A DNA stretch of 63,997 bases, counting the filler, from Rhizaria sp. SCN 62-66 (lineage: Eukaryota), in the NCBI GenBank assembly GCA_001724265.1. It is 5 parts of 5 records of this genome, joined end to end, with 100 filler letters (N's around TTAATTAATTAA, not from the genome) between each part and the next. Parts side by side here need not be neighbours in the genome. Positions count along the whole stretch, not along the records: positions 56,851 to 63,997 come from MEDY01000605.1; 4 more parts are not named here. One strand, 5' to 3'. Below, in pieces: positions 1 through 63,997 of this stretch (the first letter of the stretch is position 1; each line of letters opens with the position of its first letter). The position numbers were made by a program, and so were the translations under genes. The notes beneath the pieces were generated by a model. The model saw only the letters and a list, made by a program, of their open reading frames with translations, had not been told where the DNA came from and searched no databases.

Positions 1-95
1 AGGCCAGCCTTGGAGGAGCGGGACTGAGCCTTGGTGGCGGACTTAGCCTTGCCGCGGCCGGACTTGCCGCCCTTACCAGAAGCAGAGGTAGACAT
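1..95 (-). CDS. H2A: Histone H2A, 5' part (runs off the window start)
   Basis: Not in the ORF track. The reverse strand from ATG at 95 reads MSTSASGKGGKSGRGKAKSATKAQSRSSKAG(L), a Lys/Gly-rich tail followed by the H2A signature SRSSKAGL. Confidence 0.93.
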   Translation of the reverse strand, partial: MSTSASGKGGKSGRGKAKSATKAQSRSSKAG

Positions 96-691
96 CTTTT
101 GTGAAGAAGATTACAAAGTACGAGACTTTGGGTTTTCGGCAGTCAAAAATCGGAAAAATCATGTGGTCTCTGCCAGGGTTATTAACACCCTCCCGACACT
201 TCGCCACCCTCACGACTGCCAGCTTTTTCCATTTCCTAAGCAGGCTTAACTTTAAACACCACAAATTTGTTTGAGGAAAGAGTAATGCTCAATACGCATT
301 AAATCCTACAGTCGGAGCTTTAAATGAACATTTAATTGCTCGCTATGCTTCGCGGCTATATTTTTTATATTCTTTCTTAGTGTCATCGTTGTGCCTTTGG
401 GGCTCACTTAGCACCAGTTGGAAAGTGACGCGGTTCGCCTTCATCCAAGTAATTACAGCAGTGTAATCCAGTGTAATCCAGAAGTGTCATCCAAAAAAGT
501 GAGTACATGAAAGACTCTGATATAACAGTGTATTGGACGTCAATGTTGTCAAAACTGTTGTATTGCAGCAAACATGTTGCTCGCGCGTTTATATATCTTA
601 TTTGATATGTCTTACTTTTCTTCTCTTTTGCGTGCTTATTTCCTCTTTGTAGCTCCGATGCAGTGGCTAGAAGGTCTATGGTCTGGCTCTG

Positions 692-2307
692 ATGAGCCGT
701 GTAAATAAAGATGGCGACAATTGCGCGGACACTAACTGTGCAAAGCACAAAGTTCAGATGTGCCCCTACTTTCGCAAGTTTGCGTGCGAAGCGAGGAATC
801 CTTCATCCGCAACGTGTGCCCTACGCCACAATCAGCCCGCCAGGTCGACAGGAACCGGAAATGCACCCGCGCCCGCGAACAACAGCAACAGCAGCACCGA
901 CAAGGTTGCCAGCAACAGCAACACCGAAGGTAGCAACAAAGGCAACACCAACAGCAACAGCAACAACAACAACAACAACAAGAGCAGTGGCGCTGGCGCC
1001 GGCGCTGGCACTGACAAGAACAGTGGCGCCGCTGCGGAGGTTCACCGCAAGTGCGTTGCTCTGTGCGACAACGCAACCAAGCACCACATCAAGCTCTACA
1101 CGCTGATCCCCGGCGAGGTGGACGCTTTATTTCCCACCAACGCCGCGCGCGAGCGCTTCGAGCGCAAGTATCGCTGCACGATCGTGCTCGACGCATCGGG
1201 CGTCCAACTACGCGCGCCCGAGGCCGGCACCGTGGCGGCTGATGCGCTGTTTGCATTCGAAAAGCTGCGCGAAGATGTACGCCGGCGCACGCTTACCGAG
1301 GTGCGTCAGTTCAGTTTTGACGGCAACGTCTCTCTCCTCTGCGGCGCCGGTCTGGAAGTCCGCGACATCCTGTGCTACGGCGAAACTGCAACGGTGACTG
1401 TGTCTGTTGAATGCGCGCCAGGACGGGACGAGTTCGAGGATGATGAGGCGTTTCGCACCGCCTTTCTTCCTGGTGGCCACAGCGAATTGGCGCCGAGCAT
1501 CTCGTAACTGCCTGCCCTGCGTCATCCTGCAACTCAAGCAGAACGGCTGCCAGTGCTGCGCTTTCGAGTGCGGGAAGAAGCTGCCGCTGCGCAGCATTCC
1601 GATCGCTGATTTTGGCGACGGCGAGTTTGTCGCCATGCTGCGGTGGGCGCGCGACGCCTACCTGCTCAAAAACAACACCTCCTTTGTCAAGTGCTCGACA
1701 ACACACTGCCCCGAAATTCAGCGCAATCCGCCTGTCGTCGCTGGCGGCCTCAAGCAGTTCACTTGTCGGACGTGCAAGAAGACGCAGCCTGTCGGCGGCA
1801 GCGCGACCGACGGCGCTGATGCCGAGAAACTCAACGCCGAGCTGCCGACTGCGGTGCGCAACTAACTGCAGGGCACCTGTCCGAACCCAAACTGCCGAGT
1901 CATAGTGTAGGATAGGAACAACTATGCGGCTGTGGAATGTGGCTGATGTAACAACAACTTCTGCGGTGTGTGCACGAAGTACTACACTCTGATGGCGACG
2001 CACATAGCACGTGTGGAACTGCTCTGAAAACCGCGCGAAACACACTTTTATCTCCGAATCCCTTAAGGCCGAACTGCGCCTTAAGCGGCGCTTGGCGCGC
2101 GTGCTCACGGTGCTCGATGCCGCTCCGGAGCGCGCGGCCTGCGAGGTCGCGCTGTTGTTGGCTGAAGACTCCATCAAGGTTCCTGCCAAGGAGACGAGTT
2201 TCATGACTGAGGAGGCCTTTGTCAGGCGTTACTTGCTCAAGGTCGAGGAAGCAAGGCTCTCAAGCAAGCTGTGCCCCATCGTCCGGCGCTACAAGAACAA
2301 CCCATGA
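692..2307 (+). pseudogene. Decayed CCCH-zinc-finger / RBR (RING-IBR-RING) E3 ligase-like gene
   Basis: ORF 692-1507 has a CCCH-like motif (CPYFRKFAC..C..H). A different frame then gives half a RING (CLPC...CCAFEC) and an IBR (FVKCSTTHC...FTCRTC). A RING2-like CPNPNC..*D..YAAVECG*CNNNFCGVC follows, broken by TAA 1863, TAG 1908 and TGA 1944, with further frameshifts near 1990-2010. Confidence 0.72.
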
Positions 2308-3527
2308 ACGCCTCGCTTCGTTGCTTACACGCAACTCATACTCATCTAGCACAACTTGCCCCCACAACTTGCCCCCAACAGCTACTGCACTTTATGTGCA
2401 GCACTAACGCTGGGAGCGCTCTGGAAATGAAAATAATCTCATTGGTGTGATCATTGTCAGCATGATGTTCGTGCCAGCTAGCTCTAGCTCACAAACGAAT
2501 GTGTGCTGTAATTTACACAAGAAAAAGTCGCGATAATATGAAACAAACCCATTTGTATTTTTCAACAAACACATTTACTCAGACCTAAATGGTCAAATAA
2601 TACACAAGAATTAATACCTACGATAACTTACTAGTACCCGTAAATATTAAATTTGAAATATGAATAGAATATATTAAATTTATCTTGAACTCGACAGATT
2701 ATTGTCACACAACTAGCGTGATAGTGTGGCACAGCGATTGATCTTCGATTAGAACATGCCAAACAGCCTGCGCAGAGTCCATCCGAATTGCACAGGCTTA
2801 GGTACCACATCCGCACTTGCTCCTGCAGCACGCGCGACTGCGTTTGCGGCCACTGTTTTAGACGGCGCGCTCTCAAACTGAGCTTGCTTCCGACGTCTCT
2901 GCAACCTACGCGTTCGTGTTTAGCAACACTACGCTCTCGAACCATGTCTATAATGTGTTAATGGCCTATTTTTGAGAATTTAAAGGAACAACGCGCTCAT
3001 TGGACGCTAGCATCGTACTGATGAAGTCTGTCTATGGTACTGCCATCACTTAAACTGCATCTCTTGATCACAGTTTGTTACTCTTTGTCGGATTACACCA
3101 CGCAGCCCATCTTCATATCACTGTTATCGCTTTTTTACGTGTATGTGCGTGGTTACGTGAGCATGATCAGCAGTGTATTTGAGACCAGGGCTGAGATGGT
3201 GACCATGGTGATGTCACAACTGAGTTACGCTGCGCAGGCATGACGCTTGTCCGCTGATCGTGCGAACGAGTTGCTTCTGAATTTCTTCATTGAAAATCAA
3301 GTGTATTCCGAACTATATCAACATGGGTATACTATATATGAATTGTTATTTTTAAATAAACTGATTTGTGCCACGAGCAATCGCCTTTTTGGTCATGGCC
3401 TCGAGGAGACCTTGGCGTGCTAGTCGCAGTGTCGCCGCTACAATGGGTACAAAAAAGATTGAGGATCGTGAGATTAAAGTCCAATACAATTATGTCAAGC
3501 GTCTATGAAATATGCATTCTGAGCAAA

Positions 3528-6500
3528 TTAAAGAAGTCGTATTAGAAGCCTACCTTGGTTCGAAGGCACCTTCTCGTGCCTCACTACATCCCTACCACGC
3601 ACTTCCGGACGAGCAGACGCGTCAACTGCGCCCGCGTTCTTGCTACACTCCATCGCAGCACGCTCCCTCGCCGCAACCTCCTCCGCGTGCGCCGCGGCCT
3701 GTTGCCGTGACACTGCGAGTCCCGCACTGCCTTGAAGCCGCGGCCGGGTCCACACGGCGGCGCCCAAGCCAGACCGCGTCATTGCGGCCAGGGCCCCAGC
3801 GCATCGCTGCGGCGGGCGGTGAGCGCTCTCTGGGTGTGCCGTAGCAAACGCAAACGGGTGTGGAGGCAGCGCTGACTGCTGTTGGAGCAACTGGGACTGC
3901 TGTTGATTGTTATTGTCGCTCTCAGTGTCGATGTCGTGCTACGTTCCAGAACTGGTTGAAGAAGGGAAATAAAACATGTTCTGCACACTCTTTATACCTT
4001 GCGCAAGTGTTTGCGCACCGCCAAGCCCGGGCTCAACCACGTCTACCCCACCATCAGAATGAGCTGCGGCTCTTGCTTTCGCCGTCGCTCTTGCGGATGC
4101 GGGCGCTGGTGCAGTCATCGGCCGAGCGGCGGTGAGCACTGATGAGTCGCTCGCAACGACGGGGACAGAGCCCATCATCAGCAACACGGCCTGGCCTTGG
4201 CGCACGCGCTGCTGGTGGTCGCGCCGCTGCTGCTACTCTTCATCTTCCACGAACATCACGTTAACGCCACCGTCGCTGCTGCCGACGCCAGCAGTACCCA
4301 TTGTGTTAGGCAGCGGTGTGGTGATTGGCAAGTCAGCTCGCGAACCAAGCGCTGTGCGTGCAAGCATCTCCCACCCCTTCTCGCCGCGCACGCCGCCGTT
4401 TGCAGTGCGCACCGTGCTGACAGCTAGCGTCGTCGCGCCCTCGCTCACGCCTGTGGGCACGCTGGCTGGCCCCGTGTTGTGGCCGTAGCTTGCCGCCGCG
4501 GCCGCTGCAGCCCGGGCACGCGCGCGTGGCACAATACCGCGTTTGCGGCGCTCCTCAGCGGCGCGGGCGGCCGTCGCGGCTTCGTACGCTTGCTGCATGA
4601 ACGCGGCCTGGCTCTCGCGCTGCATGCGCGCAGCGGCTGAGGACGGGTCGTGCGCAGCGTACTCGGCGCTCTGCGTGTAGCGAGCATGCGAGTAACGCGT
4701 CGTTGAGTAATCGGTCGTAATTAAGCGACTGCCTGGGTCTGTGTCGTTGAGCAGTTGGCGGCGCGTCGACAAGCGAGTACGGGGACGTGCTGATTGTTGT
4801 TGCTGTTGCAACTGCTGCTGTTGTTGCCTGCGCTGCTTAGCAGCGTGAGCAGCGGCTGCCGCAGCCGCAGGGTCGGCGTGGAACAAGGTGTCACTCGCAC
4901 AGTCATACACAGTATCATCAGCCTCAAGTTGTTGCTCCTGCTGCTGTGGGCGTTGATACTGCCGCGCCTGTTGCTGTTGCTGCTGATGATACTGCTGGTA
5001 CACCGCCGCCGGAATAATCCCCGGCCCCAGCCTGTCCCTGTCTCTGTCACTGGCGCCGAAGCCGTCGCACTCACCGACCCTCTGCGCACGCAGTCCACCC
5101 TCCCGCACCGCGCCCCAAGAGCCCTCGTGCCAGCCCAGCATCGCCGCCGCGGCTGCGCCGCTGCTGCTCCCGCCGCCGCTGCTGGTACCGCTGCTGCTCG
5201 TGGCGGCTGCGGCGCCCGCTGCAGCGAGCGCAGCCTGTTGCGTGGAGGCGATGAGGTGCTTGACGCGTGCGTTGCGGGCCTCAGCCACGACCACAAGCTG
5301 TTTGTGCTGTGCGGAGCCGGGCGGGAAAAAGCGCTGCAACAATGCCACAGGTAGGGCGTACACTTCGCAGCATGCACCGTTGCCATCTTGGGAGCCATCT
5401 GGTGTGTGGAACGCAAAGGCTGTCGACATGCGCACGGGCGCAGTTGCCGCAGCTGCAGAGGCCCATGCCAGGCCCCTAGAAACGAGACGCTGCGAGCGGC
5501 TCGTAAGCGGACCCTGCTGAGCTGCTTCATGGGGACTTCGGGTTGAAGGCGCTGGGGTAAGATGTTGTTGCATTGAATCAGTGGCATTGGCGAATGTGCC
5601 GTCACCCGAAGCGCTGTTAGATACAAGCACGTTAACAAGTTCATGGGAGTTTTCAGCAAGCGCATCCATGGCACGGAAAATTGACACTGAACCACGGCGA
5701 TTCCTCCCGGGCAAATGTGCGTGTTGCTGTTGTTGCTGTTCATGGCGCTGTGTCTTTTGCATCTTCCCAGCATCGCCGTCACCATCACCGTCATCATGGT
5801 TGTCGGTCTCTCCGGAGGCATCGGCGTGGAGGTTCAGGTACTCCTTGGCGTGCTCGAGCAGCTGATTGTTCTCTGTGAAACTCGCGCGTCTAGTCACAGC
5901 CGCGACATCGCCGACAAAGGCGCTACCACTACTGTTGTTACTCAGTGCCCCCAATGCAGGCGGCTTTGCCTCCGCGTATAATGCCTGGTGCGACCTAACT
6001 TCCATCACCGCATCCGCCACGTCCGCGACGCTGCCGCGGCGGCGACAGCTGCTGACAGGTCGGCTAGTGCGGCCTCCGCTTGCGCCAGAGCCTGTGGTGG
6101 CAGCGGCAGCGGCGGCAAAAACGGAAGCGGGTATGCGGCGCAGCGTGAGAGGCAGCGATCCAAGACGACTTTGATCAGTTGGAGACGTGATGCCGTCAGA
6201 GTCCGAGGAGGCAGCAGCTGCAGCAGCCGCAGCAATCGCGGCAGCGCCTGCCGCGGCAGCAACATCGGCACCGCCGTCGGCCTCATACGATGCAACAAGA
6301 GACCCGCGGCGGTTGTAGATGGAAACGCCACGCCTCGTCTCTGGCTCCTGGCCCTCTGCTGACGGTGCCTGCGACTGAGACTGCGCGTCGTCACTATGTG
6401 CGACTGCATCAGTGCTGACACTGACAGAGCTTCTAGGTTTGGCACTCCCAGTCATCGCAGAAGCAGCAGCAGCAGCAGCAGCAGCTGATGCGGCAGCTGC

Positions 6501-9500
6501 GGCTGAGTCTTCCTTGTCCGCGTCAGTAACAGTCAGCGTCGTCATCGCCAATATAGGAGCTGCAGTGCCACTTGTGGAGCGGTCTCTAGAAACAGGCGTC
6601 GCGGCGGGTCGCGCAGGAGTGCTTTGCTGCTGCCTGCTCCCGTTGACGCTTCCGGGACGCGTCGGGGTGCTCGCTCCGTCCAGGTGGAAAAAAGGCGCGG
6701 CCAGTGTGGCACGGTGGCGGTGAGTGTAACGCGAGTATCCGGGATCCAAGGGCGACGGTAATGGCGGCAAACCGAGGTTAAGTCGCCTCGAAATCAGCGC
6801 GCTCACGCTCACCACAGAGTCGCCGTCGGTGGCGCTGCCAATCATACCACGAATACTTCCTGTACTGCCAGAACTACTGCTGGTGCCGCGGGCGGAGAGA
6901 AAGGCCGCGGCGCCGACGTCGCCGGCAGCGGCTGCAGCGGTTGCGGCTGCAGCGTCAGCAGCAGTAGCGGCGGCGAACGCAGCTGCTGTTGCAGCGGCAG
7001 CCTCAGCGCCCGCGGTTTCAATCTCAGCCATAGCTTGCCTCACAGTCGTAGAAGGACCCGCGCCAGTGTTGTTGTCATTGCCTGAGCTTGTAGCGCGGCG
7101 GGCGATGCTGCGTGGATTCGGCGATATGTACATCCCGCGGGAGTCCCGCCTGGAGTCGCTGCGGGAGTCGTTGCGCGAGTCATTGCGAGAGTCGTTGCGG
7201 CTGTCAGCCTTAGAGGTGGCGCTCTGTCGCTGATGCTCTTGATCCTGGGCATGTTTCTGCTGCTGCTCGAGTCTAAGGTGGCGTTGCATATCTTGTTCAT
7301 GCTGTTTGTCGAGCTCAATCGACTTTAGCATCGCCTCGCTCTGGCTTAACCTCGCGTTCGTCGCACTAAGACTGGAGCTCGCGTAACCATTGTCGCGGTC
7401 ACTGATGCGGCCACGGTCGCGGTCACTCGGGATGCGCGCGTGACGGCACTGCAGCCTGCGCCGCAGTTGCGCCTGCTGCAGTCGCAGCTTCTGTTCCTCC
7501 TCCGTCTCAGCACGCTTGTCTGCCGGAGCGAGGAACGCCTTGAGGTGCCGCGCCCACTTTGAACCCAACTCGAGCTCTTCAGTGTAAATACCCCCTTGAT
7601 TGCTGAACAAAAACGCGCGTTCGGCACGTTCACGCTGACACTCAACGCAGCTGCCACCGTCTTCGTCGTCGCTGTCACCAATGCTGCTTTGCAAGCCTCC
7701 GCCGTTGGTGTTGCTGTTGTATCCTCGAGCTTCGTCATCATCGTCTTCATCACTTTCATTGTCGTCGTAGTTGTAGTCGTTGTCGTTGTTTGCAGCCTTA
7801 GCTGCAGCTGCAGCAGCTGCCTCTGCCGCGGGGGCGCTCATGCGGCTGCCCTTGCCAGTCTGTCTCTCGCGCCGCGCAGGCTTTCCGTCACTGTTACTAG
7901 CATCGGTGCCGGTGGTTCCTGCAGTGGCGGGGTCGCCAGCGGATGTCACGCCGGATGCCGGTGCAGCCGCGCTCTTCGCGGCGCGCGCAGCGCTGACCTT
8001 GAGCGCCAGTGAAGAGTCGAGGTGCCGCAGCAGCTGGCCGGAGTCGGCGTTGGCGCTCACACCGCTCGCGTTAGGAGGCTGAGCAGCGCCAGATGCATCA
8101 GTACCCCAATGCCCAGCTGCCGGCAAAGGCGCAGCGTTCGTCACTGCGGTGCTGGCGGCGGCGTGGGCCCAGGAACCTGGCTTGATACCGGTTTGCCAGT
8201 AATCGCCACTGTAGTGATATGCGAATCCTCCGCCACTGACGCCTCCAGCGCCAGCATCACTGGGACCAGCACTAGCTACAACACTCGAGCTAGGGGGGCT
8301 CGAATTCGCGTCACTGTCCTTGGTGAGGTAGAGCTCCCACTCGCCGAACATGGCGCCCGGCCCAAAGTCCCCGACGGTCACCGCGACCGCGCGCGCGCCG
8401 TAGAGCACGGGCACGCTCACGGTCACGCGCACGGTGCCGCGCCGCACCCAGTACACGCATGCGGACCGCGCGCCCGGCGCGTAGATGACGCTCGCAGCGC
8501 CGGCCAAGGGGGTGCTCAAAGAGCAGTCTGGGCCCCAATTGCAGCCGCCAGTGCTGCGAGCAGCGAGCGAGAGGGCAAGAGAAAGAGAGTTCGGAGGGGC
8601 GCGCAGTGGGGTGAGGGGCGGGAGCGGGCACAGCCAGTACTGTGCCGAGGCCTGGTCCAAGGAGCTCAGGGTGCTGAGGAGGTACGTGCGCGCAATGAAA
8701 GAGAGCGCGTCAGTGAAGGACGGCGCTCGGCCGCCACGCGCAGTGTCGCGTTGCCGCGGTCGCGACTGCAGCTGCGACCGCGATTGCAAGTACGGCCGGG
8801 CAGTGCTGGGTCGCGTCGGGAGAAACCGTGACTGTGCGAGCTGGGACATAGATTTCTCGGCGAAACCGCCGCTGCCACGGTTCGTGCTTGCGTGAGCGTA
8901 AGAATTTGCGTCGGCGCTGCTGCGCGCGCCCAGACTGTAGTCGCTCATGTCGAGCGCCTCCGCGTACGCCGCATACGGCAGCACGAGCAGCACGCAGGAC
9001 ACCGGAGCCGGGCCTGCGGCTGGGGTCAGACCCGCGGCCGGGGCCGCAGCATTTGCAGCCATGCTCGCAGTTGCACCGAAGGTCGTGCGGCTTGGCGACC
9101 TTGGTGTCGACGCTGTTGTTGTCGGCTGCGCGCTGCTACTTGTTGGGGCAGTGATGCAGGTGGCACCGCGGAGCCCGGCGGAGAAAGTCAAGCCGTGCGT
9201 CGAAGTCAAGCCGCGCTGGTTGGGCGCAAGGCCGTTGGGCGCGGCCGCGAAGGCGGACTCGCCGAAGTACTGCCCGGGCCACAGCGTCGCGACGGGCGGT
9301 GGCAGGCTCGCGAGCTCCGACGCCGACAAAAGCGATAAGGGCGGCGGGTGCGCGCCCTTGGACGACGTGGCGCCGGGACTGATGTGCATCGACCGCGAGC
9401 GGTGGCGCTGGTGCTGAGGGGTCGAGGCAGCGGACTGTGAGTGCGAGCGCGAGAGCGTGGCAGGATTGCCGGCGAAATGGTTGTCACCATGAGAGCTGGC

Positions 9501-10990
9501 GTTACGGTCGTCGATGTTCGCGCACTGCATGTCGCGGTCATCGTCCTTGTGGCTCCAGCGCTCAGAGGCGAGCGTCTGGTGTTCGCTCACCGCTGCCAAG
9601 CTGCGGCTGACGCCCTCGGCAGCGCCCACGGTCGCCTCCGGGGCGCCCCACAGCCCGCCAACCTGCCCATTCTGGTGCTCCTGCGGCGCGACCGCGGGCC
9701 GCATGTACCGCGCGCCGCCGGCCATGGGGCCAGAAAGCAGGCGCCGCCGCTGCGCGGAGAGCGCGGCACGGCCCGCGCGCGCGTCGCGGCGCACGCGCGC
9801 GAAGACGGGGTCGAAGCGGGCGTCGAGCACGGGGCGGCCTGACGCGGCAGCCGCGCCGCCGGGCGACTGCGGACAGGTGTCATCGGGGAATGCGTTGGGC
9901 GCAGTCGCAATGTTGTCATCATCAGTGTTGCTCTTGTCCTGGTTGTTGTTGTTGGTGTTGTTGATAAGCTTACTATCAAAAGATAAAATGTTGCTGTGAT
10001 GGATGTTGTTGATGCAGCTGCTTGGGTGTGCTGTGTGTGGACGGCTTCCTTTCAATGCAGCTGGCGCGGGCTGAAACGCTGAGAAGGACAACGTCTGCGG
10101 CGTATTGTGCTGCTGTTGCTGCCTTGGCGACGGCAACGGCAGCTGCAGCCGAGGCACAACGACGGGCTGCGCGCGTTGCTGTCCGCGCTGCAGCGTCTGC
10201 CGCTGGCCCTGCTGGTCGCAGACACTGTCGCGCGCAGAAGGGGAGCTGGTGCCGTCAAGGCCGTCGTCGTTGCCGTCAGCGCCGGCGTTGAGCACGGGGT
10301 CCACGTGCACAGTGACCGCGCCCTGCAGGATGACGTAGATGGCGTCGCCGACCTCCCCCTGGTGCACCACCAGGGCCCCCGCGGGCAGCTCCAGCAGCCC
10401 AAACCCGGCGCACGCGCCGTCGCCCGGAACATGCACGCCCGCGCAGAGCGCCCGGAGGGCGGAGGAAGTGAGCGGCGCGAGGAACGGCAGTCTCTGCGCC
10501 GAGCGCAGGAGCGGCTTGAGCCAGGCGTAGAGGTATGCGGCCGCGCGCGGGGAGCGCTGGCCCGGCGGGGTAAGTAGCACGGAGCGCCAATGCAACAGTG
10601 CAGGGGGCAGCGAGGAAGACAGCGGCGCGAAACGTGCCGAAGTTGCAGAGGCAGAGACATCATATGTCGATGCTGATGTCGTGGAGAGAGACACAGGGGA
10701 AGTAGTCGCGACGTCGCTTGCTGAGAGAGAGGACGTCGTTGTGAAGAGCTAAAAATGTGCTGCCGGTGCGGGTGCAGAAAAATACTCGAGGCCCAAGTCT
10801 AGCGAGTGCTCCTAGGAAGCCGCATTCAGCGAGTACGACGGAGAAGTGACGGGGAGCATGAGGGCTGGATGGCTCCTGTCGCGAGAAGCGTGTCCGCTGA
10901 TACTAAGTAGGTTCCTGCTAGGCTGTAAAAATATTAAAAAGTGATTATATAAGATTTAGTGTGGTAAAATAAATACGCTGCGCATACCAT
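3528..10990 (-). CDS. Giant low-complexity protein with two split cyclic-nucleotide-binding domains; model join(10990..10988,10922..3528), about 2465 aa if TAG is read as sense
   Basis: cNMP motifs VVHQGEVGDAIYVILQGAVTV...LWPGQYFGE...RGATC and IYAPGARSACVYWVRRGTVRV...FGPGAMFGE...RMSTAFA. ATG|GTATGC at 10990-10982 and acceptor TTTTTACAG at 10923. The frame is open to TAA 3528 except for TAG at 10812, 10749, 4233 and 3939. Both ends of the model are less certain than the core (4236-10748). Confidence 0.75.
7137..7206 (-). repeat. 12-bp coding tandem repeat (DSRN/DSRS/DSRR, about 5.5 copies)
   Basis: The translation is DSRNDSRNDSRNDSRSDSRRDSR, and degenerate gagtcg.tgcg units are visible on the + strand. 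Confidence 0.85.
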
Positions 10991-12278
10991 GTTTAACGGA
11001 CATTGCAAACTACACGAGCTTGTTGAATAGTGCCAGTTAGGAATATGACCGTTACCGCTTGTCCTGCTAGACTACCGCCAGCGTGAAAATGACACATTCT
11101 GACAAAGTGAACAGTACTGTACATGTTTACGCCAATGCATGCAAAGAATGCAATCCGTGATTTCATGAAGAATTGTGATTGAACGGGTACGATCAAATAA
11201 TTCACTTAAAGTTCTGTATACTCGCGATGATCAGGAAGTCTTGAGCTTTGCGCAATCACATGTAAGTTCTGGCCACGGAGTTATGAAGACACGCGTGCAG
11301 CACAAACGCACATGTGAATATGCAAAAAGCAGAATATGGTTAAAATAAGACCAGGCATCATGTTGGAGCCAGAAAAGAGTCCTCAGAAAACAAAAAATAA
11401 GAATGAGAAAATCAATAATACGCGGCGCATAAACTACTAAAGCATACGCATTGGACACTGGGGACAGAAATGATGCATTTACCAACAACAAAAAAGACAC
11501 TGAAGTTAAGAAAACGTAAAATAAAGGCAACAACACATGGCAACAATGCCGCGCCGTTGCAAAAGGTTTGCTGGCACACAAGCCCGCTCACCGTGTGTTG
11601 TCTGCCGAATTACTGAAAATAAATTTCAAAAGAATACTGAAACAGAGTTAAAAACATGTTCACACACGAGCTAGACAAGAGCGGCAATTATACATATGAT
11701 GCGTAACGATGAATGAGCTTCGGTCTAAAACTAAAATCACAGGCAGGTGCGACGATGCACCAGTTGAAGTGGTGAGGCAGTCGAGACAAAGAATGCTCAG
11801 CTGCAACAAAGGGGGCGACCGCAGCGTAGGACGGTTTGACGTGTGTAGTACGATAATGTAAAGCATGTTGACAACTGCAAGAGTCGTTAGCAGTCAAGAA
11901 AAACACGAACAGACACACAAACATTCATATCCGCGCTGGTTTGAGATGGTTTCAACAGTGGCAGTGAGTTGCACAAAGCAACAAATTGATAGTAACAGAC
12001 AACTGTAGCGAGTCGTCGATAGAATGATCTAAAAAACGCAATAGATATGACGTGTGTAAATGTTGAAATTACAACAACAATAAGATGTGTCACAGTTGCT
12101 TGATCAGTTTTGTTAGTATGCATGAAGAAATGACTATGACGAAGAAAACACAAGGATGAGGAAGCGTTGGATTGAAGAAAGAAATTAAAAAAATAGCATG
12201 ATGAGAGTTACGAATTACGAAGTCCAGTATTTTCACTTCAACACCTGCCGGGAAATGACCGTGGACGGGGCGCGCTGC

Positions 12279-14235
12279 TTAGTAGTCGTCTGCACCGGCA
12301 CCCCAGCCGAAGAGGCCCATGGCGGCCCCCAGGGCCCTGCGCGCGTTGCCGCCAACCGGAATGCCGGAGGCCGCAGCGGAGGCCTCAAACTCCGCGTGGT
12401 TGATGAGCTCGACGCTCTCGGCCGCGGGCGGTGACTGGACGGAGTATAGCTTGGTAGACTCGATGTAGGCAGTGGGCAGACACCAGGCCCAGAGGCAGGA
12501 GTAGCAGGGCGTGCAGTAGAACCAGGTGGACAGGCAGAGGCAAGGCTGCGAGGCAACACAGCCGCCGCAGCCGGTGGACTGCGAGCCCTGTGAACGGCAG
12601 CAAAACAGAAACGAATGGCATGACAGTCGAAGAGTGAGAAAGTGAGAGAGTAAGCGCACGAAACTAAACTGAATTGAAACGCTGTCACACCATTGGATGT
12701 ACAATGTAGTTAAAAGGAATAAAGATTGCATATTTCGACAATAAAAATTAATTTGAGTAAAACGTACTGTTTGGACGATAATAAAGCGTGACGTGTCCTC
12801 GAAGGTGGTCTGGAAGGCGACCTCGACCGTCTCGTTCAAATCGCCGAAGCGGCTCTTGTAGGCCACTGCGGCGGCCTCAAGCTCAACCGCAGACCGCTCC
12901 GAGACAATCCAGCGGCGCGCAATGCGCACGGTCACCGCAGGGGCACGTGCAGTGGCCAGGGCGGAGAGAAGCGCACCGCCGGCGGGGTTCTCCTCGGAGA
13001 CAGCGTCCAGCTTGAGCGGGAACGCGGTGCTGTTGCGAGAAGCAAAAGATAACAAATTGAAGCAGGAACAAATAATAGTGGCATGAGATTTGGACATAAA
13101 ACCGAATAATACATCGAAAGATTAGGTATTGTAGAGCTTCCATCATTCGATGATAAAAGTCTTCTCGTACCTGTGCGAGGGCAGGAAGCGCGGCATCCAG
13201 CCGCCGCTCTGCCAGCGTCCGACGCGGATCTGCATGCCGACCTTGAAGGGCGCGCCGCGGAAGCTCTCCAGGTCCGCCAGCAGCCCCGCGGGCGCGTACT
13301 GCAGGGGCCCGAAGAGCGCCATGGAGGCGGCGACGGCGTCGAAGCGGCAGCAGTTGTTGCGGTTGCGGCCTACCGAAGTGCGGAAGACGGGCGGCACCGA
13401 CACAGCCAGCGCGCGCTCAACCGCCGCGCGCCCCGCGGGGTCCGTCGCGGCGTCGGGTAGCGCGGGCAGTGCGCCCAGGTCGTGCGTGAAGGGCGCGGAT
13501 GCGACGGCGGGGACCTGCGAGGGGTCACCGACCGTGGACATCGTACCGCGCTGCATGCCGGCGCTGGTGACGGCGGCCGCGGAGCCGACGCCGATGACGC
13601 CCATGCGCACGTCGCCGGGCTGTGCGGGGCGCGAGTAGCAGCATGGCAGCACGCAGGCGACTTGTGCCAGCGAAAAGCACAGCAACATGATAAACGAGAT
13701 TCCCAGGTAGATGGGCAGCATGATGAGCAGCGGGAACAGCTCGAAGTAGTCATACGACGACGTCTTGGAGTTCTGAAAGTGGACGTACGAGGCGAGGGCC
13801 CAAATCAGCACGGCGGCTCCCGCGGCTTGGAACGGGATGGCGATGCACAAGCACGTGTTGGCCGCGCACGCGTACAGAAACGCTTCTTTGCACGTGCGGT
13901 AATGCAGCTTAACCCCGGCGCCGCCGTTGCCGCGCTCGACATCATCGATGTTGTCGTTGGCGCCAACGACAGAGCCGTGCTGTTGTTGCAGCTGTAGTTG
14001 TTGCTGCTGTTGCTTGATTTCGAGGCCCTTCTTGTAGGCCGCCCGGATCGCCGGCATGTCGAACCCGGCGCCGCTGCTGCTGCCGCCGCCGACGCCGCTG
14101 ACGCTGCCACTCTCGCTGGCGTTGCTCGAGGGCGCGGTCGTGGTGCCGTAGCACTTGCCCAGGCGGCCCACGGCGACCTGCATTGGCGCCAGGTTGAAGA
14201 GCCCGCGGCCGTTGCCCGCCGCGGCGAGGTTGCCC
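12279..14235 (-). CDS. Cys-rich membrane protein of unknown function, 5'-partial; join(14235..13171,13029..12768,12587..12279)
   Basis: Track ORFs 13143-14183 and 12279-13097 join through introns AG|GTACGA..CAACAG (141 nt, phase 2) and ACA|GTACGT..TCACAG (180 nt, phase 0). There are two hydrophobic helices flanked by Cys clusters and a C-terminal CLCLSTWFYCTPCYSCLWAWC segment. It ends in TAA. Confidence 0.75.
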
Positions 14236-14335
14236 NNNNNNNNNNNNNNNNNNNNNNNNNNNNNNNNNNNNNNNNNNNNTTAATTAATTAANNNNNNNNN
14301 NNNNNNNNNNNNNNNNNNNNNNNNNNNNNNNNNNN
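14236..14335. other. Artificial contig linker
   Basis: N44-TTAATTAATTAA-N44, giving stops in all six frames; identical at all four gaps. Confidence 0.97.

Positions 14336-14369
<34 letters not shown>
14336..14369 (+). repeat. (CA)n microsatellite at the contig end, ending in a CAG splice acceptor
   Basis: At least 17 CA units followed by G and then GC-rich coding sequence. Confidence 0.9.
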
Positions 14370-14370
<1 letters not shown>

Positions 14371-14371
<1 letters not shown>

Positions 14372-14952
14372 GCATGACGTACAAGGAGCGCGCCGCGCTG
14401 GCCGCCGCCGCCGCCCCGGCCGCGGGCTCGGCGCCCGACACCGACGACACGGTCTCCGTGGCCGAGAGCGACGCCTCAGCCGGCGTCACCGCGGCCGCCG
14501 GCGCGGGCAGCCGGCGCGTGAGCTACGCACAGCAACAGGCCGACAAGCGCGTATTTTTCCCCAAGGGCGGGCTGAAGAAGCCTGACCCGCTGGCGCCGCT
14601 GGCTGCGGGCGCGGTGGGGCTGGACCGGCTCGACGCCTTCACCGACCGGGCCGCCAGCGTTGGCACCATCCGCGAGGAGGGCGCCGAGGGCGACGGCGAC
14701 GACGACGAGGGCGCTGAGAGCAAGAAGACTGAGGCTAAGAAGGCCGAGAGCAAGAATGTTGCTTCCTCTGCTGCTGTTGCTGTCCCCGTTGCGGCTACTA
14801 ACAAGAGCAAGGGCATCAGTGCGAGCGCGAGCGATACTGCCGGCGCGGCTGCGGGCACGGCTGTTGCGGACAACAGTCTGACACAGGGCCTGGCCGCGCT
14901 GGCGATGGCGGCGGCCTGCGCCGTTGCGCTCGTCTACCGCCACCTCGGTTGA
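14371..14952 (+). CDS. Terminal exon (or whole ORF from ATG 14374) of a probable tail-anchored membrane protein
   Basis: Open GC-rich frame ending GLAALAMAAACAVALVYRHLG-TGA, followed by AT-rich sequence. Confidence 0.7.
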
Positions 14953-15462
14953 GCGCTCGAATATGCTGTATCGTGGTGCAGTTGGGCCAGCGAGATAGCG
15001 ATGGCGAAGGGGCCACAGATAGACCAACACAAGACTGTGTGTGTTGATGATATATTGTTACTTATAGTGATCTTAGCGTTTATAATATACAAATTTGACC
15101 AATTAATATCTTAATATACTGCGTCTTGATGTTATTATTGCGATTGTAATCCTGTGAGAGTGAGATATGCAAGTAACAATCCACTAAGCTGTGACTGTGC
15201 GGTGCACTGTGTCGGAGTATGGTCAAGTGGCCACGCATGGATTTGGCGCCAAGACAAAATCATAGTATATCTCGAAAAATATCTGTCAAACAGTACTGCT
15301 GTGCAAGTATGATGCATGTATTTTGAAATTTCAATTGAATTTTAATTTATACCTCTCAAAATGATGTATATGTTTCATGCCACTCTGTTTCTTCCAGCCT
15401 TAGACCACCGTTTTCTTCGCATCTCCGCGGTCTCTCTCGGCCTCGGCTCACGCGCTCTCAGC

Positions 15463-18400
15463 ATGAGCTCCAACGACGACACTACGCCATCGAAGCCCGC
15501 GCCCCCGAAGCGCGACATCCGCGCGATGTTTGGCGTTGCCACCTCCTCGTCCGCCCCCGCCGCGCCCGCTACCGCACCAGCTGCACCTGCCCCGGCTGCA
15601 ACGGAAGCTCCTGCTCCTGCTCCCGTATCCCCGGATATCCCTGTCTCGGCCCCTGCTGCGCCGGCGCCTACTTCTGCCTCCGTGACAGCACCGGCGAAAC
15701 CCGCCAGCGGCGCTCTATCAATGGCTGCGTCTCTCTTGCTTGCCGCCGCAGCCTCTGCAGCAACGACGCACGACACGGCACCCGCATCTGCCGCCAACGT
15801 GCCTGTCTCTGCGGCGAGTGCGAACTCGAGTGCCAGCGCTAGCGCCGGTGTTTTTACCGTGGGCCCGTTGCCGCCCCCGGCTGGCGCAGCCGCCTCGTCC
15901 AGGAACACCGCCGGCTCTAGCTCTAGCGCGAGCTCGAGCTGCTCCAAGGCCCGGGCCGAGCCATCTCCTGTCGCCATGACCACTGTCGCCCTCGCGGGCC
16001 GCTCGTTCCTGGAGGCGGCGCGCGAGCGCTCGGCTGCCGCTGCTGCAGCCGCCGCCGCCGCCACCGCCGCCGCTGCTGCTGCAGATTCTGAGGCCGAGGC
16101 TGTTGCTGCCGCCGCAACGGCTACAGTGACGCCAGCCAAGCGCGGACGTCGCCAAACCACCGCAAGCGCTGCCACTGCCGCTGCTAGCTCTGGTGACAAG
16201 AGCGCTGGCGGCGCCGGCGACGACGGCAGCGGCGCCGCGGTGGCTACCAACGATGCCAGCACGAGCGCCGCCGCTGTGAGCGCGAGTGCAAGCGCCGACA
16301 CCCCCCCGGCGCGCGCCCGCGCTGCGAAGCCGAGTGAGAGCCTGGCCGAGGCCAGTATGAGCGTCGGCGTCGGCAGTGCGGGCGCGAGCGGCGGCAAGAT
16401 TGCGCCGATGTTCATGAGTCCAACCCAGCGCAAAGCTGCAGCGGCGGCTGCCGCGGCGGCGGCGTCTGCGTCTGCACCTGCCGCGAGCAATGATGGCAGC
16501 AGGAGTGAGGCAACTGCCGCCGCGAATGAGATTAAGTCGGGTGACAGTGTAAACACCCCTAAGGGCGCCGTCAGCGTCCCCAAGGGTAGCCTAAGTACCC
16601 CCGTGATGGGCCCCCCGCCGCCCCCCTCAGTGTCGCGCGCGCAGAGTCGCAGCTCCAACAGCAGCAACAACACGGTTTCCGCGGGTGCTGCTCCTGCTGC
16701 TGCAACTGACGCCAGCGTGAATGCGAGTGCGGGCGAGAGTGCGACGCCGCCTGTGCCCTCGACCCGCACAAGCAGCCGCCGCGCCGCCGCTCTCGCGACC
16801 AACGCCGACAAGGGCCTTGCCGGCTCAGACAAGACCAACGGCAGCGCGGCAGAGAGCGTCGACACACTCGACCCCACGATCACTGGCAGCGGCGGCGCCA
16901 GCGCCAGCGGCGGCAACATGCTGCAAGAGCTCGCCCGCCGCCGCGCCGCGGCCTCCGCCGCCTCTGCAGCCGCCTCTGCCGCCGCCTCTGTTGTTGCAGC
17001 CCCCGGTGGCGTTAACGCGGCGCCGCTGTCGGTGCCCGCCACACCGCTGCCGCCACTGGAGGACGCCATCCTCATCGGAGACTCGCCGACCCCCAAGGCA
17101 GCGGCGAACGGCGGTATCGGCAACGCGAGCAGCAAGCTCTCCGGCGGCCTCGGCTCCGCAGACGCGGGCGCGGGCATGGTGTCGGCTTTCGCTGTGCTGG
17201 CGCAAGCGCAGGCGCAGCAGGCGCGCCGCCGCGCCGCGACGGGCGTGGCCGCGGCCCGCGCCGCGCGCGCGCTGGCGCTGCTGCACGCCGCGCTGCCCGC
17301 GGGCTACGGGCTCGCGCGCTGGGGCGGCGGCGGTGCGGTCGTCACGGCCGCAGCGGCCGCGGCGGCCGCGGCGCTCGCGCTCAACCTGAACAAAGACGCG
17401 GGCGCCAACGGCGTCGCTAGCGGCGCCGCTGTCGGGCCGATGGCAGCCCTTCTAGTCAAGAAACAACCTATCGCCAACGCTAGCGCTGCGAATAGTAGTG
17501 CGAGTGGCGCTGCGACTGGCAGCATCGAGGAGGTGTTGCTGCGGCCTGAGTCGGTCCTGGCCGGCGCGGGATGCGGCATCGGCCTGCTCGCCGCTCCCGC
17601 CTCGGCCGGCGCCGCGACCTCCGTCAGCGCCGCGGCGACGGCCGCTGGGGCCGCCGGCGCCGCCTCCGGCTCCGGCGCCCTCTCCGGCGCTGCCGCCGGC
17701 GCCAGCGCTGGCCTCAGCGCGGGCGCGCTCGGCGCTGGCGCGCTGGGCGCGGGTGGGCTGGGCGTTGCGGGCGTGGCCGCGGCCGTCGCGGCGGCGGCCC
17801 CCGCGCTGGCGGCCTGGGACAGCTACGCGCACTCGCTGCGCGGCGGCAAGCACGCTGGCGCGGCGAACGCCGGCGTCGGCGACGCGGGCATCAGCGTCAG
17901 CAGCGGCTGCGCGAACGCGAAGGAGCAGCGGCAGGCGCAGCTGCTGCAGCGGTGGGCGGGCGCGCGCGGCGCGGGCGCGGCGGCGACGCCGCTGTGGCTG
18001 TGGCCGCTGCTGCGGACGCGCGCCGCAGCGTTCGCCAACTGGGCGCTGCTCGAGGAGTGGGCCTACTGCGCGCGCGCATACGCTGCGCTCAGCAGCGCCG
18101 GCGGCGGCAGTAACGGCACCAGAGCGGGCAGCAGTGAGGGCTGCAGCAGTGCGAGTGCGAATGGGAGTAGCAAGCGCAGGGGCCGGCCTCGGGCAAGCAA
18201 CAATGACGACGATGACGACGACGACTACAGCTCCACGAACAGCACGAAGGACGCTGCTGCTTCCACAGCGGTGCCGCAGTCGCCGTGGCAGTGGCCGTCG
18301 CCGTTTGCCGCCGCCCCGTTCCCCCTGCGCGCTGTGCCGGCCGCGTTTCCCGCGGTCGCGCACGTGGGCTACGCGCAGACGGCTGAGGCAGTCAAGGCGA

Positions 18401-21400
18401 TTCATGTGAAGCCGCGTGACTCTGAGCTGAAGCCAAATGTCGCCGAAGTCAAGCCGGGGTCTCTGTGGGGATTCAACGTCAGCAAGACGCAGCAACGCAA
18501 GCTCAAGCACAAAACCAGCGATTTGAATAACACCGCTGTTCCTACTGATAACAGCAACGCTGCTGCGCTTCTTGACGCCGACGCCAACGCCGTTGTCGGC
18601 GCGGACGCCGTGCCGCTGCTCTATAACGCCACCGCGACCGCGGCCGTCGTCGAGGTGTTTGCCCACCTCGCTGCCGCGGCCACCACGAACAGCGGCTCGA
18701 ACGCCAGCTCTGCCAGCTCTGTCAGCACGAGCGCCGCGGCCTCGGCGGCCTTCGCGGCGACCGCGGCCGCCGTGGTGGCCGCCTTTCTCGCCGCCGCCCC
18801 GCGCCTGCGTCTGGCCCCCGCGTCCGCCTCGGCCGCCGCGCTCGCCCTTGCCAGCGCGAGCGCCGACGGCAACGACGGCAGCGGCGGCGGCGACAACATC
18901 GCCGGCGCGAGCAGTGCAGGCGCCGTCGCGCAGTCGATCGCGCAGCCCGCGGGCGCGTACGGCGCGCTCGACTACCCGGCGCAGTTCTTGCCCGTGCTGC
19001 TGCAGGCGCTGCCCTCGCTGCGCGCGCCGCTGCAACTCACTGTCACATACTTGCGCAACTTCGACCGCGCGCGCGCCGCCGCCGCGGCCGAGGCGGGCGC
19101 GAGGGCCGCGCGCAAGCAGCAACAGCTGCTGCAGGCGGCCTCGGCGGCGCAAGGCGGCGGCGGCGCGGGCAGCAAGAAGCAGCAACCGCTACAGCTTCAG
19201 CAGCAGCCCAAGGCGTCGGCGTTTGCGGCTGCTTTGTTCTCGAAGCCCGCGGCTGCACAACAGTCTGCGACGAGCAGCAAGAGCGGCAAGGCTGCTGAAA
19301 TCGTCAGTCTGAGCGACGACGACGACAAAGACGGCACGGTGACTCTCGCCGACGCGCCTGCGCAGCCACTGCCCACAGTGCGCGAATGTGAGCACTGCCG
19401 GCTCTCGGTCAGTCGCCCTGACAACGCGCTGCTGTCCTCGCTCGCCGACGCGCTCGCGGCGCGCCTCACGCCCCATAGTAAAGAGACGGGGGCGCGCGCT
19501 ATGCGGGAGCTTATGCGTGCCGCCGCGCCCGCAGCGGTCAACGCGAAGGGCTACAACTCCTCAAAGGCTAAGTGCATCAACCCCCAATGCCCTCAGTACA
19601 ACAGCGACAGTGCCTCTGACGCTAGGACTGCAGCCGCCGCTGTTGCTGCTGCCGAGGCCGAGGCCGAGTCCGAGGCGTGCTACGCGCGCTGGGTGGCCTC
19701 TGTCACGGCTCCGGTCACCTCGCTGATTCTGCTCGGCCCTTCGGGCTGCGGTAAGTCGGCGCTGGCGGCCACAGCGGCCGCGCTGGCGGGCGGCAGCGCG
19801 CTGGAGCTGGGACCCGACGCGCGCCGCAGCGGCCGCGACGTCGCCGCGGTGTTCGATGACGCCTCGCAGTCGCGTCGGGTCACCGTCGGCGCGGCCCTCG
19901 CCGCTGCTGGCGGCGCCGCGGGCGGCGGCGCGGGGTTAGGGCTGGGGCTGGTCGCGGTGAGCGGCAGCGGCTCCAGCTCGAGCTCGAGCGCGGGCGGCGC
20001 TGGTTTGGACTCGTTTGACCCGTTCGCCGAGCTCAACACCGCCTTCAGCAGTAGCAGCACAGGCGCCAAGAGCAGCAAGAGCAGCGCGAGTGCGAGTGCC
20101 GCTGCCGGCAGTGACAAGGGCAAGAAAGCTGCCCCTGCCACTGCTAAGGGAGCTAAGGGATCTAAGGGTGGCCGTGCTGCTGCGAGCGCAAACGCCGCCA
20201 ATAGTGCGGCTCATGCGTTTCATAAGATGTTCAAGACCGCTCCTGTTAGTACGACTGAAAGCACGGCGGCGACCTCGACTGCCGCTAACGATAGCGATGA
20301 GGATGATGATTTGAAGTCTAAGTCGAAGGGCTCCAAGCCTAAGAGCTCTCCAGCAAAGTCTAAGGCATCCTCGTCAAAGTCCAAGTCGAAGGCGGTCAAG
20401 AGTCGCCGCGTGCTTGCCTCCGAGTCGGACTCCGGCTCCAACTCCGGCTCCGGCTCGGCGAGTGTGGGTGAAGACAGCGCTAGCGATGACGCTGAAGTCG
20501 ACACGATTGACGACAGTGCAAGTGTCAACGACGGCTCCGGCAGCGACTTCATCGAGCTCAGCAGCGACGAGGACGACGGCGCCGGCCGCAGCGGCAGCGC
20601 TGTCCGTGGCGGCCGCGGTGGCCGTGGCGGGCGCAGCCGCGGCAGGCCCAAAGGCAGCACCAACAAGAAGCCCGCCAACGCTGGCCCGAACGGCCGCGGT
20701 CGTGGCCGTGGCCGCGGCCGCGGTCGCGAGCGCAGCGCGATCGACGACGCCAAGGCGATCACTCTCTCCGGCAGCGGTGACGACGACGACGACGACGATG
20801 ACGACGTTGTCGCTCTCGATGACCCTGCAGGCTCAAGCTCCAGCTCCAGCGCCGCGGCAGCGCCCGTGACCCCGCCGCCGCGCCGCCTCTCGCAGACTCC
20901 GTCGCTGTCGCAGCAAAGCGGGCCGCCCTCGGTGGTGCGCCGCAGCGCGCGCCGGCCCGCGGTCGCGTCGCCAGCGACCTATGCCGACACTGCCGACAGC
21001 AGCGGCAGCAGCGGCGGCGAGGGCAGCGGCAGCGAGGGCGGCGGCAACAACGTCGGCAGCGACGGCGACGCGCTGCCGCAGCAGCAACGCCAGCGCCGCC
21101 GCACCGCCGCGAGCTCGAGCAAGAGCAGGATCAACGCTAACGACAGCGAGGGCAGGCGTGGCAAGCGCGCGAATCACAAGAGCGCCGGTCTCGACGACGC
21201 CAGTCCCGCCGACAGCGCGATCACGCTCGACGACACGCCCCTCCGCGGCAGCGGCGGCGGCGTCGATGGGACATGCGTCGCGCAGCTCGCGCCCACCGCG
21301 GCCGCGGCCAGCACCCTCTCGCACCCTTTCGCGTCGCCCTTCGCCCCCGGCCCCGGCGTCAGCGCTGCAGGCGCTGGCGGCGCGGGCGTGGCCGCGAAGC

Positions 21401-24400
21401 CGGCGCCGCGGCCGGTGCCGCCGCCGGCGAGCGCGCTGCCTTCGCTGACGCTCTCGGCCGCGGCCGCCGCGCCGTCACCACTGGCGGGCAGCGTGCTGCA
21501 CCTGGACAGCGTGGACGTGACGCACGGCGACGACGCCGGGCTGCCGCGCGCGGTCGCCGCGCTCATGGCCGCCACGCGCCGCCCGCTGCTGCTGTCCTGC
21601 TCCGCGCTGCCGCCCTATCTGGCCGACGCCGCGCCCGTGCCCGCGATGGCGCTGCGGGGCTTCCCCTTCGCGGCCGACTCGCGCGCCGCCGCCTCCGCCG
21701 CCGCGGCCGCCAACACGACCAGCGCCGGCGGCGGCGCGGGCGCGGGCGCGGGCCCCGGCGCCGGCTATTTCTCCAGCGGCGGCGGCAACTCCGCGGCTGC
21801 TCCGGACGCGGTCGGCGCTCGCACTGCCGGTGCTGCTGCCGCCGCCGCTGCCCCCTTTGGCGCCGCGGTCGGCGGCGACGGCGCAATCGCGGGCTCCGTG
21901 GCGGGCGCGCACGTGCTGCCGCTGGCCGGCGCGGGCGAGTGGGAGCTGGTCCTCGCGCTTCTCGTGCTCACGCTCCTCGAAACCGCCGTCGCCGTCGACC
22001 GCACCCGCAACGACAGCGCACGGACCGACAACAACGCGTTCAACGGCCTCAGCGCCGTGGTCCTGACCCCTGAGCGCGCGGCGGCGCTGGCACGCTTCAC
22101 GACGGGGCTGTTGGCCTTCGTGCGCGCCGCGCAGTGCGGGCCCGGCGGCGGCGGCGCCAGCGCAGGCAGCAGCAGCGGCGGCAGCGGCGGCGCCGGCAGC
22201 GGCGGCGACGTGCGCGCCGTGCTGCTGTCGGCGCAGGCCGCGATGCCCACGCTGTCGCAGCAGCTCACGGGCATTCTGTTCTCGCAGTCGTTGTCGCAGT
22301 ACGGGGTCAGCGGTGTGGACACGGTCGACGTGAAGCTGCGCACGGCGGCGCTCACAGTCACGCGCTCGCTGCCGCCCAACACCGCAGCCGCCTCTGCTGC
22401 CGCGGCTGCTGCGGCGGCGGACGCCAGCGCGAGTGCGAATGCGAGCGCGAGCGCGGCGGCGAGTCTGGCTGCAGACGCAATGGGCAGTGCTGTCACGCCC
22501 GCTCTCGTCGCCGTCTCCACCGCGAGCATCGCCAGTGCGGACACCGCTATCGGCGCCAACAGCGGCGCTTGGCTCGGCGCGGGTGGCATCAGCAGTGCGA
22601 GCGTGGCGGCCGCCGCCGCAGCGCTCGTCGCGCCGGACCTGCTGCTGCCCTCTGACGCCACTGGCGCGAACAACGAGGCTGTGACGCTGCTGACGGGCCG
22701 TACGCAGCGGCTGGGGCTGCCGTTCACCCCCGTGTGGCCCAAACTGCCCGGCTCCGGCTCCGATTCAGACTCCGGCTCCGACGGCAACGACAACAACAGC
22801 AGCAGTAGGGCGAAGGCCGGTTTGCAGGGCGGCCTCGGTGCGTACTACGGCGGCGCCGGGATCCGCGGCTATGATATCGACAGCGACGACGACGACGATG
22901 GCTACGGCGGCTACGGCGGCCGGGGCCGCGGCAAGCGCGCCGACCCCAAGGTCAAGAAGGGCAAGGGCAAAGACAGCGACGACGACGCTGCTGCCGCTGC
23001 TATCGACGACGCTCCCAAGAGGGGCAGGGGCCGGCCGCCTGCTGCCAGCAAGCGCCGCCTCGCCGACTCAAGCCCCAGCTCAAGCTCGAGCTCGAGCAGC
23101 TCGAGTGGCAGCGACGGCGACGACGTAGCGGTCACTGCCGCCAGTGCGAGCGTCAAGCCTACTGCGAGCGCGAAGAGTGCGAAGACCCCCGTGTTCGCGT
23201 CCGCGTCGGCCTTCGCGCGCGGGTGCCTGGGCGGCCGCAGCGACGCCGCGCTGGCCGCGGCCTCGCGCCCCGCCGCCGCAGTCGCCGCCGCCGTCGAGGG
23301 CGCGTTGGTGACCGTGGCTGTGGATCTGAACGACAGGCGCAGCCGCCGCAGGGCTGGCGCGAACGCCAACAGCGATGAGAGCGAGAGCGAGAGTGACAGT
23401 GAGCTCTTCGAGTGCGACACCGAGACCGCGGCCTCTGTCACCACAAACACCCACAACGGTGATGCGAACGCCTCGAATGCCGTCGGTCGCCTTGTCTGCA
23501 AGGCCGACTCGAACCCCCTGTGGGCGCTGCTGGGCGCCGGACAGGGCCTGCCGCGCGCGCTCGCCCGCCTCTTCACTGTGCCGACGCCGCTGTCCGCTCC
23601 TGGCTCCGGACGCCGGCTGCCCCTCTCGCGGTTGCTGCGCGCGCTGTGCTCAGTCGCCGAGGTCGTCGACGTCGTCGGCGACAACGTGCTGCCGCAGGTC
23701 GCCGCCATCCGCGCGAACGCCAGCCTCGCCCGCGCGGGTGCTGAGAATGTCAGCGCGCTGCAGCGGTGGGGCCGGCGCTCGTTCGCGCACCCTTACACCG
23801 CTAAGGGCGCTCTCACGGCCAGGTCTAAGGGTGTGTACCCTTTCAGCGAGCGCCTGGCTCTGCTGCCCCCCGCCACCGCCACCGCAGCCGCGACGGCGGC
23901 CTCGATCGCGCGCGCCCGGGCGCTCGCTCTCGTAGACCGCTGCGGCCGCTGCGACGGCGACGGCGACGGCGACTGCCAGTGCGTGGGCGGCTGCGGCGTG
24001 GTGACGGTGAGCCAGGCCAGCGACTGTGTGCGCTTTGCGAGTGACCGTGAGCGCAGGCGCGCGCGGCTCGAGGCCGAGAAGCAGGCGGCACTAGCCGCGA
24101 TGTTCGGCGGCAACGCTGCCGCGGACAATCGCACCGCTAAGGCTGGCAAGAGCAGCGGCCGGAAAGCCGCGATGGCTGACGACGACGGCGATATCATCAA
24201 CGAAGATGAGTGTGAAGAGAGCAAGGCCGGCAACGACAACGGTGGCGACGCTAGCGCGGACGCGAAGCAAGAGTCCGCTTCTGAGGCCTCTTCTACTGTC
24301 GCTGGGCCCGCTGCTGCGACTCTTTTCTCTCTCTCGAACCCTTTGCTGTCGGGCTCAGCTGCCCTCGCCGCCGCGGCCAAGGCCCAGCTCCAGCTCTACT

Positions 24401-25516
24401 CCGGGGCTCAGACCGAGTCCGGCGCTAGCGCTGACGCAGCGGGCGCTGGGCTCGGCCCCGGCCGTCTCGGCGCTGGCCTGCCCCGCAGCGTGACTGTGTC
24501 CGCTGCCGCCGCGGTGCTGCTGCAAGCCGTGCACGCGCTGCCCTCGCACCTGGGCCTCGCGGAGCCGCTCACTGCGTCCGACCCCGCGCTCGCGGCGCGC
24601 AGCGGCGCCGGGGCCAAGAGCGAGAGCGGCAAGAGCAAGAGCCCCGCGGAGTGTCCGTCGCAATTGCAGCCTCAGCCCCAGCCCCAGTCACCGTCCGCGC
24701 AGCTGTCGCGGCCGGTGCTGGCGGTGCACGGCGAGCGCTGGGTGCTGACCGACAGCTGGGCCGGCCGCGCGCGCGTCTCGGGCGCCCGCCTGCGGCCCGC
24801 GCTGACCACGGCACTCGGCGCGGCGGCCGCGGCGGCGGCGCTGGGGCCTCAGGAGGCCGCCGCACTCGCGCTCGCGGCTGCCAAGGCCAACGCCAGCGCC
24901 AACATCAGCACCAGCACTTCTGCGGCGACACAAGTCACCGACGGCAACGGCACCTCGGTCGCGAGCGACGGCGCGGGCACCGTCACGCACCGCGCGGTCT
25001 TGACTCTCGCCGCCACGCGCGCGCTCTCCGGGGCGCGCGCGCTCCGCCAGGCGCACTGCGCGAGCCGCGGCAACAGCGCCGCCACGCCCGCGGCCGCGCT
25101 GGCCGCCGCGGCCGCCGCCCTCAGCGACAAGAACGGCGGCGGCGGCGCGGGTGCGCTGGGGGGGCTGGCGGGCCAGACCTGCGACGAGCTGGGCCGGCCC
25201 GTGGCCACTAACCGGGGCTGCGCGAGCTGCGGAGCGGCCAGGCCCAGCGGCAGCAGCGGTCTCAGCAACGGCGACGGCGACGGCATCGCTGTCGCGGCGG
25301 GCGCCGGCGCGCTGGGCGCTGACGCGGTGCTGGAGCCCCTCGTGGCGGCCGCGCGGGCGCACTCCGAGACTGTGCTCGCAGCCTCCGTCGCCACTGCCGC
25401 CGCCGCTGCTGCTGCCGTGAGCGCGAGCAGTGACTCTACCGTCGCCGTGAAGAGTGAAAGCACGGACGCTGACGCCAGCTCGAGCGCAACCGGTGCCAAG
25501 GCCGAGCCCGACGCTG

Positions 25517-25551
<35 letters not shown>

Positions 25552-27681
25552 TCGAGCGCTGCTAGTGCCGCTGCCAACAGGGATTACTCCGACAGCAACG
25601 ACATGCTGCCTTGCGACCTCGCGTCGCGCCTCTCGGCCGCCCCCGCGGGCTCTAAGGCCAAGGCCGGCGCCAGTGCCAGTGCTGTGGCTGCTGCTGGCGG
25701 TGTGACCGCGTCCGCTACCGCGAGGGCGGCCGCTCTCGCCGCCTCGTACCCTTGGTGGGACGGGAGTGACCCCCTCACTCACGCCATGGCTGACGCAACC
25801 CCAAGCTCCGGCTCCTGCTCGACTGGCGCCAGTGCGTTGGCGGTTGCGCTGACCGCAGCCGACGCCGCCGCCGCGGCCGCGAGCGAGGAGTGCCTCTGCG
25901 GCGCCCACGCCCGCGGGCTCGTCGCCGCCGTGCGCCAAGCGCTCGTGCTCTTCGATTACGATGATGACTGTGAGCAGTATGAGCCAGGCCCCACGCACAC
26001 AGCGTACCCGGCCCGGTGCGGCCGGTCGCTGCGCGCTGCGCTGGGCCGCGCCCGCTGGGTGCCCGTGAACGCGGTCGAGCACACAAAGGCCTGGGCCGAG
26101 TACCTTGCGGAGGGCCTCGGGCTCACCGTCAGCGGCGGCAATAGCAATCGCGGCAGCGACGGGAACGCTAGCAGTTTTAGCAGCGGCAATGGCAGGGGCG
26201 CTAAGCGCGCGCTCGAGCAGGACCTAGAGCAGGAGCAGAAGTCGCTGCCGTGCAAGACTGAGAGTGGCGCTAGCGCTGCTGATGATGATAGTGACCTGCT
26301 TGAAGTCAAGCGCTCTCGTCTGTCTCTCAACGCGAGCGACGCAAGTGAAGCGATCGTCAAAATTGAGGCGCCTTCGCAATTCCATGACAACAACGGCATC
26401 GACAGCCTCTTTATTATCAACACGAGTGCTATCGACACCGATGTTGACGTGGACCTCACTGTGTCGTGGCTGCAGTCCCGCGCGCCCCACATCATCAATG
26501 AGGGCGACCCTTACACCGCTAAGTGCACTGCAGTCAAGAGCGACACCAAGAGCATCACTAAGGTTGAGTCATCAGAGACTGAGTCAAACGCCGCCGCGGC
26601 CTTGGCGGCCACTGCGGCGTCGCTGGCCGCCGCCGCCGACGCGGCCGGACTGGCCTCGCTCGACGCGCTGGCCGCACTCACCGAGTGCCTGTCGCTGGCC
26701 AGCGCGCTGGAGGACTCCACCGCGCTGCTGGTCGCTTCGCATGGCGGCCTCGTCTACCCCGGCCTCTCGCGCGCCAGGGCCAGCGCGCGCGCCGCGGGCA
26801 CGTCGGCCGCCGCGCCGCTGCGCCCTGCCGTCCCCGTCTTGCTGCGCCATAGTACCGAGGCGGGCGCTGAGGCCGAGGGCGGCTGGGCGTGCCAGTCGGG
26901 CTGGGGTGCCGAAACCAAGCCCACCTGGTTCCTGCCTGCCACAGGTGCAACCGCCGGCGCAAGCTCTGACGCTAATTCTAACGAGGAGGACCGCAACGAC
27001 TGTCGGCGCTCGGCGCTGGCGCGCGCCTACCACGTACACCGCGCGATGTCCGCCGTGCCCTGCGCAGGCTCCCGCGGCGGCGGCGGCCCCGGCGCGCGCG
27101 CCGCCGCGGCCTTCTGCGGCGGCACGCTCGGCGAAACGGGCTCGACGCTCTGCGCGGGCGGCGCCGGCACGGGCGCGGCGCCGGCCTGGGTCTGGACGCC
27201 GCCACAACCGCAGCGGCTGCACTCGATCCAGGGCAGCAACGGCAGCGCCGTTTCATCGCTGCTGCAGTCTACCTTAAGCTCTGGCACGGCCGCATCCTCC
27301 CCGGTCCCCGCTGCCCACGGCTCCTCTGCTGCCGCCGCCGCCGCCCATTGCCAGAGCCAGAGCCACTCTCTGTTGGGCGCCTCCGTGTCGGTCACGCAGT
27401 CGGTGTTTCCCCTCGGCGACAGCGCCGATGACTACGAGGTCGGCTCCTACGTCGCCCTCGCTGAGGCCTCCGCCGCCGCAGCCGCCGCCACCGCCGCCGC
27501 AGCCGCCGCGGCCGCCGGCGGGGCTGCGCGTGTCTCTGCCGCCGCGGCCGCGCTCGGCGCTGCCCACTCCAACAGCAGCAACAGCAGTAGCAGCAGCAGT
27601 GCTGTGCCGTCGCTTCTGACGCCCTCAGCCCTCGCCTCCGGCCCCAGCTCCAGCAGCAGCAGCAGCAGCAGCAGCAGTGCC

Positions 27682-27719
<38 letters not shown>

Positions 27720-28541
27720 GGCAGGGGCCAGCAGCGAAGGCAGCGCCGAGGGCGGCGCGAGCTACGGCGGCGACGAGGCCCTCTTCGAGACGACGGTGGC
27801 CTTCGACGCCGCGACGGCGCTCGCACGCGAGGCCGCGGCGGCCGTGGCGGCCCTCGCGGCGGCCGCGGCGGCGCGGCAGTGCGCGCATGCGGAGGCCGTC
27901 GTCGCCGCCGCCGTCGCTGCGGCTGACAAAGCGACTGCTGCCGGCGAGAACAAGCGCGGCGACCGCAGCAACGACTCTGCTCCTGATGGTGTTCGCGCTG
28001 CTTGTGACCGTGCATGGTACTCGCATGCTGATATCACGGCCGTGCTCGACGCTGTTGCCACCTCTGAATACTCCGCGACCGCTGCAGTCAAGAGCTCCGC
28101 CCCCAGTGCCTCTGTGAGCTTCTATGTCGCGGCCCCCGCCCCGTCGCGCGCGCGCCGCAGCCACGACTCGGCCGCGGCCCTCGCGCAGCTCGTCCTGGAC
28201 GCCAGCGCCGGCGCCAGCAGCGGGAGCCGCAGCGCGGCGTGCGCTGCGCTGGGTCCCGTTGCGGGCGCGGGGCTGGCGGGCGACTGCGCCGCGCTGCTGG
28301 CTGCCGTTGCGGGCGCGGACGCGCGCGCGCGCAGGGAGACTGCCGCGGCCAACGCAGCCGCCGCGGAGGCTTTTGCGCTCTCGCAGCAGCAGCAGCAGCA
28401 GCAGGGCGGCGGCGGCGGCGGCGGCGCTGAGGAGGCCGACGTCTACGACAGCGAATGCGACGACGATGACGATGACGACTACGGCTACGGCGGCAGGCAG
28501 CAGCAGAAGCAGAAGCAGCAGCGCGCCGCCGCCGCTGCCGC
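15463..28541 (+). CDS. ATAD5: ATAD5/ELG1 (RFC-like PCNA unloader large subunit), greatly expanded, 3'-partial
   Basis: Walker A LILLGPSGCGKS, then LELGPDARRSGRDVAAVFDDASQSRRV (compare ELG1 EVNASSQRSG..L.EATQSH.V). Walker-B region LHLDSVDVTHGDDAGLPRAVAALMAATRRPLLLSC (compare EEVD...DAGF..A...M.TTKRP). FPAVAHV motif also present. Single open frame of more than 4300 codons up to the gap. Confidence 0.82.
27652..27728 (+). repeat. Coding microsatellites (AGC)n and (GCGGGC)n, encoding poly-Ser and (GA)n
   Basis: Directly visible; typical of many such tracts in exons across the window. Confidence 0.9.
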
Positions 28542-28641
28542 NNNNNNNNNNNNNNNNNNNNNNNNNNNNNNNNNNNNNNNNNNNNTTAATTAATTAANNN
28601 NNNNNNNNNNNNNNNNNNNNNNNNNNNNNNNNNNNNNNNNN
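28542..28641. other. Artificial contig linker
   Basis: N44-TTAATTAATTAA-N44. Confidence 0.97.
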
Positions 28642-28890
28642 GGGCATCGTCGCTGCCGGGGCCGGCATTAATGCAGCGGGGGCGGGCATCGTCGCCGCGG
28701 GCGCGGGCATCGTCGCTGCCGGGGCCGGCATCAATGCAGCTGGGGCGGGCATCGTCGCCGCGGGCGCGGGTTGCATCGCGGCCGGCGCGGGCATTGTTGC
28801 CGCGGGGGCCGGCGCAAGCGCGGCGGCGGCGGGCATATTTGCGGCGGCAGCTGGCGTCATCGCTGCAGCAGCGGGCATGTTCGCAGCGGC
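28642..28890 (-). repeat. 21-bp coding minisatellite with a 63-bp higher-order unit
   Basis: 28642-28704 and 28705-28767 are near-identical 63-mers (MPAPAAT-MPAPAAL-MPAPAAT). The repeat decays toward 28890. Confidence 0.9.
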
Positions 28891-30102
28891 AGCAGGGGCG
28901 CCCGCCGCCGCAGCGTAGTTGGCGCTGGCGCCGTCGGCCATGATAGGCGACGCAGGCGCGTACCACATGCCGCCCTCGTAAGTCCCGCGCGCGCTGTTGG
29001 CAGTGCCCGGGCCTCGTGTGTATCGAATCGCGTGGGGGTCGGTCACGCGGCGAAAGGGCGCGACGTCGAAGCTCGAGTCCATGCTGTATGTGCTGCCCCA
29101 AGACGGCGAGCCCGCCGCGCCCGCAGGCGGGATGACGCGGCCCGCCGACCACGAGTACGCGCCGCGGCTGGAACCCGTGCTTGCGCTGTTGCGCGGGATG
29201 CGCACGCTCGCGGTCGCGGGGACCGAAGACGACGAATCTAGCGCGGCCAAGGTCGTCGCAGGCGTGCCGGCGGCTGCGGGCAGCGCGCTTGCGCTCGCAC
29301 TCTCGGCGTGAGCTACGTCATTGTTTACGCCAGCGTTGGTAGGGTTGTCAGCCGCGTCGGGCTTTTCGGCACTAAGCTTGTCAGTGTCAGCGTTACTGGC
29401 ACGATTCGCTGCAGCACTGGTTGCAGGGTTGTTACCCTGGTTGACAAACGTTGTGGTCGCCATCTCAGTCATCCCGATGATCTTGCCCTTAGCGGCAATG
29501 CTGGCCTTGTCAGCCGGGTTTGCCTCTGTCGCAGTCGTCACGATCGGCGTTGCGACCTCGACGGAGCCTGGGTTGACGGCCTGCAGCGCGCTGAACATCT
29601 CCGTGATTATCTCCTTTTCGCGGGCCTCGTTGCGCGGGAACGTGGCGACGGCGAAATAGCGGTACTCGACGGGCTGCAGCAGCAACTCGGTGCTCTTCTC
29701 GCGGTCACGCTCGCGGTCACGAGCGCGGGCGCGGGCGAGAGCGCTGCCTTCGCGCACTGCACTTGTCCGTGAGCTAGATCGCGGACGGCGGGCGCGAGCG
29801 GCCAGCTTGTCCTTGTCGCTGCTGTTCGCGGCGGCCTCGAGCTGGTCGTATAGGTTCTGGCGCTTAATCAGAGCCGCTGTGACCGAGCTCAGCACGGGCC
29901 GCGAGGATGAGATCGCGGCGGTGCGGCGTGCGGCCTCTTGGCGCGCGCGGAAACGCGGGGGAAGCCGAGGTGCGGAGGATTCGAGCGCTGTTGTAGTCGT
30001 TGTTGCAGGAGGAGTTCCTCTTGTTGCTGCTGCGGTCGCTGCGGCAGAAACGGCCAATAGGGAGGCGAGGAAGAAGAGGATTAGAAAGACGGATAGCTGC
30101 AT
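28642..30102 (-). CDS. Secreted protein with a C-terminal MPAPAAT/L tandem repeat, 3'-partial
   Basis: Signal peptide MQLSVFLILFFLASLLAVSAA from ATG 30102; the frame is open to the gap. Confidence 0.8.
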
Positions 30103-30786
30103 TATGCGCGGTAGGCGCACTCGCAGCGTCATCTGATTGCAAGTGAATCAAATGAAAATAAGTGGAGTAACTTGAAGTAAGTGGTAATATGTCGAAGAGA
30201 GGCGCGAGAGGGAAGTGAAATTGAGATCAAGAGAGTGGGATCGACGAAGTGACGAGCGAAAGATGGAACTTGAAAGAGAACTTAAAAGAGAAAGATAATA
30301 AAGGTCTATTGTAAAAGATTGAAGCGCATCGAACAACGAATAATGTTGTTGCGCGACTTAAAGAACAGGAGAAACATGGCCCGCATCCAATTGATACCAT
30401 AGATCACGAGATATCGAGAACAACAGTCCATCCTTGCCATTCCCTCTGCGTGTGATGCGAGCTCACAGTCACTTCACTTGACGCAGCCAGTTTGTCAACA
30501 AAAGTGAAGAATACTCTTGATATAACCTACGTTATAGGAAATGCACAAATAGAAACACGTGACAAACCATATGGTAAATGATGTCATCAGCGTGCATTCA
30601 CATTACCTTCCACGTTCCTCGTGCCAACCGACTTAATGAAGGCTCTAAACACTTTTTCAAGTTGTTATCACTGAACAAATGACGCTAAAGCATGTGCTAA
30701 ACCATAGACTGTACACTATTTTCAAATCTCAATAAATACATATACTAGTATCTTGTTAAATATATTCTCCTCACAAGTCAGAGAAC

Positions 30787-31943
30787 TCACTTCTTGTCCG
30801 CATCAACCTCCTCAGCATTCACATGAGCATCCGCACCGTTACCGGTGTCGTTGCCCTTGCTGCTGTTGCTGCTATTGCTGCTGCTGCTGTCGCCCTCCTT
30901 GGTCGTAAGCTCCTCGCGCATATCGATGAGCTCCAGGCGCCCCTTGCCCGCCGTGGCGTCAAGCCCCAGCCTGCGCACGAGGTCGGGGAACTCGCGGGTC
31001 ACCTCCGCCGCGGTCAGAGGCGCAGTGTAGCTCAGCGCGGCCGCGGCGGGCTTAGCCGCACCCGTCGCGGCCTTGATTGCGGCGGCGCGGGAGGGCCGCG
31101 CCTTCCCGCTGCTGGCCGCCGTCGCAGCAGGAGCAGCCGCTGCCGCAGCAGGAGCAGCAGCGCTAGCAGCGTTGTTGTTATTGTTGTTGTTACTGAGGTG
31201 GCTAATGGGCGAGAGACGCGCAATGGCCTGCTCGACGGCGGCCACGAGCGCGGGGTCCTGCTGCCCGCCCGCGGCTGCGCTCTCGGCCGCCACGGCCCTC
31301 AGCGCAGCAGACGCTGCGCTTGCCACAGCGTCAGCGTCCGGCGCCGCCGCGGCAGCCGCTGCGGGGACCGACGGGGCCGCCTGGCGCAGCGCCGCCGCGG
31401 TGAAGCCGGGGCCGCCGGCGGAGACGGGGTAGCCGTTAACTAGGCGCGCGGCGGGCGCAGCGGGCGGGGAGACTTCGGGGAATTCGAGCGCGTTGAGGCG
31501 GCGCTTGTTGGACGCTTCGAGCTCTGTCTTCTTGCGCTCGAACTGCACGCGCATGTTCTTCAGCGCCTGGATGGCAGAGACGTCGCCCTTGGAGGCAGCG
31601 TACTCAGTCCAGCGGCGGGCCTGGACCGGGTTGTGTGCGATTTGGCCCCAGCCGGAGGGACGGTACTGCATCTCGGCAACTTGCACCATTGCTTCCGTCT
31701 CGCCGGAGCGCGCGCGTTGCAGCAGGTCAATACTCCACTGTGGGGATAAAAGTTGAAAAAGCGGTACAAAAATAGAGCAATATATGAATTGTGGTGTATC
31801 AGAAAGAAATACTAACCAATGAAGGCGAGAGATAAAGAGAGAGCGCTGACGCGAACGGGAGGGTGCGGCAACAGGAACAGTAAAGATTGCAGAGGGATAT
31901 GATGACGTACCTTGTCAACGATTTTAGAAACAAGACGAGCCAT
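30787..31943 (-). CDS. Sel1-like repeat protein, about 327 aa; join(31943..31911,31737..30787)
   Basis: MARLVSKIVDK|WSIDLLQRARSGETEAMVQVAEMQY..GWGQIAHNPVQARRWTEYAASKGDVSA fits a Sel1 repeat. The intron is AAG|GTACGT..CCACAG, and the gene ends in TGA. Confidence 0.75.
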
Positions 31944-32465
31944 AGGGACCCGTGACATCGCTGTCCCTGCAGAGGCACGGACAGACTTCATTTGACGTTC
32001 GCTTTATCTCACGCGTATGACAAATCGGAATGCTGCTCTCGGCCTTGTCGTCACAGCCGCAAGCCCGGACTCTGATCAACGTAACCACAAACTCACTGTA
32101 CATGCGATATCTCTTCACAATCATAGTGTAACAAATTCAAACTAGGGAAATGAAATGAATTTAATGATTTCTATGTTATATCGTGATATTTCTTCCAAAA
32201 TATGATATGTATACCGCTTAAACCACCTTCCCCTTCTCTCTTCTTCCCAGCTCATCCCGACACAAAGCAACTATGTACGAGTTAGAAACACAAAAAACAA
32301 AGCTACGATATATATCCACGCGAAAGAGACCCTGCATCATTCTTTCCAAATGACTAATAAAAACTCTAGTATCACAAAATCCACCTTCCTGTCAACAAAC
32401 AAAACATAACCACTTACTCGCACGCAACCATATGCTCGCTGAGCACATTGTAATTTCCTCCCTCC

Positions 32466-35400
32466 TTAGACGGAGGCCTGCTTGAGCTGGTCCTCGACGC
32501 TGACAACCTTCAGCGGCATCACGCCGTTGCGGCACAGCGGGTTGAGGTAGTTGACGAACGCGTTAAGCGAGTCGATGCGCGACGCCGCCTTGCGCAGCGT
32601 GGCACGGGCCGCCACGCACTGCTCCTCGGTCATCTCGGCCTCGGCCTCCCCCACCTTCTCAGTGTGGTAGTCAAGACGCGCCTTGTCGACAGCGAAGCGC
32701 TCGCCGGCCTCCGCGCAGGCGGCGGCGGTGGACACGGCCAGCTCGCCCATCGAGGGGTGGAACTCAGGCAGCGACAGGGAGGCGATGACCATGACGGCCG
32801 CGCGGGAGGTCAACCCGGCCATGTGCATGCCCATGCTGTATGAACGAGGTCATTATGAAACAAAAACAAAGAAGTCGAAAAGTCAAGAGAAAATAAAAAT
32901 AAAATCAAAAAGTGAGCACAAATACATGTTTTGATAAATATATGAGAATGGTCCTGATGCATTTTAGTGTTGCCTTTAGAGTTATTAGGGACGTACCGCT
33001 CGAGCGCGACTGCGCGGGCCGAGTGGAGGAGGTAGAAGATCCAGTGCGTGGGGGGCGCAACCTGCGCGGCTTGCTGCATCGCGCGCTCCAGGAGCAGCGT
33101 CACAGAGCGACAGGCGTCATTACGACGCAAGATCGCCTCGGTGCGCGCGCGGCCGCGGCGGACCTCGTCGACCTTGTCCGCAACGGCGGCGTCCGTCTCG
33201 GCGGCCTTGACGGCGCCCGCAGCGTCCTCGGCCTCGGCGCTGGACTTGCCCAGCCCGGCGTTGGCGAGCGCGCCGCCCTCGGCCGCGCGGGTCTTGGCCT
33301 CAGCGTCCTCCTCTTTCTCCTGCTCCAGCATCATCTGCATCATCTCGTCGTCGTCCGGCATCGACACCAGCAGCTCGCGCACGCGCATGTACGCATGGAT
33401 CGCGAACGTGAGCCGCTTGGACCGCTCAACGTGCTTGGTGTCGGTCGGGGAGAGCACCATGTCCATGTTGACCGCCACGGCCGCGGCGCCGACGCCGGGG
33501 AAAGGCTTGAGCGCGTACTTGGCGTCGGCGACGGCGGCCGAGTCGCCCGGCAGCGCGGCAGCCGTCGGCGCGGGCTCCAGATTGCCGCTGGTGGCGTTGT
33601 ACATCACGGGCTTGATGCCGAAGGGCGCGATCACCTCGTGGTGCTCCGTCGTCGCGGGCACCAGCAGCGGGATACAGCGCACTGCGCCGGGGGTCGCGAT
33701 GTCCGCGCCCGCGGCCAGGGGCGCCGGGAGCGGCAGCACGCCCGCCTTGTCGGCCGAGCCGAGGCGGGAGATGCGCCACGCCTCGGCGGCAGCGGCCTCC
33801 AGGCTGGTCGCGACGTCCTATTGAAGCGCGAGATGGAAAAGTTATAAAAGGCGTATTGGAAGACATATATGTGAGTGAATTGAGATAAAAATTGGAAAAT
33901 AGACTAATGACACGATAAATATCAAACTTTTAAATTTCATGTGAGTTCATAAATATATATATGATGGAAACACACCTGGAAAGAGGAGATGGCGCAGCGG
34001 GGCACGGGGCCGTCGCCGTGCGCAATGGCCTCGACCTCGTCGGGAGTGCCCGCGAAAGGCAAGATCATCGACAGGAAAGGGTCCGACACGAGCGACTCGT
34101 AGGGGCCCATGCACAGCCCGACGCTGGTCTGCGCCAGCGCCGTGTACGGATGCACGTAGAGGCCCGCGGCGCGCATCATGATGGCGCCACGCTCCTCGAA
34201 CCAGCGCTCGGCGGCGGCGCCTTCGGTGGCCTGCTCGTCGGCCTCGATGATCGCCTTGGCCTTGGCCACGGTCGCCGCGTCCACCAGGCCGGCGGCCGCC
34301 AGCACCGTCGCCAGCGTCGGCGGGTCTTCGCGCTCCTTGTCGTCCTTCTTAGCGTCCTTATCATCCTCCTTCTTGGCGTCCTTGGCGTCCTTCTTGTCCT
34401 TGTCCTCGCCCTCCTCCTTGTCGTCGCCGGGAGTGTTGACGTTGTAGACGCCGTTGAGCAGCAGACTGCGCAGCGCGAAGCTGCGGTTGCGGGCCTCGGC
34501 GAGCCCGGCGGCGGTGCTGGCGGGGTACACGAAGCCGCCCGACGCGATGCCCACCATCTCGGAGTCCTTGGGCAGGGAACGCAGGAACTCGCGCTCGGAC
34601 TGGCCTGTCGCCAGCGCGATCGAGTGCTTGTCCTGGGTCTCGAGGACGAGCGCCTCGCGGATGGGAACCCACGACTCGTACTCCTGTAACGAGGTTGATC
34701 AGCAACAAAAAGTGAGAAAAGTGTGAAAAAGGATTAAAAGGATTAAAAAATATATTCAAAAATCGGTTCGTTTCGTGTTATTTTCGGTCGTTGTTTGTCG
34801 TGTTGTTGTACCTTAGCGCGGACGGCGGCGGCGGTATCAGGGCCGACCTTGGTGGTGAGCTGCGCGGGGATCGCGGGCCCCGACTCGAGCGTGCAGCGCG
34901 GGCACACGCAGACGAAGCCGTGTGTGGCCTTGGTCATGCCGCGGCGGAACATAGGCAGCCACGGCAGGTACTCCATGCCGTCGGTGCTCACCATCGGCAC
35001 GTAGTTAAACGTGATCTCCTCGCCGGGCGCCACGTCGCGCGCCGCCGTGACGACGCAGAAGAGCGAGACGGGCGCCTCGCCAGACAGCACCGAGCCCGCC
35101 TCCTGGGCAGTGACCGACGTGCCCGCCGTCACCGAGGCCGGGTTCGCGCCAGCGGTTGCGGTGGAGCCCGTGGAGAGCTTGACGGCCGCGGTGAGCGCGG
35201 CGAGCCGGCCCGGCGTGGGCACGTGGCCGAAGTGGGGCGCCGCGATCGGCGAGCACGAGTGGTTCAGCAGCGCCAGCGCGGGGAAGATCGCCAGCGTAGG
35301 CTGCGTCGCCTGCGGGATGAGCGCGACACGCTTCGTGCCGTTACGGACCGAGATGACCGGGATGCCGGCGGGGGGCTCGGCGCCCTCGGGGACCTCGACG

Positions 35401-37013
35401 AAACGCATGCTGAAATGCAGAAGCGCAAAGTGTGACAAAAGTGAGAAAGGTAGCTTTGGCAGAATATATGTTACCATAGCGCAATAACCTAAAGTATACG
35501 AAATTACATCGGAAATGAGATATAAAAACACAAATACGAATTGATTTTAGTGTTATCTTTGGATAGCAAAGTACGTACCGAGGCGCGGTGCCGATGGGGG
35601 CGGTGGACGTGGAGACGCCAGCGAAGGCGGGCGCGGCGAGAGCCTTCTCACTGCCGGGCACATAGAAAGGGAGCTCGCCGTGAGCAACGACGGAGTTGAA
35701 GCGCGCGATGTGGACACAGCGCTCGAGCACGGCCATGCCCATGGGCGACTGCAGCAGTGTGGCGAGCTTCTTCTGCGAGGCGGGCGGGAACGGCGTCACG
35801 GGGGACGGGACCGAGACCTTGGCCTTGTCGACACCCGGCGCGAGCAGCGGGTTCGGCAGCTGAAGGCGGGAGACGTCCGAGACCGAGGGGAAGAGGTTCG
35901 CGGCCGAGATCGGCAACACGGACGATGCGGGCAGCGTGTCCGTCTCCTCGCCGGTCGTCTTGACGTCCTTGGCGGAGTCCTTCTTGGCGGCGAGAGCGGC
36001 GGCGGCGCCCTTCTTGGGGGCGTTGGGGTCCACGCCCAGCGCCTCGGCTGAGATGCGCGGGGGGTTCGCCAGCGCCGGGCGCGTAGGCAGCTCCAGCGTC
36101 TCGACAAACGGGAACGGGGTCGCGCCCTCGTTGGTCATCGACCACAGGAGGGACACGCCGAGCTGCGTGTTGCCCTGTTGTCGTCGTAAAAGCAACAAAT
36201 TGAAGGAGATATAACGAAGTAGTGTGTGTGAGTTACGAGTTAAAACAGGTGAATACATGTAGTAAATAGAGTAAAGTCTCATAATATAGTGTGTTTTGTT
36301 GATATAATAAGATATAAATGTAGAATTATGTTGTTATATAAAGTGCAACATCGAGTTGCGCAAGTTGCGTTGTGTTTGATATCGTGTGATTTTGTGCGAC
36401 ATACCTGCTGAGCATGTTCGAGATCGCAGACAGCGGTGGCAGCGGGGACAGCCTTGATAATGACAGTGCCTAAGTAGAGTCAAGCACAACAAAGCAAAGT
36501 CATACACAACAAGTTATGTTGCCAAGAGAACAAGATTGGATATGAGTGTGAGTGCAAGTGCGCGTGTAAGCATAAGCAAGAACGATCAATATCAAACGCT
36601 TTTAAGACCAAAAGCGCAAGCAACAAGACGAACAGTGCGTACTCTACACTGGCGTAGTTGTTTGCAGCGTCGAAGAAAGAGAGACGTACCGGCGGGGATG
36701 AAGGACTTAGCGTAGACGCCACGCTTTCCGGGCTGGTAGACGACGTTGAGGTCGGGGTGGTACCAGTCGGAGTAGAAAGACTCCTGGGGAGTGCCCTCGT
36801 ACTCCTTGATGCACGAGGGCTTGTTGTTGATAACAGCCTTCTTGGGCTGCTGTGACTGTAAGCATGACGCAAGGGACGGGGGCAACAGGCAAAGTGGAGA
36901 GATAGCGGAGGAGAAGCTTGGAGTGAGCAAGTGACAGAGGAATACGAACGCAGTTGATCGTCATTAACATTTGTTTACCTCAATTCGTGTAGATTACTAC
37001 GTATACGTACCAT
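32466..37013 (-). CDS. SET-domain lysine methyltransferase (SMYD-like split SET plus post-SET), about 1108 aa; join(37013..37011,36855..36690,36469..36405,36174..35579,35409..34812,34683..33976,33817..32997,32835..32466)
   Basis: N-SET GKRGVYAKSFIPAG-TVII, core IFPALALLNHSCSP, C-SET AARDVAPGEEITFNY and post-SET HGFVCVCPRC. All seven introns are GT-AG with consistent phases; total 3327 nt ending in TAA. Confidence 0.88.
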
Positions 37014-37362
37014 TTCGAAAAGAAAAAGGTCTAAAAGAACTTAAACTCCGACGCAAATCACGCGTTTCACTTCCCGTCACGACGCACTCCGACCGGCCAT
37101 CCAACGGCCCACGTCGCTCTGCACACCGTCGCCAGACCGCCGCCCACGGTCACCTTGGCACACCACAAACGCAAATCGAGGCGCTAAAACGAGATGTTTG
37201 ATTGCCTCGTGTTGTGGTATTGCAACTGAGCGAATTAATAATGTATTTTTTAGACTATCAAACATTTTTCAAAACTAAATAAACTGTCAAATTACTTAAA
37301 CCCCACGACTTCATCGAGATATACCTCCAGATAACGTAAGAATAAGGCACTGCGACGCCAAT

Positions 37363-40156
37363 TTACTTGTAGAGCATCTTCTCGACCCTCTCTGCAATCG
37401 CGAGACTGGCCGTGAGCCCCGGCGACTCAATCCCCGCAAGCGTAACCACGCGCGGCAGCCCGTTCGCGCTTTCCTCGGCAACGACGAAGTCCGCCGCGGG
37501 CGCCCCGGGCGGGGACAGCTTGGCGCGGATACCGACGCTGCCTGGGACCAGCAGCTCACTGCCACTCTGGCTGACCTTATGAGTCGCACTGCCAGCATCA
37601 TAGCTAGAACTGGAACTAGAACTAGAGCTAGAGCTAGAGTGAGCGCTTGGACTCGGGGAGGCGTGTGTGAGAATGGGGAGATTGAGGTACTTTTTGATTG
37701 AAGCGGCGAATGCTGCCTGACTTTTCGCGCTGCGACTGTGGGCCCACACGCCCTTGGAATGGACCATGTCGTACCAGCCGCCGCTCACAGTCACCCGGGA
37801 GAGCGTGGCAAGCGGACTCTTGCTGAGCTGCTTCTCAGAAAACTTCTGATCACTCTTATGGCGACTGCTGCTGCTGCTGCTGCTGCTGCTGCTACTGCTC
37901 GTGGTGATGTCAACCACTGCGCAGTCGTCGCTTTCCAGAGCGTGAGATCTGTCGACACGAGCGTAGCGGTGAAGAGGCAGAGACTTACAAGAGTTGTGCT
38001 TGCTGCTCATCACACCCTCAAACGAAAACAGCGAGTCGTAATAGCCGCCGCCGTCAGCAGTACTGGAGTTGTTGTTGGTCTCGATATATTCGGCGTCGGG
38101 TCCGAAAGACACGATCATCTCGCCAGGCACGCGCGCGCTGGTGCCCGCTGCAACGGGCAGAGGCAGTGGCAGATGCGCGTTCTCAGCACTGCTATTACCG
38201 GCGGCAGTGGCGGCGACAACAGGGGGAGAAACGAGAGTGTGGACGCCGAGGCCGATGAAGTTGGGCAGAGGACACGGGTACACGAGAGTCGTCACAGGTA
38301 ATCCAGTACTCGAACTAGTGCCGGTGCTCGCGTCGGCATGAGAGCTCTTGTGAGCGTGCTTGTTAGCATGATTGCTCTTGCTACTGTCATCAGTCGTCTT
38401 TGCCGTTGCTGAAGCGACGGAAAGGTGGTTGTTCCACTGCCAGAACTCGCCGCGGCACCAGTATTGCTGATAACGTGCCGGCGACACACGCGTGGAATTC
38501 GTCACAGCAGCGCCCCCGTGGACCCCGCTGGCGTTTACCTTCTGCTGCGGAGTGAGGCCGCCGCGGAAGATCATCTCGGCCACGTCGTCGGCCCACAGGC
38601 CCGCGGCGTTGATCACGGCGCCCGCGCTCACGGTCACCACGCCCCCGCAGGCCGCAGTCGAGGCAACACCGCCTCTGCTCTGCGACTGAGACGGGACAGT
38701 GTTCACAGTGGTCTTGGCGGCCGCGCTCGCGACGGTCACCCCGGCGGCGCGGCTCACGGTCGCTACGTCGCACACAGTCGCCGTTGCGCCGACGGTGTGC
38801 GCGATGGTGACCACATACCGGCCCTGCGCGTGCTCATCCTTCTCACTCGCGAAGTCGTCGGCCTTGTCGGGGTACGTAACAGCGTCACTGGTCGTGGTGT
38901 AGTCGTACGAGTCGTCGCCGACCATCTCCGTTGTCGTCGCCGCCGCTGCGGCCGCCGCAGCCGCCGCCTCGGCCGCTTCTTTGGCGCGTGCCTGTGCGCT
39001 CACAGTCACCGCGGTGACTTCGTGGCCAGTAACCACGGTCGCACCCTGAGACAGCGCATCGGCTAAGTACTCCCGCGCGAGCTCTAAGGGGGAGATCACG
39101 CCCGTCTCCGGCAAGAACAGAGCGCCGCGGCAGCGGACTAAGGGCTCGCGCTCCGCAACGGACGCAGGGATCACTGGCTTGTTCACATTAACGCTCGAAC
39201 TAACACTGTTAATGTTGTCGAGGAGATGTGAAGTGGCGGGCAGCAAATGCGCAGGCACGCCGAGGGCATATGCCTTGGCGTACAGCAGGTCGAGAGTCGC
39301 ACAGTCGTCAGGGGAAGAGGACACGATCATCTTGCCGACCTTGCTAGAAAGTCATAAATGAGAACAAATATTAAGATCAAACAAATAAAAAGTATGAACA
39401 AAGATTAAAAAACATAGTTCGATTGTGTTTTCAAGTTACAATTCCTGGGGAGCTGTTTTCATCGAAATATAAATAAACTTCTACGATTGAAGCCTTGTTA
39501 TAAAATATCGACAGCACGTACGCATGCGGGATTCCCTTCTTGGCCGCGTACTCGTAGAGCAGCTCGCGCCCGCGCAGGCAAAGCTCCGTCTTGAGTGAGT
39601 CTATGGGGTAATACACGCCGCTGTGGACGACGCCGCTGTTGCGCGCCGAGGTCCCGCTCGCGACCGTGGGCGCGCGTTCCAGCACGAGAGTGGGACCGTG
39701 GGGCGCCAGCGCGCGGGCCACCGCGAGGCCGACGACGCCACCGCCGATCACCACGTGCGCGTAGTGCGGCTGCAGCGGGACGATTACTGCGGCAGCTGCA
39801 GCCGCCGTCACTGATGTTGTTGCTGCTGTCGGCGTCGTTGCTGCTGCGGTCGCGGCAGTCGTCTCGCGCGCTTGTGGAGGATTGACTGGTAAGCTTACGT
39901 CAGTCGGGGCAGAAGGCGTGCGGGGGCGACGAGGGAGGCGGGCCGCAGCTGCGGCACTGTTGCTGTCAGTGGTGCTCTGCTTCTGCTGCTGCGGCTGCTT
40001 CGGATGCTGTTGCTTCTGCTGCGGCTTGGAATTAGAGTGTGGTTGTTTTGGTGACTTACGGGTCAGGTCGGTGATCGTCGCGAAGCCAGGGGCCGCTGTG
40101 AGAGACAGCGGCGCAGCATTAAGTGGCGCACGGAGCGGGGTAAAGCGGCGAAGCAT
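37363..40156 (-). CDS. L2HGDH: L-2-hydroxyglutarate dehydrogenase (FAD-dependent, mitochondrial-type presequence), about 871 aa; join(40156..39522,39343..37363)
   Basis: Motifs [57 protein letters not shown]...LGVH, FGPDAEY, GIRAKL and [15 protein letters not shown]. It ends in TAA. Confidence 0.92.
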
Positions 40157-40676
40157 GTTAAGCGTGCCTCAAGCAAATCTAAGAAGAGACAGAAAGTATC
40201 AAAAGGAGGCTGCCACGTGCACGAACGAGCCTGCTGGGAGGTTCAAAATAAAGACTCTGTCCAGAAGCAAATATTGGGTGTACACAAATTTTGAAAATGT
40301 TAAGTACATCTAAACCTCATGATAAAATGATTCATCGTAGTTATAACGTATTTGACGATGATTCTTTTGTCATTTGGTAAATTTTTGTTCTCGTCAAATT
40401 GATTCAATCTCCGAGAGCCGTTGAGCGATTGCGATCCCGCATAAATCCAACAATAGCATCATTAAATCAACAGAATAAACAGCAGTGGATATAAAACCAT
40501 GGCAGAATAGAAATTGAAGTTGCTTTGTATGTATTTAACGCGTCTACCTCACTCCTTGAGTCAAGAAGCGCGCGTATCTTGTACTTTCTTTTTCCCCTAC
40601 ACAGGATAAAGCCACCATCGAACATGTTTGTTTTCCCTACCTAACTTATCTCTCAATACTTCAGCCTCCACTCACT

Positions 40677-42027
40677 TCACTGCACGTACACCGCAACGTC
40701 ATCGACGGCCCACGAGGCCGCGCACGCCGATGCGCCCGCCAGCTCTGCGCCGAAGCTGACGAGGACGTCGCTGGCATCATGGGCAAGCTCGAACGACACG
40801 GTCTGGCTCATCTTGTCGGGGAACTTGTTGTCGCCGCACGAGTCGACGCCGCGGCAGAAGGACGAGAACGCCTTGGTGCAGTACGCGTGCGACTGCTGCC
40901 ACGCGATACCGCCGTTGGCGCGCGCGTAAGCGTACTCACCGCGCCAGGCGTCGATGAAGTGCACGCGGGCGGTGACGCGGATGCGGGTGTGCGCAGGCAA
41001 GTTAATAAACCGCTTGCCGACCTCGAGGGTCGCGAAAGAGCAGTAGCCGCCGAGGTGGAGATCGGGGGAGCCGTTGCAGCCCTGGCGCTTGTCCGAGACC
41101 GAGGTCGCGGTGAGGTTGGCGCCGTCCTTGGTCGTCACGAACCAACCCTACGGAAAGAGAAAAGGAGACAAGGAAGGTAACATCGGAGAATGAAGACATG
41201 AGAATTTAGTCACAAGATGTTAGACTGAAAGCATGAACGCACGTCTGAATATTCAAAATCACATAATTCAACTAAATGTTGAGTTTGGTGTTACTAGGAT
41301 AAGATATAGCGCCGCAAAGCTCTGGGCGATGTTTAGGTCAGCAAAGTCAAGGGAGACGAACCTGGGAAGTCTGGGGCGTATTGAAGTCGTCGAGAGCCCA
41401 CAGCGCCCACTGACGGACGCCAGCAATGGCGAGGTTGCCGCTTGGCGCGGTGTGCTGCGCGGCGGCGGCGGCGCCCGGGACGCGGGAGCCATGGACGTTG
41501 AGCGCGACCGAGGCGTCGAGCGCGCGGGCCTTCAGGGTGCCCTCGTACACGGGGGCGGTCGCGACGCCGCGGGCGACGGTGCCGTGTTCGGGGGTCAGCG
41601 AGCCTGGAGTTTCAATGTAGTAGACGCAGAGTGCAAGGGAGTGCAGAAAGAAGCAGGGCGGAATAGGGCGAGAATGGGGCAGGAGAACGGGTGTGAGAAG
41701 GGGGGCGAGATGAGAGCAAGAAAAAAGGGATGGAAGGGGGGACTTCAAGGGGTTCATGGAGGGGGTAAAAGAGACGGGATAGAACGTACGGGGGCCGAAC
41801 TTAGTCTCTTCGGGGACGGAAATCTCGGCAACAGTAGTGGAAGCACCATTGTTGACGATGAACGTCCCGTTGCGGGTGTGGGAAACGTAGGCAACAGAGT
41901 GGAACTGGGACTGGAAGCCTGCAAAGCCACTGTCCTTATATCCCACAAACACCGTCTGTGGATCACCAGCAAGCACCGCAAGAGCTGCACTGAGCAGCAC
42001 AAGCGTTACACCAATTAGTGTGACCAT
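40677..42027 (-). CDS. Secreted Cys/Trp-containing protein, about 316 aa; join(42027..41790,41603..41362,41147..40677)
   Basis: Signal peptide MVTLIGVTLVLLSAALAVLA. C-terminal domain GVRQWALWALDDF..GW..C..LGGYC..LPAHTRIRVTARVHFIDAWRGE..SWAVDDVAVYV. Two phase-consistent introns; ends in TGA. Confidence 0.8.
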
Positions 42028-42236
42028 CTGCGGAACTTCAAAGACGCTCTCAATTAAAATCAACTCTCGTCTCCCTCGGTCCAAAGGGGGTTGGTTGGCT
42101 TCTTGCTGGGTTAGCGGTCGGTTCTGAAAAACAACTGCGGCTAAAAAGTCTAGCCGGACCCGGTCTGGGGTTTGCGTGAAGACCAGTGGGCCGACGAAAA
42201 ATGATTCTTGTTCAACAGGAAGTTTGATTTAACGCC
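42028..42236. promoter_or_regulatory. Short divergent intergenic region, candidate bidirectional promoter
   Basis: Only 209 nt separate the head-to-head start codons at 42027 (-) and 42237 (+). No specific motif is assigned. Confidence 0.45.
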
Positions 42237-42667
42237 ATGGGCAAGGTACGTCGTAATCCTTTCTGCTATTTTCACCTTTTTACATTCCTGCGCGCGTTGC
42301 TCGGGCACACTGCGGTGTGTAATCCCCCTTCTTGGTCCGCCGAGCTAAGGTTGCACCCCGATCCCAGTCACCGCGTCCACTCCCGCGCGCTGTGCGGCTC
42401 CCCACGCGGGTGTTTACGCCTATCACCTCCACAAACATCTCCCTTCCCTCTCTCACCATATCCCGCCTCTCTCTTTTCCTTTCCTTGCGCGTCCTTTTTC
42501 CCCCACGCACTGTCCCATGCCCCGACTGCCTGCCCCCCGTCTGCCCCCCTGTCGTCTCCTCGCCCGTGTTTAGGACTACCGTAACAAGAGCAAGACCGCT
42601 CAGCGCCCCAAGATGCTTTGGGTGCGTGAGCGCCTCGACCGCGAGCTCCAGCTCGTCGGCAAGTACG
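42237..42667 (+). CDS. RPS9: 40S ribosomal protein S9 (uS4), 5' part; join(42237..42245,42574..42667)
   Basis: MGK|DYRNKSKTAQRPKMLWVRERLDRELQLVGKYG matches the uS4 N-terminus (YRN.SKT...P.....ERLD.ELKL.G.YG). The intron is AAG|GTACGT..TTTAG, and the gene is cut by the gap. Confidence 0.88.
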
Positions 42668-42767
42668 NNNNNNNNNNNNNNNNNNNNNNNNNNNNNNNNN
42701 NNNNNNNNNNNTTAATTAATTAANNNNNNNNNNNNNNNNNNNNNNNNNNNNNNNNNNNNNNNNNNNN
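42668..42767. other. Artificial contig linker
   Basis: N44-TTAATTAATTAA-N44. Confidence 0.97.
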
Positions 42768-42768
42768 G

Positions 42769-43272
42769 GGGACGGCAACAAGTGTACGTGTGCCCAAGAG
42801 AGCGTATGTGCGGCGCGTGATCCGCGTCGCTAAGCAGACGTTTCATGAAGGTGATACCAAGGTGAACGCTGCGCGACTCGCGGCCGAGCTAGAGGTGGCG
42901 AAGGACAAATATGAAACTAAAAAAGCGGCGCTCAATGAGCTCAAGAAGCGCATAAAAGTGCTGCAACACACGGTAAATGCGCTGTTCGTCCCGAGGGCGC
43001 TCGCCCCTGACATTGCAGACATAGCTTAGTCGGGCTTGAGCCACTACGTCACGTTCGCGAACCACGCGTTTTCACCTCTGCGCTACAGAGAGGCAGTCGA
43101 GATCTTTAACCTTAAGACTAAGCGCGCGTACGACGCGCCCTTAGCAGAGCGGCTAAACGTCGTCGCCAAGGAACTAACAGATTTAAAAAAAAAAGGAGAA
43201 CGAGGAAACAGCAAGATGTATTCTTTGAGTATACATTTCGCGCATGATACTGAGTACTAGTATAGATACTAA
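42769..43272 (+). CDS. 3' part of an unknown coiled-coil protein with in-frame TAG
   Basis: Track ORFs 42790-43029 and 43036-43260 share a frame and are separated only by TAG 43027-43029. A second TAG is at 43258 and TAA at 43270. The exact 3' end is uncertain because of an A-run near 43185. Confidence 0.55.
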
Positions 43273-43967
43273 TACATTGCTGCGCGGTTGACCTGTGTTT
43301 CGTTTGGTAGTACAGAGTTCGTTTGTGCGTCATGACATAAACCGCTGTGGAAACGGAGGAACAGTAACAGTACAGTCAGATTCAGAGAAGAGTCAAGAAA
43401 GGCAACAAGCAAAGCATGGAACAGTGTAGTCGCTGTCTCGTATTGAAATTGAAGCTTGAAAAATCAGCTTTGTCACGTGGTGGTGCTGTTTACATGCCAT
43501 AGTCACGGAGACTATGCTCTCGGGTTGATACGTTCTTTTCATCATCAGAGTTAGTTTGTGATCGTGCTTGCTTTGCTATATGTTACTCTCGCTGTCTGCT
43601 TGATTACAAACGCGTGCACATCTGAAACGCAACTACATTGTTTTTGGAATGCAGATGCAGATGAAGTAGTTTGTTAAAAAAATGATTTTAAGGATTCACA
43701 TAATCCAGCCGAAGTTATGACAAAATCGCAAAAGGATTCACAAAAGTATTACAGAGTAAAAAAGGAAACACGTTCTTAGAAACAAATAAATGAGGAACAA
43801 GAACTTAATCAATCAAAAGAAAAATCACACGTAACATCATCAATCACAAAGACAGTCACTCACAAAGGAAACAATCGCAGTCAGTGTGTGAGATCATGAA
43901 GCTAACATCGCCCCCTTTTGCGTCGCGTGAGGCTTTCCATGCGTTATGCCGTAGTTGTACGCGTTGC

Positions 43968-44614
43968 TTACGCGCGCTTGGAGAAGTCGATCTTGGCGAC
44001 CTCCTCGTGGACCTTCTTCATGTCGATCTCGAGGTCCTTGATAGAGGCCTCGATGGCGGCCGAGACCTGCTTAAGCTGTCCATCCTTGATGCTGAGCAGA
44101 CGGAGGAGGACCTCGTCGACAGCGCTCTCGATGTTGGTGGCGTTGAAGTTCTCGAGGCCGGCGATGACCTGTCGAGAGAGTGAAAGAATAAATATGGGAT
44201 AAAGGAATTTGTGAGTCAAAAGCGTTGAGATGATTTTAAGCATAAACCCAATTACACAGAACACAAATGAAATCAGCTTCGAGTTGAGTATTAGTGTCGC
44301 TAAATCTTGTTAGAACGCACCTGGATGACCTGCTCGGCGGGGGACTTGAGGTCGGCGGGGGAGGCATCGGGCTTGACCTCCTTGAGGGCCTCGATGATGT
44401 GCGCGCGCAGGTCAGCGACAACCTCAGGGAGACCGTCGTTGGCGTTGGCGGCGGCAGCGGCTTCCTCGGCGGTCACGGCGGGAGCGGCCTCAGCGTGCTC
44501 ACCATGCTCAGCAGCGCCGTCCTTGTGCTCGTGTTTCTGGTCCTTGTGCTCGGCGGGAACGACGGCCTTGTCGTCGACGGTGTTGCCTGTAGCAGTAGAA
44601 GCGCCGCAGCCCAT
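43968..44614 (-). CDS. Small helical protein with an N-myristoylation/palmitoylation motif (MGCGAS), about 164 aa; join(44614..44321,44168..43968)
   Basis: MGCGAST N-terminus, intron CAG|GTGCGT..CGACAG in phase 0, strongly biased codons, TAA end. Confidence 0.82.
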
Positions 44615-45470
44615 GGTGTGTTGTGTCTTACTGCGTGAGGGTGACGATGAGCAAGAGAGAAGAGGAGTGCGTGGTGAATGGGGTTGGTGACTCGAGTAAC
44701 GGTTTGCTGGGAAGGTCTATCTTGGCAACACGACTCATAAAACGTGCATATGGCGGAGTTACAAATACTCTTTGAATTAGAATAGTTGTCTTTCTCCAGT
44801 CGTATTAAGACAGATTCTCCTTCGAATGAGCTTGTCGTGCAGGAGAGCAGTGGTAAAAGTGACGCATGCCGTTCCAGGGTGGTATTACGTCGCTCTCACG
44901 TTTAGCTGCATACAGCCCTATCCTCACTTTGGCATGGCGTCACAAATACAGAATATGTGTGAAAATAGAAAATCTACCTTAAAAATTCTCTCGCACTCGC
45001 TTTCACGTTGATTTTCCTGCTTTTTTATGCTTCGCTTTCCCGCCCTATGCCAATCAAACCGTTTTCAGGTGGGACGGGGCATGGTTCGCAAAAAATCGTT
45101 TTGTCGACTGACTGATCTCGATCGAGAAGCGATTCGTAAAAGAACAACGGCAGTAGACATCGTCTGACAATAGCGTTATAATTTTGTATATATATGCTAA
45201 ATTCATTTTTTGCGATATATGCTGCTTTAGCGGTATTGGAATACTCTACTCTGCGTGTGTGGCGACGGCTTTCGTCAGCCACTCTCCCAAGTCTCCGGCC
45301 CTTCGTGTCCCACTTCCCCGTCCTGCGCTCACACATCAACCCTTCCATCCACCGACGTATATCGCCCGCCGCTGCAACAGCAAGCACTTGTACAACAAGC
45401 TCCGCGTGCTTTTAGTTCCTCAACCTTCCCGCAAGGCCTTCTAAACTCAAGGCAAAGGACACCCAGTCCG

Positions 45471-48400
45471 ATGTTTGCACTGACTCCCAACACCGCTGTC
45501 GCAGCCGCCGCAGCCCCCGCAGCCGCCTCTGCTGCCCACGCCGCCACCACTGCGCCCATGTCAGACTTCGACCCTGCCTCTGCGTTGCCGCTTTCCGCTG
45601 AGAACCTCTCCTCACTGGCTCTGCTCGCCGCTGAGCACGCGCAGGCCGAGGTCGCCGCCACCCTCCCCTCCCTCTCCGCCGCCGCCGCCGCGGCCCCCGG
45701 CCAGCTCGTCGCGCTGGCCTCCTCCGCCGTCCCCGCGTTCGACGCCGTCGCCGCCGCGTTTGCCGCGCAGATTGCCGGCGAGTCGCGACTCGACGTCCGC
45801 GCCGCGCTCGCTCAGGCCTTTGCGTCGCTGCTCTCGCGCGTCCTGCTCCCCTCCCCGCGCAATGTACGTGACTATACTATAGAAGCACTTAATTATCAGA
45901 TATAAGTCTTAAAATCGGCAAGGTGTTTATCAATGTCATTTTATTATCTATACGTAAACTTATTTCTCTACTTTACGCATATCTCATATCTATATCTTCT
46001 CTTGATGTTACTCTTATTGATTTTTACTTTTCTTTTCAGCCCGCACCGCCGCTGGAGCTGCCCGCGTCGTCGCTGACGTCCTTGGCCTCGGCGCTGCTGG
46101 CGCGACTTCACGACACGGCGGCGCACCGCCAGACGCTCGACTCACTGCGCTCCCTGTGCCTCTCGCCGTCGCTGCCGCGCGCACCCGCCGCGCTGGCGCT
46201 GCGTCTGGCGCGGGCGCTGGTGCGGCGCCATCCGACGCCCGTGGTGGCGTCGTTGCCGCAGCCGTCGCGCCGCGCGCTGCAGGACTCGCTCACGCATCTC
46301 GTCCTCGCGCACCCGGGCCCGCTCCTTGCATCGGCCTTTGCGCGCGCCGGGCAAGAGCTGGAGCCGCTGTCGCAGTCACCGTCAAAATCGAGTGAGCCTG
46401 GCGAGTTGAGCGGCGTGTACGGGGCCGGCGCGCCCGTGCTGCGCGGCGTCTGTGCCTTTGTCGACAGCGAAAAGGATCCCCGCAACCTGTTGGGCTGCTT
46501 CGATCTGTGCACATTGGTGCTGCAGACGGCGCCGGATGACTTATTGGTGCCCTTTTTGGTCGAGATCTTTGAGAACATTAGCTGCTTCTTCCCAATCACA
46601 TTCTCAAGCTCCTCTTCCGTACGTTTACTAAACAAAGCTATAATGCACTTTTCAGCACTTGATGAGTTGAATTTAAATTTCTATCATCGATTAATACGAT
46701 GTTAAAGTAGTATAGGGTAGAAGCTACCCTATACTACTTTAAATCTTACTGCGAGTCTATATATTTGTACAACTCATCAATCTCATCGATATATCCTTCT
46801 ATCTGCTTCCTCTCCTTAGAACTCCCGCGCCGCTGCCGCCGCTGCCAACGCCAGCACCGACGGCTCCCCCGAGCGCCTCCGCGACGCCCTCCGTGCCGCC
46901 CTGACCGCAACCCCGCTCTTGGCGCCTTATGTCGTGCCGTTTCTGACGGACAAGATGTCGTCCGGGTCCCCCACGGTCAAGGCAGAGTGCCTGGTCACTC
47001 TGCGCGCCTGCGCCGCCGCGTTTGGGGGCGAGGTGCTCGCCGCGCTTAGCCACCCCGCCCCGCTCCGGGAGGTCCTCCGGCTGCGGGCGCAGGGCCGCGC
47101 GGCAGGAAACCCGGGCTCGCTGCCGGTGCAGAGGCTGGGCGCGCGGGCGGCGCTGCTGCCGGTCTCCGTCGCCGTGCCCGCCGGCAACATCATCGCGCCC
47201 TCGCTGTACCGCAGCGGCGAGAGCGCCACCAGCACTAGTGATGTGGACGCGCTGCTGCAGGCGAGCGACCCCCTTGCACTCGCCTCCGGCCGCCTGACTG
47301 CGCCCGCCGCCGCTGCCGCCGGGCGCGCGCTGCGGCACCTAGACCGCGCGCTGCGGCCATTACACGAGGCGCTCACGGTCAGTGGCCGCGACGAAACGTA
47401 CGAGAGCATGGTCGGTGACGCCACCGCGGGCGGCTATGAAGGCCAGCCGGAGACTGAGGCGGACGCGGCCGCGGTCGCCGCCAAGGTCCAGTCACCCTGG
47501 AGTCTCCACGCGAGCTCTAGCTCTAGCTCCAGTATCGATGCATCCGAAGCTGCAGCTGCTGCTTTGACGTGTGAAGACGCGTCTTTAGGACAGGTGCAGT
47601 GCGCAGCGGCGGACGCGAGCGACGCCAAGGCGTGGCAGCGCTGTTACGACTGCGACGAGTCGCCCGAGCCCGTGACGCTGCCCGAGCTGTGGCAGGCGCT
47701 GCGCCGCGAGGCCGTGTTCAGCACTGACGACGCAGTCACGGCGCAAGGCGTGCTGACGCTGCGGGCCGTCACAGCGGCGTTGTACCCCGACTGCGAGGCC
47801 GGGCTCTGGCCCCTCGTCCCCCAGTCAAGCAAGGCGGCCAGCGCGGCCAAGTCTGGCGGGTGTGGCAGCGGCGCCGGCGGCTGTGGCTCTGGCGCTGGCG
47901 CTGGCGCTGGTGGCTGTTGTGGCGGCGCCGGCAAGAGCGCGAGTGCGACCGACTCCGAGGGCGGCGGCTGCTGCAAGACGACCAAGGGCGGCGAGCAAAA
48001 GAAGGACAAGAAGGTCTCCGCTGCCGCTGACTCTGGTTGCTGCGGAGGCTCTGGCTCTGGTTCTAGCTCTAGCGCCAACGACAGCGGCTGCTGCGGCGGC
48101 AGCAGCAAGCAAGAGGAGGGTTGCAACGATCAAGAGGAAGAGGAAGATGAGCAGGAGCAAAGCGGCGGCTGCTGCGGCGGCGGCGGCTGCGGCAGCAAAA
48201 AAGCCTCCAAGAAGGAGACCGGCAAGGGCCTGCTCTCGGCGTCTTCGTTCGCCGCCGCCTCGGCGTTCACGCTGCCGCGCTCGCCCAAGGCCGAGGCCTT
48301 CCTGCTGCCCCTGCTGTCGGACTGCGTGGCCGAGCTTCGCGTGCCCGACGCGCGCCTGGCCCGCTCGCACGCGCGCGCGCTGGTATTGGGCCCGCTTGCG

Positions 48401-51400
48401 GCCTCGCGTGCCGCGCTCTCGGTCGCATTCCCCCACGTGTGGGGTGCCATCAAGAACAAGTGGGGCAGCAGCGGCAGCAGTCTAAGTCCCTCGAATACCG
48501 ATGTAAGTGCATCCTCGCAACTGCTCAGCGACTGCGGCGACGACGACGCTCAGGGCGGCGACTCCGCCGTCGCCGCCACCGTTGCCGCCGCCGGCGCGGG
48601 CGCGCTGAGCTGGCCGGTGCCGGGGGCGGCGCCTCTGCTGCCGGCTGCGGCCACGCTGCCGCTGTTGCAACAGCAGGCGATCGTGGAACTCGTGAGTAAC
48701 CTGTGGCTCACGCTGAGCAGCGCGATGTCGCAGTCCGAGTCGGCCCTGCTCGCTGCCATCGCGACCAACTGCAAGAACAACAGCACTACCCATAACACTC
48801 TCGGCAAGGGTGCTACAATCGCTCTCGCTCGTCTTTCTAAGGGCTCTACCATGGCTGACGACGACAGTGGTAATGCCACTGCTCCAAGCGCGCGTTTCAC
48901 TGCGAGTTTCCCTGCGAGTGCAACTGTGACACCGCCGCAGCAGCCGCACCCGCTGCAAACTGCCGCCCGCGAGGCCCTCGGCATGCTCCTCTCCGCTGCC
49001 ACCGCCACTACCGCCACTGTCTCGGTGAACAACAACGGCAGCGGCGGCGGCTCGGCCCTCGAGGTCGACTGCGAGACGGCCGCCGCCGACGCCGTCGCGG
49101 CCGCCTCGGCACTCGGCGCGGCCGCCGCGGGCGCCCCCGCCCCGCCCAGCGCGGCCGCGGCGTGGGCACAGCGCGAGAAGGCGCAGTCGCTCCGCGCCGC
49201 CGCGCTGCTGGGGCTGCGCGCGCTGGCCACCTTCCCCTCGTGCGTCGCCTTCGTCGCGCCGCCGCGGAACGGCGATGCGAACGGACGCAGCGCCGGCTGC
49301 GCCGATGCGACTACGACTGCAAATGAGACTGGGACTGAGACTGAGACTGAGACTGCGAGCGCGAGTGCCAGTGCGGAGACGCTAGCCCAGCTGTCCCTGC
49401 CCGGCGCCCGCGCCGTGCTGCTGCGCCGCAGCGACCTCATTGCAGCGACGCTCGCGGTCGCGGCCGCTCAGAGCAACGTCCGTCCCTCCGCCCTGGCCGC
49501 CGCACTCACCGACTCGGCCAGCGCCCAGTCCACCCCCAGTGCGGGCGCAAGTGCCAGTAAGACGGCGAAGCTCTCTGTCCGGCTCTCTGCTGTGGGGCTC
49601 GCTGCGCTGGCGCAAGGCGCCCCGTCGCTGGCCCCGCCCGCCCAGGCCGTGCTCGCGATGGCTGACGCGTTCGCCCGGGACGTCGCCGCGCGGTCCCTGG
49701 CTCATTTCCACAGCACTGGCAACGCTCACGGCACCGATGACTCGTCTGATAGTGAGAACATCAGCGCGAGCGCGAGCGCGAGTGGGTTCTATGGCGTGAG
49801 TGCCAGTGACATCTACTCCAAGCTCAGCAACAGCACCAGTCGCCCGAGCACTACGCCTGCGACTGTGAGTGCCGGTGCCGGTGTCGATCGCGAGAGCCTT
49901 GACCCCGCCGCCCCCGGCACCGCCGCCGCCGCAGTGCTGCTGCTGCGCTGTTCGGCCTTGCTGGCCCGCGCCGCCCCGCACATGCCGCGGCTGACCGCCT
50001 CCGCCATCGCCGCCCTCTCCAGCGCCCACGGCGACGGCGACGGTGACGTGAGCCCAGTCTCCCCCGTCACAAGTACTGCCACGGGTACTGCCCCTTTCAA
50101 CGGTTCCTCTGCGCAGAGCCGCGTGTCCATCACCAGCGCCGATGGCCGCAGCCGCGCGCAGGTCTCGTATGCCCTGGCGCCTGCCTTCGCCTTCTCGCGC
50201 GGGCTCGCCGGGCTGCGGGCCGTGATGGGCGCTAACCCGCTGCTGGTGCCGCTGGCGGAGCCCGTGGTGCGAGGACTGGTGGCGCGGTGCCTGCCCGGTG
50301 CGCTCAGGGCCGAGTCCAACAGCAACGCAGCCGCCGCGTCCGAAGCAGAGGCTGAGACCGAGTCGGAGACTGATGCCGCTGCCGGCGAGTCTGCCCTCGC
50401 GGGCTCCAGTGCGAGCGCCGCAGTCGCGGGCTCCACAGTCGCGGGCGCTGCCGCAGTGTCCGCGGTGGCCGTGCTGACGAAGCCCCTCACTGCCCCCCGC
50501 ACGGCGGCCGTGCTGTTATCGACGCTCATCGCGCTGCTCCGCGACGTCAACGTCACCACCGCCGCCACCGCTGCGGCCGCCGCAGCCGCCGCGAATGCTG
50601 CCCCGGCTGCGAACAGGTTCAGCCTGTTCGACCCTGCTGCTTCGAAGCCCGCGGCCGCCGCTGCGCCTGGGCTGGGCGAGATGGAGGCCGTGGCCGCTCT
50701 GCTGTTATGGAGACTCGGCCGCGATCTGCTCTCGATGCTCCTGCTCTCGACCTCCAACAACAACAACAACAGCAGTAGCATCGGCAGCAGCGGCGAGAAC
50801 GAGAGCGCTGCGCGGTCCTCCAGCCACGTCTTCACGACGACGGCCCTGTGCGCCGCCTCGGCCCGCGCGCCCGTCGCCGACGCCACGGCCGTGCTGCTGC
50901 GCGCCCTCACCGCGGCGGCCCCCGCGGCGGCGCAGGCGCGGTTCATCGCCCCCGTGGCCGCACTCTTCCTCGGTCAGGGCATCCAGACTGGCCTGGCGGC
51001 CAAGGCAGCCGCAGTGGCACGTCGCATCAACCAAGGAGCCGATAACGACTGCGATGATGATGACGACGAGGACGACACTGATGCTAGCTCGATCGGCGCG
51101 CTGTTTCCCCTCGCTGTGTCAGGCGACTGCGACCCTGAGACCGTGTTCCCCGCCACCACTGCGAGCAGCTCCACTGTGAGTGCAAATGTGAGTGCGAGTG
51201 CCGGTGACCGCAAGTACCCCGTCGCCATGGCCGCGGGTCACCCGACGCACTGCAGGCTGGTGCCGCTGCTGGCGCTGCTGCTGGCCGCTCTCAGGCCCGA
51301 CGTCGTCGTTGCTCTCGGCAATGGCCAGTCTGGCAGCGCCTCGCAGTCGCAGACGGCGACCTTGATGACGGCGCTGACGCAGCTGGCCCTCTCGGCCAAC

Positions 51401-52903
51401 CCCCTCAGTCTGAGTCTGGTTAACAGCTCCACTGCTGACTCTGGCTCTAGCTCTAGCTCTAGCGCGAGCGCTGACTCTGCTATGACGACGACGACGAACC
51501 AGCCGCACCTGCCCTGGCTAGCGGCGCGCTTCGCGCTCATCTCGCTCACGCTGCTGCTGCCGCCGCAGTCGCCGCTGCTGGCACACGTCACGGACACGCT
51601 GCTGCCGTACTTACTGGACCGCGCGCACGCCGACTCGGCGCAGTTCGCGTTGGCGCAGCCCAAGTGCGGCGCCCTCGGCGGCTACCTGCGCTCCTCGGCC
51701 CTCAAGACCGCGGCGTGCCTGCTGCACGCGCTGGTGCAGCGCGGTGCCCTGGGCCCCGCGGCCCCCGCCACCGTGCCGCTGCTGGCGCGCTTTGTCGCCC
51801 TCACCGCCAAGCCGGACTCGCAGTCCGCTTCTGCGGCATCCAGCACTGACTCTGTCTCTAGCGCGGCCGCCCCCGGCTCGGTGGTGGACGTGCGGTCTGC
51901 AGTCGAGGCCGACTGGCGTGTGGCCTCCCAGGCCGCCGTGGCTCTCTCTGCGCTCGCGTCGCCCAACTTCTTCGCGCTTGCGGCCTCGGCCTTCTCGCCA
52001 AACACCAGCACCGACTCCGCCAGCAACGGCGACGCCGACGCCAGTGCGAGCGCGGCCGCTGCCTCTGGCGCTGGCGCTGGCTCCGTAGGTCTGCTAGCAA
52101 CGGTGGCTCACTTCCGCCCGCCGCCGTTCATCGCGCACCGCTACTTCGCGTTCGTGCTTCCCTTGCTGTCCCCGTCCGCCAGCGACGCCACGACGGCGAC
52201 TGTGATGTCGGATTCCGACTCTGCCTCTGCCTCTGACAGTAGTGCGAGTGCGTCGGCCGTCGTGCCGACCGCGCTGCGCCAGCTGTCTCTGACGCTGCTG
52301 CTGTCGCATTCGCCGCTCGCGGCCGCGGCTCCCGCGCTGCAGTCATTGCTGCCCGCACTCATCGCCGGGCTGGGCTCGCAGTGGGGCGCGCTCCGGCTCG
52401 CCACGGTCACCGCGCTCTTCACCCTCTTCTCGCCGCCGCAGTCCGCCGCCGGCAATCCCGCCAACAGCAACGGCAATGTGAGCGCGAGCGCGAGTGCGGA
52501 CGCGATGGTGCGTGCCGCCGCGCAGCGCGAGCGCGCCGCCGCCGCCGCGTCCGTGGCGGCCGCGCTAGTGCCTCACGCCCCCGCGGCCGTGGCGGCACTC
52601 GCCGGGCTGGCCACGGCCACGGGCGCCGGCGCCCCCGCCGCGGCCCGTGTCACCGCGCTCCGCTGCCTCGCGCTCCTCGCCTCGGGCGCCGCCATCGTCA
52701 GCGGGAACCCACATAGTAGCGGGGTGGGGGCCGGGCTGCTCGCGCCCGCGGCCCGCGGCGTCGCGCGCGCAGTGGTGATCAAGGCGGCGGAAGCGGCGGC
52801 GGCGGACCGCAAGGTCGCAGTGCGGCTGGCCGCCGTGCGCTGCAAGGCTAAGTGGCTGCTCGTGCCCGCCCCCGGCAACGCAGCCGCCGCGGGCAAGCAA
52901 TGA
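45471..52903 (+). CDS. MMS19: MMS19/MET18 (cytosolic Fe-S assembly targeting factor), expanded to about 2351 aa; join(45471..45863,46040..46618,46820..52903)
   Basis: N-domain motifs DSEKDPRNLL and IFENISCFFPITF. C-terminal motifs RVTALRCL and DRKVAVRLAAVRCKAKW (compare D.KR.VR..AV..R..W). Two phase-0 GTACGT introns; ends in TGA. Confidence 0.88.
46702..46742. repeat. Perfect 19-bp inverted repeat with a 3-nt loop in MMS19 intron 2
   Basis: TTAAAGTAGTATAGGGTAG-AAG-CTACCCTATACTACTTTAA. Confidence 0.95.
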
Positions 52904-53662
52904 AGTGGAACTCTAGTACGAGTGTGGTTCTGCTGCAAACAAAAGCGTTGTTTTTAAAAAATATATATGTTTTATGTATTGTATAACAACACGTGTCAAC
53001 TTGTTTATGTTGATGCTCTTTTATGCTATTAGTGATCTTGGTCTCTATTTTTGTGATCTTTTTACCGGTTTTGACCGTCTTGTCAAACGTCTCTTGAGTG
53101 ATTCAGTCAGCGTGATGCACATAGCTTTGTTTTTGTTTTGTGAGTGTTTATGTCATTTAAGATCAAATTTCATATCAGTGGCACTATGTTGCGTTGCTCT
53201 TGGATCAACGTGACAGTGATCGTGGTTACTGAGTTCTGAGTTTTTACGACAATCGTAGCGTGAGTTACGAGAAGACTCAATATGGTCGCTATTCTGGGAA
53301 CATTAGCTATATGGAAGGAAATGATTGCGTTCTTATGATTTATACACATATGTGATTTTATAAATTGTGTTTAAAAAATTAATCTCCGCATAAGTCGATG
53401 TGTTTTTGACGTCATACATCAGTTGCGACGTGCGCTTGCGCAGCGCCGTGAGAAGACGGACGAACGGGGAATATAGCCGTTGGAGCCCGGCACAGGAGGA
53501 GCTTTCGAAACGAGAGTTAACTTTGATGGTATATAACAGAACAAAATTGCCGTTCTTCAAAATGATATTAATTGCCTGTGATAACATTATAAGTGCATAT
53601 GTTAAATCTTTTTTAAAAACTGTCCCTTATGAATTACTTGACTTCATTTTCCTCCAGAGGCG

Positions 53663-55095
53663 ATGTCGACTCTGAGCGACAGGCTCCCCACCGCCTTCAT
53701 GGCACCGATTGAGGTGCAGACCCCGGAGGACATGCTTGACGCGATTGAGGCACACGAATTCAACTTTCTTCGCCTCTACGAAGAGGCAAACCCGACGGAC
53801 CCTGACACTCTGAGCCAGCAGTATCGCACTTTGCTCGCCGTCAAGAATGACTACGTGCAGACGCTGAGCAAGCTCCGTGTGCTCGAGACCCTCTCCACCG
53901 AGGCCGCGCTCGAGCACAATACCTCTGATAGCGTGCTCTCCGAGCTCAAGAGCTCCGTTAGCGTTGCCAGGACTGGCATGTCGGAACTACGCAACGATGT
54001 GGCGTCGCTGGAGAAGGAGCTGGACAAGCAGATCACCACGCTCATGAAGGCCGTCAACAAGTTCCAAAACATGCGCCAGGTACGCTATATATGACAGTAT
54101 TGATGAACGTTGGCATCTTCACACTGTGGTCACGAAATATTTTATGTCGCTACTCCTTCTTGTCGTGAGATGTGATCATGTAAGACGTTTAACTTCTCTC
54201 ATTTCACACCACCATGAAACTCTCTCTGTCTTTGTTTACAGGAGTTCGACGACGCCTGGGCCGACCCCGCTGCTGAGAAGAACCGCCTTGACATTGCAGC
54301 TCTGGCCGCGCGTGACGCCAAGGAGGGCGCCTTTGGTTACGCCCCCAACGCTGCCGCGCTCGAGATGTCGACCACCGCCGCCTGCGACGCCACTCTCGCC
54401 CGTCAGGTACGATTAAAACCTCGATACTATGCCCAAATACTTCTCGGAAATGGTGCCCCTCAATGATATAATGTTTCCTTTTGAGACGTCGATAATATTT
54501 TGAACGCAAGCTCACACAATCCTTGTATTTCTGAATCTACTTTTCTTGCACTGTTAAGGCTGAAGTTCTGGCCGCTCTCGAGGCCGAATGCGCCTCCCAC
54601 CGCGCCGCCGCGGCCACAAGTGCCGCCGCCGTGGCCGCACTGGCCTCCCGCAAGGACGCTGTGGCCGCCCGCGAGGCCGCACTTGCCCGCGACGCCGCCA
54701 TGGCGCCCGTGGCCGCCGCGCTCGAGGCCGAGGCCGCGGCCATCGCCGCTCAGACCGCCGCGCTGTCCGCCTTCAGCGGCATCGAGGTCGACCTCTCGCT
54801 ACTCGCGTCGCGCGGGCTTGTTCAGGTCGTATTCCGCAGGATCCTGATGTCGACCGACGGCAGGCGTTCTCCGCACGCTGTGCTGAACGTCACTTTTGCG
54901 CCATCAAACGCGAGCGCCGGTGCAAGTAACAGCGAGTTCCGGCTGACGCGCGCGCAGCTTGTGATCCCCGGCTTCGTCCCCAGCAACGGAGCTGCCCCTG
55001 TGGACATCAGCCACATCGTGGAGCACGCGGTTGAGACGCAGGACCTGCCGTTCCTCGTGCAGCACGTGCAGGCGGAACTCTTCAACCTCGTCTGA
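53663..55095 (+). CDS. Coiled-coil plus RWD-like protein, probably the Zwint-1/Kre28/Sos7-type kinetochore subunit, about 372 aa; join(53663..54079,54242..54406,54559..55095)
   Basis: The exon structure is clear (phase-0 GTACG introns, TGA end). The family call comes from remembered similarity only: LSKLRVLETLSTEAAL is Sos7-like, followed by a long coiled coil and a C-terminal DISHIVEHAV..DLPFLV. Confidence 0.5.
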
Positions 55096-55420
55096 GTGAA
55101 ACACACATTCACATCTAACGCGCTTGCGATGGAGTAATGACAGCCTGTTGAGCGTGTGGCGCACTATCGATGAAACGGGCCAGAAGATATGTTGCTGGAG
55201 TGTTGGCGTAAACAGTGGATGTTCATGCGGATCACACTCGGAGAAGCAACCAACGCACGATAGAAATATTCAAGAACAAAATAAAACGTGACTTTTCATC
55301 GCTGAAACAATGTCGGCTGTGATTCAGGATTAGTAACATGAATTGTATTGTCTGTGATTGCTGCAGCTAGCATCGATTTAGAAACTATATAATCAATCTA
55401 CGTTTTAATGAGCAGATAGC

Positions 55421-56750
55421 TCACTCAGCTTCGCCCACGTTGCGTGCACGCACCTGTGACTGCCTGGTCTGCTTATTCTTGCTCACAAAGAACAGCTTAT
55501 CGCAGTACTCATCGGCCTTGATGCGGTCGATAAAGTCCTTGTCGTGCGTGATTAGAATCATCTGGAACCCGCGTTGCGTGCGCCGCTTCGCCAGCAGCCG
55601 CGACAACGCGGTTGCGAGGTTGCGCGCGTTGGCTTTATCCAGGTTCGTCGTCGGTTCGTCCAGCGCCAGCACGTTGCACTTAGAGCAAAAGACCTCGGCC
55701 AGTGCGAGCCTGATAAGAAGGCACACCAGCACCTTCTGCCCCGCGCTGCAGCGGCCGCGCATCTCGAGCTCCTGCCCGTCGCGCACCATGATGACTCGGT
55801 AGTGAGTCTTCTTCCGCCCCAGTCCGGCCCCCAGCGCGCCCGCGCCCGCGCTCGCACTCGCGCTCGAGCTGCTTGCACTGGCCGCGGGCGCGCTGTCGTC
55901 GGGAGCCTCGCCGTAGATCTTGACGGTCTCGATGTCGGTGCCCGCGTACGTCTCCTTCCAGTGCTCGGCGAGGACCTTGTTCACCTCGTTCAGCTTCTCG
56001 CTGTGAAACATCATGATCGCGCCATCCAACGCGTGCGCGTAACGGACCAGGTCCTTGTGCGCGCTGCCCAGGGCAACGCGTTCCGCGACCGCGCGGCGGA
56101 GGTCCAGAAAGCTGCTGGCGTACTCCGGCTGCGCGAGCTTGCGCTCGTGCTCTGCGGCCACGTCCAAAAGCTTGCCGGCGCGCGCGCGAGCCTCGGCAGC
56201 GTCGTCGGCCAGCTTGCGCTCCAGACCGGCCACCGCGTCCCAGTCCACGATGACGTTGCTGAACCGCGCGGGGTCGTTCTCGCCATCGCACATCGCGCCC
56301 GTTCCCGCACCCGTGCTCGCGGTGGCAGTCGGCTTCTTACGGAATAGGCCCAGGATCTCACGGCCACAGGGAACCCCAAGCATCGCCTCGATCACCGCAG
56401 CGTTGCTGCCCTCAGCATTCGGGTCCTTCTCCGCCTCGGCCACGGCGGCCGCGGCCTCGGCAGCCCGCGCGGCCGCCGCGGCCGCCTCGCTGCGCGCGCG
56501 CAGCCAGTGTCCCGCGCCTGACGCCGCAAGGGCCTCATGCGCGCTCTCGCGGCCCGCGGCGGACTTGACCTCGGCCGCGCCGGCGCAACGCTCGTGCAGC
56601 TGCTCGGCCGTGGCCAGCTCGGCGCGCGCGCTCTTCAGCGCCGCCCGGGACGTACCGGCTACGCGCCAGCGCCGCCTGCGCTCGCGTGCCGCGGAGACTA
56701 GGTCCGTGGCCGCGGCAACGAAGCTCTGCAGCAGCGCGGCGGGCGCGGCG
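55421..56750 (-). CDS. RAD50: DNA repair protein RAD50, C-terminal part (5'-partial at the gap)
   Basis: Motifs LDGAIMMFHSEKLNEVN..W..TY.G.DI, signature MRGRCSAGQKVL, Walker B LALDEPTTNLD and H-loop ILITHD. It ends in TGA. Confidence 0.95.
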
Positions 56751-56850
56751 NNNNNNNNNNNNNNNNNNNNNNNNNNNNNNNNNNNNNNNNNNNNTTAATT
56801 AATTAANNNNNNNNNNNNNNNNNNNNNNNNNNNNNNNNNNNNNNNNNNNN
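56751..56850. other. Artificial contig linker
   Basis: N44-TTAATTAATTAA-N44. Confidence 0.97.
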
Positions 56851-57965
56851 TTTGATCAGACCGTCATGGCGTTGTTTGACGGTACGAACACGTGCGGGGC
56901 GGACACGCGGATCAGGCACTACACTTTCACTCTACGCCAGTGATGTACAGACAACACATGACGGGACTTAATGTGAATAGAGGGTATATGCTTGCGTATG
57001 TCTGCTTGTGTATGTCATGTTTTGTTTTTGTTTTGATTGGAGTTTTCTTGGTTCTTGAAATACATTCGTGTTAGACGGTGACGGTTTTCTTTCATATTTT
57101 TTTTAACGACAGGTGGTGCCGGAACAAAATCCGTGTATTGTTTGAAAGGAACACTCTGATTTAACTAAAAAACCAGATAAGTTAGCCAGCGGACATGACC
57201 AAAATGTCGAGTCCGAGGCATGCACAGGTATCACATCAGCGTCCAACGTGCATATGAAAGATGGGGGAAAAAAACGTGCATAAGGTTCATAATAAAAAAC
57301 AACGGTAGATTCGAAAAAAGATTTTGTAGTCCATATACACACTGTGTTTAACTGTTGATTATGACAACATGTCTTCGATATTAATAGTCGCGAGTACATG
57401 TGCATGAGCTCCAACACGTCAATCGCGTGCTGATACTCAAATGTAGTTTTGTGCATTATTAAGGAGCCGAAGCAGAGTAATAATCAGCGACACAGGTAAG
57501 GAAAATATGATCGTATCTGCTCAAGATGAGCGCGTATTAATCAATGGAAAGTGTCGTCGTTTTGCGTTACAACGGTTAAATGAGTTCATACAGAAAAATA
57601 CTGACAGAGAAAATTATCGTTCTGCTTCTCACCATGAATTACATCATGAATTGAGGGGACAGACTGCTGTGTAGTGCATGTTAATGTTCTAATATGTCGT
57701 GGTCTTAAGAGAATTTTTAACTCTTGCCGTAGTCGTGTCTAATGAGTTTGGTTTTGACGGATGTCACGACCAGATCAAGGGACACGTGACGTCGTCATGA
57801 TAACCGATCGCAGAAGCAGAATCGGTAACGATGGCCTTAGCAAGATCCATCTCGATGCGTGCTATACAATGGAAACAGCAATCGTGTTCAAAATCAGGAA
57901 GCATTATGCAGAGCAGGGTACACGTGTAAGTGTTCCACCGAGTACTTAAACGATAACCGCCATCT

Positions 57966-60900
57966 CTACATACCACCCCTCGTCGTCGCCGGAGCGCCGT
58001 TGGCCGCATTTGTCTGGCCGTGAACAGGGACGCCGTTATCAGTGCTGCTTGCGGACGAGTCGACGGCCACCTTGTTCGAGCGAGCGAAACAGAGACACTT
58101 CATGGCATAAGCGATAAAGATGCAGAGTGCAATCAGAAAAGCGGCGCCAATCGGAACAACGATTGCGACAATCAACGTGGTGTCATCATTACTGCCACTA
58201 TTGCCACCGGTTCCGCTGCCATCAGCTTCAGTGTAGTCGTTAGTGCCAAATGACGCTGGCAACTCGTCCCCGTCCTCTGCATTAACATCATTTACAGTCA
58301 TTCCAGCTGCACTGTTGAGCCAGCTGTTATCGCCACCAGCATCCGCAAGGCTGTTGCCGCCTGCAATCAAGTCAGCCTTGAGCGCGTTAACCGCGACATA
58401 CAGGCCGCCCATGTTCGCGCCCGCCGCCGCCGCCGCGAGCGTTGTGAAGTGCGCAGTGATGTCGAAGTTATGCCGCGTTGATGTCGTGTTGTCGAGTAAG
58501 ACCGTGCCGAGGACATTCTGAGGTCCCGCAACCCACTGAGTGGAGCAAGCACTCGAGCTCGTAATGTCGAGCTCAAACTTGAACTGCTTAGCGGTGGCGT
58601 TGAGGCTGACAAGGCGTGCTGCAGTAGTCTTTGTGCCCATTGCCATGACAGTAGCCATTGCAGCGCCCTGAGTCGCAATCCATGTCTTAAAATTGGCGCG
58701 CAGAGCCTCCGTAACCGCGGTGTTTGCAGCCGTAACCCAGTGGGTCGTGTTTTTATCCACGTGCCCGACAAGACCGAGCGTAATGAACCGACACAGACAC
58801 TCGCTCTCCTCGGTGAAGCCAGCCTCGCACATGCACTTGTCACAGTCAGCGCTAGCGACGGCCTGGTTGTAGCAGCTGCGCTGGCACGCACTGCAGACCG
58901 CGCCGCCCCAGGCGCCCGTCGCGGGGCACGTACACGCATCGTTGCAGTCGACATCGCCGTCTGGGGATACAGTGCCTGAGTAAAAGCCCTCATGTTGACA
59001 GGTGCCGCTGGGTTCGCCACAGCCAGCCTCTTCGGCCGGAGTGCGGCAGTTATCGCCGGTAAACAGCGGAATACCCTCACCATTAGTGCGGCAGATGCAC
59101 GTGGCGCGCTGCGTGTTTGCATCAACGTTGCAGAAAGACGCTGTCGCGACACTGCAGCCAATGGTAGCACAGGGCGGGACAGAGCAGAGCGCGCCGGACC
59201 AATCCCCTTTGCACTCGCACTGCTGTGTGTCAGTGTTGCATGAGCCATGCGCGCCGCACTTAGAATAACACGCGGCCTGAAGGGTGAAGCTGTCGCTCTC
59301 GTTGGTGACTGCAGTGGAGTACTGTACGTGAAGGGTGTACGCTTCTGTGGTCCTCTTAAGCGTGCTTGGCAACGTAAAGTTAAACACAAAGCGCTCACCT
59401 TGCTCGTAAAAGCTCAACGCGCTCGGCTTGACGCGGCCTAGTGTGACTTTGGTAATTGTGTTGGTGGGCGCCACCGGCTTCAAAGTCAAAGTGAGCCAGC
59501 GTGGGACTGTCTCTAAGCTTGCAAGAAAAGCTGTCATATCTGCATCGGTGCTCAACATTGGGAACGAAATCCAAACATTAAGCACATCATCAACCTGATA
59601 GAAATCGACAAATTCGACTGAGAATGGATTCGCGCAATCAGCGCCAAACCAGTTGTCTGCACAGACGCAGTCGCCGGCAGCATCGCTGTACTGGCGCCCC
59701 ACGGCGTCGCCGAGGGCGCGCGCGACGCACTGACCGCCGTTCTTGCACTGCATAGGGCTCGCATACGTGCACTGCGTGTAGCTTGCGGCGGGAGCGGGCA
59801 GTGACGCGCAGAGGAAAGGCAAGACCGTTACCGGTGGCAGCTCAATACCCGTGCCAGTTAAGGTCGCCAAACATGCGTACTTAATATATGAGCTCTGGCG
59901 GCACGCTGTGGGGAATAAAGGGCAAGACGTCACGTTAACCCGCGACCAGCTGTACGTGGTGGTCGCGCCGTCTTCCGGACACGCAGGTAACATGCACGAC
60001 GCCGTGGGCTGTTCGGCGTTATCGCCGCCAGTGCACAGCTTTGAGGGGACAGAGACTCCGGTTACTTTGTGGACGCAGATTGCGGGCGTAATGGCCAACG
60101 GACTCTGCGCCGTGTGATTGGTGTAGCAAGTTAACGCGGTCGTATTAACTGTGCAGCCGTCGTTGACAGTGGCGCGCGCCTCGCAGTCCGACGTCAAATC
60201 GGGACAGGTAGCCGTCGCGGCAGGCTTGGCGACGGCACTGCACTTAGAGTCAACCGCAGCCTGGCCGTTTACAACACAAATTACAACGTGGCGCGTGGTG
60301 CCGGTGCCAAGCGCGCAACCATCTTTGGGGCACGTGTTCTCGAAGACGACAGTGTTAGAGCAAAGCGTGCCGGATCCAAACTCGACGTTGTCTTGGGCAG
60401 CCCTATCAGGCGTCAGGCAGTGCCACGCGGGGTTCGCGCTACAGCCAGTGCTACTAGAGCATTTTTGCGAATTTGCCGGCGGCGGCGACACAACTGAGCA
60501 CGGAGACGTGTTGATATTTTCACGGTTATAACTCTGCGTGAAAGAAGGGTACGTATATGAAACGGCGTCGTCTTTGCCCACCATCGCACAGCGCACGGCA
60601 CGATGCGCAATGCCAGTGCCGCAGCTGCTGCTGCAGACAGCGTTGTTTAGACTAACGAGGGTTCTGGAGCACGGGCGCCAGGTCAGATTCTCATCGTCAA
60701 GTCCGTAGACGTCGTTCGCAAGGGCGCATTGCCACTCGTACCGATTGCACATAAATGAACCGCACTCACGCTCAAGCGCTGGCGCGTTTGCGACGCCCTG
60801 GCACTGCGTTGTACGCACGGTGCTTTTGCTGAAGGTTGGAGCCGTTATGTCAATGCAGAAGGTCTTGCGCGTCTGCGAGCCAAATCCGCATTTCTCAGCG

Positions 60901-63102
60901 TTACATGCGCTCCACGAATCTTCGCTGTTGCCATTAGTGTTGGTGCCGTTACATGGGAGCGGGGTTAACATTGCGAGTGGTGATAACGACTCGTATGTGG
61001 CCGTGGATTCCGCGTCAAGACACGTAAGTCCGCAGTTGGAATTGGGAATGCACGTGCTCGTCACAACAGGATACGGAACTAGATTTGGGGGACAAAATGC
61101 TTCTGCATCAAGCGTCACACTTGTGTTTGAAGCAAGGGAGCACGCCATACTGCTGTAGCTCACGGAGCTTGACTGCGCAGTGTCCTCACAACCGTCGGGG
61201 CAGGTGGCGTGCTTGGCGGCGCACACTTCACGGGGCTCGCCGGGCACTGAGGGTGGGCAGCGCCAGACACCGCAGCCCGACGTCACGGCAACGGGCGCAG
61301 CAAGGGGCGTTAGAAGGGAAAGACAAATGTCGTTGGTGTAGGCGATCGTGAATTTGGGCTGCGCCGTCTGCAGTGAAATGTCGGCGCAAGCCTGCTAGGG
61401 ATAGTACTGCGTGCCGCAGTTGTTGATAGGCTGTACCACCACACATTCACCCCAGGTTATGCCGTCATAGCATATGCGCTGCGGCGCAATAGTACCGCCG
61501 TTAAGGGTAATGTAGCCGGAGTACTGCAAAAGAGTGCTTAGCTGTGTGGGCAAGCCGGGAGACATCAGTGTGCTCACTGAGTGGAAAGTCATTGCGGCGT
61601 ACGCCTGCACGTGCAGCAGTCGATTGCGGCATGTATCGCGTTGGGGAAATAAGAAAGTATGATAAGAAAATTGTAAAACAACAATACGTAAGACCGCACG
61701 TGGATGTGACTTGAATTTAATAATTGTGACGTACTGCGGAGGCGGGATACTTGAGTGAAAACAACGTGTGGTCAACCTCGTAATCGCGGTGACAGGTGCA
61801 CGCGTCGGCCGTAATGTTAAGGTTCGGAAACGCACTGTTAACGTCGGAAACAATGCCAGCACACGCCGTCGTAAAGCCATCTAAGGCGGACGGGAAGTAC
61901 TGGCGCATGACCTACCAGATCGTAAGGTACTCAATGTTGTTGCTCTGTAACCGCCACTTTGTCTCCGGGCAGAGAAATAGCGCCGCCGCGCCGTCCGTGG
62001 CGAGCTTGGACGAGTCGTAGACCGTCGGCGCCACGACAGCAACCGTCCCAGAGTTGAAATCCGCTGTCTTACGCAATCCTGTGCACGTGAGCGCAAAGCG
62101 CCTGCGGTCACCGAATTGGACAGTGTTTATCGCGTCCAAAAACGCGGCCATGTTGCTCGAGTTGGAGATTGTGCCGGTATACGCACCGTCGTTTCCTTCC
62201 AGTGTGAGCAGCAGCGGGGACATCTCCGTCGTCGTGGGGAAGCCAGCGTCTAGGCTGAACATAATATAACACGTGGGCGCGCCACCTGCAAGCAGCGTGC
62301 GTGGGATGTTGAAGTTGATTGCGAAAGCGCCAAAGGTGAACGACAGTGGGCGGTAGTAAGTGGTCCGATAGACCAACGCAACGTCGTCGTCAGCCGTGCC
62401 AGCGCCAGTAAACGCGATATCCGCGGACGAGTCAGGGAACAGGTTATGATCGTTCTTTGCCTTGTTGCCGAAGCTCGCCAGTGGCAGTGGCAACAGGACC
62501 TGGATGTCGTTGACCAGGACATCGCCAGAAGAGTACTTCACGACGCGCAGCGAAAAGTACCCAGAAGGCTTGGCGGCGGCGACGGTGAGGGGCGCAGCGA
62601 CGGGGATCCAAATCGTCATCTTCTTAGATGACCCAAGGCCAATCAAGTTGATGTACACATTAGGAGATCCTGACTGGGGACGGAAGAATTTGGTTGGGTA
62701 AAGCGTCTCAGTGTCGAAGGCGTCATCGAAGGCGTAGTAGGCAATGACGTCCTCGTTCATGACATAGTAAATATGGTCAAGTGATACAAAGAGTTGAAAA
62801 AACTGCGAATTGTCTTTTAACAAATGGTCTGAGTTGGCGGTAGGCTCAATAGTCAGCTCTACGAAAGCCGTGTTGCCTTGCACGCTTGTGAGCGTATAGC
62901 CTGCAACGCCGACGGTTGAGACGAGCGATGACGTGAATGTGAGGTTCGCAAGCGTCGGGCCAAAGGCAGCCGCCAGAAAGACGCTTTGCAGCAGGAACAC
63001 CAGCACAAACGCAAACGCAGCTACAGCGGAGCTACGGAAAGTGCGCAAAGATGGGATTGCGGCGGTGGGGTGTGGCCGCATCTGCGGATAGGGGCGATGC
63101 AT
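57966..63102 (-). CDS. Type-I membrane protein with TSP1 and EGF-like repeats, about 1670 aa; join(63102..61735,61604..57966), with in-frame TAG at 61912 and 61395
   Basis: N-terminal hydrophobic leader (AVAAFAFVLVFLLQSVFLAAA). TSP1 motifs WSACNAEKCGFGSQTRKTFC and CSSSCGTGIAHRAVRC. EGF motifs CKNGGQC..CVCADNWFGADC and CGAHGSC..CECKGDWSGALC. TM segment LIVAIVVPIGAAFLIALCIFIAY. One 130-nt GTACGT..CAG intron. The 3' end is ambiguous (TAG 57966, TGA 57894, or an intron at GTATGT). Confidence 0.8.
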
Positions 63103-63945
63103 GTGAAAAACAACAGCTGTTTCTTGCGAAGAACCTTAGAACAAAGAACAACGTCAATATAGCGCGCGGCAGAAAAAAAGCGAGATGCGCAAATAAAAGT
63201 GCAGTTCATGTGAAAATGTGCATTATGAGATGAGTGATTGAACGTGTAAAGCACACATGTGTTTAAACATTTGACTGCATAGCAAGCGTGGTAACGTGGA
63301 GAGACACTAAATGCCTCGATGGACCACGGATTACCGACAAAATACACTTTCGCATTGATATTTCACACGATTTGGCAGATAAAAATACACATTTGACGTA
63401 TGCAGTCCAATGTTACGTCTGTGGGTGGCTGGTAAACGTAATCATTACACTCTCAAGGTGTCAAATCTCCCTAACTCTGGAGATCTTGCGGAGAGAAAAA
63501 TCTTGGCCAAATGAAGGGGTCCGGAGGGTACGACTATAACTATATGTTAAATTTAATAGCTGATGCATCTATGACATTCGAAATTCCTTCAAACAAGCGC
63601 CTTGTTTTGGCCGCATAAGGGTCTATACAAAATCGCTCGTCTCAGCATCGCCTTTGCCGTCAAATTTTGACGGGCACCCCAGTTTTCAAATTTCGCCCAA
63701 TCAAAATTTGCCTAATTTTACCTAATTTTGATATTTTGAGAACCCCAGCAGAGTACAGTCCCGTCCGTAAACTCTTTCCGTGTGCCAGACACAGGCGGAT
63801 TGGCTCATCTCCAGGATTGATGTTCCCATCCTTAAATGTGAAAAAAAGTTAATATCGTTCGTATTTATTTTATTTTGGTGTGAATACTAAAATCAACAAA
63901 ATTGTATGAAGAGGTCGATATACCCTGGTTCATGTCTTCGTAGAC

Positions 63946-63997
63946 ATGACCTCTGAGTTCTCTCGGCCGCCGCAGCCTCTGTGGCACCCCCAGCCTC
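63946..63997 (+). CDS. Possible start of a gene running off the window
   Basis: ATG at an AT-to-GC transition, reading MTSEFSRPPQPLWHPQP; too short to verify. Confidence 0.25.
   Translation, partial: MTSEFSRPPQPLWHPQP

Follow-up and report, generated by a model that had tools for sequence, protein, structure and literature searches.

Reassignment of UAG with UAA kept as a stop codon has precedent in only a few lineages (PMC5304391, PMC11687900). In the nuclear code of Iotanema spirale, UAG means Gln, while UAA and UGA remain stops; UAG accounts for about 8% of the Gln codons and is placed at conserved alignment columns (PMC5304391). The eRF1 protein of Iotanema carries a change in the GTS motif, and in Euthynema, which uses the standard code, only 4% of the genes end in UAG (PMC9161772). 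The rhizarian exLh (Sainouroidea) reads UAG as Leu, with 384 UAGs in 71 genes (PMC5304391), and in the ciliate cases UAG makes up 6.5-31.8% of the synonymous codons (PMC11687900).

Here we analysed a window of 63,997 nucleotides from Rhizaria sp. SCN 62-66 (assembly GCA_001724265.1), made of five contig pieces joined by N spacers. The locus under study is read on the minus strand of the last piece (56851-63997) and contains two in-frame TAGs, named TAG1 and TAG2 below. We think that this organism, like Iotanema, retains UAA as a stop and decodes UAG as an amino acid, which is probably Gln; we give this reading a probability of about 0.55. This figure, and the gradings of the other readings, are rough judgements and not computed values.

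The frame that opens with the ATG runs to TAG1, continues for 64 further codons and then meets a TAA. A second minus-strand frame, open from 61880, crosses TAG2 and reaches another TAG 1,142 codons further on; downstream of TAG2 it encodes TSP1-/EGF-like repeats and a membrane helix. The intron links both frames in phase 0, and the joined model has 1,668 codons (Table 1). The original prediction had divided the locus, under the standard code, into four pieces, and we recovered all of them (61912-63102, with 396 aa from the ATG; 61717-61911; 61395-61604; 57966-61394). The two TAGs also stand on the minus strand in the contexts it had given (61914-61912 and 61397-61395), and the piece it described as 1106 aa long from a GTG has that GTG at 61286 and spans 1,142 aa from stop to stop.

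Table 1. Features of the locus under study and of the other segments with in-frame stops, in coordinates of the whole window.
Feature	Coordinates	Strand	Details
Start ATG (63102) and signal-peptide-like leader, residues 1-46	62965..63102	-	read from sequence
Exon 1, 456 codons, holds TAG1	61735..63102	-	
TAG1, in-frame, codon 397	61912..61914	-	context IEYLTIW*VMRQYF
130-nt GT-AG intron, phase 0, encloses in-frame TAA 61717-19	61605..61734	-	
Exon 2, 1,212 codons, holds TAG2, Cys-rich repeats and anchor	57969..61604	-	
TAG2, in-frame	61395..61397	-	context TQYYP*QACADI
TSP1-like repeat, best of two stretches	60747..60917	-	Pfam PF19030, E 0.00069, 20.3 bits, below curated cut-off of 23.8
EGF-like repeat	59634..59750	-	Pfam PF07974, E 0.0073, below cut-off
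EGF-like repeat	59178..59270	-	Pfam PF21700 and PF23106, E 0.016-0.017, below cut-off
Single transmembrane helix, then basic residues	58104..58175	-	read from translation
C-terminal end; window frame reaches TAG 57966-68, then TGA 57894-96	57894..57968	-	
cNMP-binding-domain gene, 2,462 codons, low-complexity; last exon ends with TAA	3352..10858	-	
In-frame TAGs of the cNMP gene	10812-14, 10749-51, 4233-35, 3939-41	-	no TAA or TGA
Coiled-coil ORF, cut by contig start; TAG 43027-29, then 76 open codons	42769..43257	+	
RBR/IBR-type E3 ligase pseudogene	671..2307	+	TAA, TAG, TGA and at least 2 frameshifts

The single canonical 130-nt intron of the original prediction agrees in length, GC and donor with 14 reference introns of the window, which were chosen by eye (116-328 nt; GC 0.28-0.43 in 13/14; donor GTACG in 10/14). 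Its ends are GTACGT..GCAG, the donor being the commonest local one, and its GC (0.41) lies in the range of the 13. In a second sequence type, described below, 94 letters replace 20 inside the intron, a length difference of 74 nt. The acceptor may instead be an in-frame one at 61524, and no spliced RNA was seen across 61734-61605.

We favour a single-gene model since the leader lies on one side and the anchor on the other, the intron is of variable length and the frame bias extends to both sides of the TAGs. The leader was called by eye from a basic n-region and a hydrophobic h-region, and the helix by eye from the translation. The relative P0121 retains the leader, with 23/25 identical positions in residues 26-50. 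Two separate genes were considered and rejected: about 125 nt separate the TAA from the next ATG, and the downstream piece has no leader. Thus, the locus is probably one two-exon gene for a type-I membrane or surface protein of about 1,670 residues. The presence of leader and membrane helix in one chain is predicted from the sequence and hinges on UAG decoding and on splicing. The single type-I membrane protein of the original prediction is therefore the best reading of the locus, with the decoding and the splicing as its inferred parts.

No named family can be assigned to the protein, since its Pfam matches are all below cut-off, the PDB gave no match and the Atlas gave no usable hit (under 0.9 or none). 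Exon 1 matched no Pfam family and has only two relatives, both short (P0121 and P0122). Rfam gave 0 matches, and the repeat search returned low-complexity runs and spacers only. A single-sequence AlphaFold model (pLDDT 36.5) was left out of the evidence. Upstream of the gene, the stretch 63543-63997 has a depth of about 30 and loose ends in X2 and X4, and is probably a repeated element.

Assembly error as the origin of the TAGs was rejected, as each of them is carried without differences by a contig of another study. TAG1 is spanned by record 23 of run X5 (61825-62123) and TAG2 by record 5 of run X2 (61208-61638), with 0 other letters in both cases, and these runs come from two studies distinct from that of the best holder, X1; the contig comparison leaves out X6 and X8-X11, which have small shares. 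On both flanks of both TAGs, the frame of the gene scores best in 3/3 settings of a Markov model trained partly on cores of the same gene, away from the TAGs. With a stricter model that had no part of this gene in its training, TAG1 was borderline and TAG2 failed.

Splicing could also excise the TAGs. The original prediction held that the nearest GT..AG pairs able to do so are 19 and 13 nt long and would shift the frame; these are indeed the nearest ones, but many longer, frame-preserving pairs would excise each TAG as well (for example 61915-61835, 81 nt, for TAG1; 61436-61395, 42 nt, or 61734-61395, 340 nt, for TAG2), and its case against splicing was to that extent incomplete. Moreover, 61734 looks like a real donor and TAG is the acceptor in 5/14 reference introns. 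However, the candidates all have a GC of 0.49-0.61, above that of the 13 reference introns, and their stretches score as coding in frame. The stretch at TAG1 is gapless and 2% divergent in the second sequence type, and two separate unusual events would be needed. We consider excision highly improbable.

Further information was obtained from the other genes of the window. Over 15,383 codons in 16 gene segments, which were built by hand and delimited by eye (not a blind count) and leave out the pseudogene at 671-2307, the in-frame stops are 7 TAG, 0 TAA and 0 TGA. Two of the TAGs belong to the locus under study, four to the cNMP gene and one to the coiled-coil ORF. Downstream of the two 3' TAGs, the frame of the cNMP gene goes on through a canonical intron to the last exon with its TAA, while the two 5' TAGs could sit in UTR or intron sequence. 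The TAG of the coiled-coil ORF may be a true stop, the frame support being mixed. No internal frameshift is found in the gene under study or in the cNMP gene (1,668 and 2,462 codons). No TAG occurs in ORFs of 4,359 and 2,350 codons. The ORF at 15463-28539 (plus strand), open over 4,359 codons or more, is Ala/Ser/Gly-rich, has no Pfam match and is cut by the contig end.

The intact gene ends (n=10) are 5 TAA, 5 TGA and 0 TAG, a weak result, with P between 0.02 and 0.20 for TAG shares of 33-15%, and the low share of UAG ends in Euthynema (4%; PMC9161772) goes with a standard code; the frame of the gene under study and the coiled-coil ORF can be read as TAG-ended. A blind scan of 420 open-flanked stops was also made. 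Stops whose two flanks scored best in frame, neither of them being clearly non-coding, were 3/110 TAG, 0/81 TAA and 0/229 TGA, and one of the three TAGs was rejected as an antisense false hit. Looser coding scans pass 4-6 TAG, and also 0-6 TAA and 4-6 TGA, mostly outside gene models. The RBR ligase pseudogene, whose contig also carries the cNMP gene, provides an internal control: decay here leaves mixed lesions. Its Pfam IBR match (E 0.00035, below cut-off) extends across a TAG and a TGA. Reassignment of all three stops was rejected, the sole gene with in-frame TAA and TGA being one that also has frameshifts.

As TAG-only interruptions recur in two other genes, they point to a genome-wide code rather than to readthrough confined to one gene, which is how the original prediction had described the locus. 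Programmed readthrough under the standard code would produce a secreted short protein and, rarely, a long one with the anchor. Secretion of the N-terminal part would be plausible, the conservation around TAG1 is unusual (2% divergence), and TAG2 is followed by CAG, like the leaky stop context UAG-CAR. However, two leaky stops in series would be expected to leave very little full-length protein, and the readthrough explanation does not account for the other TAG-bearing genes. The TAGs have no downstream motif in common and no stable structure 3' of them: the 120 nt after five TAGs gave z scores of -1.08, -1.04, -0.28, -1.54 and 0.03 against shuffles. The readthrough claim, in the form it was made, is not supported, and we rank such a mechanism slightly below splicing, as very improbable. 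The question is better recast as one about the genetic code, in which a disabled gene copy stays alive as a less probable answer.

According to that answer, the code is standard and the gene, which encodes a fast-evolving surface protein, is present in the window as an allele or pseudogene that was disabled recently; it has two nonsense changes and has lost one base near the C-terminus. The cNMP gene would then be truncated at TAG 4233, in its low-complexity tail, and the coiled-coil ORF would end at its TAG. Evidence on this comes from a second sequence type, 2-12% divergent, that occurs alongside the window type in X2, X4 and X7; X5 contains almost only the window type. Over 56851-63997 the two types would be divergent haplotypes or sibling strains. 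The second-type pieces listed span 3,021/5,004 coding nt. Their net length change is 0 in 11/12 pieces, two of which contain compensating gaps, and +1 at the last codons of the twelfth, which leads to a TAA end. Of the indels, 11/12 of those listed (38 are further ones) fall outside the coding model.

The extra base of the second type lies behind 57971 and moves the end seven codons on, to a TAA, in X7, X2 and X4. The window type is without it, so that its last residues are altered and a TAG is placed before the seven-codon run to TAA, as a disabled copy might have it. In 58660-59162 there are 11 synonymous and 20 nonsynonymous changes among the 40 of 551 differences that are listed. The NG86 ratio is about 0.54 over about 500 nt, and comes closer to 1 when transitions are weighted; neutral transitions are expected to be about 33% synonymous. 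The original prediction had named neutral evolution as the mark of a pseudogene. The counts are indeed near neutral, as a disabled copy would have them, but the reading frame and the cysteines are retained: 0/31 listed changes fall on any of the 18 Cys codons. Around TAG1 (61686-62056) the two types are only 2% apart and have no gaps, versus 5-12% elsewhere in the gene, which would reflect a recombination tract or local constraint.

Other observations also speak for a disabled copy. A true pseudogene shares the contig of the cNMP gene, and of the nonsense codons that mutation would produce here TAG is the most frequent (51-59%), with P 0.26 for two TAGs out of two. P0122, which comes from a 952-nt contig, is unalignable right after TAG1 (its first residues, against 61888-61908), one X4 contig omits 188 nt of exon 1 (62624-62811), and the RNA-library contig over TAG1 is unspliced. 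The 188-nt skip begins where P0121 ends, but a clean deletion as the cause of that end was rejected, as it does not reproduce the ending. The identity of P0121 drops from 25/25 in residues 51-75 to 15/24 in residues 76-99, which fits a hypervariable stretch rather than a clean 188-nt deletion, and such a patchwork, as judged from the sequence, fits a variable surface protein. The X4 skip and the P0122 misalignment may come from copies that are broken, from hypervariable sequence or from artefacts in the contigs.

The distribution of TAG over the segments can be read in two ways. When the 16 segments are ranked by GC3, those with TAGs take the three lowest places, and TAG is missing from the 13 segments with GC3 above 0.70. 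This is expected of a rare codon but also of decaying genes; the clustering of the TAGs is not significant (P 0.10-0.24).

Against a disabled copy stands the kind of lesion found. Decay should add frameshifts as well as TAA and TGA, and neutral decay over the whole branch predicts 4-6.5 nonsense codons with only 51% TAG. However, the gene under study and the cNMP gene together have 4-6 TAGs and no internal lesion of another kind, and the cNMP frame runs on through its canonical intron to the last exon. Instead of frameshifts and all three stop types, we found only TAG and a one-base change in the last codons. A pseudogene of very recent origin might present the same picture. We regard the disabled copy as a serious possibility, though not the leading one. 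UAG as a sense codon is placed above it because TAG-only lesions without frameshifts in two long genes are hard to obtain by decay; it is not placed higher because reassignment is rare a priori and the UAG use is far below that of the known cases.

No relative spanning either TAG was found, and none of the TAGs could be assigned to a conserved position of an alignment. HMMER searches of 1.84 billion representatives gave 2 hits, neither across TAG1, and in the short-protein searches 0/321 and 1/366 candidates matched, with no TAG spanned. In the metagenome scans 0/45 and 1/477 stretches matched; the single one (L001) was rejected as a chance hit, since its long ORFs do not use the frame of the match. 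The viral scan gave 0/1 and the search for RAD50 in genome contigs 0/53. No TAG of an intact gene lies inside any Pfam match. Only one RNA-library contig covers TAG1 (X7 record 31); it is unspliced and may be DNA. X7 contigs reach 23/30 bins, including flanks outside the gene. Since those flanks are covered and record 31 is unspliced, X7 indicates neither transcription nor its absence.

Record 31 also bears on correction of UAG at the RNA level, by A-to-I editing, with the codon read as Trp. Editing of this type corrects premature stops in filamentous ascomycetes and would leave TAG-only interruptions, and record 31 carries one unlocated different letter. However, that record may itself be DNA, RAD50 from the window does not group with fungal rows, and Trp is a poor fit to the Gln/Glu-rich context of the cNMP TAGs. 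We consider editing the least probable of the explanations weighed here.

The original idea that TAG is read as sense is likely to be right: it is supported by the TAG-only interruptions and by the frame bias, and it lacks a TAG at a conserved column. In-frame UAG without UAA or UGA was found in otherwise intact genes, as a UAG-only code would have it. By analogy with the known cases, a tRNA with anticodon CUA would insert a residue at UAG throughout the genome, and the intron of the gene under study would be spliced out. The eRF1 protein would have lost or weakened its recognition of UAG while still reading UAA and UGA (compare PMC5304391 and PMC9161772). TAG would be a rare synonymous codon, limited to genes of weak codon bias. 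In our judgement the residue is more probably Gln, with Leu a distinctly weaker candidate; the cNMP TAGs stand in Gln-rich surroundings, and the common Gln codon CAG is one transition from TAG, both of which favour Gln. No tRNA gene was found within the window, nor an eRF1 gene among the ORFs scanned in it.

TAG would make up 1.4% of the Gln codons if read as Gln, or 0.6% of the Leu codons if read as Leu, and the widespread use of the described cases (6.5-32% of the synonymous codons) is not seen here. Such wide use characterises the described cases without strictly defining them, but at the level found here we do not count the organism as a proven UAG-reassigned member; it is a credible candidate, as yet unproven, for a new lineage in which UAG alone was reassigned. 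It is tempting to propose that we are looking at an early stop-to-sense stage, in which UAG no longer serves to terminate and a tRNA(CUA) decodes it, perhaps only in part, its use being limited so far to weakly constrained genes and to about 1% of the Gln codons. We offer this version tentatively, as an unlikely one, below the disabled copy. If true, this would offer a present-day example of a codon midway through reassignment, with UAA and UAG decoupled, and the lineage, which turns up repeatedly in bioreactors, could be sampled.

The genes of the window are eukaryotic, GC-rich and intron-bearing (RAD50, MMS19, a SET-domain gene, a DAO-family oxidoreductase and the cNMP-binding protein), and the shared intron donors and codon style suggest that the five pieces come from one species. 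Sequence of the window is present in 11/13 listed runs from 7 studies, with at least half of its words in 4 of the runs, and the run labels are bioreactor, wastewater, microbial fuel cell and activated sludge. The RAD50 C-terminus (55421-56750, minus strand) forms a very long branch and groups only with P0002 (100/100), at 54-56% identity, in a tree that used 33/120 hits and whose bootstrap is unsettled. Two contig-edge fragments were also observed, at 1-96 (minus strand) and 42237-42667 (plus strand), which from their translations we take to resemble histone H2A and a divergent ribosomal protein uS4, respectively. At 28642-28914, a 21-nt tandem repeat encodes a Pro/Ala/Met heptad in a secreted-looking protein at a contig end.

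If UAG is a sense codon here, this protist, which is GC-rich and has introns, would add an independent case to the known ones and provide another test of how eRF1 and tRNA separate UAG from UAA. The very low use of UAG could make the ambiguous-intermediate model directly testable. Databases would then hold the proteins of this organism in pieces; the Atlas entry is the N-terminal piece ending at TAG1. If instead the gene is a pseudogene, the finding is an ordinary one. No UAG-reassigned wastewater protist was found in the literature searched, which included few subscription papers.

As for the protein, type-I surface adhesins and receptors with TSP1/EGF repeats form a general class. The predicted product resembles this class in its leader, its Cys-rich TSP1-/EGF-like repeats, its one membrane helix and its short cytoplasmic tail, and differs from it in that the Pfam matches are all below curated cut-offs. 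As for the code, the window shares with the ciliate system the decoupling of UAG from UAA and the fact of being known from metagenome assemblies. However, UAG occurs in 78-91% of the genes there and in 3 of about 14 here, and the GC3 (0.63-0.92) and introns (116-328 nt) of the window are unlike those of ciliates. The likeness to exLh would lie in the reassignment of UAG alone and in its avoidance by genes of strong codon bias, and the organism of the window is also long-branched, whereas it has 7 UAGs in 16 segments and exLh has 384 in 71 genes. Iotanema places UAG at conserved columns and uses it for about 8% of its Gln codons, unlike the 1.4% and the lack of such placement here. Among the proteins of the window is one of the DAO family that resembles L-2-hydroxyglutarate dehydrogenase and has an N-terminus like a presequence, which would be a poor fit to an anaerobic fornicate such as Iotanema. 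As in Iotanema, only UAG interrupts frames, the ten intact genes scored end with UAA or UGA, and UAG would be a minor Gln codon.
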